From Selaginella moellendorffii (lineage: Eukaryota > Plantae > Lycopodiophyta): 64,000 nucleotides of DNA. The position numbers and the translations under genes were made by a program. The notes beneath the pieces were generated by a model. That model was not told the origin of the DNA and did not search any database. It saw nothing but the letters and a program-made list of their open reading frames with translations. Positions 1-64,000 of the stretch are shown piece after piece. Numbering within the stretch: the stretch's first letter is position 1; the number at the start of each line of letters is the position of its first letter. Location of the stretch: assembly GCF_000143415.4 (NCBI RefSeq), contig NW_003314290.1, positions 1,160,932 to 1,224,931 of the forward strand. The letters are read 5' to 3'.

Positions 1-790
1 ACATGGGGATAACTTCCCGAATACTCCTTTTTCAGTCCCCACTCAGTCCTATCTTGTCCATGGCCGTGTTCGCTAACACTGCCAGTAGGTTAAGGTCCAC
101 TGGCCTGACCACTAAATCCCACTATCCTTTAGGACTTCCTCACCATGTGATTGTATCTTTGGTCACTACATTAGAGGATTGCCCCTTTTCTATTCCACAG
201 TCTAGGACTTTGAGACAACATTTCGGAATACTATAGCCCTACGCGAGCCTCATGGGTACTCTCCCCACCTTCCACCTTTGGGTGCTCTAGCCATGGGGCT
301 AGAGCAAAGTTCCATTGAGCCATGCCAAATATCCAAGTAGGTAGTGCCACCCATGCTTGGATTGTGAGCTTTGATTTTTCGCCCCCCCGGGGGAAAAAAA
401 AAGGGTTTTTAAACCTTTCCCCAAGGTCCCCTCTTTGTTTTTTAATTTCCCCCCAAACTTTAGCCCCCTTGGGGGAAATTTCTCCCCCCAACCAAGGGGA
501 ATACCCTTCTTGGGTCCCATTATCCTTTCCGGGCCAAACAAGCTCCCGAGGGGTCCCCCCCTCCCCCCCCTCCCCCCCCCCCCCCCCCCCCCACTCTCCC
601 TACTGTACTTCTAGAACCCCCAGCAGCCCCCCCCCCCCTCCCCAAGGGGACGATTGCTTTGGGCTTTCACCCAATAGCCTTTATATTAGTATTCAGACTT
701 GGACTCGATCTTGGTCTCAATCTCGGACTCAGTCTCAGTCTCGGTTTTGGACTTAGACTCAGTCTTGGTTCCATCTTGGACTCCATCTCG
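1..790 (-). mobile_element. LTR-retrotransposon LTR/UTR fragment (same family as 2444 and 38649, inverted)
   Basis: Bases ~1-370 are the reverse-complement homolog of ~38770-39110 (ctccccaccttccacctttgggtg vs cacctagaggtggaaggtgggga). 640-790 resembles 42740-42990 (gattgctttgggcttt plus the 12-bp repeat). 380-640 is homopolymer-rich and looks like low-quality sequence. Confidence 0.6.
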
Positions 791-1499
791 GGCTAGTGTG
801 CCAAAGACTTGTATGTCCCCATGGCTTATAGTAACATGTTTAGCCTAATTGTAATTCATAGGTTGACAATACCCTAGCTCAAATCTTTCAGAGAATGCTC
901 AACGTTCAGCCTCTAAGGCAAAAAGATTTGAGCAAATTCAAACTTGTATAAACAAAGATGCTCTAAGGAGCCATGAAGGAATAATAAGGGAAACCAATAG
1001 GCTCATTGATGGTCTTATCCACAAAATAGAGTCAAGAAATGATCATAATATGTTACATCATTTAATCCTTTGAAGTCCTCACATATTCTAAGTTTTCTAT
1101 AAGCTTTTCAAAGCACAATATTAGAAACCTAGTTTGAATGAGCCACAAGAACAATAAACCTTGCCAACAAGAGCTTTTGGATCTCTTTCTTAATTGCGAG
1201 ATGAAGAGATAGATTATATTGCTATATATGTTGACAAATATCAAAGAGTTTAATCTTATGCATGAGTGTCTATAGGAACATCTAGGAGTTGGTTGTAATC
1301 CTATGCAAACACATCAATGAAACTCTAAAGCAAGCTAATAAACTGTATCACATGTTCCTCATTCTTTTTCTTTAGATAAGAAAACCTAGTAGCAACAAAG
1401 ATGTAGCTCTACCTCGGTCTCCATCTTGGCTGGGATCTCAACTAAAGTCTTCTATGGGGAGGCAATACAGTGCGATTCCAAGCTGTTGGCTTCCCCATG

Positions 1500-1800
1500 G
1501 TTGTGATTGCATCATGTGACAGACAATTAGCCCAAACATTAGCTTTATAAAGAATGCTAATGAAGATGGCATCTCTAAAATTTTGTTATGAGTTAGCAAG
1601 TCATTAGTTGCAAATCTCTCATGAATTAGACATGGTGGAGCTTTAGTTCTTTTACTAATTTCATGGCATTGATCACAGCCACATACTCAACCTCATTTAC
1701 AGATAAAGCTGGCAAATGCATGGAGAGCTTGGCAACCTACTTATCCTGACCATCAATGATCCAGACACTAACACCACTTTATCGATATTACAAACACCAA
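1500..1800 (-). mobile_element. Degenerate Ty1/copia pol remnant (RNase H region)
   Basis: Minus-strand translation ALSVNEVEYVAVINAMKLVKEL matches the copia ALS(T/S)xEAEYxAxxxAxKE motif; stops nearby. Confidence 0.6.
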
Positions 1801-2443
1801 ACTCCATCAATATAAGCCACAAATTGAGGAATGGAAACTTCTCCAAATAAAAGGAAAGGATGTACAATATTGTCCTCTACCAAGCTTAGCTAGAGCTCTT
1901 AGCCCTTTGCATTGAAAGTTGTGCTAAGAGAGTTTGGTATTGACTCTTGGGCTCAATCTTTATTGAAAAAGCATATAACCACTAAGGGAAGATCTTTTAG
2001 TATATTAACACTCTTGATCTTCCTAAATTGATGCTAGGCACTACTCTAAATTGATGCCAGTGCATGCTAAATTGTTGGGCCTTAAAAGGTAGACACTAGC
2101 CACCTCCAAAACATCTAACTCAAGTAAATTCTTATCATGAAGCAGCTCTAGAAAAATGACTGGGAAATCATTTCTAACTTGAGTCTACACCATTTTCACA
2201 ACTTTGTGCTGTCCAAAAAGAGTATGCCTTTGTTTGTTGAGGAGAATGCTCATGTCTTGCCGTATAAAATTGTAAGTATTAACATGTTTCACAATCCACT
2301 ACCTTATGCCAAGTGCAACCAAGGATGAGGTAGTCATTGTCCTAAGGTGCCCTGACAACTCAACCACCAAGAAATCAATCACAACTTCTACACCCTTAGT
2401 CCAACTTTGTAGTCCAACAAAAGTCTTGAGCACAATTGCAATA

Positions 2444-2945
2444 TGTGAAACACAAATCCTAGAGCCCCAAAAGTGGAGCCGAAAGGGTGCCACGTGGTAG
2501 TGGCCAAAATAGAAGCCAAACAAGAGTAACACATTTAGACTAAAAGCTCTTACTTGAAAAGTCAAGAGTGGGAGTGGAACTCCCAATGAAGTGTTCGAGA
2601 AATAAACACAAAGCAAGTAATAAGTGAGTCTCTAGAAAAGGGACATAAAAGGACCAACACATGACACATGGAAGAGTATGAGATGGCCCAAGATGGAGTT
2701 GAAGATGAAGTTCAAGATGAAATCTGAAATGGACCCGAGATGGAGTCCGAGATGGACCCGAAGTGGAGTCTGAGATGGATTTGAGATAGATCCGAGATGA
2801 AGTCCAAGATGGATCCGAAATGCAATTGAAGATGGAGTTCAAGATGGAGTATGAGATGGAGTATGAGATGGAGTCTGAGATGAACCCGAGATAAAGTCTA
2901 AGATGGACCCGAGATGGAGTCTGAGATAGAGTCCAAGATAAATAT
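2444..2945 (+). mobile_element. LTR 5' end fragment (TGTGAAACACAAATCC...) followed by a 12-bp tandem repeat
   Basis: 2444-2580 aligns with 38649-38770 (TGTGAGACACAAATCC...aagtcaagagtgggag); both start with TG. Confidence 0.65.
2685..2940 (+). repeat. Degenerate 12-bp tandem repeat (AGATGGAGTCCG/AGATGGACCCG), about 20 units
   Basis: Periodicity is directly visible; reverse-complement copies at ~690-790 and ~42800-43010. Confidence 0.85.
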
Positions 2946-4585
2946 CTATATAGTCTTCTGTCAACTTGACCATGGCATTGGTTCTTCTATTATTGCCTCG
3001 GGATACCCCAAAAACATTTTCTCTTCTTCCATATCAACATTGTATTTCTAGCAACTCCAAAACCACTATGTGTTAATTTTGGACAATATCCACCTTGCTC
3101 TTCCTCACTTCTTCAACTTGTTGGATTACTCTATGGCAAGGATCACAAAGATTCTTGGCCAAACTGTGGGAATCCACTGACACTCATAGATTTTGCATGA
3201 GAGGCACCATTCTATGGAGATTTAGTGGCACAGCTAAAAGGAACCTTAGATATGCTGAAAGTGCCATGCTAACCTTAAGCTCTTCTAAAGAATAATGAGA
3301 ATCCTCCATATCCACATCCAAAAGGTCTTCTTTGGTATAAAGACATGAAATCACCTCTAAAAGATTGGTCACTGCTACCTTACCATCCAGGCTTAGGCCT
3401 GTGCTAGTCATGATCCTCCTACAGAATCTCTTGCTTAGGGAAAGCTTGCTCCATCCCCTTTTCTTAATCTTGGGCTTGTTCTGCTTGCTCTCAAACTCCA
3501 AGCATACTTGCACCACCCTCTTGGGCACCTTTTCCCTTGGCCACTGGTGTTTTTTATTAGGCACACTACTCAGAAAGGCCAACCTAACATTGCTTCTCAT
3601 GCTTTGTAGAGGGTTCACTTGGTCCTAAACAAGATCCACCTTTGGCCATCTTCCTACATTCAACTCTTCAAGAAGATATCACAATAGTATTAGTTTAGAG
3701 ATCAACAAAAGAAACCTACACTCCAGAAGCTAATTCTCTCTTGGTGTTAGAGAAATCATCTGCATGTGAAAAAGGTGTGATGAACAAACTTGTCACTCAA
3801 GCCATATAGCATGCAATATCCAACACATTAGCTTGGCAATATTTTCTTGATCTCTCACTAATACAACTTGGTTGCTCTCTTCTTGCTAGTGGCAGCCTGC
3901 AAAACAAGTGTGCACATGTGACCCAGCCTCACAGCACATTGCAGATGCCTCCAGATCACACTCCAACATCAATAGAAACACATTTATTATTCAAATAAAA
4001 GAACCTACTTCCATAAATGCACTTCAATCTAAGCCACTCAAGATGCTTGTAAGCAACAAAATACTCTCATACTCTAAAGCACACTCCAAAAAACATTGTT
4101 AAATATAGAATCCCTAAAGAGTGGTGTGAGGCCTAACTTAATCTTCACTCCCCTGCTTCCCACTTTTATTCTCCAACTGTGAGATTCTTGGGATCTCATA
4201 ATCCTTTGCTCTATTTGATTATGAGTTTGCTCCTTCATGAGTTTATGGGGTATAGGCTTTCTTTGATTTTTATTGGCTTTTCATTGACTTATTTTGATTA
4301 CATTGACGTGTTGAGCTCAATTTTTTGCTTGCAATCTCAGGTTGGATCTACTGAGAAGTTCTTCTAAGAACAAAAAGCTTGTCACACTGCTCTCTTGCAG
4401 TTTTCAATATGGATAACTCTGATTCCATCTCTTTGAAGACTCTTAAAACACCAGCCCCAGCCAGTGGGACGTTTGTCCAAGCCTGCCAAATGGAAGTGAT
4501 ACTTTATAATGGGTTTACCCTAAGAAGCCTTACAAATTATAACGTAGGCTGTCCATTGTTAAGAAATGCCCTAGGTGGTCATTCC

Positions 4586-6924
4586 ATGGCGGACGAGGTG
4601 ATCGGACGAAAGGAGCACGCTTTTCTAGTCGCCGCGGCCTACTTTCTGCGCGATGAGGCTTGCGGCGATGATCGCGGGGTAGAAATCGCTAGGGAGGAAG
4701 AGAAAGAAGCGCAAGAACAAGGCAGCGAAGAAGAGGAAGAAGACGACGAAGAGGAGGAGGGAGAAGAAGGCGAAGAACAAGGAAGCGAAGAAGAAGAAGA
4801 AGAGGAAGAGGAAAAAGGAGACGAAGAGGAAGAAGGTAATCCAGGTACTAGCGATGGTCAATCGAGCGACGAAGAAGACGAGGAGCTCCGGATGGATCCC
4901 GTCATTCTCGATCTCCTCCCTGATCCATCGTCTTCGGAGGACGAAATCGAGGCGATGCCGCGAGAGAGAGAAATGCCGCTGCCGGGGCACGCAAATGCCG
5001 CGACGAGGGATAGGGTCGTCTCCGGCAAGTTGCCGCGCGATCGAGGGTTCTCGGGCGGGAATGGCAAGATCGACAGGGACGAGCAGCACTGGCGCCAGCG
5101 CTGGGAGATTCTAGACAAAGATTGGCGGCCGACAAAGAGCAGCGCCAGCGATCGGGAGGCGCGGCCAGATGCCGTCGCCGATGGAAATCCAGGGAAGAAG
5201 AAGGAAATCCGAGTGGAAGAGCAGCTGGAATCGGGCCCGGCGAAGCCAAGATCGTGGAGTCGTGACGCGTCCTTGCGATCGAACATCATGAATCCTTTCA
5301 GCGGTGGCTCTGGAGCTAGAAATTTCGTGGCGAGATTGGAGGCCTCGCAAGGAGGAGATGCCGGCAGCGGTTATCCGGGATCTTCTCCCTACCTGACATG
5401 GAATGTGCGATCGCGGGCGATCTCTCTCCCCGATTCGAGAGAGAGCCAATCTTGGCTGGAGGCAAAACCCTCTTCTTTTTTCTCGAAAAGGAGGAGAGAG
5501 GAGGAGGAAGAAGAAGAAGCTATGGCGGGCAGGAAGAAGAAGGCGTTCGCGCTGTTCGATCGGTTTATTTCGTGCAAGAAGATCCCTCGTCCCAGAGATG
5601 AGGCGGCGGCGTCGGCGGCGGCGTACAAGCTCACGGAATCTTGCAAGCTGGTTCTCCAGGGCGGCGATATCACGATCTGGCGCAAGGATGGTCACAGCGA
5701 TGCGATCGTCAATGCGGCTAACGAGCGGATGCTCGGCGGCGGCGGCGTGGATGGAGGTAAGCAACGCGATCCTTGATCATCTAGGTTCTTGTTCTTCTTC
5801 TCGCGTGATTGGGGGTTTTCTGGGAGCATTCTTGCTTGGTTGGCTTTGGGATTTTTCCATGGCATTTTGGATCGATCGCATCGTTTGCCTCGTTTTCTTC
5901 TTGGATGCATGCTGGTTGGATTGATATCGCGGGAATGGTTTTTTTTTTTTTTTTTCCTTGGATGGCTGTTACATTTTTTCCTTTGAGAAATGCAGGCCCC
6001 GATTGGATCGATATCGTGGTTTTTTTTTTTTTTTCTTTCTTTTTCCTGGATGGCTATTACATTTTTTTCTTGAGAACTTTTTTCTCTTCTTTGTGTGGTC
6101 TTCTTGCATTGCGAATCTCTCCCAACCTTGGAACTTTGTGTTTGTTGGTGTGATCAAAACTTATAGACTCGGATTTGGCTAGATTTGAATAACTTGTTCC
6201 GGAGCTTTCGCGAGATCTCACTTACGTGCATTGCGTTTTTGCAGCTATTCATGACGCGGCTGGGCCGGAACTTCGCGATGCCTGCCGGGAATTGCCACTA
6301 GTGGAGCCGGGAGTGCGCTGCCCAGTCGGACATGCCGTGGAAACACCGTAAGTGTTCGTGTGTAGATTCTTTTTCTTAGACAAATCTTTTGTTCTTTGGT
6401 TGCAGAGGCTTTTTGCTGCCGGTTGCGCGGATCATCCACACGGTTGGGCCAATGTATTTCAAATCATCCAGAGTAAAGGCAGCTGCTCTGCTACGAGATG
6501 CATACCGGTACATGTCTCTAGTTTCTGATTTGTTTCCTTGTTTCTAATCTTCCTCTTCGCAGCAACTCACTCGAGCTTGCGAGGGAGAAAGGCGTCAAGT
6601 TCATCGCATTTCCTGCCATCTCGTGTGGAATCTACGGGTAAGTTTGTTAGTCTCTGGCCTTTCGTTTTTCTTTCTTTTGGAAACTGCTCGTATTTTCTCT
6701 GCTTAGGTGCCCTGTGGACGAGGGTGCCGCGATTGCTTTGGATGCCGTGCATGCAAACGCTGCCGACTTTGAAGAAGTACGTTTGCTTGTGTTTTATCTT
6801 TGAGCCATATGTGGAGACGTCTTGTTTTGCATAGATACATTTCGTCCTGTTCGATGGGTCTGCAAGAAAGGCATGGTTCGAGGCAGCCGATAAAAGGTTT
6901 CAAGCATTGGATGTAAATGCTTAA
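4586..6924 (+). CDS. Macro domain (Appr-1''-p processing / mono-ADP-ribosylhydrolase type) protein with long acidic N-terminal extension
   Basis: Spliced GT-AG exons give GDIT..DAIVNAANERMLGGGGVDG|AIHDAAGPEL..CPVGHAVETP|GFLLPVARIIHTVGP..|..IAFPAISCGIYG|..|IHFVLF..DVNA* (TAA 6922-6924). Start uncertain: ATG 4586 or ATG 5522. Confidence 0.9.
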
Positions 6925-7615
6925 GGTTCGTGTGCTCTTCCTTCTTTTCGCTCGTCATTTAATGCATTGCAATGCTAGGCTTTAAACCCTTTTCTAGTTG
7001 CGGAGATCCAGGAATGGATGATCAGCCTAGACGGGTGTAAAAGACGAAGGTCCGGCGAAATTTTTCCGTGCTGCTGGCGTTTGTTTCGTAGCTGAATGTC
7101 CATACAATTGCTATGAAGGTTGCCACTTAAAAATATATCATTTGATCAAAGGCGCAAGTGGCAGCTAAGCGTGCGTAGAATGTGCTCTCGAGAAGAGAGT
7201 TTTGATAGTAATTCGATAGAATTTCCAGTCCTTTCGTTCATAGTTTCGACACCAAGACCTTAGAAATAAGAACAAAACTGATCCTACCTTCATCTGATCT
7301 TCCAGTAGAGGATCTTTTGTATTGAAGATCCAGCACAGTATTGAAAGAAAAACATGACAAACAATCGAAAAGAACTTTGTAGGAAGATGACCTTCTCCAT
7401 TCAGTCCAATGAACTGCAACACATGAAAAATAAAAATTAAAAAAACAAAATAGCTTTTAAACACCTTAACTTGTTAGTGTGTGAGAAGATTATGTTTTAA
7501 TGGTTAAGATTAAACCTTGCTAATATAGATTTTATAGTCGGGTCTTACCTCCATAAAGGTTTGGATATATAGAATAGTTTTCAGACGAAAAGGTGGCAAT
7601 GGCAAGCTTTGTCGA

Positions 7616-10600
7616 TCACTTGTCACTCTTTCCCGTGGATCCAAAGGGCTTGGGAGGCTTGGAGAAGTCCTCGTCCGGGAAGTAGTGCCTCCTCATCTCG
7701 TCAATCGAGTTCCACTTGCGAGAGCCGTCGGGAAGAACAAAGCCGCCAGCCTTTGGATCCGGGGCCTTGTACGTTCTCTTTGGCGGCGTGGAGAAATCCT
7801 CGTTTGGGAAGTAGTGCCGCCGCATCTCGTCGATCGAGTTCCACTTCCTGGAGCCGTCGGGGATGACGAATCCACCCGCGCTGGGGTCGGGGGTCTTGTA
7901 AGTCCTGCGTGGCGGCGGCTCGTTATCGCAGTTTGGGAAGTAGTGCCGCCTCATCTCGTCCACCGACGTCCACTTGTTCGTGCCGTCTGGAAGCTTGAAC
8001 TCGGGCATTGGTCCCTTGTTGATCCTGTTTCCAGCAGCAGCTCCTCCTCCTCTGGATGAACCAGCAAAAGAGCTCCTGGTTGCTGGAGATTGCGACGACG
8101 GGGGAGGAGAAGAGGAAGACGCGTAAGGATTTGCTGGCGATGGCGATGGCGATGGAGAAGGATTTGGTGGCGTTTGAGAGCTTGGTGGTGCTGGTGGAGC
8201 GCCAAAGCCATAAGAACTCGCAGGCGTGCCGACGTCTCCACCCAAGTAGCTCGTGCCATATCCAGTTCCAGTGCCAGGTAGAGCCGAGCTTGATACAGTC
8301 TGAGGGGACGAGCTCGAAGTTTGGCCTCCAGTCGAAGCGGTTGGAGTAGCCGATCCAGACAACGACGACGCTAGGGTGGATTCGCCAGAGGCCGGTGTTG
8401 ATGGTGATGATCCCGTTAAAGCTGGCGAAGTTGACGATGATGCTACCAGCGTCGGCTCGCCAGCTGACGAACTACTAGATCCTACTGAAGCTGCCGCTTC
8501 AACACCAGAGCCACTCGCGGAGACTGACGGTCCCGCACTAGATCCAGAACTCTCTGCTGCGATTACCAGCGTCAACAACATTGTATTCAATCTTAGAAAC
8601 CAAATCATACTCAAAGACTATATACCTGATTCAAAACTTGAAGCCGCTCCAGGGGCTGCCGCCTGCGAGCTAGTTGCAGCAGCGCTCTCACTCCCATATC
8701 CCGTGCTCGGGCTTGAAGATGGTGCGCTGCTCCCATATCCCGTGCTCGGGCTGGAAGATGGTGCGCTGTTCCACTCCGTGCTCGGGCTTGAAGATGGTGC
8801 ACTGTTCCACCCCGTGCTCGGGCTCGAAGATGGTGCACTGTTCCACGCCGTGCTGGGGCTCGAAGACGGTGCACTGTTCCACCCCGTGCTCGGACTCGAA
8901 GATGGTGCACTGTTCCACGCCGTGCTTGGGTTCGAAGACGGTGCACTGTTCCACCCCGTGCTCGGACTCGAAGATGGTGCGCTGTTCCACGACGGCGTTG
9001 TCGAGGATCCAAAGTCTGGAGTGCTGCTCGTTTGGTAGCCGCCACTCGTCGAGGACCCAAAGCCCGTAGAGTTTCCTTGGTAGCCTCCCGTCGCTGTGGA
9101 GCCAAACGAGCTTCCTGTGGAGCCTCCCGGATACGAAGAGCTAGGCGTGGTCCCGTATCCGGGCGAGGAAGCTCCAGGATTTCCCCCGAGGAAACTTGTA
9201 GCCGAGAATGGCGTCGTAGAGCTGTCCGGCTCTGTGGATGGCGGCGGCGGTGGCGGCGTTGGAGCGGTGCTCATCCCCTTCCTCCACCCAAAGTCAGTGC
9301 TTGCGTTGGGCGTCGTCGGGTTGCTGTGGTATCTGGGCGTGAAGCCAGGCGAGCTCCTGCCGAATGAGCTTCCGCCACCAAAGGAGCTCCCGCCAAAGCC
9401 GTTGGAGCTACCATAGCCGGTTGAGCTCCCACCAAAGCCCGTCGAAGAGTTTCCACCGAAACCACCGCCAAAGCCACTTCCAGTTGAAGAATTGTCACCA
9501 AAGCCACCCGAAGAAGTCCCACCGAAACCAGTGGAGCCACCAAAGCCGCTTCCAGTCGAAGAACTTTCTCCAAAATTTGTGGAGCCGCCAAATCCGCTTC
9601 CAGTCGAGGAGTTCCCACCGTAGCCCCCACCGAAGGTACTCCCTGCTGACGAGCTTCCACCATATCCGGTTGAAGCATTTCCACCCCAAGAATTTCCCGA
9701 GCTTCCATATCCAGTCGAGGAACCACCTCCACCGTAACCCGTGCCAGAACTAGTAGAACTTCCACCAAAGCCGGTCGAAGAGTTTTGACCATCACCAAAG
9801 CCCGTCGAAGAGTTTTGACCATAGCCAGTCGAGGTGGATGAGTTTCCTCCACCGTAGCCAGTGGACGCGTCTCCAAAACCAGTCGACGTTCCATAACCGG
9901 TCGTGGAGCTCGGGGTTGTGCCAGTCCCATAGCCAGTCGATGCCGGGGACGTTCCGCCAAAGCTTCCATAGCCGGTGGACGCAGAAGAAGTTCCGTATCC
10001 GGTCGACCCAGGCGAGCTATAGCCTGTTGATGGGTTTCCACCATAGCCTCCGGTAGTCGAGGACGTTCCAGCACCATATCCAGTCGAGGGCGTCGTTCCA
10101 GCACCATAACCAGTCGAGGACGTTCCAGCACCATACCCCGTCGAGGGCGTCGTTCCAGCACCATAGCCAGTCGAGGACGTTCCAGCACCATAGCCCGTCG
10201 AGGGCGTCGTTCCAGCACCATAGCCAGTCGAGGACGTTCCAGCACCATATCCGGTCGAGGGCGTCGTTCCAGCACCATAACCAGTCGAGGACGTTCCAGC
10301 TCCATAGCCAGTAGAAGAAGCTCCACTCGCGCCATAGCCACCGCCATAGCCCGTCGACGAGCTCACACCATAGCCACCCGCAGGAGCACCAGCGCCTCCA
10401 GTATAACCAGTGGTCGATGGAGTAGCCGGAGAAGCAGCCGCATCAAAAGTAGTAGCAGGAGCACCACCAAGTCCACCAGAAGCAGCAGCGCTTCCAGTAG
10501 ATCCTCCACCGGATAGAGCATTCGCATCAGCTTCTCCACTAGAAGCAGCCCCTTTCTGGCCAGAATAATCAGCGCCACCGCCAGGAGGAGCCACAGAGCT

Positions 10601-11020
10601 ACCATAGCCCCCACCGGGGTTATCTACGCCACCAGCGCTTGGATTCGCCCATGTCTTCCCAATCCTTTTGTCGATAGAAGAGCTCCCCGTGCTGTAGACG
10701 AAGTTCTTCTTGTCCTCCTCGGTGGCATTGGGATTAATCCAGATGTTGTTGTTGTTGCTCACGCCGCCGCCATAGCCGGGGTTAGAACCAGCTCCAAAAC
10801 CCCCACCACCGCTCGAGGCGCTGCTATCAGCGCTGTATGAGCAGCATCTGGTTCCATACCTCGGATTCGCGAAGAGACGAACTGGTGCTGGCGATGGCGC
10901 CGGAGCTGGAGACCCTAGCACGCTCTTGCGCAATGCCGCGGGGCTCTTCCCCGGCCGGGAGGCAGGGAATGCGGTCGACGGCGCCAAGCTTGGCGCTCCC
11001 AACAGGACCTGGCTCGCCAT
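7616..11020 (-). CDS. Orphan Gly/Ser/Thr-rich low-complexity protein (~1111 aa), probable plastid transit peptide, three C-terminal ~40-aa repeats (protein A)
   Basis: The 800-aa ORF joins the 7616-8614 ORF in frame through a GT-AG intron at 8625-8557. N-terminus is Ser/Ala/Pro/Arg-rich with no acidic residues. Repeats: GYGAGT(T)PST, WNSAPSSSPST, PDGxxKWxS[IV]DEMRRHYFP x3. Confidence 0.8.
8690..9000 (-). repeat. 36-bp coding tandem repeat (WNSAPSSSPSTx), about 8 units
   Basis: Unit gaagatggtgcactgttccaccccgtgctcggactc is repeated. Confidence 0.9.
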
Positions 11021-11114
11021 AGCCTAGGGTTTTAGAAAAAAATATCTTCCAAAAACCCTTATGGTAAAAATTTAAACCTCCTAGTAGGAAAAACTCTAGG
11101 GGTTACCAACATGT

Positions 11115-11187
11115 GACTCCATGGCCCAACGGATAAGGCGCTGGTCTACGGAACCAGAGATTCTGGGTTCGATCCCCAGTGGAGTCG
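11115..11187 (+). tRNA. tRNA-Arg (anticodon ACG)
   Basis: GACTCCA/TGGAGTC acceptor stem, CTGGT-CTACGGA-ACCAG anticodon arm, GGTTCGATCC T-loop. Confidence 0.97.
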
Positions 11188-11649
11188 TTTAATTAAGTAC
11201 TTGTTAACTTGTTAACCTTTTGTTGCTAATTATTTTATTTTCATACAATATTTCAAGTGATGCCGTTTAGTTGCAACTTCGTTCCATGGGCGCTATCAGC
11301 CTACATAAACGCTTGTGAAGCTTAGTGGATATGCAACCTTCTCGCGAGAGGTGGTGACCCTAGGAGTTCTTGAGGGGGAAGCAACTAATTTTAGCTTGCA
11401 AAGACAGCTTTGCCTAAGGAGCGAAGCCCCGGGAAGAAAGCCAGGGAGAAGAAATTAGTGAAGAACGCAGGCCCTGGAGGACTGGAGGAGAAAAATGACA
11501 ACGAAGGCGGGAGGAAAGCAATGAAGAAAAGCCCACAGAGGAGGAAGATGCTTTGGCCGAAATTACGACATAAAGGTACTTGCAAGTTTTTATCCTCATG
11601 TCTTTCGCAAGAAGATTACTGCTTGAGAGGCTAGTGAGAAAACTGGGAC

Positions 11650-13879
11650 CATATTTGTTTGGAATCAGGAGCTCCTCCTACCACCCGAGCTTTTATTCGT
11701 CCGGATCAGGAGGAACGCCAGCGTGTCGACGAGATGGTGGAGGAGCTATTAGCGGATGGAATGGTGGAATTGAGCTCGAGTTCTGGTTCTCAAACCTACC
11801 TCTGCCACCTCATATTCCTGCTATATATAATCGATCCCTCTAGGAGGAGTTTGTGCTGTCTCTTACTTCACCAAGGACATCCCAGAGGAGTTAGGGGCCG
11901 ATGATCTGTTCGAGCTCCAGGAGTTTATTCTCAAGGGAATGTGTTTTTCTATTTCATATGTCTTTCCCTTGACAGAAAATTCCATCCACTTTATTCCAGA
12001 GTTAACAACGATGTTTCCCAGAGTCTGGAGAATGTCAACTCCAAACACCACATTGACGGCCCCCATCTCAAGGACATGGAACGTCCCCTCCATCTGATAT
12101 CCTCCTACCTGTATGTTGCATCGGACCTCCGCCTCTGACAATAAAGTCCCACCATCAGTAATCCCCACAATTAGTGGCCTCGGCAGCAAAGATGTTGTGA
12201 GCTTCAACTTCTGGAGCCAACGTTTGTTGATAAACATATGTGACGCTCCAAAATTGACAACATGAACGCCTCATGCGAATAAATCTTACCTTTAACTCGA
12301 AGGCATTGCGGATGAGCTTTTCCAACAAACATATGCAAGGATCTACTTGATCCTCGGCACTCATACTACGGTCATTTGGCCTCCAGGATAAAGAAATCTC
12401 TCTGAGTGTCCAGTTGCTCTGCGGAGCAAGGAGCCACGGTGCCGTCTTCATAAATGTATTAGCACCACCTTCCCTTTAACTGGACGTTTTGTATACACTT
12501 CTCGATGCCCCTGGAACCAACGTCCTCCATAGTCAAAGCATTTGCCTTCCTTGATGTCGTCCAAGCGCTTAGTTCTGTCAACTGTAGAATGCACTAGTGA
12601 ACTAGTGGACAGGAAATAAACATTGATGAAGTCCGTGATGATGACACCAACGACGGTTTGTTGGTCCACTGGTTCCGTCCTTGGCATAGAGGATCATTCC
12701 ACAATGTCAACCAAGCCTCCAAGGTGCATGGCTTGGCAAACAGTCATTCGTCGCATTTGAGCAACATCAGAGCTCATGCGAGCAGGCAGCGACGCAATAT
12801 ATCGCTGAGTGGGCGCATCCTCCGGAACTCTATGAACGCCGAATCTTGATTTCAACCATGTTTCATTGAACTCTTGTAACTACTGGACCGCAAGATGTAT
12901 CGTAGTGTGAACTTGAGGGTAAATCCGCCACTGCTATTAACACAAACGAGCAGCCTTTTGAATTCTTCCCATGAGGGAGCCATCAAGAGCGTAGTAACCC
13001 CTTTAAGTATATCGATGCGAATGGAACTCTCTTTCGCTTTAGGGTGAAGTACAAAACACCTTTCCCGCATAATGAGTTAATAGGAACCTGTCCTTGTGGA
13101 GCCAACGATCCAGCTCTGGGCTCCGCCGCAGCAATCCACCGCAAGTCCTGAAGAAGCCACGGAGTGCTTCCCTAGGGCCATGATGGACGCCACAAGAAAT
13201 TTGGCGACGGCATCCCCCCAGTCCTGAAATGCCAGGGAATAAACGTTGCCACACTGTACACTGGCACAGCAGTCACGTAAGGTGGTGAACTAGAATTCAC
13301 CCCCGAAGTAGAGGTGAAAGCTGACAGGGGAAATGGGAATGTTGGGACGTTGGCAGCTGGGTCCACAGACACAAGCAAAGGCTGGCAAGAACCCAGACAA
13401 GCCGGAAAGGAGCTTCCTGAAGAGCTGGCATTTCGGCCATAGCCCTCAATTCCCGAACGAGCTGAATACAGGAGGTGCCGAAGACGGAAACTACCAATCC
13501 TCTGGAGCATCCTGGAACACTATCGACTCTTCCTACTCTTGCGAGAGAGAACCAACAATGCCATGGCTGTATCTACCTGAGAACCATAATCAGGATCCCT
13601 TATAGAAAAGAAAAGATCACCCTTTCCTCATACACTTGAAAGAATTGAGCTTGTGTTCTTTTGCAACTCCTCTTGACCTCTGCCACCTCACATCCCTTCT
13701 ATATGTAATTGGTCTCTTACACCTCCCTATTGGCTACGCCACAACACCCCTAGACTGAAATCAACTTTGCTATACATACAAAGCTCGGCTCTTTTATCTT
13801 GATCCCTAGGCACAGTTGGCAGCTGGATGCTATCCACATCTTGTGAGGTTTTCTTTCTACCCTACATTTATCCCCGACA
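11650..13879 (-). mobile_element. Truncated, rearranged Ty3/gypsy retrotransposon (LTR-like end, gag, aspartic protease, pre-RT linker)
   Basis: Minus strand: gag knuckle-like KEGKCFDYGGRWFQGH, protease-like FHVLEMGAVNVVFGVDILQTLG, then PPRGID. Plus strand 11659-11785: LESGAPP..VDEMVEELLADGMVELSSS (pre-RT motif). Candidate LTR start TG at 13879. Many frameshifts and stops. Confidence 0.8.
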
Positions 13880-14849
13880 GAATATTCAAATTTTCATCAC
13901 ATGTACTATAATTGTGTTCCTCAAGCCAGCTGCATATCCACAATCGGGCTCCTAGAAGCCTTGAATTGTTAAACAAGTCGATTAGAACAACAAACGCTAG
14001 TAAACCAGCTAATCACTGATTTGTAGACATCAGTTCCTTCTCGGATCAACCTCCTTCCTCTAAGCAGCAGATTCAAGGCACTCCATCCATTGCGTATAGG
14101 CTTTGAGTGGAATGCCTGCCCAAAATCTTGGCCAGTGGCACTGGCCTTGGTGTATCAACTGGAAATGCCAAAAGAAAAAATATATATGTGTTGTACTCAA
14201 TAATATATCCAGGAATATGCCCAGAATTATACTTATGCTCTAACAATGGCAAGAACCCATAGCTGGAAAAGAATCCAAGTCTAGCACATACAAAGGACAA
14301 AGGATGGATGATGAAAATGGAGATAATAGAGAAGAAATGAGAATAAGGTGTAAACTTTAAAAACACATAGAAAAACCAAAGAAAAACTATAGGGTCAAAC
14401 TAGAATCTGACTATGAGAAAATGGAGAAATGAATAAATGACAAGAGCTTAAAAAAAGAAGGAAGCTAAGTAAAAATGTGTCAAACTGGTTCTAGCTTGAG
14501 AACCATTGCACTAAAGTATCTTTAACTCCCATAATCAACTTTAAATTTAAGTGAAAGAGAAGAAAAGAAGAGTAAAAACAGTTAGCGATATAGTCTCTAT
14601 AGCTATATAGAAGAAAAAGTGGCAGATTATTGATGTTAGCGGATTATCCATGCCAAAAGCTGATGCTTGTTGAGAGAGGTGGAATGAAATAGAAGCACTT
14701 CATAAGACATACCTAGATGCCTCTGTATACAAAGCCCAACTAGATATTGGAAATCTCAATTTGCTACAAAATAAAAAATGTTATGCTATATGTAGAGGAA
14801 AATGAATCTTGAGCGTCATAACTACAGATCATCTTGATGATTAGCTTCA

Positions 14850-15060
14850 ATGTGGAAAATTGCTGAACGTTTACAACAACACAGCATGCCTACAGTTGAT
14901 TATGAATCAAGTACACCATGGGAGGAATAAACACTTCGAAATGTTCCACTATTTCATAGAGAGCGGATTGAAGAGAGGAGGTGAAGCTGAAGTACATTTC
15001 TGCTTACGTCTGTAATTTGCCAGTTTGAATGCTTACAACAACAGCTCGGACTGGTTGCAC
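14850..15060 (+). mobile_element. Degenerate Ty1/copia RNase H remnant
   Basis: LNVYNNTACLQLIMNQVHHGRNKHFEMFHYFIE resembles copia DNxxAIxLxxNPVxHxRTKHIxIxYHFIRE. Confidence 0.7.
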
Positions 15061-15754
15061 AAAGGGAATAGCAATCTGATAACAAAAGTGAGACCCAGTG
15101 TTGGAACAACTAGAAACAGATCACAATACGTGATCAAAGGAAACTTTATGCGTGATTGAGGCGCAACCAAAGGAAAGTTTATGTATATATCCCAAGAGGG
15201 AATTCACCATCAATACTCAAGGATTGTTTTTCTATCACTAGCTGCTCCGTCCATTGTGTGTAGGCTTCAGATGGAATGCCTCTAACTATGACCCTTGTGG
15301 TCGCGAAGTAGTTGCCACCTTCACCTATGGCCGACCACTATCCATTAATCCAAAACCCTTTCTCCGACATGGAAACGCAAGGTTTCACAGCGCCAGAGAC
15401 ACCTCTGGATCTGCATGGTCTGATAAAGACAGTAACTTGTCCTTCTGCAAATGCAATAGGAGTCGACGAAGTGAGAATGCAGATGACACAATAGTGTTTT
15501 GAACTCTGGGGAAGTGAGCTCTTGGTGCTTTGTCTCACGTGGAGTGCGCAATGCATCTCGAAAACGAGCATTCCACACATCCTCTCCATAAGAAAACTCA
15601 GCTCATTCCCTGGATGAAGCAGCAAAAATGTGCGAGAGGCCGCCGAATTCGTCGCCTCAGACGGCATTACTCTTCCAAGTCTCTTGTTGATAATCTCATG
15701 TTAATTAATCTTACTTATTAATTAACACAAAATATTTTTGTAGTTTTCATTTTT

Positions 15755-18700
15755 TCAGCTCCTTTGACGATCACCTTGATCGTTTGGAGTCGAGTTTCCA
15801 GCTTCATAGCCACGAGAAGAATTCTGGTCAGGCGCGTTATAATCGCGGCCATACCCGGGAGAGTTTTGAGAAGCCGCTCCATAGCCGCTGGAGCCATAGC
15901 CGCCACCTTGGGACGAGTTGCCACCATAGCCATACGAGGAAGGAGCTTGACTGGATCCATACGAGCTTTGAGAGCCTCCATAGCCAACACCCCCAGATGA
16001 AAATCCTGTTCCTGTGTTTGGTGTGCTTGAACCATACCCATTGCCGGGATTTCCACCGTAGCCGCCACTAGCATTGTTGGTGGAGGCAGAGTTGCCATAG
16101 CCGTAGTTAGTCCCAGCAGCCGAAGGAGAATTGCCATAACCGTAGTTGCCGGAAGTTCCATAGCCAGTGTTCCCAGCCGACGCACCATAGCCAGGTTGAG
16201 ATGGAGCACCATATCCTCCTCCGGTTGAGGAACCGTATGAAGGAGTTGTGGCACCGGTTGATCCTCCCGAGCTCCCGGCACCTTTCCTCCAGCCATAGTC
16301 AGTCCCTGCGTTGGGAGTCGTCGGGTTGGCATTGTAGCCTCGAGCTCCGCCAAATGATGTTTCTCCAAAGCCACTCGACGAATTTCCTCCAAATCCAGTC
16401 GACGAGTTCCCTCCGAAACCACTAGAAGACGTTCCACCGTATCCAGTGGATGGAGACGTTCCACCATATCCAGTAGATGAGGACGTTCCACCATAGCCAG
16501 TGGAGGAACCAGAACTTGCACCAAAGCCCGCTCCATTGTATCCAGTGGATGAACCGGAGGTTCCACCGTAGCCAGTCCCGCCGTAGCCTGTGGAGGAACC
16601 AGCATTTCCACCAAAGCCAGTGGAAGAGCCAGTGGCGTAGCCAGCATCCCTGCTGTTGGAACCGTAGCCAGCGTCCCTGCTGTTGGAGTTGGACCACGAT
16701 CCAGATCCACCGTAGTTTGAAGAGTTACCGAAAGTGGAACCGTTGTTTCCACCATAGCTTGGAGAGCTATAGTTTCCTGACCTGTTGCCATACGAGGATC
16801 CGGATCCACTGTTATAGGATGACCCCCCATAGCTCGAGCCTTCACTTCTACCATAACCACCTCCACTGTTGTATGAGGAACCATAACCGGAACCAGTGCG
16901 ACTTCCTCCATATGAAGAACCTCCAAAGGACGAGCCACCCCTGTTGCCATAAGATGAACCGCCGCCGTACGAGGATCCGCCACTCCTAAATCCTCCACCG
17001 AAGCTCCTTCCTCGACTGAATGATGACTGGAAGTAGTCTTCTTGTAAATCGGGAAGCTGCCAAACCGCTTGTCAGGAACAAACAGCAAGAAACATAAATA
17101 TGTACTTACAACTTTTACAGCAGTGAGAACATTGCTTCCGACATTTTGAAGTGCAAGAATCTCCTTGGCAAGATCTTCTGGAAGATCGAACACCCCTCCG
17201 GTGGCCTGTTCACGCGGTCAGAAAAAAACATGCAGAAAGATAGAAACATACCGTCGAACTCGAAAGCATTGTAACTCTTCCCATGCTCATTCCTGCTTTG
17301 GAGCTAAGTTGCATTACAGCTGACGAGACCGCACTTGAGTCAATCAAATTTCCACCGGTCAGCTGCAAAGTCATGTATCCCTGCAGCGAACACCGTTAGT
17401 TCCACGATGAGAACAACAAGATTAATTACCTCCTCGTATGTCAAGAGAGATCGTTTGGGAGGGAGTTGAGTAACACCGCTAACATGGGCCATAGCTGCTG
17501 CAAGAGCGTTAACGCCCTGCTCTTCCAGTAGTTTTTGCGCAGCAGGCAGAAAGAGCTTTGCGAGATCCGGGTGCACGCTTTTGATCGACTCCGACGCATG
17601 ATCAGAAGAACTGGCAAGTACATCCTCAGCCGCAGGCGGGCCTATAGCTTCAAATTTGCAGCCAACTTCGCTTTCAATCGTGCGTAGGACCCTCTTTTGA
17701 TTAAGAGTATACATAAGTATACAGGTCCCCTTCTTGCCCGCTCGGCCTGTTCTTCCGGATCGATGAACGAAAGTTTCCGAATCTCCGGGAACCTCGTAAT
17801 GCACAATCTAAAGTAATAACTTGTTAAAACAAGGCCTCGCAGAGACAAAGTTCACTTACGAGATCCACATTTGGAATGTCAAGCCCCCGAGCTGCAACAT
17901 CCGTTGCGACTAGAACGTTGAATCTCCCGTCACGGAACCCACTCAGGGTCTTCTCTCTTTGGTACTGAGAAATATCCCCATGCAAGGCTTCACAACCAAT
18001 GGAACGGCTCATCACAGCAGCAACATCGTCCGTATCTCTCTTCGTCTTCGTGAATACTATGGCTTTGCCTCCTTTCGCATAGACCTGTAAGTAAATATTA
18101 TTTATACAAGTCCCAGTCATTAAAGTCGACAAACCGTGAGAAGATCGGCCAGAAGTTTGTTTTTTGCGAGGTCATTTGTAGAAACTGCATAGAGCTTGAT
18201 TCCTTCAGCAACTTTATCCTCATTTTCACCGACCTGTTCTTCGGAGTGTCAGAAAACGAACAAGTCAAATGATACACTTACCAGGTCTATCATTGTTGGA
18301 TTCTTAAGATACTTGCTTGTTAAGTTCCTTATCCAGCTCGGCATTGTCGCGGAGAAAAGCATGGTGTGACGCTGAAGCGGCAACTTTTGCATGATTCTCT
18401 CGACCTCCTCGGCAAAACCAACAGCAAGCATCTGATCCGCTTCATCCAGGATCGCAAACTTCACTTCGTTCAGTCTCAAGTCGCCCCTCTCAAGCATGTC
18501 GATGACTCGGCCGGGAGTTCCCACCACCACTTCAACACTGGATGCTAGTTGCCTTCGTTGGCCTTCGATACTAACACCACCATAGATGCAAACCACAGAT
18601 AAGTGTGGAGCTGCGAGCACAAGCTCGTTCTCAACTTGTTTCGCGAGCTCCCTAGTTGGTGCCAGAATGATTGCTCGTGGAGTTCCCGCTGGTCTGGATT

Positions 18701-19304
18701 CAAAGAAAAACAAAATCAAGCATTGTGTAGTACGATGTCAGGCTCACCTGAATTGCATACTACTCTTTTCCCTCGATATGTTATCCAGGATTGGAATCCC
18801 AAAGGCCAGCGTCTTGCCAGTTCCTGTCTTTGCTCGAGCGATGAGATCGAGTCCTTGCATTGCCGGTTGAAAGACAGCTCTCTGGAACAAAACAATGAAA
18901 ATTAACGACGTAGGGAATTAGATCTCACATACCTGGATAGGAAACAAATTCACAATGCCCCTCTTGGCAAGGGCGTCCACAATCCTGCTGTCGATGCCCA
19001 AGCTCGCAATAGCGAGCTCCTCGCTCGCGCTGGCATTCCCTGCCGAGAATGATGGACTGTCGCTGGTGACAGTAAACCCGGACAAGCTAGCCACGAGGGG
19101 CCTGCTACCGGCGCCATTGCCCAGGCAAACGATCTTGGCCGGGGCAGGGGCCGCGGAGGAAGAATGCCGGAGGATTACGATTGGCGGCCCTAGCAGCGGG
19201 AAACTCACACTCTTGCTGAAGACGCCGGCGCTCCCGAGCTTGGACGCTGCCGCCGACGATGGCGCTGGCGACGCGGAGGCAATGCTGCCAAGGACGCTCG
19301 CCAT
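15755..19304 (-). CDS. RH3: DEAD-box RNA helicase, RH3-like (plastid-targeted, GUCT region), with a ~430-aa Gly/Ser/Tyr-rich C-terminal tail
   Basis: Motifs [43 protein letters not shown]; GUCT-like [13 protein letters not shown]. The last exon 17056-15755 (434 codons, phase 0) is open in a frame missing from the ORF track and ends ..QGDRQRS*. Confidence 0.92.
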
Positions 19305-19613
19305 TCCTTTGCCCTAATCCAATCCTCCGTCGCTCATCCAAAGCCCGTCTGGGCGAGATCTTTCATTCAAGGCACACAAGTGCTCCACATCAAGGGTTTT
19401 ACAAATATCTGGATGGGGAATATCCAGAGTTGATTCTATAGTCAAACTGTTGTTGACTAGCCCTAAAAGGTTGCCTAGAGTTGACTAAAGGAAGAAAGCT
19501 CTCTTCCTTTTTGTTTATCGTTTAGTGCGACTCCCAGATGCTGTGCCGTTGGCAAGCGAGAATCCTCACGCATTCTCGGCCATTCTCTCGATGATCTCGC
19601 CTTTTTTTTCGAT

Positions 19614-20201
19614 CTAGATCACAAGCAGCAAGGCCAAAAGCCCCAAACTCGTGGGAAGAGCGGGCCCGTGACGCGCCCCAAAATCTGGGAAAGAAGACCG
19701 CGCGGACGACGAGGGCGATGAGAAATCCGATGCTACCGATTGCGAGCTGGAGGCCACTGACGCATAGATCGCCACTTTCATGCCCGTGATGCAATGCCCC
19801 GGGATCCCGCAGATGAAAAAGTTCTTGCGCGCCGCCAGGGTGATCGCCCGCCCGCTCAACAAGCCCTGGACTGGATTGTGAATGTTGCACAGCACGTAAT
19901 CGATCTCGTTCACCATCAGCACCGAGTGAGATCCGCTGAAAACAAACACTGTTCCCGAAACCCAAGATCAATCAAAGACTGCCCATGGAATGAAAATCGC
20001 TCGGATTCCTCTTATCATTCGCGAAGAGCTCTTACCGACGCTATCGCCCAATGCGAACGGGTACTTGGCCGCCCATTGAGTGTAATTCACGTTGAGATTC
20101 CAACCCAGATTGTCGCCCACCTTGTAGAGTGCCGCGCTCGCTGCGAATCGCACCCAAAACCCAAGAACAAGGCCAAGAACAAGGGATAGAAATCGACCCA
20201 T
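19614..20201 (-). CDS. Phytocyanin (blue copper, plastocyanin-like domain) with signal peptide and probable GPI anchor
   Basis: YKVGDNLGW..YTQWA..GDSV|VFVF..HSV..C..FFICGIPGHCITGMKV; ligands H, C, H, M intact; hydrophobic C-terminus. Confidence 0.92.
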
Positions 20202-20419
20202 ATCACTCGCACGCTCGTGCTCGCTCGATCGAGGCCACTATTCACGACCTTTTTCATCTCGATGGACTTCCGTGCAAGCAGATTCACTAAAAAATCACAC
20301 AAATTCCATTCCATAATTCCAAGAACAGGGTTTCCAGTATGTTACATTTCTCCGTTTGGAGAAGAGGGAAGAACAACAAAGACATGGTATTCACAATGGA
20401 ATTCCATTCGCCACGATTT

Positions 20420-20794
20420 CTATTGCGTGGCCAGGCGCGAGGCGATCGAGGAGTGGTACATCGTGTCGTGGTGGGCATCCAAGCCCTTAAGCCGCTGGCG
20501 AAGGATCCTGAATTTGTCCGAGGTGTTCTTGGCTGCTAGATCTACATTTGGAGCGAGTTCCTTGGCATCGTCTTGCGCAGCCCAGTCCTGCTGCTGCGAC
20601 GAGGAGGAGAAATTGAAGAGAGGACTCCACCACGCCTTGCCCTTTGCGGTGCTGCTGCTAATCAGATCCATCACTGCATCCTTTTGTGAGGACGAAGAAG
20701 CCACAGACAAAGATGGAGAGGAAGATCTAATTCTCTGCTCACTACCACGAGCGCGGATCGACGCAACTGGGACGAAGCTCGCGATCGCCGCCAT
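20420..20794 (-). CDS. Small conserved plant protein of unknown function (WWxPLF...HDxMYHSxIASRLA family)
   Basis: Intact 124-aa ORF with KAWWSPLF and HDTMYHSSIASRLA, recalled from a conserved land-plant small-protein family. Confidence 0.8.
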   Translation of the reverse strand: MAAIASFVPVASIRARGSEQRIRSSSPSLSVASSSSQKDAVMDLISSSTAKGKAWWSPLFNFSSSSQQQDWAAQDDAKELAPNVDLAAKNTSDKFRILRQRLKGLDAHHDTMYHSSIASRLATQ

Positions 20795-21028
20795 TCCTTT
20801 TCTCTAGCTAGGTATGCGCGCTTCTTTAGGATAAGAACCCTCGCTTCTTTATAGCACTTTTCCCGTGACCTTTTCCCACGGGGATATTCTCAAAATATCC
20901 CCAGGATCCGGCGCATATACTCTTGCGCCACGTTGACCTAAACCTGGGCTTTTCGATTCCCGCGTTTGTCGTTATTTAAAAAACTGGCACATTCGCAGGG
21001 ATATACCTTATCCACGGAGAGTTCCGTA

Positions 21029-21788
21029 CTAGGCTTTCTGGATGCTTGGATCGCCGTTGCCCTGGCACTTATCGACGGTGGCGGAGAGCTCGTACGGAGA
21101 GGTGTCCGTGGCGAGCCACTGCTCGATGGTGAAGAGGCGCTGGGAACAGCCGAGATGCGGGCCCGTGATGCTCACCTCGGCGTAGTTGACGTACCAGCCG
21201 TGGTGGCTGCCGGATCCATCCGAGGTGAGGACGAGCTTGCAAGGGGTGGTGCTCAGGCAGGAGCCGCGGCCGCTAAACACGTCTAGATTGCCGCGCTCGA
21301 AGTAGTTCCAGCCGCTCGGCATCAATCCGCCCCATGTCTCGATGTTGTCGATGGTCAGGCTGTTGTTGTAGGTGTCGATGAGCTCCACGCTCATGTTGGC
21401 GTCGGATCCGCCCTTGAAGATGCTGCCGGTGCGCACGTAGATCGTGTAGACACAGTTCCCGAGCTGGAACACACCGAGACGATGAGGAATTTCGAAAGGA
21501 TTGTCCAAGAAGTGGAGAAGAGAGACCGAAATATCGATCGAAAGATATCCAGACAGCCAACCGAGAGAGAAGAGATCGAGAAGAGAGGAAGATCCAGAGC
21601 GAAATATCGGCCAGGGCTTAGAACAAGAGATCGAGAGGAAAGGGATTGCTACTTCAAGAAAAAACGCTTACCGATTCGGAGTTTTGCGCTCTAGATCCCG
21701 CGAATGCTGCCGCGGCCGGATTGGAGAGCGCTATCGCCAGCGCCAGCGCCGATGCGACGATCGAAAGCCCCCACATTAGAGTCCACAT
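21029..21788 (-). CDS. PLAT/LH2 domain protein (PLAT1/2-like), secreted
   Basis: Signal-peptide exon, then CVYTIYVRTGSIFKGGSDA..WGGLM..YFERGNLDVFSGRG..SDGSGSHHGWY..F.IEQWLATDTSPYEL. Confidence 0.93.
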
Positions 21789-21984
21789 TGGAAAAAGGCG
21801 AGGATGGATCGATCGACAGCACGAGAAGAATGTGGGCGCTTCAATGTGACGAATCGATGCCCTCAAATATCATAGAGCCAGTCAAATAAAGAGGCATCTC
21901 GTCGGCATCCGCTTGTAAGAATCTTTTTTAGTTTTTCCTTTACCATTCATACGAGGAGTTTTACCTCGCTAGGGTTCTTGGGAG

Positions 21985-23319
21985 ATGCTGCATTGTTCTC
22001 CCTTCGTGTCTCCAACGGTTGGAAGCGCTAGGGTTTGCCGGATTGGATTGCTAGCGGTCGCGAGCTCCTCGATTTTGCAGCGGAGGGGATTCAGGAGTCT
22101 TGCCGCCGCTGCTGCGAGCTTGGAGGCCGAGGTCGAGGAGGATTTCACTCCTCAATCTGGGGAGAAGAAGAGATTGCCGCACACGCCCGTCCTAGTGAGG
22201 CAATTCCTGGAGCATTTCGAAGGAAGAAGCGTCAAAACCTTCTTGGATTGCACTGTGGGAGCTGGAGGCCATGCTTTCGAGGTAACAACTCGATTGTCAA
22301 TAGAGCAATGGTAGTGAATTACACTCCATCCTTGCAAAGATTATCCAAGCGCATCCGGAGCTGGAGACGTTCGTGGGAATGGACGTTGATCCCTGCGCGC
22401 TCAAGCTGGCGAGACAAAGATTAAGCGATCTCTCAGGTAGCATGGCGAAGGTGGATCTTTTCCATGCCAATTTTAAGAACATGAAGAAGGATCTCAAAGA
22501 ACGAAATCCTGAGCTCTTGGAGCGGGGCTTCGATGGGATTCTTTTGGACCTGGGACTTTCGTCAATGCAGGTAAGCCGTGAATGCCAATCTTTCTAGTTT
22601 TCACTTCCTTTTCCAGGTTGACGCTCCCGAGCGAGGCTTTAGCTACTACTTGGATGGACCTCTGGACATGAGAATGGATTCGAGTGTAAGTCTATTTCTT
22701 CATCGTGATAGAGATCTCACGGGAACTTGCTTGCAGGATGTTCTTGGGCTCACCGCGGAAGCCATTTGCAACAACTGGTCCGCCGCTGAGATTGGCCGCA
22801 TCTTGCGAGAGTATGGCGAGGAGATGCGGTGGAAGTTCCTGGCGAGCCGGATCGTGGACGCGCGGCTCAACGGCGGGATCAAAACAACGAAAGATCTCGC
22901 CAGCGTTGTTGGAGGAAGATTCACTTCAGGTAAGGCCTTACACACACCACTCGTGGAACTCATATTTTACTTCTCTCCTACCGGCAGGGAGATTCAAGAG
23001 AGCCAGGCACCCGGCAGCTCGGACGTTCCAAGCGCTGAGAATCGCCGTGAACGACGAGCTCAAGTCACTGAGGTCCGCCATCGGGCACGCGAGCAGCTGC
23101 CTGGCTCCCGGTGGTCGCCTGGCGGTGATTTCTTTCCACAGCCTCGAGGATCGCATCGTCAAGTACCAGTTCAAGGAGCTGTCGCTGGTGTTCGACAAGG
23201 CGGACTTGGCGTTCATGCTGCTCACCACGAGCCCGATCACGGCCGACGCCGCGGAGATCGAGAAAAACTCCCGGTGTAGGAGCGCCAAAATGCGAGTGAT
23301 CCAGCGGCTATGCCAATGA
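21985..23319 (+). CDS. rsmH: 16S rRNA m4C methyltransferase RsmH/MraW, organelle-targeted (copy 1, canonical)
   Basis: 5 exons; HTPVL, DCTVGAGGH, GILLDLGLSSMQ, ERGFS..DGPLDMRM, YGEE, FQALRIAVNDEL, ISFHSLEDRIVK, NSRCRSAKMR. Confidence 0.95.
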
Positions 23320-23357
23320 AAGAAAGCTTTCGTCTCGTCCAAGCTTGCACAAGAGTT

Positions 23358-23386
23358 TGAGGTTTAGGGTTTAGGGTGTAGGGTTT
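23358..23386 (-). promoter_or_regulatory. Telo-box / telomere-like TTTAGGG repeats upstream of protein B
   Basis: tttgaggtttagggtttagggtgtagggttt in the 94-bp intergenic gap; AAACCCTA telo-boxes are typical of plant translation/ribosome-related promoters. Confidence 0.55.
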
Positions 23387-23413
23387 TTGGGCAGGGAGGA
23401 CAGCGAGCGAGCG

Positions 23414-25029
23414 ATGGCGGCGAGGCGGCTGATCGTCTTGGGCGCTGGGAAGCTCTGTCGCGGTAGCGCGGCGGCTTCCAAGATCGCCAATCCATCGGCA
23501 TTGGTGCTCGTTCATCACAATTCCACTTTCAACAGCGATGGAGGTAATGGTTCTGTGCCTGGCGGAGGCGGCGGTGGCTATGGGGTTGGGGGCGGCTATG
23601 GCGTGAGCCCTCCCCCACAGGGCAGCGGTGGAGGTAACGGTGGCTACAGTGCTGGAGGATATGGCGTTGGCGGCGGTGGTGGCTCGACTCCTGGTGGAGG
23701 AAGCGCGGCGCCACCATACGGTGGCGGAGGCTCTCCTCCTTCTGGTGGAGGTGGCGGTGGCTACGGCGTTGGCGGAGGCTCTAGCGCGGCTCCACCATAT
23801 GGTGGCGGAGGATCTCCTCCTTCTGGTGGAGGTGGCGGTGGATACGGCGTTGGCGGTGGCTCTAGCTCAGCTCCTCCATACGGTGGCGGAGGTTCTAGCT
23901 CGGCTCCTCCATACAGTGGCGGCGGATCTTCTTCTAGTGGCTACGGCATGGGAGGAGGATCAAGCTCGATTCCTCCATACGGTAACGGGGGCTCTAGCTC
24001 GACTCCTTACGGAGGTCCTTATGGCGGTGGAGCCGGCAACGTTCCTCGATCAAGCAACTCCACCACCTCGGTTCCTTTTCCAAGCAACAGTAGCGGATCA
24101 ATTCCTCCCTATGGTGGATCAGGCAACTCCACCCCTCCCTATGGTTCTTCTCCGAGCAACAACAGCGGATCCATGCCTCCATACGGTGGATCAAGCAACT
24201 CCACCACCTCGGTTCCTCCGTATGGATCTCCTCCGAGCAACAACAGCGGATCCATGCCTCCATACGGTGGATCAAGCAACTCCACCACCTCGGTTCCTCC
24301 GTATGGATCTCCTCCGAGCAACAACAGTGGATCCTTTGGTGGATCTTCCAGCAACTTTAACAACAGTAGCAGCTCAATCCCTCCCTTCGGTTCTTCCAAC
24401 AGCATGAACAACAACAACAGTAGCAGCTCCATCCCTCCCAATGGTTCTTCCAGCAACATCAACAACAACAATAGCAGCTCCATCCCTCCCTTTGGTTCTT
24501 CCAGCAACACCAACAACAGCAGCAGCAATAGCAGCGGCATTCCTCCGTATGGTTCTCCCAACAACAGTGGAGGCAATCCTTATACTGGCGGGGCCGTGAA
24601 CACAAACATGCCACCGTATGGGAATCAAGCCGGTGCAAGCAACAACTCGTCGAGCCCTCCATTCGGCGGTAGCGGTGGTAACTTCAACACGAATCCCCGA
24701 GCCGGAAAGACTTGGCCGAATCCAAACGCTTCGTCGTCTCCTCCGCCACCATCTTACTCTGGAGGAGGACGCAGGTGAAGCTTTTTCTCTTTTCTTTTTC
24801 TTTCTTTCACTCATCGCTCTTGGTTTACTTGCCCAGGGGAAATCCACATCCGACTGTTCCGAATCCTTGGTACCGCGACGCGAATGGAAACTATCCCAAC
24901 ATGGATCCAAACAATCCTCCCAAGCCGCTGCCTGGAGCGACCAAGTACGCGGGTGGAACTTATGGCGAGGGACGGCCACGCACCATCATCGACGACATGA
25001 GGAAGAAATACTTCGGCGAGGATTGGTGA
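23414..25029 (+). CDS. Orphan Gly/Ser/Pro/Asn-rich low-complexity protein (~517 aa), probable mitochondrial presequence (protein B)
   Basis: ATG 23414 (MAARRLIVLGAGKLCRGSAAASK); intron 24775-24836 joins in frame to GNPHPTVPNPWYRD..TIIDDMRKKYFGEDW*; PPYGG repeats including an 81-bp near-perfect duplication. Confidence 0.82.
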
Positions 25030-25273
25030 AGCGAGCCATCCGAGGATGAGAATCGTCGAGGTAAAAGCTAGTTCTCTACATAGATCATCGTGTTTAGAGC
25101 TTCTCTTTCGAGATACTTCGTTACTTGTTTCTGCTCAGGTAGTCGAGTGATTTAGAAAGAAGACAAAAAGCAATCGAATTGTAACTTCTCTCTCTCTCGT
25201 GGATCCAAGAAAAGAAGGTGATGTTTCGATGAATCGATCGAATAAACTGGTGAGGGTGTTGAGATAATCTCTA

Positions 25274-26710
25274 ATGCCCTTGACAATGATCAAGCGATGG
25301 TACAGGAACCTCGCAGCGATTTACTCGCCAGTGATGATCAATCCGGTGCTCCAACACTTAAAGCCGAATCGCCTAGAAACGTTTGTGGATTGCACGCTGG
25401 GAAACGGAGCTCACGCGTTCGAGGTAATGGCTCCATTCTCTTTTGATCAAAAGAAACATCGCTCTCTTTCTTTCTCCACAGATCATACGGACCCATCCCG
25501 AGCTCCGGCAAGTTGTGGGATTGGATCTAGACCCCGACGCGGTGTTGCTGGCCAGACCCAAGTTGGAAGCCGCCGCTGCGGGGAATGCCCACCTCCGCCT
25601 CCACTTTGCCAGTGTCAACTTTAAGTGTCTCAAGCTCCAGCTCAACCAGATCGATCCGGGCTTGCTCCAGCGAGGGGTGGACGGGATCTTGATGGTGTTG
25701 GGTCTCTCCGCAATGCAGGTAGAAGATTTTCCTTGGCATGCATAGCATGGAAACCGTTCTTCTTCTTGAGTTTCATGGTTGGATTTTGTGATGACCTCCT
25801 TTCTTGCTCTAAAATGCGCCATTGTCTCCACTTTCTTCTTGGCTGAATTGTTTGTTTTCCTTCTACGTGGTTCTGGTTCTTAGACTCTTTTTCCGAGTTC
25901 TTGCGTTTTTCTTCCTGATGAATTTGAAGTGATTTTGCTCTTGAGTTCTTGGTTTTCGCTTTTGCATCATAATCTCTTCTTGCTAGTGGAAAGAATAAAG
26001 AAAACCATGCCACCATCTTTGCAAGCTTTCTTTTTTCCAGCTTAACACTCCCGAGAGAGGCTTCAGCCACACCATGGACGGCCCTCTGGACATGCGATTC
26101 GATCGACGCTCCCGGATGACAGCCGAGATCATCCTCAACTCGTGGAACGAGCGCGAGCTGGGACGACTACTCCGGGACTACGGCGAGGAGCAACACTGGC
26201 AAGAGCTCTCTCACTCCATCGCCGAGACCCGGCTCAAGAAAGGGCCCTTCAAAACCACGCTCCAGCTCGTCAACTTCATCGGTAAGATCTCTCCTTGGCC
26301 AAGCTCCTCCATTTCTTCTTCTTCACTTTGCGAAGCTCTTCCATTTCTTCTTCTCTATAGATCGCAGGAAACAAAACCTTGGATCCAAGCCACCGAGATT
26401 CGAGGACGAGCATCCCGCGCTGCCAACGTTCCAGGCCCTGAGAATCGCCGTGAACGACGAGATCAACACGCTCAAGATCGCCGTACCCCAGGCGGCCTCG
26501 TGCCTGGCGCCCGGCGGCTCTCTCATCGTCATCACCTCTTACGGTCTGGAGGACCGGATCGTGAGCGGCGAGTTCCAGCGCCTGGACAAGCGGGTCCTGG
26601 AGAGCGAGTTCCAGATCGCCCACGTCCGCCCCATCGAGGATCTCTCGCAGCAAATCTCCAGCCAGAGGTCGCAGATGCGAGTGCTCCAAAGACTCTGGAA
26701 GAGAACGTAG
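25274..26710 (+). CDS. Divergent RsmH/MraW paralog (copy 2) with altered catalytic motifs
   Basis: 4 exons, open frame; DCTLGNGAH, ERGFS..DGPLDMRF, YGEE and FQALRIAVNDE are retained, but YSPVM, GILMVLGLSAMQ and ITSYGLEDR are altered. Start uncertain. Confidence 0.85.
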
Positions 26711-26788
26711 TAGAAAATCTGTGTATTCTCTTTCTCTTGGTCCGGAGAGTTTGGAAGAGCGATGATCTAGTAGCTCTGGAATCTAGCT

Positions 26789-27157
26789 CTATCCCCCTCT
26801 CCTCCGCGGCTGGGGGATCTCGCGGATCGCAAACGCCGTGCGCGTCTGGACGACGATCTCGTACAGGTGGATGATGCGCAGCTTGTCGAAATCCAGGGGC
26901 AGGCTGATGAAACAGGAGCCGGGCTTTGGATGGAAGTACTGCTTCCTCTCGCGATCGAACGCGAGCATGGGCTCGAGCTCGCCGGTGTATCGGTGCCACC
27001 CCAGCGCGAACAGCTTGCTCTCGAGCCGATCGTACGAGGAGATGATCTCGCCCGTGGTCTTGAAGATCAAGACCTTCTTGACGCGCGCGTCCCTGGGATC
27101 CTCGCCGTTCTCCCCGATCTCCCCGTCCTCGAAGCTGGGGATTTTCGGGGCCACCAT
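26789..27157 (-). CDS. FPF1: Flowering-promoting factor 1-like protein
   Basis: KKVLIFKTTGEIISSYDRLESKLFALGWHRY...ISLPLDFDKLRIIHLYEIVV..F.IR matches the FPF1 pattern; intronless. Confidence 0.85.
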   Translation of the reverse strand: MVAPKIPSFEDGEIGENGEDPRDARVKKVLIFKTTGEIISSYDRLESKLFALGWHRYTGELEPMLAFDRERKQYFHPKPGSCFISLPLDFDKLRIIHLYEIVVQTRTAFAIREIPQPRRRGG

Positions 27158-27419
27158 CGCGCTTTGCGCCCATTCCTCCTCTCCCCAAAGATTTCAAACG
27201 ATAGTCCAAAAAAAGCGATCCTGACCGTCGGATTGGGTTTACCCAAAACCCTAAACAAGCCCTAGAACTCGATCCCAAGAATATGCTTTCAACGTTTGAA
27301 ACTTTTCGCGAAAGATCGAAACGGATCAAGGAAGAACGCTGGAATTTCACCGGCAAAAAAGAACTTACTTTGCTATGTTCTTGAGGAACGCCTACTCGTC
27401 TATAGTTAAAAGAGGGAGT

Positions 27420-29031
27420 TTACTGTTGCTCGTCGCTGCTTGAGCTTGTCCCATCTTTGCCAAAGATTCGTTGCTTGAAGTCGTCAACCATTCGCGGCAG
27501 TCCTTCCCTCAGAGGAATTTTCGGCTCCCAGCCAAGCATCGAGATTGCTTTTGAGATATCCGGCTTGCGCATGTGTGGATCGTCCGCTGTGTTGTCCCGG
27601 AACTCGATTTTAGCCTCCGGATCGATTGTCTCCTTGACAACCTGATCACAAGCGGAAGAAGGAAGAGAGTTACTTCCACAGATCACTTTTTTGATATCAT
27701 ACTTGAGCAAGTTCCAGCATGGTGAATTCACCGGGATTCCCAAGGTTGAATGGCCCGATGTGATCGCTTTCCATAAGTTTTACCAGGCCTTCCACCTTGT
27801 CAAGGAAAAAACACACACATCAAGGCTAGAAAACTCTTTCGTTTACCAAGTCTGAGACGAACTGAAAGCTCCGAGTTTGTTTTCCATCGCCATAGACTGT
27901 CAAAGGCTCTTTACGGAGGGCCTGCGAGAAAGCAAAAGAATGAAAACGGGAAGAAGCTTTTCAAGGGATGCTTTTGTACCTGGGCCACGAAGTTGCTGAC
28001 AACTCGGCCATCGTCCAGGCACATTCTAGGACCATATGTGTTGAAAATACGAGCGATCCTCACCTGTAAACGATGGAACATCACCGTCAACCTTTGTTAG
28101 GCTTTCAAGGAAAGTTCACTTACTGACACATTTGCACCTCTGTGATAATCCATTGTGAGTGTCTCTGCGGTCCTCTTACCCTCGTCATAGCAACTTCTCA
28201 CACCTAAAACAGCATTGCGATAGAAATGGAGTTGGAAGAGCAAAAGCCATACCGATTGGATTCACGTTTCCCCAGTAATCTTCCTTCTGAGGATGCTCCA
28301 GCGGATCTCCATAAACCTCGCTTGTGCTGGTCAGCAAAAACCGAGCACCGATTCGCTTGGCCAATCCGAGCATGTTGAGTGTTCCAACCACGTTGGTCTT
28401 GTGAAAGCTCCAAGAGTTAAGGAAGCAACGAAAAAAAAAACGCGTTAGATGCTCGAAAGAAACGAAGAACAAGCAAAGAAGAAAAGGATATGATCGTCTT
28501 GACCGGGTTGAATTTGTAGTGGACGGGCGACGCAGGGCAGGCCAAGTGATAGATCTGATCCACCTCCAGCAGCAGCGGCTCCACAACATCGTGCCGGATG
28601 AGCTCAAACCGGGGATTCCCAAAGTGATGCATCACATTCTCCTTCCTGCCTGTGAAGAAATTGTCCACCACAATCACACTGTCGCCCCGGCCGATGAGCT
28701 TGTCCACCAGATGGCTGCCGACGAAGCCCGCGCCCCCAGTCACCACAATCCGCAGGGATTTGCTCTTGAGCCCCAGCGGGATCCTGGTAGCCGCGGCCGC
28801 TGGCTTGCTCCACAGATCCAGCTGCTGATGATCCTCATGGAACGAGGAATCCACAATGCCGTGGCGGATCGTGGAAAATTGCGACGATTCCCTACCCCCG
28901 GGCGAGAGGAAGACGAAGAAGGAGGTCGCAAACGCGGCGCCGAGAGCCGCGTAGGCGAGGCTCTGGATCCAGTAGCTCAGCCGGCCGATCCTCGCCCCCG
29001 CCGCTTCCTTCTTCGAGCTGGACGACGCCAT
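27420..29031 (-). CDS. UXS: UDP-glucuronate decarboxylase (UDP-xylose synthase), membrane-anchored
   Basis: N-terminal TM; [53 protein letters not shown]. Confidence 0.96.
28401..28491 (-). other. U12-type AT-AC intron in UXS
   Basis: 5' ATATCCTTT, branch site TTCCTTAAC, 3' CAC; removal restores NPVKTI|KTNVVGT. Confidence 0.92.
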
Positions 29032-30739
29032 CGCGACACCGCACAGGAATCCCGCATTAGGAAGAACCCTAGTGGATTTTGTTTAGCGCTAAGCACGTTT
29101 TTTTATGTTTTGCCGATGGAAGGAATCGAACCGGTTGTCTTTGAATGGATTCGCTATTTCATTCATTCATTCATTCATTCATTACAACTCACAATGCCCT
29201 TTATAAATTCAGAAAAGCTTGTGGATGAGTGATATGCAATCTTCATATAATTACTATTCACTCCCGATCTCGTAACACTTGATCAAAAGCTCGTGAGTCA
29301 CGCTTGGTGAAATCGCCAATCTTAACATCGCCACTTTCCATAATTTTCATTGTTCAAGTTGCTTTGAAGTGATCGTTGCTTATAAAATCTGTTCTCATGA
29401 CGATTACGTGGAGTTCTCCGGACTGGTTTCCAACGTGAACGTGAACTTCTCCTCTTGTAAAGGAGGTGATAGAAGTTCCTCTACATCATCATTGAGAATG
29501 ATTAGCTGTTGTCTTTGCTTACACTGTCCATTTAGCTGCTGGTCACCACACAAAGAGTTTCCATTTGCCCCCCTTGGCAAGGATTTCATCTCAATTAATT
29601 TCGACGCTGGATACTAAAGTTAAGGTTCTAACTTCAACTTGAGTATCAAAAATCCTCTTTCCGTTCTTAGCATCAACCAGTGCCACAAACAACCTTCACC
29701 ACAATTTGTGGCACAATTGCACTCCAAAGTGCACTAAAGATGGATTGGATAAGAGCAGCAAAGACAATACATAGTGCTTTACACTAGTTTTGCTGACCCC
29801 CTCACCGCAGGCGTACATGCGTTTCCCTGTATTCATAAGATAAAGATTAAAAAGTGGAAAAGAGCAAGAGGAAGAAATTAGAATAAAATAATACCTAGAA
29901 CGACTATCAGTTGTTTCGTTGTGTACTTGTGCTTTGTTGCCACATATAAACTTTAATATTTCGACAGTTGTTATTTTACAAATCCGTTCCTTGGTGCGTT
30001 CCCATGAGTCCCAACTACCTCCTGGCTTCCAGTAAATTTTACACAATTAATAAAGTAAAGAAAATAAAATTTGACATACCAATTTTGTCCAGAAGAAAAT
30101 GCTCACACACCTTCCCACACATTCAAGACTGCTTCGTTCGATCCAACACAAGTCTGCAAAATCTATGAGCTTCACTCTGGGAGACCTTCTCCTTCTTCCA
30201 GCATTAGCCATGGTTTCATGGGCTTCCATCTCCTCTTCTGCTTGAACTCCCGAGTCCTTTCCTCCTCTCCTCTTGCTATCGTGCAGCTTCAAGGCCAAGT
30301 CAAACGTCTTCAATGCTGCTCTCCTGTTGGTTCTTCCACCATTTGTCTGCAGATAGCAACAGTTTTTCCGGTGGCTTTTCAGCGGTGTAGTCCTGTGGCC
30401 TACCATGGCCGTCACTGATACACATCGTCAACGCCATGATCTTCTCGTCATCTTGAACATCACCCTGATCTACCCACCTGTCGATTGATTCTAATGCCTC
30501 ATCCACTGCCTGTTTGTCCCAAACAAAATCACGCACCGCTTTTGAGCCACCCTTCTTTTGTACAGATTTCCTTCTGGCAGATTTCCTTCTGGGGTGACCT
30601 CCACCGGCTAAGGCATTGCATATCGACCATCCTGCTTCCAGCACTGTTTCCACGCTTGCTGGATCTTGAAACAATCTTCCACGCAAGCCAGATAGCCATA
30701 GGCCTGGAAGAAACGAAGGCAAGCTTTAAGATGTTACAA

Positions 30740-30895
30740 GCAAGAAAAATTGAGCTTGCCTAGGATGTTTGTGCTGCTGCTTCCACGTGTAGTTTGGCTG
30801 AAACGCTCCCATTGCTATTTCAGTATCTCGGCAGCCGTCCATCGATCTTTGGTTGATGCTCGCAGAGCCTATGATCACGTATTCATCATCAGGAA
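30740..30895 (-). pseudogene. Phospholipase D exon fragment (downstream half of the second HKD region)
   Basis: [32 protein letters not shown]; no other PLD exons nearby. Confidence 0.85.
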
Positions 30896-32586
30896 ACGGC
30901 ACAGCATGCTGCCACAAATTAAAAAACTAGAAGATATACCTGTTCTCAGGTGGTGGGCTCGTGCTTCCGGATCTCGCGATTACCAAAGCCGTAGAAGTTT
31001 AAGTAGCCTCTGGGATGAAAACGTTGAAAGCCACTGCTGGAGGAAAAATGGAGCTCCGAGACCGAGCGAGAACTTCGCAGGTACACTAGTGCCTGGACGA
31101 AGATAAATCTCCTCTCCAACGTAATCCCACTCAGTGTCAGGCTCGTAGATGAGAACTTGCACTTCGTAGATGATCATAGGCTCTGCGAGCATCAACCAAA
31201 GAGGCTGCCGAGATACTGAAATAGCCCCTGTGATTGATCATGGAGCATGATACCCAGGCTTTTATCCGGGAAGCCACAGCCTTCTACCTCCGATCATGAT
31301 CTCGAGCTCATGCTCATTTAGAGAGAGCCTCGAAGATCCCTGTCCCTGGCTAGCATCGGTCACCCAAGCTTCCAGTCTGGAATCATAGATGAGAAATGGT
31401 AACCTTGTAGAAATTCCCAGTGGCGTGGTGGCTGCCAATGCTTGTAGGCGATGGCAGCTGATGCACGCCATTGAATCCCCGGCCAAGGACGCCATAATCT
31501 GGAGCTGCGATGTTCCTGACCTTCCAGACCTCGGATATCGGGGCCGCTCTTTATTCTCGCCACGCCCAGACGCAAATCCACGGCTGCTGCGACCGCCTGG
31601 CGGATTTACGCTTCCAGAGCTCAAGAAACTCGCGATCCGACAAGCCAGTCGCGGATGAGATTTTCGAGCACGATTATCTTGGCGGTGTGCGACTCTTCCA
31701 TTGCTGCTGCCCTAAAACCCTGGAAGGGGGAATATTCGTTTTGATTCTAGAGTTGTTTTGAAAGGGGATCGAACACTCGACGGGTTAGTGTAACACTTGG
31801 AGCTGAGCTAAACGCCTTTGTGTGATGCTCTTGGCTATGGCGGCTATACCATATTCTTTATAATATATATCATCGCTTCCCTTTGCGCATTCCATTTGAT
31901 AGGGTTATCATCTCTGGATCCGACCCCTGCCAAGGCGCTGGGCATCGTCTCCTTCCCTCGGATCGATCCAAGCAAAGGCGCGCGGCAGCGAGATCGAGAG
32001 GCGCAGCGTAGGTTCCTTTCCCCGGCCGCGCTTCCCTGGATGGATCGGGCGTGCGCGCTACAGCAAAGGTAGCACTCTCATCTTAGGGTTGTGAAATTTC
32101 CTGATCTGTGGCTCGATCCGCGGCATTCCGGCTGGGATCCGTCCCAATTCCTGGCTAGCGCCGCGGATCGGCGCCCCTCCTCCCCGGATTGCTGGGTTTT
32201 TTTGAGTGCTTGATCCTCCCGATTCTCGCTGAGAATTCCTTCTCTCTCCCTCTCTTTCTCTCTGTGCGTGCGATTGGAGTGTGTTCTTCCTGCGCTTGCA
32301 TTGATCAAACGGTTAACTCCCCATCCATCTCGATCCGATGTGTCGACCCCAAACTTACTGGATCACGGGCTTTGTTATTACCAGGCACAGATTGAGATTA
32401 TAAAAACCAGGTCTTTGGTACCAAAGAGGCCTCTCTCCCTCTCTTCCTCCATCTCTCCGAATTGGGTGGCTCCTTGGTGGTGGTGCTGTGATCGTGGGGG
32501 TGGTATAGTGGTGGTGGCGGTGGCGGTGTCGGTGGTGGTGGCGAGATCATACAAGCAGACAGTGGTGGCGGAGATCATCATCGGAC

Positions 32587-33933
32587 ATGGAGAGCTTTGC
32601 GACCCCGTACCCGCTCTTCTTCTTCGATGGCGACCAGGAGGTGGACAAGGGACAGATCGGCATACATTCGGTTCTCTCCTTCAAACGGTTCCAGGGCCAG
32701 CTGAGCCGCCAAGTTGGGATACCCGCTAACCAACTCTCGGCGGTGTTCGTTTGCCGGAGGACCACGTCCCGGGACGCGGACAAGCGGCAGAAGCTGCCCA
32801 TCAACGAGAACACCAACTTCAACATCATCCTCAACCAGCACAACCCGAGCAAGGAGAAGGACTGCTACTTCCTGGTGTCGCTCAAGAAGTCCAAGAAGGA
32901 GAGGAAGGGCGCGCGGCGGAGGAACGCCGAGGCGGAGAATGTGGACGACGACGACTCTACGTCGTCGCGCGGCGACACGTCCCCCTCCAGCCAGCGGCCC
33001 GGCAAGGAGGGCGACGAGGCGTTTGCGTACGAGGCATCGTCGCCAAACTCGGTGCTAGACCCGGCGTTTGAGCCGTCGGTGGTGACGGCAGCAGCATCGA
33101 AGAACAATGTGGAAGTAGTGGCGGCGGCGGTGCTCCCGGAACCTGTCAAGGAGGAGGAAGCTCTGTCCCCGGTGGTGGTGGAAAGGGACGCGACGCCATC
33201 CGTGGCAACAACAACAACTAAGGAGAACTCCTCGCTGAGTCCTCCGGTGACGAGAATTGGCGGGCAGCCGCTGGCCAGGAACGCGAACTCGGTGGAGCAA
33301 CTTGCCAAGTTCGTGGGTGTTATTGGCGATCAGCACACTGCAAGCGGCGGCGGCGGTGGTGGTGGTGGCGTTGGAGCAGCAACGTTCTCGGACGCGGCTC
33401 TCACGATGAGCCAAGCGGCACGGTTCAAGGATCCGATCCAGCAGCAGCCAGTTGGAAGGCCGGGAATGAGCATGCAGCGCGGCGTCCCGGTTTTTCCCGA
33501 CGGTGTCAACATGAGATTACTCACTGGAAGAACCGGCGTCAATGGAGGAGGAGGAGCAGGAAATCCAAGCTTCCAACAGGCGCTCCCGAATTTCCATAAC
33601 CAGTTAGCGCTGCTCCAAGAGCAGCAGCAGCAGCAGCAGCAGCAAGCCAGGCATTTCAACTTCCAGCAGCAAAGGATCGCGAGGCCATCGCCAGGATTCA
33701 CAGGGAGCTCTTCCTCGATTGCTCCCGGAGGAGGAGGAAGCGTGATGGACAGTGGCTATGGAAGATCGAGCGAGCAGTTCTGCCAGGACTGCCAGTCCTA
33801 CAAGGAGAGGAACATCCGGCCTCCGCCGTTCCACTGCTGCATCAACGACAGGATCACAGCGGGGTTCCGCGGTCCGTCACCGGCGGGACCGATCGAGAGG
33901 CCGATCAAGCGTCAAGTTAAGGCCGCTGCGTGA
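32587..33933 (+). CDS. Conserved plant protein of unknown function (FFDG-type N-terminal domain, C-terminal CxxC..FHxC..GFRxPAGPIxRP motif)
   Basis: 448-aa single coding exon, GC-rich; conserved-looking ends around a disordered Q/G-rich middle. Confidence 0.85.
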   Translation: MESFATPYPLFFFDGDQEVDKGQIGIHSVLSFKRFQGQLSRQVGIPANQLSAVFVCRRTTSRDADKRQKLPINENTNFNIILNQHNPSKEKDCYFLVSLKKSKKERKGARRRNAEAENVDDDDSTSSRGDTSPSSQRPGKEGDEAFAYEASSPNSVLDPAFEPSVVTAAASKNNVEVVAAAVLPEPVKEEEALSPVVVERDATPSVATTTTKENSSLSPPVTRIGGQPLARNANSVEQLAKFVGVIGDQHTASGGGGGGGGVGAATFSDAALTMSQAARFKDPIQQQPVGRPGMSMQRGVPVFPDGVNMRLLTGRTGVNGGGGAGNPSFQQALPNFHNQLALLQEQQQQQQQQARHFNFQQQRIARPSPGFTGSSSSIAPGGGGSVMDSGYGRSSEQFCQDCQSYKERNIRPPPFHCCINDRITAGFRGPSPAGPIERPIKRQVKAAA

Positions 33934-34434
33934 TGATCCGCGATGGGTGGCGAGGCGAAAGATCGAGAAAGAGGTCTCCCTAGAGAAGCGACGATCGACA
34001 CACACTATACCACCATCACCCTCTCCTAGTGCGTGTAAGTTGGCTCTCTCTTCTCTCCCTTTTTTTTCTTTCTTTACTTCGTTTTTCTTTTTCGATTACT
34101 TGCTCTCCTCACTCTTTCCTTCTTTGTTTTGTTTTGCCTTGGGTTTTCACTCTAGCCTCTTTTCCTTTCTTCCCTACTGTGTATGTACATGGAATGTCTT
34201 ATACAATAAACTTCGGAGAGTATGAATAGCTACGATGTTTGCAAAATATGTGCGAATAAGAATTGATCATTTCTGTTTGCTGCTTAGAATGTGCTTGTAG
34301 AAAAAATTCCCAGATCTCCTATTCGTATATAAAGAAGTCAGATAATATGATCGTATGCTCGTTCGTATTCGTAAGGATGTAGATCTTTTAGACAACCCAT
34401 GAAGGAGAAAAGGTGGCCATATGAAGACTAATGA

Positions 34435-34847
34435 ATGTACGAGCGATTAGAGAAAAAGATCGATGTTTTAAAGACTTTAGTGCAGAATGGTAGTGCAAAG
34501 GTTGTGGAGCAAGTGATTATCAAGCTGGTCAACGCTGCAGAGGACAAAGTCACCAGCAACCTCAAGATGCTCGAATGCCTGGGAGTGGTTTTTTTACCAT
34601 GCTCATTGATGCTGCTTGGCTCAAGCCTCTTCGGGACGGGTCCCATGATGATTTTCAACATTGTTTCACAATCTTGCTCGAGAAGATGCCTGTCAATCTG
34701 GAGGATGAGGCAAGGCTCGTGTGGAGCGGGCTCGACAAGCTGGTGTGGAACACAAGAAAGAGACGTGCAAGAACAGGAGCTAGCGAGAATGCTAAGCGAT
34801 CAACACAGAGATCTGAGCAAGCTCGTTTGAAAAAAAGCAGCCAGTAG
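34435..34847 (+). pseudogene. Possible frameshifted ORF remnant of unknown family
   Basis: Two overlapping protein-like frames appear to join at a T-run near 34588. Confidence 0.3.
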
Positions 34848-34989
34848 CGATTGTGGAGGACAACTTGGATCTCATAGAGGATTCATCTGAGCCACCAGCA
34901 AATAAGAAGAGAAATTTCGGAATTGATCTAAAATAAAATTCTTTAAGAAAGGCATTATTTTCTTAATTTAAAGATGATAGAAGTATAAA

Positions 34990-35060
34990 TGCACTGCCCG
35001 GGAATCGAACCCGGGTCTGTACCGTGGCAGGGTACTATTCTACCACTAGACCAGCAGTGC
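34990..35060 (-). tRNA. tRNA-Gly (anticodon GCC)
   Basis: Reverse complement GCACTGCTGGTCTAGTGGTAGAATAGTACCCTGCCACGGTACAGACCCGGGTTCGATTCCCGGGCAGTGCA folds as a cloverleaf. Confidence 0.97.
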
Positions 35061-35360
35061 TTTACATTTAGAGTGGGTTGGTTGAGGTAGTTGGTCTGCC
35101 AGTTGAGTTCCTCCAGTTGCTCAAGAAAGGTGCCCCGGCTGGATTAACAATTCTAGAAAGTGACATTGGAGACTAGGCAAGAGAGAAAAATCAAGGAATT
35201 AGTCTAACAACTTTAGAATAATCATACAATGGAATTCTACTCTTCAGAGTTTAATTAAAGGCGTGGGTTGATGATAAAATAATCCATACTTGTTAACGGA
35301 TGTTAACGGTTGTTAGGAAGATCGTTTACTATTAACATCAAGGCTTAAGTCAAATGTACA

Positions 35361-36632
35361 TCAAATAACTATGGTGACATCCGGATGTAAGAGCCATGTC
35401 CCGTGGAACTCCACGCCAGTGATGAGAGGATTCCCAATGCCATGGTATCGCGCGGTGATCGATGACCACCTCCGATTCCCGGCCAGGCACAGGGGAAACG
35501 CCTGCGCGAAGCTGAGGAGGTGACCATCGCCACTCTTCAGTGCTTGCGCCTCGATTCGCGACTGGAGCCCCAGGATCCGGCGCTCGCTGTCGCGGATCAT
35601 GCCATAGACGCTGTCCAGTGCGGATTGGAAGCCGGTCCCGCGGTGGCTGTGGCGGAGGAGCACGACGAGCCAGTTGTGGGCGACCCCGGCGTAGAAATCC
35701 TTGCGGAAGGAGAGGACATCGTTGGTGAGCGCGATGTGGTCCGCGACGAGCGCCACGAATTCGATGAAATCGCGAGATGATGTCACAGATTCGTGGAGCT
35801 CCAGCCCCATGCACAGCTCGCCAAAGATCGCGCTGGTGCCCTCTGTGAAGGACGTTCCCCGCCGGAGCTCGCGATACTCGTCCTCCCGCGGGATGTGGCC
35901 CGCGATCTGGTATCCCACCTCCTGGATCACGGCCTCCAGGTAGCGATCCAGGTACCGCAGGTAGCGATCGAACATCGGGCGTGGCATTGATCGCCGGAGC
36001 TCCGCCACTACTTCCCGGAACAATCCCAGCGCCCATCGAGCATCGCGACCTTGATCTTCTTCCGTGATTGGGATTTTCGTCGCCATTCCTCTGGTAGCCA
36101 GATCGATGAGACCAGGGTCCTCTTGGATCGGTATCTTTGCAGGGATTCCTCTCGACTGATCATTATATCGATCTCCTTGTTCTTCCTGGATCGCGAATTT
36201 CCTCGCGAACCCTTTGGCTTCTTCTAGTTCTCTTTCCTCCTGGATCATCCCTTCCAATTGGTCCCCTCTCGCGACTTCCACCGCTCGCCGGGCGAGGACT
36301 CTCGCGGCCTCCTGGCTCCGGCAAGATTCCAGCGCGTCGTCCAGCAAGAAGAGCGCCCACAAATGCTTGCCCGCCAGCACCATCTTACGATCGTCCCGGC
36401 CACGCGGGATAGTCATGCATGCCGCCGCCGAGATCTTGGACTCGATGATCATCTGGCGCTTGGGCATGGAGCCCCGGGCTTGCAGCGATCGGATCGCCCA
36501 CTCGTCAACCTCTCGGGTGAGCGACGCGTGATTTGGGTGGCACTCGAAAGGAAACGCGCAGGGCAATGGACGGAGTTCAAATTTTGAGAGAGTGGAGAGC
36601 TCCGGGAGCACGCTATTGACACTGGCAGCCAT
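35361..36632 (-). CDS. MTPSL: Microbial terpene synthase-like protein (class I, alpha-domain only), intronless
   Basis: FLLDDALE (DDxxD/E), YRELRRGTS, NDVLSFRKD (NSE/DTE), HNWLVVL, WSSITARY (WxxxxxRY). Confidence 0.93.
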   Translation of the reverse strand: MAASVNSVLPELSTLSKFELRPLPCAFPFECHPNHASLTREVDEWAIRSLQARGSMPKRQMIIESKISAAACMTIPRGRDDRKMVLAGKHLWALFLLDDALESCRSQEAARVLARRAVEVARGDQLEGMIQEERELEEAKGFARKFAIQEEQGDRYNDQSRGIPAKIPIQEDPGLIDLATRGMATKIPITEEDQGRDARWALGLFREVVAELRRSMPRPMFDRYLRYLDRYLEAVIQEVGYQIAGHIPREDEYRELRRGTSFTEGTSAIFGELCMGLELHESVTSSRDFIEFVALVADHIALTNDVLSFRKDFYAGVAHNWLVVLLRHSHRGTGFQSALDSVYGMIRDSERRILGLQSRIEAQALKSGDGHLLSFAQAFPLCLAGNRRWSSITARYHGIGNPLITGVEFHGTWLLHPDVTIVI

Positions 36633-37159
36633 GATCACCAACTTTGGATCACACATACACCGACAAATATACAATTTCTAAAGGAGGAACTTTACAAGGA
36701 TAGCTTTCCAAGAACTTTGTCACACGGAACTTTGTACTTTTCAATTGTTAGGGAGTCGAGGTTGCTTTTTATACTGCAACTTGCTAGGATTGGAGGCTGC
36801 TCGCAATTTTTACTGGGGCATCCAGACGTAAAGTTGAATCCATCCTGCTGTCACAATTTTAAAGACCAACTATGTCTATAAGTTGTACAGAAAGTCAGAA
36901 GTACCAAATCTTTTGAGACTAGGAAAGGATATCTTTCTTTGGTAACCTGATTGAATTCAAACTTGAAGAAAAGGAACTTACAGGCTTCACTAAGTTTTCA
37001 ATTTCTTGTTCCTATCAGGATAGCATCATCCTTGTAAATCAGCTAGTCATGCTGGCCTAGACTTGCTGTAGTGTATCAAGGATGAACTGCATGCGGGTAA
37101 TTATAAGCTCCAATCATTTTCATGCCAGTTTATAGCATCAAAGAAGAAATCAACTGTCA

Positions 37160-38600
37160 AATGCTGCTCTTGTGGTGCATTATTTAATAGTTTTGTGAAT
37201 ATTATCCAAAATAAGGAATCATTATCTACTATGTATTTTCTGTGGAAAATAGAAAAGTTAAAAAAAAATGTGTTGGAACATTTAAATTTCCAATAAATAT
37301 TGCATTTAGAGACCATAAAGCCTATGACACAAACATAAGTCGTAATCCATAGATGCCATTGCTAAAAGATTATTAGGTTCTGGTATGTCTTGCATTGGCA
37401 AGGTAATATTAAACAAAACTAGGGTAAACTATTTAAAGAAAACTATCCACGTTTGGCTCAGCAACAAGATTCTTTGTGGAAGCACCAGCGCTACAAGAGC
37501 TGAGGATTGTACCAGGTTGATTACACACTGGCATGGGTGTATATTAGTGGGATTAAGCACCTGACGTGAACTTGTTTGTTTTGCTTGGATGGTTTACATC
37601 AAGCATCTGTCAATCCCGGCGCTTACACATTCAAACTTGATGGGCCTTGTGTGTTTAAGCCAATCATGGCCAAGTTCATGTTGGACGTCTTGCCCAGCGA
37701 ATCAAGCCTCCCAACTTAAAAAGGAACTTGTGATTTCTTGTCAAGTGTTTATTTCTCCGCTGGTTTGCTGGATTTGACAGTGCTGGTCATTTTGAAAGCG
37801 GCACTGGAGCAATGCAAGATATTCGTATCTAAATACCTAAAGATCCCAAGCATATAATAAATTATAATGAATAAAGATGGTAAGCATACTTAACCTAGTA
37901 AGGAGTTTTTGTTCTATTGTGTCTTGCATTGGTTAATGATAAGAACCTTTGCATATTCAGCATTAATCCCACAACATTGCTATATAATAAAAAATTTAAT
38001 ATTGCTATATAGTAAAGAACTTATTATATCTATTAGACACTTGCTATAATATCTTAGATGTTGTCCTATTAGTTATTTATGGAAAGTGTCTTGTAAATTA
38101 AATATATCTTTAGAATATAGAGAATGTCTTGTCCATATTCACAAATTAATACCATTCTATAATTAATATATTTTTTAATATCATCTTTTTGTTTTGTGTC
38201 CAACTTAGGTTTAAGCCCAAACTCTATACCATATTAATTAGTTGAGTACTTACACCCTCCTATAAGGCTATAGGTAAGAGCATCTAGAATCCCAATACCA
38301 ATAAATGTATTATTTAACAGTTTTATAAAAATTATCCAAAGTAAAGAATCATTATCTATTATATATTTTCTATAGAAAATAGAAAATTTTAAAAACTAAA
38401 TATGTTGAAGCATTTAAAATTTCTAATAAATATTGTACTTAGAGACCATAGCCTATGAGGTAAACTTATGTCATAATCCATAGATATCATTGCTAGAAGA
38501 CTATTAGGTGCTTGTCTTGCATTGACAATGCTCCTACTAAGGATAATCATATATGCCCAGGTAAATATTGACCAAAATTAGAGTGAACTATTTATTGAAA
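37160..38600 (+). repeat. Diverged direct duplication of ~280 bp (37160-37450 and 38310-38600)
   Basis: Colinear matches such as attatccaaa..gaatcattatcta..gaaaatagaaaa..tagagaccata..taatccatagat. Confidence 0.85.
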
Positions 38601-38648
38601 TCTATCTATATAATAAGGATAATAAGCATATTTAGCCTAGTAAGGATT

Positions 38649-41600
38649 TGTGAGACACAAATCCCTAAGCCCCAAAATAGAGTTGAAAATGTGCCATATG
38701 GTAATAAAGTGAAACAAGTGTAATACATTGGGACCAAAAACTTTGATTTAGAAAGTCAAGAGTGGGAGATTGAATAGCTAATGCTCTCAATCCAAGTGTG
38801 GGTGGCATTACTTACGTGGATATCTAGTGTAGTTCATTAGAACATCGCTCTAGCTACATGGCTAAGACACCTAGAGGTGGAAGGTGGGGAAAGTACCCAC
38901 AAAGCTCATGTTGGGCCACGGTATTTTGAAATGTTGTTCTAAAATCCTAGAGTCTTTTTGTGTAGTGAACAATGATATAATCATGTGGCAAGGAAATCCC
39001 AAAAGTTAATAGGACTTAGTGGTCGAACCTTCAGGCCTTAACATAGTGGCAATGTTGGTAAGCATGGCCATGGACAAAAAAGAACTTAATAGGGATTGAA
39101 AAAGGGATATTAAGGAAAGGTGTTCTTTATATCTTTGGATATATTAAGAATCCTAAAGTGTGGTCATGAGATGACCACTCATGCTAGTCTTTAGGAGACA
39201 AGACTATAGTATGGGTGGTCTTGGACTACTCATAAGACAAAGGTGATTAAATATAACTTTAGCATAATAGGTTGATATAATAGTGGTACCTTTGGGTGTT
39301 TATCATAGAATCGAACATGTGGAGCACCCAAATCAAGTGTAAAGGTTGAGTGGCATAGATGCCATTCACAATACTAGCATGTCCTCCAAGTCAGGAATAT
39401 GATTTATGGAGGTTGTGAGTGAATGACATCTATTAGGTCGTTTATACTCACAGATAAGGTGATTAACGTAGCCTTAGCATACAGATTATATTTTAGTGCC
39501 TTTGGTGTCAGGCTAGTTGCGCCGGCTCCGGGAAATATTTTTTNNNNNNNNNNNNNNNNNNNNNNNNNNNNNNNNNNNNNNNNNNNNNNNNNNNNNNNNN
39601 NNNNNNNNNNNNNNNNNNNNNNNNNNNNNNNNNNNNNNNNNNNATTAAATCTCATAACCCTAGAGCCAGATTAATATTTTAGTGGCACTTTTGGGTGTTT
39701 GTTATAGAATCAAACATGTGGAGCACTTAGACCAAGTGCAAAGGCTAAGTGGCATAGATGCCATTCATAATACTAATATATCCCCCAAGTTGGGAATAAA
39801 ACTTATGGAGGTTGTGAATGAAATGCATCTATTGGGTCATCTATGACCTATAAGACAAAGGTGATTAAATATAGCTTTAGCATAATAGGTTGATATATTA
39901 ATGGTACCTTTGGGTGTTTATCATAGAATTGAATACATGGAGCACAAGTGTCATGTGTTCGATTCTATGACAAACACCCAAAGGTACCATTAATATATTA
40001 ACCCATTATGCTAAGACTATGTCTAATCACCTTTGTCTCATAGTTCGTGGATGCATTTAAACTCTTTGAGTTCCTTTTTATTCAATTGATAGAAGGATTT
40101 GCAAAAAGTATTTTACTTTTCTCAACCTATCAAACAAATCTTTAATCCTTAGTAAAGGGTATTTGTTTTTTTTTGTATATTTGCACATACATATAAAGCC
40201 ATTGTTTTTTTTTAACAAATAACACTAAAGCTTAATATGGCAAATTGCTCATCAATCAACTCTTTAAATTGGCATTCAAGCTCCTTGAATTCCTTTTTAT
40301 TCAATTGATAGAGGGGTTGAACCACTACTTTAGCACGCTCAACCAACTCAATCTTATATTTTATCAGTTGAGCAAGGGGTAACCTCGCTAACAATTTTTT
40401 TGGTATTGTATCTCGAATTTAATCTAACACTTGTTGGATTGTTAAGGGCATTTTTTTTGTTCCCATCTTTTTATCTTTTTTCATAAAGAGTAAACACAAA
40501 AGTGCTATTTTAATTCCCTTAGCAAACTATTTTTTGGTAGGCACTAGGTTCAAGTAGGAATTTTTGGACCCATTTCACCTTATCTATAGATTTTATACTT
40601 TCACCCTAGATCATTTTCCAAAGGCATTCACTAATACCATTAGGTTTTTTTACTTTGTTTATGCAAGGCTATTACAAACCAACTGAACCAATTCATCTCA
40701 AAGATTATATCAAGTCACACTGTTTAAAATGGTAAAATTTATATCCACTTTCCATATCCGTACTTCAGCTCTTGTCAAAGTACTTCATTAGTGTTTTGGC
40801 TACCTTGAACAAATTCTATAATCCTTGGTTATCTCAGCTGTTGCATTGTTAATTTAGCTTGTTAAACTATATCTACAGCCATAAATTTTTATAAAGCATC
40901 TATATTAATAAGGATTTTAATAGAGTTACATCTAAGCTTCTTTTAAAAGGCTAGTAAATATTGCAAGTAACTCTTTACCAAAGTTGTTTGTGTAATGAAT
41001 AACTTTGAAATAAGAATTGAATTACATACCTTTATTTGGACTTCACCCAACTTAATAGTCATATTTTTTTTTGGCATTTTTTGAATAAGGACATTCTCTC
41101 AAGAAGTGTCTAACCTTGCCACAATTGAAACATATATTATTCTCTATGCTATTAGTGGAATTGGTTTTCTTATTGGTGGGTTTGTTTGTTTTAACTTAAC
41201 TCATTTATATGTTTATTTTTTAACTATTGAATTTGCCTTTTCAAAACTTCAAAGACTCATTTTTGAAGAAATTATTCTTAAATTTCCCCTTTTTATATAT
41301 TTCTTTTGGTTTGAATCCCTTGCTAAATATGGATCTAGACCTAGTTGAGTTTGTTTTTTACTGATTGTTATTAAAATGCATTTTGATAAATGCTTTCTTG
41401 CATTTATGTCACCCATATTTGTGAAAAAAATCCTTTTAGCCATAATTGCATTCATATACAAATGGTTCCTATTTATTTTACATTACTCAACTTATCCTTC
41501 AAATGCAAAATAGCATTTAGGGAATATAAATTATTTGAATTTTCGTCTTTATCACTTTTTAGGTAGTTATTGGTCCTTCATTAGCCTTTGTCATTCTCCA

Positions 41601-43010
41601 CCAAAATTTAGCATTATACCTTTTATGAGTTTAATAATCATAACATTCCTATATCATAAAATAAATCTTTCTACCACCTTATAGTCATTCCTCTTTTAAT
41701 TTGTATTTAAAAATTGCTTATGGGCACCTCAGTTTACTCAACCCTATCTAATTCTGCTTTAATACTCATCAAAAGCTCCATGCCTTCTACACTACCTATA
41801 TCTGTAGTCTTTTATTTTTTCTTTTATTTCTTGTAATGCATTAATTTGCATATGAGGGTCTTTAAATTATCCTTCTAGAGCATCCAATCAAGCCTTGAAC
41901 AACTAAATCTCACCACCAAATTCATATTTGGAAGTCTCCTTATTAAAGTCTTCCTCATGCAAGGATTATTTATCCACCGCTTCTTGTTTGACTGGAGGCT
42001 CCATTTGTATAGACAGTTCAATCTTTGCCTTTGTTCCCTTATGTTTTGCCTTAGCCATTTCTTAGTGATCCACCTCTATCCTTTGTTACAAGCAACTTGG
42101 TACAATGCAAAAAGTATAACCAACCCTTAAATCTAATTTAATCTAAAAAGGGGGATTGAGAGAGAGATTGGGAATCTGTAGATGGATAATTAACACTTTA
42201 TTGCTCATGTAGTGAGCAATTAAATCTAAGTAGAACTAAGTAAGAGCGTGAACCTTAGCAAGGGAACTTAACTAAGGCTAATATAAAAGTGGTTGGATAG
42301 ATAAGGTAAACTAGCAAATTGGAAAAGAAAAATTTATGGCTTACAATTTGATATCAAAACTTTTTTCTCAGTTTCAAAACTTGTTTATAAGACCTTCTAA
42401 ATTCCAAGCCTTAAATGCATTTTTGGGGGAAACACTATGGCATAATGGCAGTATCCTAACTCCCCACCTCTGTCTTAAAGGGAAGGCCCAAGCCCTTATG
42501 ATGGGGTGAAGACCAATGAGCCATATAATACTTAAGTGGTGCACCATTCCACCTAAGTTGGGAGCATTATAGTCAATTTTTCTTCCAGGAGTGGGAGTTG
42601 TTTTTGAGCACTTTCTTAGAGGTTTCTTTAACAACCCCCTAAGTCTATATTCACTCTTACCCAAGGCTACTAACCCCCAATCTTAACCTTAACTCACTAA
42701 AGAGTTCTTTCAAGATTAGGTTTTTAACTTCATTATCTTTCACCCCCTCTCTCTTGGGAGATGATTGCTTTGGGCTTTTATCCCATGATTTGTATTAGTA
42801 TTTGGACTTGGTCTTGATTTTAGACACAATCTTGGACTTGATCTTAGAAACTGTCTCGGACATTATTTCAGACTCGATCTTGGACATTGTCTCAGACACT
42901 ATCTGGGATTTGGTCTTGGACATGATTTTGGATCTCAGACTCGGTTTCAGACTCGATCTCAAACTTGGTCTCACACTCAATCTTAAGCTCAATCTTGAAC
43001 TCTATCTCAT
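38649..43010. mobile_element. Nested, degenerate LTR-retrotransposon block (LTR start, ~217-bp tandem repeats, gypsy gag-pol remnant on the minus strand)
   Basis: TG-starting LTR-like end at 38649; tandem units at ~39233, ~39450, across the gap and ~39850; minus-strand LPLAQLIKYKIELVERAKVVVQPLYQLNKKEFKELECQFKELID (gypsy pre-RT motif); strongly CpG-depleted. Confidence 0.75.
39544..39643. other. Assembly gap (100 N)
   Basis: Run of n within a tandem-repeat region. Confidence 1.
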
Positions 43011-45328
43011 TCGATAAACTCTTTCTTGTTCTAGTCATAAATTCGAAGTGTCCTTTAGCCTATTCGTATTGCTAATTATAATTAATATTGCTAGCTTCTT
43101 TTAATAGTCCCTCTTGTTCAAGTGTTCCTAAACTAGATTTAGCATTTATACTTGGCTAGATAAACATTAAAAAAGAATTCCTAAGTATTTATTTATCCAA
43201 GCATACTTGGTTTGGTTTATTAGTTCTCTTTTTCTTTGTCTTGCATTAGCTTGACAACCCCTATGTATTTAGTTGTAGTCCCTCAATATCACTACATGAT
43301 AAATTACTATGTCCACTAAACACCCTCACTATCATGCCCCATGTGTTGGTCCTATTTAGTCCTATTATCTATTTCTAAAAAGTGTTTATATTTGTGAGTG
43401 AGGCATATCTATGGAATGTAGAAATTATCCATAATAGTGTTGTTCCCATGTCCAAATTTATAATTTAGTGTTTAGTAAATTTTTGTAATTATCCTAGATA
43501 TTAACTTCTAGAAAGCCCAAAGTGTGGGGGGTTCAAATATATAGTAGGGATAGTGGGTAGGTTGGATATATCCAACTAATTTAAAACATTATTTGGCTTT
43601 CCATTAGATGTATTTGTTCTTGTTTTATGTCTAGCTTAGGTTTAAGTTCAAGCTCCAATAGAGTACCTATATCCTTACATTAGGTCATTAGTATGTTAAA
43701 ATACTACCAAACTTTATTTGGCTTTGTTTTACCTGTTAATTTTAGTGTTGGGATATTAGATGTTTTACAATTATCTCAATGTCACTTCGTGCTTTTATTC
43801 CTTTACTTCTTAGCTATAGCTCAAGAGTTGCTTCATACTTTATTTCCTACGCTCATTAGGTATTACTTGGGTGTTGGGTGGCTCAAGGCCTTAAATCTCA
43901 AATCCCACTCCATTGCCCTTGGCACACATGTCCAAGGGCATGTTTTGATTTGTGATTATTCTATGGGAAATCATTATAAGGTAAAAAGTGAAAACAACAT
44001 ATGTTACATTAATTGAGACATCAAAATATAAAATGCCTCAATAAATGTAAGATCATTATCCAAGAGAATCCTCTCTAGACAAGAATGTTGAAACACCACT
44101 TGATTGAGGAGAAAGTATCTAATAATAATTATAGATGCATTAGCGAGAGTAACTAAATAAGTTAAATAATCAAAAACAATAATTACATACTTATTCCTAG
44201 CAGTCTATCAAGGAAAAGGCTTTATAAAATAGAATGCCACCAACTTAAATAAATAAAAAATTACAATTAATTCCAACTGTTCTTCTATAATATGAAGAGG
44301 AGTATTGTGATCTTATATATATACTTGTTGACATATTATTGTATCTTCAGCTAATAACAAGACTTGTGCAACTTCTTAATCATATAAGGATTTCTTAAAA
44401 TATGAGAGTTATAGTAAGTATAGAGGAAGTCTAGAATGAAACAAAAATCACTATTATTAAGCATAAATGATCATCTATATCAATCCTTACAAAATAAAGA
44501 AGGTTATTTTTAAAGTGATATTGAGAATATAAATGTTAAAATAGTAATTTATTGATAAATTATGCAAGATTCTTAAAGCCATCACAAAACCTTTAAATTC
44601 ACATCTTAACACTTTCTTTAAGCCTCCTCAACATTATCTAAAGAATGCAAATTCAGTTTTGCATCTTGTAGACATTAAATATCAAACACAACAATTATCA
44701 ATAGTATAAAGTCCTTGTTTAGAAAATCCACAAATGTTAAAATAATAGACTTTTCATAAACAAAAGAAAAGAGAGAAGGAAAGGAACTTAAAATAGAGCA
44801 TTAGCATTATATTAAACTCTTAAAGTGATGAACAACTTCAAAATTGTAAATTTGAAACTTTAAAGCTTAGTAAATAATATAGATAACTAAATTATTTTTC
44901 TTTGACAATAAAGTGATTGTAACATAATCACCCTTTAGTAGCATTTAAGAAATATGTATAAAACATCTCAAAACCTTAAACATTACGATGGTGAAATAGT
45001 TTATCTCAATTAATTGTATAAAGTACCATTGCAATGGAATGATATTTGTTAGGGATGCTGGTACTCTCTTGCATCAGCATAAACCCATAACTGAACACAA
45101 AATGAAAACTGACTAAGTCAAAACTAAAAAAGTTATCAACACTTAGGATTTGTAAATGCCTACTCAAATCAGATAAAAGGATGACATGGATGATTTCAAC
45201 AATGCTAGCAATAATGCAATGCAATCAGAAAGAGAATCAACAGACAATGGTCGTGGCCATTTATGTATGTGTCAACGTCATAAGCCTGGAGAAGGAAGTC
45301 CTGAGTAAGCAAGAGTTGGAGACTTTGT

Positions 45329-48300
45329 TTATATCTTTGGCACGCTGCAGCACGATTGGCCTTTGCCACAAGCGTTCTTCTTGCAGTGCGAGTGCGTTTG
45401 ATCCTGCTGGGTATGGTCATGGCTATGGTGGCGATGGAGCTGGTGCTTTTCAGCGGCATGCTCGTGATCTGAGCACTGTGTTCTTTCAGCGTGATCGTCG
45501 TCCTTGGAGCACTGTTTACTACTGTGCTGATCGTGGTCGTGATCCTTGCAATTCTTTCCATGGCGATGGTGGTTGCCCGACGATCTCGTCTTCCCTGTTC
45601 CACGGAGCAAGAGCGTGCTGTTTGAGATCACCAGCAAGCACGCCCCGACGTCTACCAGGACAGCCATCCACAGGTAGCCATAGCCAGCGAACGAGAGTGC
45701 CAGCATTGCGGCTTTGAGGCCCACCGAGATGACAACGTTCTGTATAACTTTGGTGCGGACTCTCCTTCCCAGGCTCACCACCAAGCCCAGCTTCCGGAGA
45801 TCGTCGGTCATCAGGAAAACGTCCGATGTCTCCATTGCCACTGCTGATCCGGCTAGACCCATGGCGAATCCTACGTCCGCTGCTGCTAAAGCCGGGGCAT
45901 CGTTTATCCCATCCCCTATCATTCCCGTCACACCGGCGTTTTCTTTCAGCTCTTGGATGATTCTGACTTTGTCCTGAGGGAGAAGACCGGCGTGCACAGT
46001 GACTCCTCCCAACTGTAGTGGAGATAGTTCAAGTGACCCCTCGAATATACAAGACGAAATCGAAGCTTACTTTGCTCTGGACGTCCTGGGCCGTCTCATT
46101 GTTATCCCCAGTTAACATATGAATCTGGACGTTCAGACGCTGCCATAAACAAAAGACAGCTTGTGAGCAAACACGGGAAAGAAGCTCAAAGGTAAACCTT
46201 TAGACTCCGCACTGCTTCTGCCGCTTCCTCCCGTACGTGATCCTCGAGGCTGAAAACTGCCAGGAGCTGGTGATCCTTTCCAACCCAGCCCATGGTTGCT
46301 GTTTGAGTCGCTAGCTTCGTAATGGCTGGAGAAAAACTAACAGTTAGATTACAAGTCCACGGAAAGAGGAGCCGATAGAAACCTGTATTGCTCCAGCCAA
46401 GGCGAGATGCTAATCGCGCGTTACCAATCTCTATCAAGTGCCCATCCACAACGGCGGACACACCTTCGCCTTCAATGATCTGAAAGTCTGTAACGGACTT
46501 CGATGGAACAACATCTTGTAAGCTAGCGTACGTGACGAGTGCAGCGGCCATTGGATGGCTCGATCTACTTTCAACACTCGCCAACCTGCGCAACAAGAAA
46601 CACTATATCAGCAACACACAGCAGGAAAATCAAACGTACCAATACAAGATCTGTTGCAGATCTTCGGTTTCACCAACAGCCACAACTTCGGAAACGCGGA
46701 AGTGTCCCTCTGTCAGTGTTCCCGTCTTGTCCATAGCTAAGCATTTGATCTTGGCCAGGATTTCAAGGTAGCTTCCACCCTTGATCACTACTCCAAGTCT
46801 TGCTGCGTGTTGTATTCCGCAGGCGACTGCCACGGGCGTCGAAAGGACTAAAGCACACGGGCAAGCCACAACGAGCAGAACGAGAGCTAAGTACAGCCAG
46901 TGCTTCTCATTGCGAACGTGCGCTATCAACGGAATGAGTGCCAGACCAAGAGCTGTCGCCACCAAAACTGTCGCGGAGCAACGCTGCATTAGCAATGGCA
47001 CAGAGATTTTGTCGAGTTACCAGGAGTGTAGAATTTTGCAAACTTCTCCACAAGCTGCTCGAAGTGAGATCGTTTTGCTTGAGCTTCCTCCACGAGTTTG
47101 ATCATTCTTGAGACAGCCGAGTCTTCAGCAAGTGCAGTGGTTTGCACGGTGATGTAGCCTGCAGACATGGATGACGTTAGTTTCGAAAGTGAACCGTAAG
47201 AATAAATCCGCGTACCAGCCAAATTCACTGTTCCAGCCCAAACCTCGCTTCCGCAAGTCTTCTCGACAGGTTTTGATTCACCAGTCAAGCTGCTTTCATC
47301 CAAAGAGCACCCTCCCGACAGGATAGTCCCGTCTACGGGAATCATCTCCCCAGCTTTGACAGCAATTGATGATCCAAGTTTCACTTCGTCAACGGAGACC
47401 ATCACTCCGGTTTCGGCAAGGATGGCGTTCCGAGGGACATCCAGACCGGACGCCAGTGCGGAACGCGCCTGAGACACCACGACGAGTGTCATAAAGAGCA
47501 AGGACAAACAAAACGAAAAACAAGAACAGCTTACCTGCTCGCTCGATCGTCCTTCCAGCCACTCAGCTAGAGTAAACAGAAATACGATCGATCCCGCTTC
47601 AATGTAGTCAGCTAGAGCAATAGCGCCGCCGACTGATCTAACGTTTCATCATCAGACACTGGAAAGCCTGCTTTCCTGTCAACTCATCGTACCTGCTATG
47701 AGCATAAGAATGTTAATGTCTAGAATCCAGCGTCTTAGAGATGCTATGCTCCGCATAAGAATCGGCGGTATACCAACAGCCACGGCTCCGATAGCCATCC
47801 ATTTCAAAGGGTTCCAGAAGTGTTTGAAAAAGGATACAAGCAGTAGAATACCGCAGCAAATGGTCCACGGACTGGGCCACTTGTTAGCCTTCTTCAGCTC
47901 TCCACGACGATGTAAACTTGCGTCTAGCCTGGCTTCGTTGAGTGCTTTGACTGGAGAAAGACAAGAATGAAGGATGAGAAGAAAACAGAGCAAGCACGGA
48001 AGATAAAGCTGTCTACCTAGACGTCCTTCAGGTGTCAAGAGCTTGTCGTGAACAACTGTCACACTGCGCGCCGTGTAGTTCACCGAGACCTCCTTGACAC
48101 CGGGTAAAGGCTCCAAGATCTTCCTGACAAGAGGAACCTCCGAGGGGCAGCAAAGACCCATCACGCTCAACACAGTCCGCGTAACTTGCTGGAAGTTCTC
48201 TGGAATGCTTAGGATGTTCTCGGCAAGCCTGGGCGAGTGTACCACCGCATCGTCCTCCTCGGCCAGAATCTCGTAACCTTTGCCGTCGGTGGTCTGGTAG

Positions 48301-48910
48301 CTGAAGATATCCATCAGCTGCTGCTTCGGCCGCCGCTTGAGCTTTCCCAGCGACTCTCCCACCTTGACTAGGCGGCCGTGCTCGTACTGGGAATCCCCGG
48401 CATCTCGGACGAGCGCGTAGGATCCATCCTGCTTGGGCACCAGGAAGTCGTAGTGATCACCGTGAGGGATCTGGTTGTGGCCACAGTCGTCGTCGTGCTT
48501 GTGCTCGTCCCTGTGCGATGAAGTGAGCTCGTTCCAAGACATGGGGAGAGCCCAGCATGCCTCCTCCACGCACTGCCACCCAAGAGCAAGCCTGTCAATC
48601 GTCCAGCCACGCCAATTCCATACCTGCTCGAGCAGAACATCCTCGGTGGTGTCCCCGTGATGGACATGAGCGTGGACGTGTTGGCTCTCCTTGAGGCAGC
48701 AGCGCTCGGACTCGGGGAGAGGCGCCCAGGTCCCCGTGTGGTGATCCACAAAGCAGATCCTTCCCTTGTCCGGGACTGCCACATACGTGATGGCGTCGCC
48801 CTCGAGGATGAGAAGATGATCGCCCTCCTTGTGCTCCTTGTGCTCCTGGTGCTCCTCCTGTGCACGGGGATGAAATCGCAGAGCGCGGAAAGGAGGTGTA
48901 CCTGATGCAT
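45329..48910 (-). CDS. HMA: P1B-type Zn/Cd-transporting ATPase (HMA2/3/4-like) with an extra His/Cys-rich N-terminal domain and His-rich tail
   Basis: GLCCPSE metal-binding domain, LTGES, CPCALVLSTP, DKTGT, SSHP, GDGINDAPALA. Likely start MHQ| at 48910 with a 44-bp first intron (48901-48858). Confidence 0.95.
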
Positions 48911-49704
48911 GATCGATCGCCCCGACGATACAATGCAGGACGAAGCAAGAATCTCTCTCGCGGTGGTCACGGCGCCGATCGATCCACTGCTCCGATGGAT
49001 GAAACCCTAGCACGTCTTCTTTCCTCCTCTCACCCAAAATCAAAACTCACACCACATTGTGGGAGAGAGGGAAGGCTGTTATATATTTTTGAGGCCATCG
49101 GATCGGCATATGCTGTATCTGGTCCTTCAAAAATATTTGGACCGAAGTGCATTCCTGTATCAGTGGACTTTAATTAAAGTATTGGTAAGTTCCTAAGTAA
49201 GTTCTTGTGGTGCTTGTTCTTTACAGGTGCCGTGTGGCATCGCATCCTAAAATCTGCAATAAAGCCACGCAAGAAGTCTAGATTACGTGTCAACTATAAA
49301 TGAAATCGTAAATTTGGAATTTGTCAGCAAACGTTGTCAATATCCTTAACGTGTAGTAAAAAGCAAAACACCAGGTGGCGGCTTCAGTTTGGGTAACAGT
49401 GCTAAAATCTGGGCATTTTCCTATTGGGGTGTTGAAAGTAATGTTCTAATATTTTTCTGAGTTTAGAATTTGTGATTTAGAAAAGTAAAAATAAATCAGC
49501 TTGCAAGCACCGCTTTTTTGAAAACGCTGAATTATTTCCAAAGTTTCTTTGATGAACCGGACTCCTCACGACCCTGCCATTTTGGAACTCACTCAAGACA
49601 TAAGATTACGCACTGCTTTTACTGAGACATTATCTAAACTCACGCAACAATCCTCTCTCATGGAGATGCTTGGACTAGTGGGATCGTGCATTGTTTCTTC
49701 GTGC

Positions 49705-50514
49705 TCAATCCACAGGAACTTCCACCTCCATTTTAAGATTTGCCTTGACAAGCACCTAGGCGGCACAAAGGCGGCAAAGCTATGTGAACTTAAGAAGCTT
49801 GGGTACTTACCTTCACGAAGTCTTCGTAAGTGAGCATGCAGCCAGATGAGAACCCTGCTTGATCCAGCGCTTGGATCACGACTTGCTAGGCAAACAGGAG
49901 AAAGCTGAGTAAAGTGAAACGACAGAGAAGGAAGCGCTTGCTTTTACCTCTCGCTGCTTCTCGGTGAGGAAAGAACCAGAAAGATCACGAAGGACCCCCA
50001 ATATGTCACTTGTTGTCACTTTCCCATCGCCATCGGAATCATACACCTTAAAAATGACTGAAAAAGGAACACCATAAGGCGATGGGAAAAGCGGAAGGAG
50101 GTCCTTACACTCCATCTTCTCCTTGAAGCTGGCTCGGGGACTGAATGCCGACAGCAGCAGCACAAATTCCTTGAAATTCACGCCCTCGAGTATCCTGAGG
50201 AGCCTCTGGAAAAATCAAAAGCATGGTGGAGATCACGAAAAAGCTAGAAAGAGCCATTCACCTGAGCAAGAGGATTCAATGCAAACTCGGGAACTGCCAT
50301 GAACTCGTCCTCGAGGATGAAGCCTTTGCCAGAGCGATCCAAAATGCAAAACCTTTCGTACAAAGAGATGATTTCTCTCTGCGAGACTGGAGAGAAAAAA
50401 GACATTATTTCTGGAGCCCAGCTAATTGATCGAAGAACACTTACAGATTCCTTTGCAGTGGCTCTGGACCTCCTCAATATCGTACTGCGTGAGCATGGAC
50501 GATGTGTTGCCCAT
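49705..50514 (-). CDS. Calcineurin B-like EF-hand protein, N-myristoylation-type start
   Basis: MGNTSSMLTQYDIEEVQ..FSQREIISLYERFCILDRSGKGFI..PEFALNPL..FKVYDSDGDGKV..MEVEVPVD*. Confidence 0.92.
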
Positions 50515-50580
50515 TTTTTGTCCCTTCCTCACCAATGCATTGCTGAAGAACCCTAAAGGAAAACATAAAAGAGAAAAAAA

Positions 50581-51354
50581 ATGAGAGGAGCGGAAGAAGC
50601 GAGGAGAAACTACCCAACTTCCAAGGCGCTCAAGGTTTGCATCGTTGGTCCAAAATGCAGCGGCAAGACGGCGTTGGCGAGGGCCCTGGCTGGAGCGCCA
50701 TGGGAATCTGGGCGACGATACACACCCACCGTGGGAGTCAGGTACAGAAAAACCGTGCTGATCGAGAGCTTACCGTGACTTGTTTCGTTCTTCCTTAGAA
50801 TCCAGGAAGTCTCGATCAATAAAAACACAACTTTGGAGCTCTGGGACTGTTCTGGAGACGCAAGGTAATCCTCGTCACCCTGCAAACTTACTTTCAGTCT
50901 GATTGCTTTTTTGTGTGTAGATATGAAGCTTACCATCCAGCAGTAGCCAGCAACGCAGAAGGGCTTATCCTTGTTTACACCTTGTCCCAACCAAAGCAGA
51001 AGCTAGAACTGGAGAAATGGTAGTTTACACGTCAAACGAATTATGCAACTGAAACATGTAACAGGTACCACGATTTCGCTGCTGCAAACCATCTGCCAGC
51101 GTCCGTGTGTCAGATAATCGGCGTTGATACGGGAGTGAACAATTCCAAAGCATCTGGTAAGGCATCTGGTAAGATATCAGTGCACTCTCAAACTCAAACT
51201 CTACAACAAGTACCTTGCAGCGATGGAAGGCCGGCTTGCGGCTCTTCCACACATGGTATTGGTGCTCAAGAATCCAGAGGCAAATGCGCAGCTGCTCCAT
51301 GTACTGGATGGCCTCCTGCAGAACATTCTTAAACGCAAGAGATCCCAGGAATGA
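50581..51354 (+). CDS. IFT22: Intraflagellar transport protein 22 (RABL5-like atypical small GTPase)
   Basis: KVCIVGPKCSGKT, YTPTVGVR|IQE, ELWDCSGD, PAV..AEGLILVY..ELEKWY; no NKxD seen. 3' exon structure approximate. Confidence 0.8.
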
Positions 51355-51419
51355 AGTCGAGAATCGAGAAAGAGAGAGTCGTTAATTACAGCGCCGGATA
51401 CAAGTGTTAGAACCAGTCA

Positions 51420-53791
51420 CGGAAGGAATGTAGCTACGCACGCACATATACGGTGAAACCTTTGATATCCGGCAGGAAGAGAGTAAATTGCGGTGTTTAA
51501 GTCCTCCTCTGTAATAACACTCTGTGTTCTCCTTGTCGAGTCCACAAGTACCTCACAAGGCATGATGGCTTTTGGATATTGCCCACTGAGAGACACAGAA
51601 CATCAATTTTAAAAACATGCTAAGAAGAGCTTACTTGCAGAGTGATTGCAACGAGAAAACGAGTGTTATCTTCAGGCGCAATCTATAGTTCATGAAGTCG
51701 CATTGCAAACATATCCCGTGGTCTGAAAAATGGAGGATTCATAAAATGAGTTTAATAGAATAAGCAAACGAACCTTTATTAAGCGTGAAAAGAACCGAAT
51801 CCAAGCACCGATGATGTGCTCGACAATCTCTAGCCTCCGTGGCGACTTGGATCAAGTTCGTAACCAGATCGCTGCTTTGCTATAACAATTAAAAAGACAA
51901 TGAGAAAAACACACAGAGTGAATCAAATCAACCCATACTTGCATGGCTGCTGGAAGGTTTTTAAGCTGCTTAACTCGGTGCTTCTCAGCAGGTAGCAACG
52001 ACTGAAACAGAAGCGCCGAATTCATACGAGGAAATCCCTGTAAAACTTTCATCCATGTGAGTAAAGAACGTTGAAACCGCAAGTCCAAATAACCTTTTCA
52101 ATGAAGTTCAAATGAGGTGTTAATTGGATCCACGCAGAGGAAGCTGATCCCTTTCCTTCAATGGTTATGCTGTTGCAGTCTTTAGCATGAGCAGGAAAAA
52201 AACGCTACGAAATAATACCTTTGGTTCACCCTGTAGCCGTGGCTTATATCAAGCTTATAACTGTCTCGCTCGCTGACGAGTCGGGTAATGTGCCAGCCCT
52301 GTTATGAAGCACTAAGAAAAAAAAACTCTTTATACAGTAGATCTAACCTGTATTTTGTGAATCATTCGACGTTTGAAGTGCTCCGTCTTGCACGACTCCG
52401 ACGTCAGTGAAAAAACTCGTTTCCGATCTTCCAGTTCTTTCATGGTTGCTTTCAGTTGTTCGTTCTTATCGTGCATTTCCTGTAAACATTTTTTTTCAGA
52501 AGAAGTCGAAAAGCTAGCAGAAGACAATACCTGGAGTTCGCTTCGCAACTCAGCAAGTTCCTTCTCCTGGTCGACAGCGGGCAACTGGGAATTGATTTGG
52601 ATGTTACGGCTCGCCACAGCGGAAGGATCTTGAAGAGGAACTTGAGCTGTAACCGTACCCTTGAGCTCTTCCGGCGCTATTGACGTCGGAAACGGTGGAC
52701 TCGAAGGCACTTGAGGAGTGACAGTGATGTCTTGGTGTTGCTCTGGTGCGGTTGCTTTTACAGGAGATAATGTACGTGCAGTCACTTGGGGTGTTACCGT
52801 GATGTCTTGGAGCCTCTTCGGTGTGATGGATCTCTCAGGAATTGGTGAACTTTGAGGTAGAGTGATGCCTTCGAGCTTCTTCGCTGTGATTGCCTTCGCA
52901 GGTGATGATGGACTTGGACTTGAAAGTACTTGAGGTACCATGATATCCTGGAGCTTCTTCGGTGGGATTGCTCTCGCAGGAGATGATGGACTCGAAGTGA
53001 CTTGTGGTACAGTGATGTCCTGGAGCTTCTTCGGTGGGACGGACCTCGCTGAAGATAGTGGACTCCTGTTTTCCTTCCCCTTGAAACGAGGAGAAGCTCT
53101 GAAAACTCTCCGACGCTTTTGAGCCAGTGCCCCAGCGTCAACCATCTCCGTGTACTGCATTGACAGTGTCCGATCGAGAGAAACTGGCGGCGAATCTGTT
53201 GGCACTGCCTCTGGTGGTCTTCGAGGATTTTGCACCGTGAAGCTCATATCACTTTCCAGTGATCCGGGACGCCTGGAGACCTCCTCTGCTCCAGCCGCTG
53301 TGTCATCGTCGTTGAATCGACAAAGTTTAGCTGAAAACGTTGTGCTATCCAAGGTGATATCGTCCTCGAGCGAAGGAGATCCCAGGTTGGCTTGAACGAT
53401 GTGATTGATATCAACTGGGCCAGCAGCCTCCTCATCATCCTCAGATCTACATTCATTGTAGAGCGTCAGGTTTTTTCTTCCTAGAAAGCAAACAAACTTA
53501 CGCGGCGTTGGCAATGGGATTTTGGTCTGTGGAGTCCAGAGATTGGCTCCTAGCGGCAAGCCTTGGAGATTTGCGTAGAGGCTGAGAGGCCACCTCCACT
53601 ACTCCTCCAGGAGGAGTTGCGTACTCATCGTCCCTTGGAAAGACATGGACCGTCTGAATCTCGGCGAAGCTTACTCGTCTGGCCGAAGAACGCCTCTTCT
53701 TCCTCCGGGGAATCGTCGTGTCGTCCTCGAAAACGTCCAGCGTCGGCGTTTCACCGAAGCGTAGCGCCAGATCGAGCGCGGCGGCTGCCAT
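51420..53791 (-). CDS. KNL1: Kinetochore scaffold KNL1/Spc105
   Basis: RRVSFAEIQTVHVFPRDDEYATPP (PP1-binding RVSF), DDITLDSTTFS, coiled coil and a multi-exon C-terminal domain; 3' end approximate. Confidence 0.82.
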
Positions 53792-53929
53792 TCTCGGCTA
53801 CTCCTATTTATTTACCTCGATCTCTGCAGCGGCATTCCGCGCCTCTCCAACGATCCCACAAACCCTAGCCTCCCCATTTCAAAATTTCCCAACGTCTCTC
53901 TTTTTCTTGATCCAATGGCTGTAACCTTA

Positions 53930-54008
53930 GTGACGTGTCAAGCATCGGGAGTGCCACGTGGTGCATGGAGGTCTGACGCGTTGAGTACTTGGCCGCCGCC
54001 ACGTTGGA
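53930..54008. promoter_or_regulatory. G-box/ABRE cluster in the KNL1/HIG1 divergent promoter
   Basis: TGACGTGTC (53931), GCCACGTGG (53953) and CCACGTTGG (~53999) within 80 bp. Confidence 0.4.
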
Positions 54009-54113
54009 AGCGAATGGCTGCTAGGTCTCGTTTTTGGCAATTCCAGTGGTTACTTCGCGACCGGCTCTGTTCATCGATTGATTTAAAAGGAGCTGGAGAA
54101 TCAAGGGGAGCGC

Positions 54114-54542
54114 ATGGCTTCATTGACGATGTCTCGCGGCGAAGAATCCATTTCCAGCGGCAGTGGCGGTAGCACTGTGAGCCGGGTTAGCTCCTGGGTG
54201 CGCGAGAACAAGCTCAAGACGATCGGTAAGAGCAGTGCGTTGTCTCATCGATGACGATCCAATCGATTATCTCCAGGTACTTTTTGGGGCACCACGCTCG
54301 GCTCCTCGATCTTGTGGAATCTGTCCAAGCCACACGAGAAATTGAGTCTCAAGTTGCTCCACGCCAGGTAAGAGCTCGATCGATCGCAAGAAAGAAGAAA
54401 TGTAATCGAATCTTTGCTGCGATTCAGGGTCCACGCGCAAGGAGTGACGCTTATGGCATTAGCCGGAGCTGGATTTCTCGAGTACTTGGATCGCCGCGAG
54501 AAGAATAACCTCAAGCTAGCGGCAGCAGCACAAAAGCATTAG
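54114..54542 (+). CDS. HIG1-domain (hypoxia-induced / RCF1-like) mitochondrial membrane protein
   Basis: Three exons: SWVRENKLKTIG|TFWGTTLGSSILWN..LSLKLLHAR|VHAQGVTLMALAGAGFLEY. Confidence 0.88.
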
Positions 54543-55272
54543 CTTCTTCGTTTTAGGGTTCTTCCTTGGAGAATATTCCGTCGGCTTGCGAAAGTAGCAG
54601 AATCGTCTCTCGCACAATTTTCTCCGTTAGAAACGATTCTCTTATGCCATGTGTTAGAATATTCGCCCAGTGTAAAGAGTATATTTAAGCCCAACAGAAG
54701 AACCGTTCGCGCGCTTAAAAATCCGGGCGTGCGAACGACGTGTTGTTATTGCCTTGGCAGTCGTGGTTAGTTTAATGGACCGGAGGTTCCTGCGAATCAT
54801 TGACCGATGCGTGGGACCGGTCCTTCCCGACGTGCCGGTTCTTGCAAGGCACGACCCTCCATCGATCATAAAAACCTCCTTGGTGACATGGCCACAATGC
54901 GAGCCAGCCGTGGAGCCAATAGCACGCTGACGTATCAGCAGGCTGCCACGTGGAAGCTTTCGAGTGGCTTGTGGCTCCGAAAGCAAGCAAGGTTTGGCGC
55001 TATGGCGGAGCTCTAGGCTTAAGAGCGATCTTTCCGGCAGGGTAAAATATTTGTCCTTGGGATCGAGAGATTTCGGGGAGGATCGAGCGAGCTGCTGGCG
55101 CGGCGATCAATCACCAGGCGCGTCCGCTAGGTCTGGATTTTGAGCTGTGATGTGGAGTTCTTGGGACCTGCATTGGATCGAGCTTGGCAGATTCCCAGTG
55201 AATCACGGCTTCTGTCCAAGATTCTAGCCCTGGAGCGCAGAGTGATGGCTAGGCGTCGAGAATGAGGCCGCG

Positions 55273-57504
55273 ATGGCGAGATTGGGGAGCATCATCGAGG
55301 GTGTGTATGCATCTGGAGCTGCTGCTGACAACGGCTGGAGATCAAAGTCGAAAGATCACGCGCCCGGTGGAGGTAGAGGCATTTCCTTCTAGTTTTCGTA
55401 CTCCCTGATCGTTGTTTCTTCGCTTCCTTGTCCCAGCGGCGGCGGAGCGTATGAAGGCATTGCATATCAATGCCTACTTCGGCGCCGGGGAGAAGCATCC
55501 AAACGCTCTTCGCGATGACCGGCTCGAGTACCCAAGCACTAGCTCCAGCGCGAGCTTGGATTTCGACGACGATGGTGGCTATAGTCCGAGGGAGCCATTC
55601 TGGCACCCCGAAGAGAAGCAAGCTCCCAGTGGAGTGTCTCCGGGGTGGCCTTTGAAGCACGAGGGCATGGTGTCCAAGCCATTCTCGGGCACAAAGCAAG
55701 GAACGCGTATGTGGGAGGAGAAAAGAGAGAAGAGGGAGACTGAGGCCTCTGGTAAGCTTTTTTTTTTCCTCTTTCATGCGCAGAACACCTCGAGATGCTC
55801 GTTTGCAGAAGTGGAGATGATGAAGGAGAGGTTCGCGAGATTATTGCTGGGCGAGGATATGTCTGGAGGCAGTAAAGGTGTGTGCACTGCACTGGCGATC
55901 TCGAATGCCATCACGAACCTTTCTGGTGTGTGTCTTTTCTTTTTTTCCTTCTTTTTTCGTATGCGGAGGCTGATTGATTGGTATTGTCACAGCATCCGTG
56001 TTTGGAGAGCTTTGGAGGTTGGAGCCTCTATCCGTGGAGAAGAAGAAAATGTGGCGAAGAGAGATGGAATGGATACTGTCTGTTACCGATCACATCGTCG
56101 AGCTCGTTCCGACTTGGCAGACATTTCCGGACGGCAGTAGTGTTGAGGTGTGTTTGCTGTTCTTGACGTGTGACGGCGTAAGATCCGGATCTTTGTTTGC
56201 AGGTTATGGTCAGTAATCCCCGGGCAGATCTACACATAAATCTACCAGCCTTGCGGAAACTTGATATGATGTTACTGGTAACGAGCTTGTTTTAGTTTGA
56301 TCGGCAGCTGCTTATAACTAATTCTTCCATACAGGAATGTCTGGATGGTTTCTCAAAGACTGAGTTTTGGTATGTCGACCAGAGTGTCGCTATGTCTGAA
56401 GCGGAAGAGCAAGGCACTCCAAGGAAATCGCTACCGAGGCAAGAAGAAAAATGGTGGCTGCCTACGCCAAGAGTTCCCGCTAATGGTCTGTCCGCCGAGT
56501 CGAAGAAGCGCCTGCAACATCAGAAGGACAGTATTAATCAGGTCTTGAAAGCTTCAATGGCCATTAACGCACAGGTACTTTCCGAAATGGACGTGCCTGA
56601 GGTGTATTGGGAATCTCTTCCAAAGGTAAGCGTCCTCAATTGGAGTTCGCAAATGTAAATGTTTGTGTTTTTTCTTGCAGAATGGGAGATCAAGCTTAGG
56701 CGAAGGTTTCTATCGCTGCCTATCTTTCGAGCAATTCTCTCCTGAAGCTCTGCTGGCCACGCTGACCATGGCATCCGAGCACCACATTCTGGAGATCGCC
56801 AACCGCGTGGAAGCCGCTATTCATACGTGGAAACGGAAAGTAAGCTCGAGGCATCCTCATACCGATGGAAAGCCCAATGCCAGATCTTCCTGGGGTGGAC
56901 TTATGAAGGACTTGGTCGGAGACGGCGACCGGCGAGAGATCTTAATTGCCAGAGCCGAAACTCTCCTGCTTTGCTTAAAGCATAAGTTCCCGGGACTACC
57001 GCAAACTCTCTTGGACATTCACAAGATCCAGTATAACAAGGTACGCGGCAAGCACATGCTTTTGGTGACGGGCCAATGTTCCTTCTGCAGGACGTCGGAC
57101 AGTCCATCCTGGAAAGCTATTCTCGTGTTTTGGAAAGCTTGGCGTTCAGCATTATATCGCGTATAGATGACGTCCTCCACATTGATGAGCTTGCAATGAC
57201 CGCCGATCCAACACCAGCCGAGGATCCAGCACCAAAGATATTTCCCGCGGCTTTAAGCAAGATACCTCCGATTAGAACATCGATTCCTGACACCAAAGGC
57301 TTCGGGGATTTCATCAAGGCACCACCGCCAGCAGAAGCAGCTTCGCCCAAGTTCGATCTCCCTGGCAAAGACGAGACCGGATTGAGCCTCACAGCAACGT
57401 CGCCATCGCCAAAGTTTGATCGTCCCAGGAAGCCAGAGCCACTCAAGAACTTCTCTTATGCCCGGCATCTCGAGAGCGTGCACAGTCCTCCGGGAAGAGA
57501 CTAG
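55273..57504 (+). CDS. ROPGEF: Rop guanine nucleotide exchange factor (PRONE domain)
   Basis: [74 protein letters not shown]-terminal SPPGRD. Confidence 0.97.
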
Positions 57505-57618
57505 GAGGAAGGGGGTGAAGGAGGCAGGATAGATTCCTTGGTAGAGTAGAACAAGGACCACTTACAGATACGTCCGGACGATTTATTTACATCACAAGCT
57601 CGTGCGAGTTGGCATCTT

Positions 57619-58502
57619 CTACGTCACGCAGTGCGGGTGTCCTATGTGAGGGACGTGCCTGAGATCCTCGGACACCGATCCATAGTCGAAGTAAGGCCGG
57701 CACTCCAAGTTGTCATCATACTCCCACGCGAACTCGGGGACTTCGAGCTGGTCGGAATCGATGTAGCTCCACATAAACTCGATCCGGGGGACGTAATTCA
57801 CCTTCGCATAGAAGCTGTGGCACAGGAAGATCACGAAGTTAAGCTTGTGGAACAGGAAAAGAGCTACTTTCGAGATGGAGGAAAGATGAAAAGGGGGGAT
57901 ACAGAGGATTTTGCATTTTGCTCACCCTTCGCTGAGGAACATCCGGCCGAGAGTAGCGAGGAGAAGCCTGGATTGGAGCCCCGGGTGGACGAAGTAGATG
58001 GCGTCGATCCCGTGCTTGGACTCCGGTGGCAGCGATTCGTAGAGCCATCTGAGAGTGAGCAAGCCGGGATTGTTGACGCTGTTCTCGACGCCGGTGTGGA
58101 AGTAGACGACAACGAAGGAAGAGCCACCGGCCTCCACGCTCAGGAACTTGAGCTTGTGGAGAATGTAGGCGTGGAGCTTGTCCTTGCTAAAGGCAGCGGC
58201 TGGAAAGCACGATGGTCAGAACAACCCGAGACGAGCAAAGAGGAGGAGATCTCCAAAGTACCTGGGAAGAACTTGCCAACGATGCGAACGATCCTCCGCC
58301 CCTGCCGGTCGACTCCATCGAACTTGAGGAAGTCGAGCTTGTCAAACTCCGCAGCCTCTTCACTCGTCGGCTCCATACAGCTCGTCTTCTCGCCTTTACG
58401 AGGACTGGCAGGCGCCTGGCCCTCGTTGATGTGCCTCAGCACCCAACCGGTCATTGCCAGCGGCTCTTCGCCAATCAAGTTACAAGCTGGAATGTTGAAC
58501 AT
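57619..58502 (-). CDS. CRAL-TRIO/BCH (Sec14-like, GDAP2/RhoGAP1-type) domain protein
   Basis: GVDRQGRRIVRIVGKFFP, VVYFHTGV..N.PGL, IYFVHPGLQSRL, KVNYVPRIEFMW..PEF..YD..LE.RP..DYG. Confidence 0.88.
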
Positions 58503-58746
58503 CTTATCTACTCAAGACACCTTGAAGATGGATCGAAAGATCAGTGGGGAGCCAAGAGGCGGATAAGATCAGCTTATCTATCCACAGGTCGAGGCCGGGA
58601 AGGAGGAAAAAAAAAATTCGAGAAGGAAAAGAAAGAAATCAAGCGGAATATCACGACTGGGGACTATTTAGTGGCAGAATGACGTCCTTATCCATGATTC
58701 CCTGTCCAGGGCGAGATATTCCAGAGCTTTAAAGTTGGCTTACCTG

Positions 58747-60719
58747 TCAGTGCGGGGCCAGGGATGGTGGATTTTTTGATACCGTGTCTCGCAACGTGGC
58801 CTCCTGTTCGAGCAGATTCCTCGGAAGAGTGTCGTATACGTCCGTGAAGAGCTCGGACAATGGAGGTTTGTTCTTCTTCTCGGCTTGGTTCATTGCACTA
58901 ATCACCTGTTTTTTTTTCGTATTTTTTGTGTAGAAGAAGCGATGTTGATGGTTGCTTGCGAAGAAATTCAATGTACCTCTTTTCGCGCCGCTCCTCGGAG
59001 TTCCTTCTCGTCCTCGACACTCCACCAAGCGTTGCTCTCAAGCCATCTCCGGAAGCGCAGGACCGGGTCGCGGACGCTTCTCCAGTGCGCAATCTCTTCT
59101 CCGCTCCGGTACTTTGTGGAGTCGTCGGACGTGGAGTGGTGCCCGACGCGATAAGTCATTGCCTGAGATGCTCGAAAGCGACGCTGAGTTATAGAATATG
59201 GTCCCTAGAAAGAAAGGCATGTTGCTCAGAGAATACCTCGATAAGGACGGGTTTGCTTTGTTCCACTGCGAGCTTGCGAGCTGCGCTTACGGCTTTGAAG
59301 ACTGCCAGCGCGTCGTTTCCGTCAACTCTGATACTCGTCATGCCATAGCCTCGGCCCCTCACCACTATTCCATCGCCTGGAGCATCAAAGTTTCAAGAAA
59401 AGAAAGAAATATTGTGAAGTTGTCAAAACAAACGCTAGCAATTGGATCGCGTGCTTGCCTTTGTATTGCTCGCATGCTGGTGTGCTTATTGCATAGCCAT
59501 TGTTCCTGCATACAAACAGGACGGGAGCTTCTAGCACCGCCGCGAAGTTACAAGCAGCATGGAAATCACCCTGTGGGAAAAGAAAATGGGTTCAAGAGAT
59601 CAATAAAGCTATTGTGTGCGAGTTATTCTACCTCGCTCGATCCACCGTCACCGAAGTAGGTCACGGCACACGCATTTTTCCTGTCCATTTTCAGTCCATA
59701 AGCTGCTCCTACGGCGTGAGGAAGTTGCGTCCTGAATCACAGAGAAAAATGACAGAGTCAATCAATAGAGGAAAAAGAACGAGAAGAATTACATACGCTA
59801 TGGGTGACGAAATTGTGAAGTAATTAAGTTTTTCCGAGCCGTAGTGAATCGGCATTTGCCTACCTTTCCCGTGCCCATCTTCGTTGCTAAAGCACTGGTT
59901 GGCAAACTCGTCAAGCGTAAAACCCCTCCACATTAGCACGCCATGCTCTCTATACTGCCGAGCCAAAGAAGAAGAAACAAGAAAAATCAGCAAACAAAGC
60001 TATGGTGGCAACACAAAAACAAGCGATTTGTTTTTCTATCCTCCAAGAATCTAATCCTCACCTGGGGAAAGACAACGTCGTCTTTTGTCAAAGCTGCCGC
60101 GGATGCAACGTTGAGCGCTTCCTCGCCTATGTTAGTCAAGTAGAAAGAAATCCGGCCTTGCCTTTGAGCCTCGTAGAAAATGCTGTCAAAGGTTTGCAAT
60201 CGTACCATGGTGTGGTACATCTTCACCGCCAAAGAAGAATCGATCTGGAACCAAAATGAAACCAATCATTCATACCAAACTATCAAAAACTCTATGTTTC
60301 TCCACCCACCAAACCAATCGTCCAATCCAAACTACAAGAAATTTCTTCCCCACATACCTCAGGGATGTCGGATCCGTCGAGAGCACGCCCTAGATCGTCG
60401 AGAATCCGGAAGCACGGCACGGCCTCGGCCGCATTGGGCGAGATAAACTCCATCCTCGAGGTGAATGCGGCCTTAGCGCCTGGAAAATCCAGCATCTGCC
60501 CCGAAATATCACAGATTTTCAATCTCCATCGCCATGGAATTCGCGAACCTGATCGTCGGGGCGATGATCGGCCCCGGAGTTGACCGCCTGATCCGCCGCT
60601 GCTGCATCCGTGCCGTGCCGCCGCCGCCGCGAATTGGATTCGTAGAGCGATCGATAGCTCCCGGAAGCGCGGAGGAAGCGCTTTGGCGCTCCGCGGAGGA
60701 GGAGAGGGAGAACTCCCAT
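58747..60719 (-). CDS. Branched-chain 2-oxo acid dehydrogenase E1 alpha subunit, mitochondrial
   Basis: [56 protein letters not shown]. Confidence 0.96.
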
Positions 60720-60864
60720 TTTCTTGTTGGATCATACAAAACCACGAGGTGTCATCTCTATCAGGTATATTCCAAAGCTATAAAATCGATTCGGTCAGGT
60801 ATATTCCAAGAATGTAAAAAAGATTCGATTTAGGTCAGGGCAATATTTTTAGGGCTCTTGAGCG

Positions 60865-61425
60865 ATGGCGCTAGCAGGGGCGTGGCGCCGGGCATCCGCA
60901 GTAGCGGCATCGTCCATCCCGGCCTCTCGCGCGTCCCCAGTCGTAGCGCCAGGCTACGGCGCATCAGATCCATGGCGGATTCCAGCTGCATTTGGGGCGG
61001 CGGGGCGGCGGGGCATGGCAGATCTCCTCCCCGTCCAGGTCCGGCAGCCGGGCGACTCCCTGCCGCGCGTCGACACGCGCATCGTGACGGCCATCGCGGT
61101 GGACGAGGACGGGCGGCGCCACACGGTGCGCGCGCTCGCAGGTCAGTCGCTGTTTAGGGCTCTTGTGAATGCAGGGCTGCGCCTCCACTTGTCACACCAG
61201 CTCGACACCTCGTGCTATGGCTACGTGTGCCGTGTGAGCATCAGCGACGAGTGGAGGGCGCGGATCCCCGAGCCGACCGAGGACGAGCTTCACGTCCTCA
61301 AGCACCACTTCACGCCGCCCGACTTCGATCCCTCCATCCGGTGCAGCTGCAAGATCAAGCTCAGCGACAAGATCAACGGCATCGTGGTCGCGCTCGTCCC
61401 CGAGAAGTGCTGGGATTTCACTTGA
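60865..61425 (+). CDS. Mitochondrial ferredoxin-fold protein, likely the complex I bridge ferredoxin (C1-FDX-like)
   Basis: Presequence; AVDEDGRRHTVRALAGQSLFRAL..SH.LD..C...C.V.I..EW..IP..T.DE..VL..R..C.I.L...G.VVA...K.WD. Confidence 0.82.
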   Translation: MALAGAWRRASAVAASSIPASRASPVVAPGYGASDPWRIPAAFGAAGRRGMADLLPVQVRQPGDSLPRVDTRIVTAIAVDEDGRRHTVRALAGQSLFRALVNAGLRLHLSHQLDTSCYGYVCRVSISDEWRARIPEPTEDELHVLKHHFTPPDFDPSIRCSCKIKLSDKINGIVVALVPEKCWDFT

Positions 61426-62227
61426 GAGGAGAGAATGTGGGTTGTGGAGGGGTGATCTTCGATGGACAGTGTGCAATAAGCTATAGCAGGTGTCTTTTGC
61501 TTCTCTTTCGGGGAAGACGATCGTCCCCTTTAGCTCCTTGCAGCACATGCCCAGTGTGGGGATTTTGTTTCATAGTTGATGTCACTGTGAAGTCTTTACT
61601 GGATTGGGATCGATGGCGCTACAAAGATCTAAAATACATATTATCACTTAAATCTCATGGAGAAAACTCGTGTTTTAACTGTTCTAGATATTCTAGATAT
61701 TCGAGCACCGACATTGTGGATCTTTTACAAGGTAAACTTGATTTTTATATCTGTTTTTTCATAGCTGCTAAGCTATTGGGATCTTTTTTCCAGCTGCAAA
61801 TACCAAGTGGCGGCAAATTGCTATAGCCTGCCATGGCCGAGTCTTTCAAGCGCGTACAAACAAAACGACGACCTGGACCATGACACGTGAAGAAGGATAA
61901 AGAAGAGGGAGTTACATCAGAGATCGCCAATAAATATTTCTGCGAAACGCGAGCTGATCACAGCGCGGGCGATAAAGACTGTAACTTAGATCACTGCTGA
62001 TCGGGCAAGCACTATAGCTAGACTTGAAATCACCGAGAAAGAAAGCTTAAGAAACGAAAGCTTACGAGTAATCGACCAAGGTAAACTACACAACTTGATC
62101 GTGCATTGTCTTAAGTTCTTCGTGTCTCTCTTTCGAGTTTCTTATCCAATCCTCTCGGTTGTGTAGGCGCTGAGAAGTTCCAGCCGAAGTTCTTCCCAGA
62201 TCTATCGCCCGAGATCCAAGGAGAGCC

Positions 62228-63476
62228 ATGGTTACCTCCTCCTCGTCCAAGAAGCTCTTCCCCCGCTTCGTGACCCTGAAAGGCGACAATGGTCAGCTCC
62301 TCACAGTGCACGCTCTGGATGGAGTACCGTACCTCACATTTACTTCCCTGGAGCCGTCGCGGCTGGCTACTCATGAGATCATCTGCCACAAGGATCTCCC
62401 GGACGTGGTGATGATCCGTTCCTCCAACGGCCGCTACTGGAGCCGCAACGAGAATAGCTGGATCGTGGCGAACCGGGACGAGACCCCGGCATCCTCGGAT
62501 ACGAGCTCCAACTTCAAGATCGTCCGGGTGAGTAGCAGCAGTAGCAGCAGCACGGTGGCGCTGCAATCCTTGGCGGACGGGAGCTACTTGCGATGGTTCT
62601 CGCAGTCGCAGGTCCAGCACGGCTGCAACGCGGTCGGGAGTTCGTGCGACGTCCACACTCACCTCGAGCTCTGCGATGCGTCCGAGACGGCGCTGGTTCT
62701 CCCGCGGCTGCTCTCGCTCAAGTCGGACAATGGGCTGTTCCTCGCCGCGCAGTACCAGCGCGAGATCAACTGGCTGAGCTTCGCGAGCTCCTCCAAGAGC
62801 GAGCTCGCGACGGCGCACGAAGTAGTGCTGCTGCCAAACGGGAACGCGATGATCCAGAACGTCAAGAGCGGCAAGTTCTGGCGGGTGAGCTGCGTCAACT
62901 GGGCGTGGGCGGACGTGGATCGCTCGCACGCGCTGACGAACACCGCGTGCCACTTCGAGCCCGTGAAGGTGAGCGCCACCGAGGTGGCGCTCAAGTCGGC
63001 CTTCTCGGGGCGGTTCCTCAAGCGCTACACCGAGTACTGGAAGGACGCGCTGTGCGGGCTGGCGTGCGGGATGAACGATCCGGCGACGCGGTTCGTGGTC
63101 GGGGGCGCGGTGGTGTCGCAGAGTTTGGAGGAGATCGCGTACTCGCTCAAGATGGCGGAGATGGTGGAGGTGAAGAGCGTGGAGGTGGCGAGCGGGGTGG
63201 CGACGAACAGCGAGCAGAAGGCGTGCGATGTGGTGGTGCAAGTGAAGTTTTCGTTATCGGTGTCGCGGAGGCACCGGTGGTCGGACTCGTCGACTTTCGT
63301 GAAGGCGTGCCCGAGGACGAGCTTCACGGTGGGGGTGCCCGAAGTGACGTCCGCGGAGGGCAGCATCACGGTTGGCGCCGCACAGTGTTTCAAGACGAGG
63401 ATGTGCGCCGTGGTGGAGGAGGCTGTGCAGTTCCAGTCGACTTACACTGTCAAGAGTGTGGAGCCCGGGGAAGAGG
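62228..63476 (+). CDS. Amaranthin (agglutinin) lectin domains x2 fused to an aerolysin-like pore-forming domain; 3' end probably beyond an intron/window edge
   Basis: Two (F/L)PR.(V/L).LK.DNG..L beta-trefoil repeats, then a Ser/Thr/Val beta-rich segment (W.DS....TSFTVGVPEV..V.PGEE); donor GAG|GTATGG at 63477. Confidence 0.85.
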
Positions 63477-63479
63477 TAT

Positions 63480-64000
63480 GGATCTTGGTTTTTCTTCTTG
63501 TTCTTGCGAGAGTTCTTGAGAAGTTTGCTTTGTTTCATCGCATCTGTAGGCTCTAGTTCCTTAGATTGCTTCTTTGTCTTGGTGGCATCGCTTCTGAGGC
63601 TCAAGTTCTTTCTTTTTATGCTTGATCTTCCTCTTCGTTGCATCGCGTTTGTCTTGTGATCAATGTATGGTTCTTTCTCTTCCTTTCTTCGTCTTTTGGT
63701 TTTTCTTCTTGTTCCTGCGGGATTTCTTGAGAAGTTTCCCTTGTTTCATCGCAGAGTTCCTTAGATTGCTTCTTCTCTTTCTCTTATGCTTTCCTTTTGT
63801 TGTTCTTGGCGAGATTTCATGAGATGTTTCATCGCAGATCTCGTTTTATTGCTTCTTTCTTTTGGTTGCATCGCATTCTGAGGCTCAACTTCTTGTTTTG
63901 GTTGCTTTTGCATCACATCTGCTTGATTTCTTCTTCTTCCTCGTTGCATTGTTTCTCATCAAGCGATTCTGGAAAGATTCGTTTCTGTTCTCTCCTCTTT
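63480..64000 (+). repeat. Pyrimidine-rich degenerate tandem repeats (putative intron)
   Basis: ttcttgagaagttt..tgtttcatcgca recurs at ~63515, ~63725 and ~63820; catcgc(a)ttctgaggctcaa occurs twice. Confidence 0.65.

What the first reader, a model, noticed from the sequence alone, without database searches (positions are those of the whole stretch)
7616..26710. Candidate new system: three clustered low-complexity organellar proteins linked by shared short motifs, interleaved with organellar rRNA-processing enzymes
Seen: three non-repetitive motifs are shared pairwise between otherwise different genes. (1) YHSNPTTPNASTDFGWRKG in protein A (9276-9332, minus) vs [19 protein letters not shown] in the RH3 helicase tail (16281-16337, minus); both follow [12 protein letters not shown] runs. 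(2) KRIGKTWANPSA in A (~10635-10670) vs PRAGKTWPNPNA in protein B (~24695-24730). (3) S[IV]DEMRRHYFP x3 at the C-terminus of A vs TIIDDMRKKYFGEDW at the C-terminus of B. The motifs are conserved islands inside divergent low-complexity sequence. Established: RH3-type helicases act in plastid rRNA maturation and group II intron splicing, and RsmH methylates organellar SSU rRNA. Inference: A (plastid-like presequence) and B (mitochondrion-like presequence) are paralogous scaffolds with docking motifs. With RH3 and the two RsmH copies they may form an organellar RNP/condensate module built by local duplication and exon shuffling. I do not recognise these motifs from any named family.
Basis: partly seen in the sequence, partly recalled or inferred. 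Interest (0 to 1): 0.88.

Follow-up and report, generated by a model that had tools for sequence, protein, structure and literature searches.

The report
Selaginella orphan low-complexity proteins sharing motifs
Three neighbouring Selaginella genes (two expressed orphan glycine/serine/tyrosine-rich proteins and the long tail of a chloroplast-type RNA helicase) really do share short sequence islands, but these are best read as traces of local duplication, and nothing tested shows a working module.

Summary
The window is Selaginella moellendorffii scaffold GL377594.1. All three motif pairs exist, one base off the stated coordinates, and all exceed chance. Motif 1 (A and the RH3 tail) has z about 17. 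Motif 3 (A and B) has z about 6. Motif 2 is the weakest, reached by 1 of 200 local shuffles.

The gene models hold. Protein A (1111 aa) is transcribed, and RNA contigs confirm its 69-nt intron. B (517 aa) and RH3 with its tail (1048 aa) match the NCBI models. The other haplotype keeps every motif and shows only in-frame indels.

No Pfam family, solved structure or protein among 1.84 billion representatives matches A's C-terminal 43-aa module. Those blanks are weak evidence, because A is not annotated and a search for B missed B itself.

The motif 1 island is the non-repetitive end of a 170-260 nt block shared by A and the RH3 tail. Its synonymous sites are not saturated. It therefore looks like fairly recent duplication or gene conversion, with repeat turnover scrambling the flanks, and selection on a docking site is not needed to explain it.

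The "organellar RNP/condensate module" has no support here. RsmH-2 lacks a presequence, and unrelated genes, a tRNA gene and retroelement debris lie between the members.

Verdict: a real, lineage-restricted, modestly interesting gene-birth locus.

The parts
7616..11020 (-). Gene A, 1111 aa. Exon 1 is 8626-11020, the intron 8557-8625 (GT..AG), and exon 2 is 7616-8556 including the stop codon.
   Evidence: ORFs; splice sites read; model built. RNA contigs show a joint 8556|8626 skipping 69 nt in runs X1 and X15. Depth is near zero in the flanks 7300-7433 and 11186-11300.
10634..10669 (-). Motif 2 in A (KRIGKTWANPSA), A residues 118-129, just after the presequence-like N-terminus.
9278..9445 (-). 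Block of A homologous to the RH3 tail. It runs from STGFGG-type repeats into motif 1 (YHSNPTTPNASTDFGWRKG, 9275-9331).
   Evidence: BLASTP E = 1e-8. blastn finds 48 nt at 87.5% identity plus collinear hits upstream. Shuffle z about 17.
7655..8020 (-). Three tandem 43-aa units (129-nt period) at A's C-terminus, each holding ..LPDGxxKWxS(I/V)DEMRRHYFP.. (motif 3).
   Evidence: Tandem Repeats Finder, period 129, 2.5 copies; alignment A1. A single-sequence AlphaFold2 model predicts a beta-hairpin plus a short helix per unit, at pLDDT of only 60-75.
15755..19304 (-). RH3/Hera-type DEAD-box helicase gene with nine exons. The last exon (15758-17056) encodes a 433-aa Gly/Ser/Tyr tail with no cysteine.
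   Evidence: DEAD and Helicase_C domains. Best solved relative is Thermus Hera over the whole of exon 6. Exon landmarks and phases. The NCBI model is 1048 aa, against about 1045 aa summed from my exons.
16283..16402 (-). Block of the RH3 tail homologous to A, ending in motif 1 ([19 protein letters not shown], 16280-16336).
   Evidence: Identical on the other haplotype.
23414..25029 (+). Gene B, 517 aa. Exon 1 is 23414-24774, the intron 24775-24836, and exon 2 is 24837-25029.
   Evidence: Splice sites read; model built. Same span and 517-aa product in the NCBI annotation. RNA runs from at least 7 studies hold 0.63-0.76 of its words.
24695..24730 (+). Motif 2 in B (PRAGKTWPNPNA), placed after B's low-complexity region.
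24892..25026 (+). Stretch of B exon 2 that aligns to one full A unit (YPNMDPNNPPK...IIDDMRKKYFGEDW); it includes motif 3.
   Evidence: BLASTP E = 1e-3, 17 of 44 identical. Between haplotypes it has 0 non-synonymous and 3 synonymous differences.
21985..23319 (+). RsmH-1 (MraW/Methyltransf_5), 390 aa, with a presequence-like N-terminus. It is a neighbour only, with no sequence link to A, B or the tail.
25274..26710 (+). RsmH-2, 330 aa. It starts inside the methyltransferase domain with no presequence and has GNGAH where RsmH-1 has GAGGH. It is a neighbour only.

Best explanation
This is a lineage-restricted locus in Selaginella moellendorffii where low-complexity coding sequence has been duplicated and exchanged between neighbouring genes.

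Shown here:
- A and B are real, expressed orphan genes.
- Each encodes a presequence-like N-terminus followed by hundreds of residues of nearly uncharged Gly/Ser/Thr/Pro/Asn sequence with evenly spaced Tyr/Phe/Trp.
- A ends in three 43-aa units. B ends in about one diverged unit.
- RH3 is an ordinary Hera/RH3-type DEAD-box helicase whose last exon encodes a 433-aa Gly/Ser/Tyr tail.

Inferred:
- A and B are old paralogs. They share motif 2 and the C-terminal unit in the same order, but their low-complexity regions grew at different places.
- A and the RH3 tail share a younger block of 170-260 nt, copied by local duplication or ectopic gene conversion between same-strand repeats 4.7 kb apart.
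- The "conserved islands" are the non-repetitive pieces of these copies. They stay alignable while the repeats around them are reshuffled by slippage, as the in-frame repeat-unit indels between the two haplotypes already show.

Likely mode of action (inference from composition only): the products are intrinsically disordered sticker-and-spacer proteins that self-associate. A may co-associate with the similar RH3 tail if both reach the plastid. The C-terminal hairpin-plus-helix units of A would then be a threefold binding site for an unknown partner. Adjacency of the RsmH genes is coincidental.
For: Identity of the locus and gene models.

Transcription:
- A is transcribed and its intron is spliced out; flanks have near-zero depth.
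- B's words are held by RNA runs from many studies.

Motif significance.

A and the tail share more than the motif:
- 27 shared 6-mers against 3.4 expected.
- The same order of STGYG-type repeats, then STGFG-type repeats, then motif 1.
- Collinear blastn hits.
- In motif 1, 10 of 14 conserved residues that have synonymous alternatives use the same codon. The copy is therefore not ancient (own count).

Haplotype comparison:
- All indels in the tail and B are multiples of 3 (3, 6, 18; 6, 6, 81, 3, 3). One of them removes a whole 27-aa unit of B.
- pN/pS is 0.44 (tail), 0.42 (B exon 1) and 0.24 (A N-terminus). B exon 2 has 0 non-synonymous and 3 synonymous changes.

Composition:
- Aromatic spacing has CV 0.27-0.45 against 0.9 in shuffles (none of 1000 shuffles as even).
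- Charged residues make up 0.3-7%.

No relatives of the module in Pfam, the PDB, the ESM Atlas or 1.84 billion representative proteins.
Against: - Motif 2 is short and only marginally above chance (1 of 200 local shuffles). The A-B unit alignment has E = 1e-3 for a single comparison, so A-B paralogy rests on weak signals plus collinearity and adjacency.
- The introns of A and B are in different phases (1 and 2) and are not alike, so a shared gene structure is not shown.
- The presequences are not alike.
- The direction and age of the A-tail exchange are unknown; no outgroup species could be read.
- Even aromatic spacing follows automatically from tandem repeats.
- Self-association, localisation and any partner are untested.
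- The tail's splice to RH3 and B's splice rest on annotation, exon phase and my recollection of the Arabidopsis RH3 junction.
Confidence: 0.6

Rival explanations
1. A (plastid) and B (mitochondrion) are scaffold proteins whose shared islands are docking motifs. Together with RH3 and the two RsmH enzymes they form an organellar RNA-processing or condensate module, and clustering reflects shared function.
For: - Presequence-like N-termini on A, B, RH3 and RsmH-1.
- FUS-like sticker-spacer composition of A, B and the RH3 tail.
- A carries three copies of a putatively folded mini-unit, a typical multivalent design.
- B exon 2 shows 0 non-synonymous against 3 synonymous changes between haplotypes.
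- RH3 and RsmH/CMAL both act in plastid ribosome biogenesis in angiosperms (PMC7102989 for CMAL; RH3 from my own knowledge of Asakura et al. 2012).
- A is highly represented in RNA contigs.
Against: - No interaction, co-expression or localisation data exist.
- Gene order in plant nuclear genomes rarely reflects function.
- Unrelated genes, a tRNA gene and transposon debris sit between the members.
- RsmH-2 has no presequence.
- RsmH shares no sequence with A, B or the tail.
- Synonymous sites in motif 1 are unsaturated, so its conservation needs no selection.
- The exon carrying the triple unit has 3-10 times lower depth than exon 1.
Confidence: 0.12
2. A and B are ordinary glycine-rich structural or stress proteins (cell wall or cytosolic), not organellar. 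The shared islands reflect descent only and have no link to RH3's function.
For: - Gly is 20-24% of A and B.
- B has PPYG-type repeats and one SPPPPSY string, reminiscent of wall proteins.
- B's N-terminus has a short hydrophobic stretch after MAARR, with a maximum 9-aa Kyte-Doolittle mean of 1.9. That could also serve as a signal peptide.
Against: - A's N-terminus (MAS..., Ser/Ala/Pro-rich, no acidic residue, no strong hydrophobic core) looks like a transit peptide, not a signal peptide.
- No targeting predictor could be run.
Confidence: 0.2
3. The motif 1 island is kept at the nucleotide level in both mRNAs, for example as a shared small-RNA target or RNA element, not for the peptide.
For: 48 nt at 87.5% identity with mostly identical codons, inside flanks that cannot be aligned.
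Against: - The amino-acid changes inside the island (H/N, S/A, S/G, F/Y) sit beside synonymous changes, as expected of plain divergence.
- Homology extends upstream into the repeats.
- No RNA family or structure was tested or suggested.
Confidence: 0.03

Closest known systems
Prion-like [G/S]Y[G/S] low-complexity domains of the FET proteins (FUS, EWS, TAF15) and hnRNPA1
   Same: - Gly/Ser/Thr-rich and almost uncharged.
- Tyr/Phe are evenly spaced: 40-50 [GST][YF][GST] triads in A and in the RH3 tail, spacing CV 0.27-0.45.
- By analogy this predicts self-association or phase separation.
   Different: - No RRM, RGG box or zinc finger.
- Presequence-like N-termini suggest organelles, not the nucleus.
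- The repeats are young tandem units.
- There is no sequence homology; the similarity is compositional only.
Arabidopsis/maize RH3 (chloroplast DEAD-box helicase; relative of Thermus Hera and animal DDX21)
   Same: - DEAD and Helicase_C core.
- Hera-like region after the core.
- Transit-peptide-like N-terminus.
- A Gly-rich tail that starts right after the ...LP(P/D)LQ(D/E)D junction.
(the Arabidopsis junction is from memory.)
   Different: - The tail is 433 aa of Gly/Ser/Tyr repeats with no cysteine, so it cannot hold the CCHC zinc knuckle that I recall in the short Arg/Gly/Ser tail of Arabidopsis RH3.
- It carries a block shared with the neighbouring orphan gene A.
Plant glycine-rich proteins (GRPs)
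   Same: High glycine content in (GGX)n/GYG-type repeats, lineage-specific repeat expansion, high expression.
   Different: - GRP classes are defined by a signal peptide, RRM/cold-shock domains or Cys-rich ends, none of which is evident here.
- A and B end in an undescribed unit.
Repeat-linker proteins with short binding motifs (EPYC1 of the Chlamydomonas pyrenoid, CsoS2 of carboxysomes)
   Same: - A disordered protein carrying several copies of a short, locally structured motif separated by flexible linkers.
- CsoS2-M and other tandem short-repeat proteins were among the nearest, low-scoring feature neighbours (0.51-0.63).
   Different: No sequence relationship and no known partner. The Atlas scores are far below the level that indicates kinship.
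Pfam DUF6890 (PF21830)
   Same: Three partial hits to MRRHYFPxED sum to 28 bits, above the 23.6-bit cutoff.
   Different: Only profile positions 1-10 of 44 are matched in each unit. A single unit scores 11.8 bits (E = 0.21). It is not a member.

Membership tests
RH3/Hera-type DEAD-box helicase | DEAD (RecA1) and Helicase_C (RecA2) domains | tested here: met
   PF00270 E = 2.4e-30 on exon 3; PF00271 E = 1e-20 on exon 5.
RH3/Hera-type DEAD-box helicase | Hera/DDX21-like extension after the core (dimerisation/GUCT-type region) | tested here: inconclusive
   Exon 6 aligns end to end with Thermus Hera residues 102-223 (E = 6.5e-17). The GUCT Pfam model was not detected on the short separate exons 7 and 8.
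RH3/Hera-type DEAD-box helicase | C-terminal Gly-rich tail with a CCHC zinc knuckle, as recalled for Arabidopsis RH3 | tested here: not met
   The tail is Gly-rich but has no Cys in its 433 residues.
RH3/Hera-type DEAD-box helicase | Plastid localisation | not testable with these tools
   Only a transit-peptide-like N-terminus: no acidic residue in the first 60 residues, 11 Ser/Thr in the first 45.
RsmH/MraW 16S rRNA m4C methyltransferase (PF01795) | Methyltransf_5 domain | tested here: met
   Both copies hit PF01795 on several exons. Annotated products are 390 and 330 aa.
RsmH/MraW 16S rRNA m4C methyltransferase (PF01795) | Intact SAM-binding glycine motif and an organellar presequence | tested here: inconclusive
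   RsmH-1 has GAGGH and a presequence-like N-terminus. RsmH-2 has GNGAH and no presequence.
Pfam DUF6890 | Match over the 44-position profile | tested here: not met
   Only positions 1-10 are matched in each of three units.
FET-type prion-like low-complexity domain (works-like, not homology) | Uncharged G/S-rich sequence with evenly spaced aromatic residues | tested here: met
   spacing CV 0.27-0.45 against 0.9; charged residues 0.3-6.7%.
FET-type prion-like low-complexity domain (works-like, not homology) | Attached RRM, RGG and zinc finger of FET proteins | tested here: not met
   No Pfam domain in A or B.
Plant glycine-rich proteins | Glycine-rich repeats | tested here: met
   Gly is 20% of A, 24% of B and 30% of the tail.
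Plant glycine-rich proteins | Signal peptide or RNA-binding domain that defines the GRP classes | tested here: inconclusive
   No RRM or CSD domain. The N-termini look like presequences, not signal peptides, but no predictor was available.
Phage fibre beta-propeller-like 44-aa repeats (hits P0001, P0003, P0005) | Homology over the unit beyond the LPDG hairpin | tested here: not met
   phmmer E = 2.6e-11 arises from five stretches of repeat matched against repeat. The DEMRRHYF helix has no counterpart. The hits carry phage fibre gp80 and Laminin_G_3 domains.

The most novel reading that the evidence does not exclude
Selaginella evolved its own organellar condensate scaffolds. A is a plastid FUS-like protein that co-condenses with RH3 through the homologous sticker-spacer block. 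It recruits a client through its three hairpin-helix units. B is the mitochondrial counterpart. That would give a lineage-specific, protein-scaffolded RNA-processing body inside organelles.
Probability: 0.1. Interest if true: 0.8.

Novelty: new variant of a known kind. Interest (0 to 1): 0.38.

Why it matters
If the evolutionary reading holds, the locus is a clear example of two processes:
- Repeat-rich coding sequence spawning new expressed genes.
- Pieces of such sequence being swapped between neighbours, including into an essential helicase.

It also shows how "conserved motifs" in low-complexity proteins can arise without selection.

If A and B are imported into organelles, they would be rare candidates for prion-like scaffold proteins in plastids and mitochondria. 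That could be tested directly with GFP fusions and in vitro droplet assays.

It also flags an annotation gap. A is unannotated or fused to RH3 in the public gene sets, although it is abundant in RNA data.

Tried and rejected
1. Homolog searches.
- The A region around motif 1, B exon 1 and B exon 2 all returned nothing.
- B's own annotated 517-aa protein was not returned either, so these blanks are unreliable for low-complexity queries.
- phmmer of the A module against 1.84 billion representatives gave only phage-fibre repeat hits, one fungal-looking chance hit (P0004), and P0002. P0002 is a rearranged pseudogene fragment of A elsewhere in the genome.

2. DUF6890: a partial 10-residue match. 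Rejected.

3. PDB profile search of the unit: only PDGTEKW hairpins of PQQ-type and designed propellers. Not homology.

4. A resemblance, recalled from memory, of LPDG..W.S..EM..HYF to the C-terminal half of methyl-CpG-binding domains. No Pfam MBD hit at E up to 10. Dropped.

5. ESM Atlas feature searches for the module and for B exon 2: best scores 0.63-0.67, uninformative.

6. A common origin of the presequences or 5' regions of A, RH3 and B: not significant.

7. A degenerate motif 1 in B (RRGNPHPTVPNP): not significant, p = 0.33-0.65.

8. Exact look-up of A's 800-aa exon-1 ORF as an annotated product: not on record.

9. The AlphaFold2 model of the module has pLDDT 60 and pTM 0.21. No fold search was run on it because matches would be meaningless.

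10. Codon-position counts of haplotype differences in the tail (6, 7, 11) do not by themselves fix the reading frame. The other long frame of the tail (491-aa ORF) was rejected on exon phase and on the LPDLQED junction.

11. Literature searches found no description of these proteins or of a long RH3 tail.

Full report
**Where the window comes from.**
- A 448-aa single-exon product of the window and a 122-aa one are exact products on Selaginella moellendorffii GCA_000143415.2, scaffold GL377594.1.
- The window also holds a microbial-type terpene synthase ORF, which I recall as typical of this genome.
- A 124-aa product of the window led to scaffold GL377575.1. This is the second haplotype of the same locus, about 97% identical and collinear down to window position 10304.

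**The observation.**
- In shuffle tests, motif 1 scores 127 against 62 +/- 3.5, and motif 3 scores 79 against 57 +/- 3.8. No shuffle reached either value.
- Motif 2 is weaker: 71 against 53 +/- 4.8, reached by 1 of 200 local shuffles.
- BLASTP with composition adjustment gives E = 1e-8 for A against the RH3 tail over 56 columns.
- It gives E = 1e-3 for A's repeat unit against B exon 2 over 44 columns, and E = 6e-3 for the motif 2 region.
- In the 64-kb window, the only Gly/Ser/Tyr-rich open frames and the only occurrences of the motifs are in these three genes.

**Gene model of A.**
- A is 11020-8626 plus 8556-7616 on the minus strand, 1111 aa.
- Contigs of four RNA runs cover it at depths of tens to thousands. 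The flanks 7300-7433 and 11186-11300 are near zero.
- A joint that skips exactly 8557-8625 (GT..AG on the minus strand) is present in two runs.
- Two other runs hold intron-containing contigs. Intron retention would end the protein at 800 aa, with a stop at 8618-8620.
- Exon 2 has 3-10 times lower contig depth than exon 1 in all four runs. I cannot explain this; a short major isoform is possible.

**Gene model of B.**
- B is 23414-24774 plus 24837-25029, 517 aa. It has the same span and length as the NCBI model.
- RNA runs from at least seven studies hold 0.63-0.76 of its words.
- Its splice was not checked with reads.

**Gene model of RH3.**
- RH3 has DEAD and Helicase_C domains. Its best solved relative is Thermus Hera.
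- Nine exons with consistent phases sum to about 1045 aa, against 1048 aa annotated.
- The last exon starts at 17056 with LPDLQEDYF.... From memory, this matches the ...KLPPLQDD... junction of Arabidopsis RH3. That fixes the frame containing motif 1 and rules out the other long open frame of this repeat-rich DNA.
- The tail has no cysteine, so it holds no zinc knuckle.

**Annotation of A.**
- A itself seems unannotated. No protein in 1.84 billion representatives holds its C-terminal module.
- On the second haplotype, a 2244-aa model starts at the RH3 start codon and is still running at the end of L003, which by then covers the start of A'. The RNA depth gives no sign of read-through.

**What the proteins look like.**
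- *A:* a Ser/Ala/Pro-rich N-terminus without acidic residues; motif 2 at residues 118-129; a Tyr block (STGYGAGT units); a Phe block (STGFGG units); motif 1 at 564-582; a Trp block (eight 12-aa units); a Ser/Pro-rich stretch; then three 43-aa units.
- *B:* an Arg-rich N-terminus; about 380 aa of GGYG/PPYG/N-rich repeats; motif 2; then about one diverged unit.
- *Aromatic spacing:* aromatic residues are far more evenly spaced than in shuffles (CV 0.27-0.45 against 0.9), and charge is nearly absent. This is the pattern of prion-like sticker-spacer domains, but it also follows from tandem repeats.
- *The unit:* a single-sequence AlphaFold2 model gives each unit a small hairpin (LPDGxxKW) and an 8-residue helix (DEMRRHYF), at pLDDT of only 60-75.

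**Is it a known family?**
- No. Pfam gives nothing except a 10-of-44-position partial match to DUF6890.
- The PDB gives only PDGTEKW propeller hairpins.
- The Atlas gives low scores.
- phmmer gives phage-fibre repeats whose E-value comes from repeat matched against repeat.
- phmmer also returned P0002. This is part of a rearranged, partly inverted copy of A's 3' end, 84-90% identical, on scaffold GL377609.1. It is a pseudogene fragment.
- The word-based homolog searches were blank. They missed B's own annotated protein, so they say little.

**How the sharing arose.**
- A and the tail share much more than motif 1. They have 27 common 6-mers against 3.4 expected.
- They also show the same order of STGYG units, then STGFG units, then ..SFGG..Y..NPTTPNA.TD.GWRKG.
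- Collinear blastn hits span 170-260 nt.
- Inside motif 1, 10 of 14 conserved residues with synonymous choices use the same codon, against about 5 expected if saturated (my count).
- The copy is thus older than the haplotype split (pS 0.03-0.04) but not ancient.
- Between haplotypes, the tail and B already differ by in-frame indels of 3-81 nt, including a whole 27-aa unit. The helicase core is 99.2-99.8% identical.
- The simplest reading is that the unique islands stay alignable while the repeats around them turn over. No selection on the islands is needed, and none is excluded.
- pN/pS of 0.24-0.44 and strictly in-frame indels show that the low-complexity parts are translated and mildly constrained.
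- A-B similarity is much weaker and therefore older.
- Their introns differ in phase, and their presequences are unrelated.
- B has no significant motif 1, so the direction of the A-tail exchange stays open.

**The proposed module.**
- Nothing beyond adjacency ties the RsmH genes to A, B or RH3.
- RsmH-1 has a presequence-like N-terminus. RsmH-2 starts inside the methyltransferase domain and has GNGAH in place of GAGGH.
- Between the members lie a tRNA-Arg gene, decayed retroelement pieces, a phytocyanin gene, a PLAT gene and a 124-aa gene.
- RsmH/CMAL acts in plastid ribosome biogenesis in Arabidopsis (PMC7102989). RH3 does so too (my own knowledge). This shared theme is the only, and a weak, argument for a functional cluster.

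**Verdict.**
- The evolutionary part of the interpretation (local duplication, piece exchange) is supported.
- The functional part (docking motifs, RNP/condensate module) is untested and unnecessary to explain the data.
- A and B are genuine, expressed, lineage-restricted low-complexity proteins with an undescribed C-terminal unit. That makes them a modestly interesting target for localisation and phase-separation tests.

Noticed in passing
window 11114-11188 (+): A tRNA-Arg(ACG) gene lies 94 nt upstream of A's start codon on the opposite strand. Contigs from other copies of this tRNA explain the many loose ends at 11107-11192 in the RNA lay-out.
   Followed up: partly
window 7540-8556 versus 8951-10900: Exon 2 of A has 3-10 times lower RNA contig depth than exon 1 in all four runs. 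Intron-containing contigs exist in two runs. A short 800-aa isoform (stop at 8618-8620) may be the major product.
   Followed up: partly
L001 11390-12531 (GL377609.1): A rearranged, partly inverted copy of A's 3' part, 84-90% identical, lies within the span of an RRP12-like gene. It is annotated as parts of a 405-aa and a 294-aa gene and is probably pseudogene debris.
   Followed up: partly
L003 11496-20375 (GL377575.1, second haplotype): The public annotation has a 2244-aa model that starts at the RH3 start codon and is still running at the end of the locus, which by then covers the start of A'. It is probably a false fusion of RH3 and A. On the window's own scaffold RH3 is 1048 aa and A seems unannotated.
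   Followed up: partly
window 25274-26710 (+): RsmH-2 lacks any presequence and has GNGAH where RsmH-1 has GAGGH in the SAM-binding loop. It may be cytosolic or a decaying duplicate.
   Followed up: partly
window 24070-24334 (+) versus L003: B is 517 aa on this haplotype and 488 aa on the other. The difference is one whole 27-aa repeat unit plus small in-frame indels, so this is a repeat-length polymorphism within one plant.
   Followed up: yes
window 11300-15500: Decayed retroelement pieces (weak RVP_2 hit) lie between A and RH3. This stretch is the most rearranged part between the two haplotypes (84-95% identity, one inverted piece).
   Followed up: partly
window 19614-20794 (-): On this scaffold the 124-aa gene and the phytocyanin (Cu_bind_like) gene are annotated as one 270-aa product. 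On the other haplotype they are two genes of 124 and 169 aa.
   Followed up: no
window 35364-36674 (-): A microbial-type terpene synthase ORF (Terpene_syn_C_2), which I recall as typical of Selaginella. A DUF7138 gene lies at 32587-33930.
   Followed up: no
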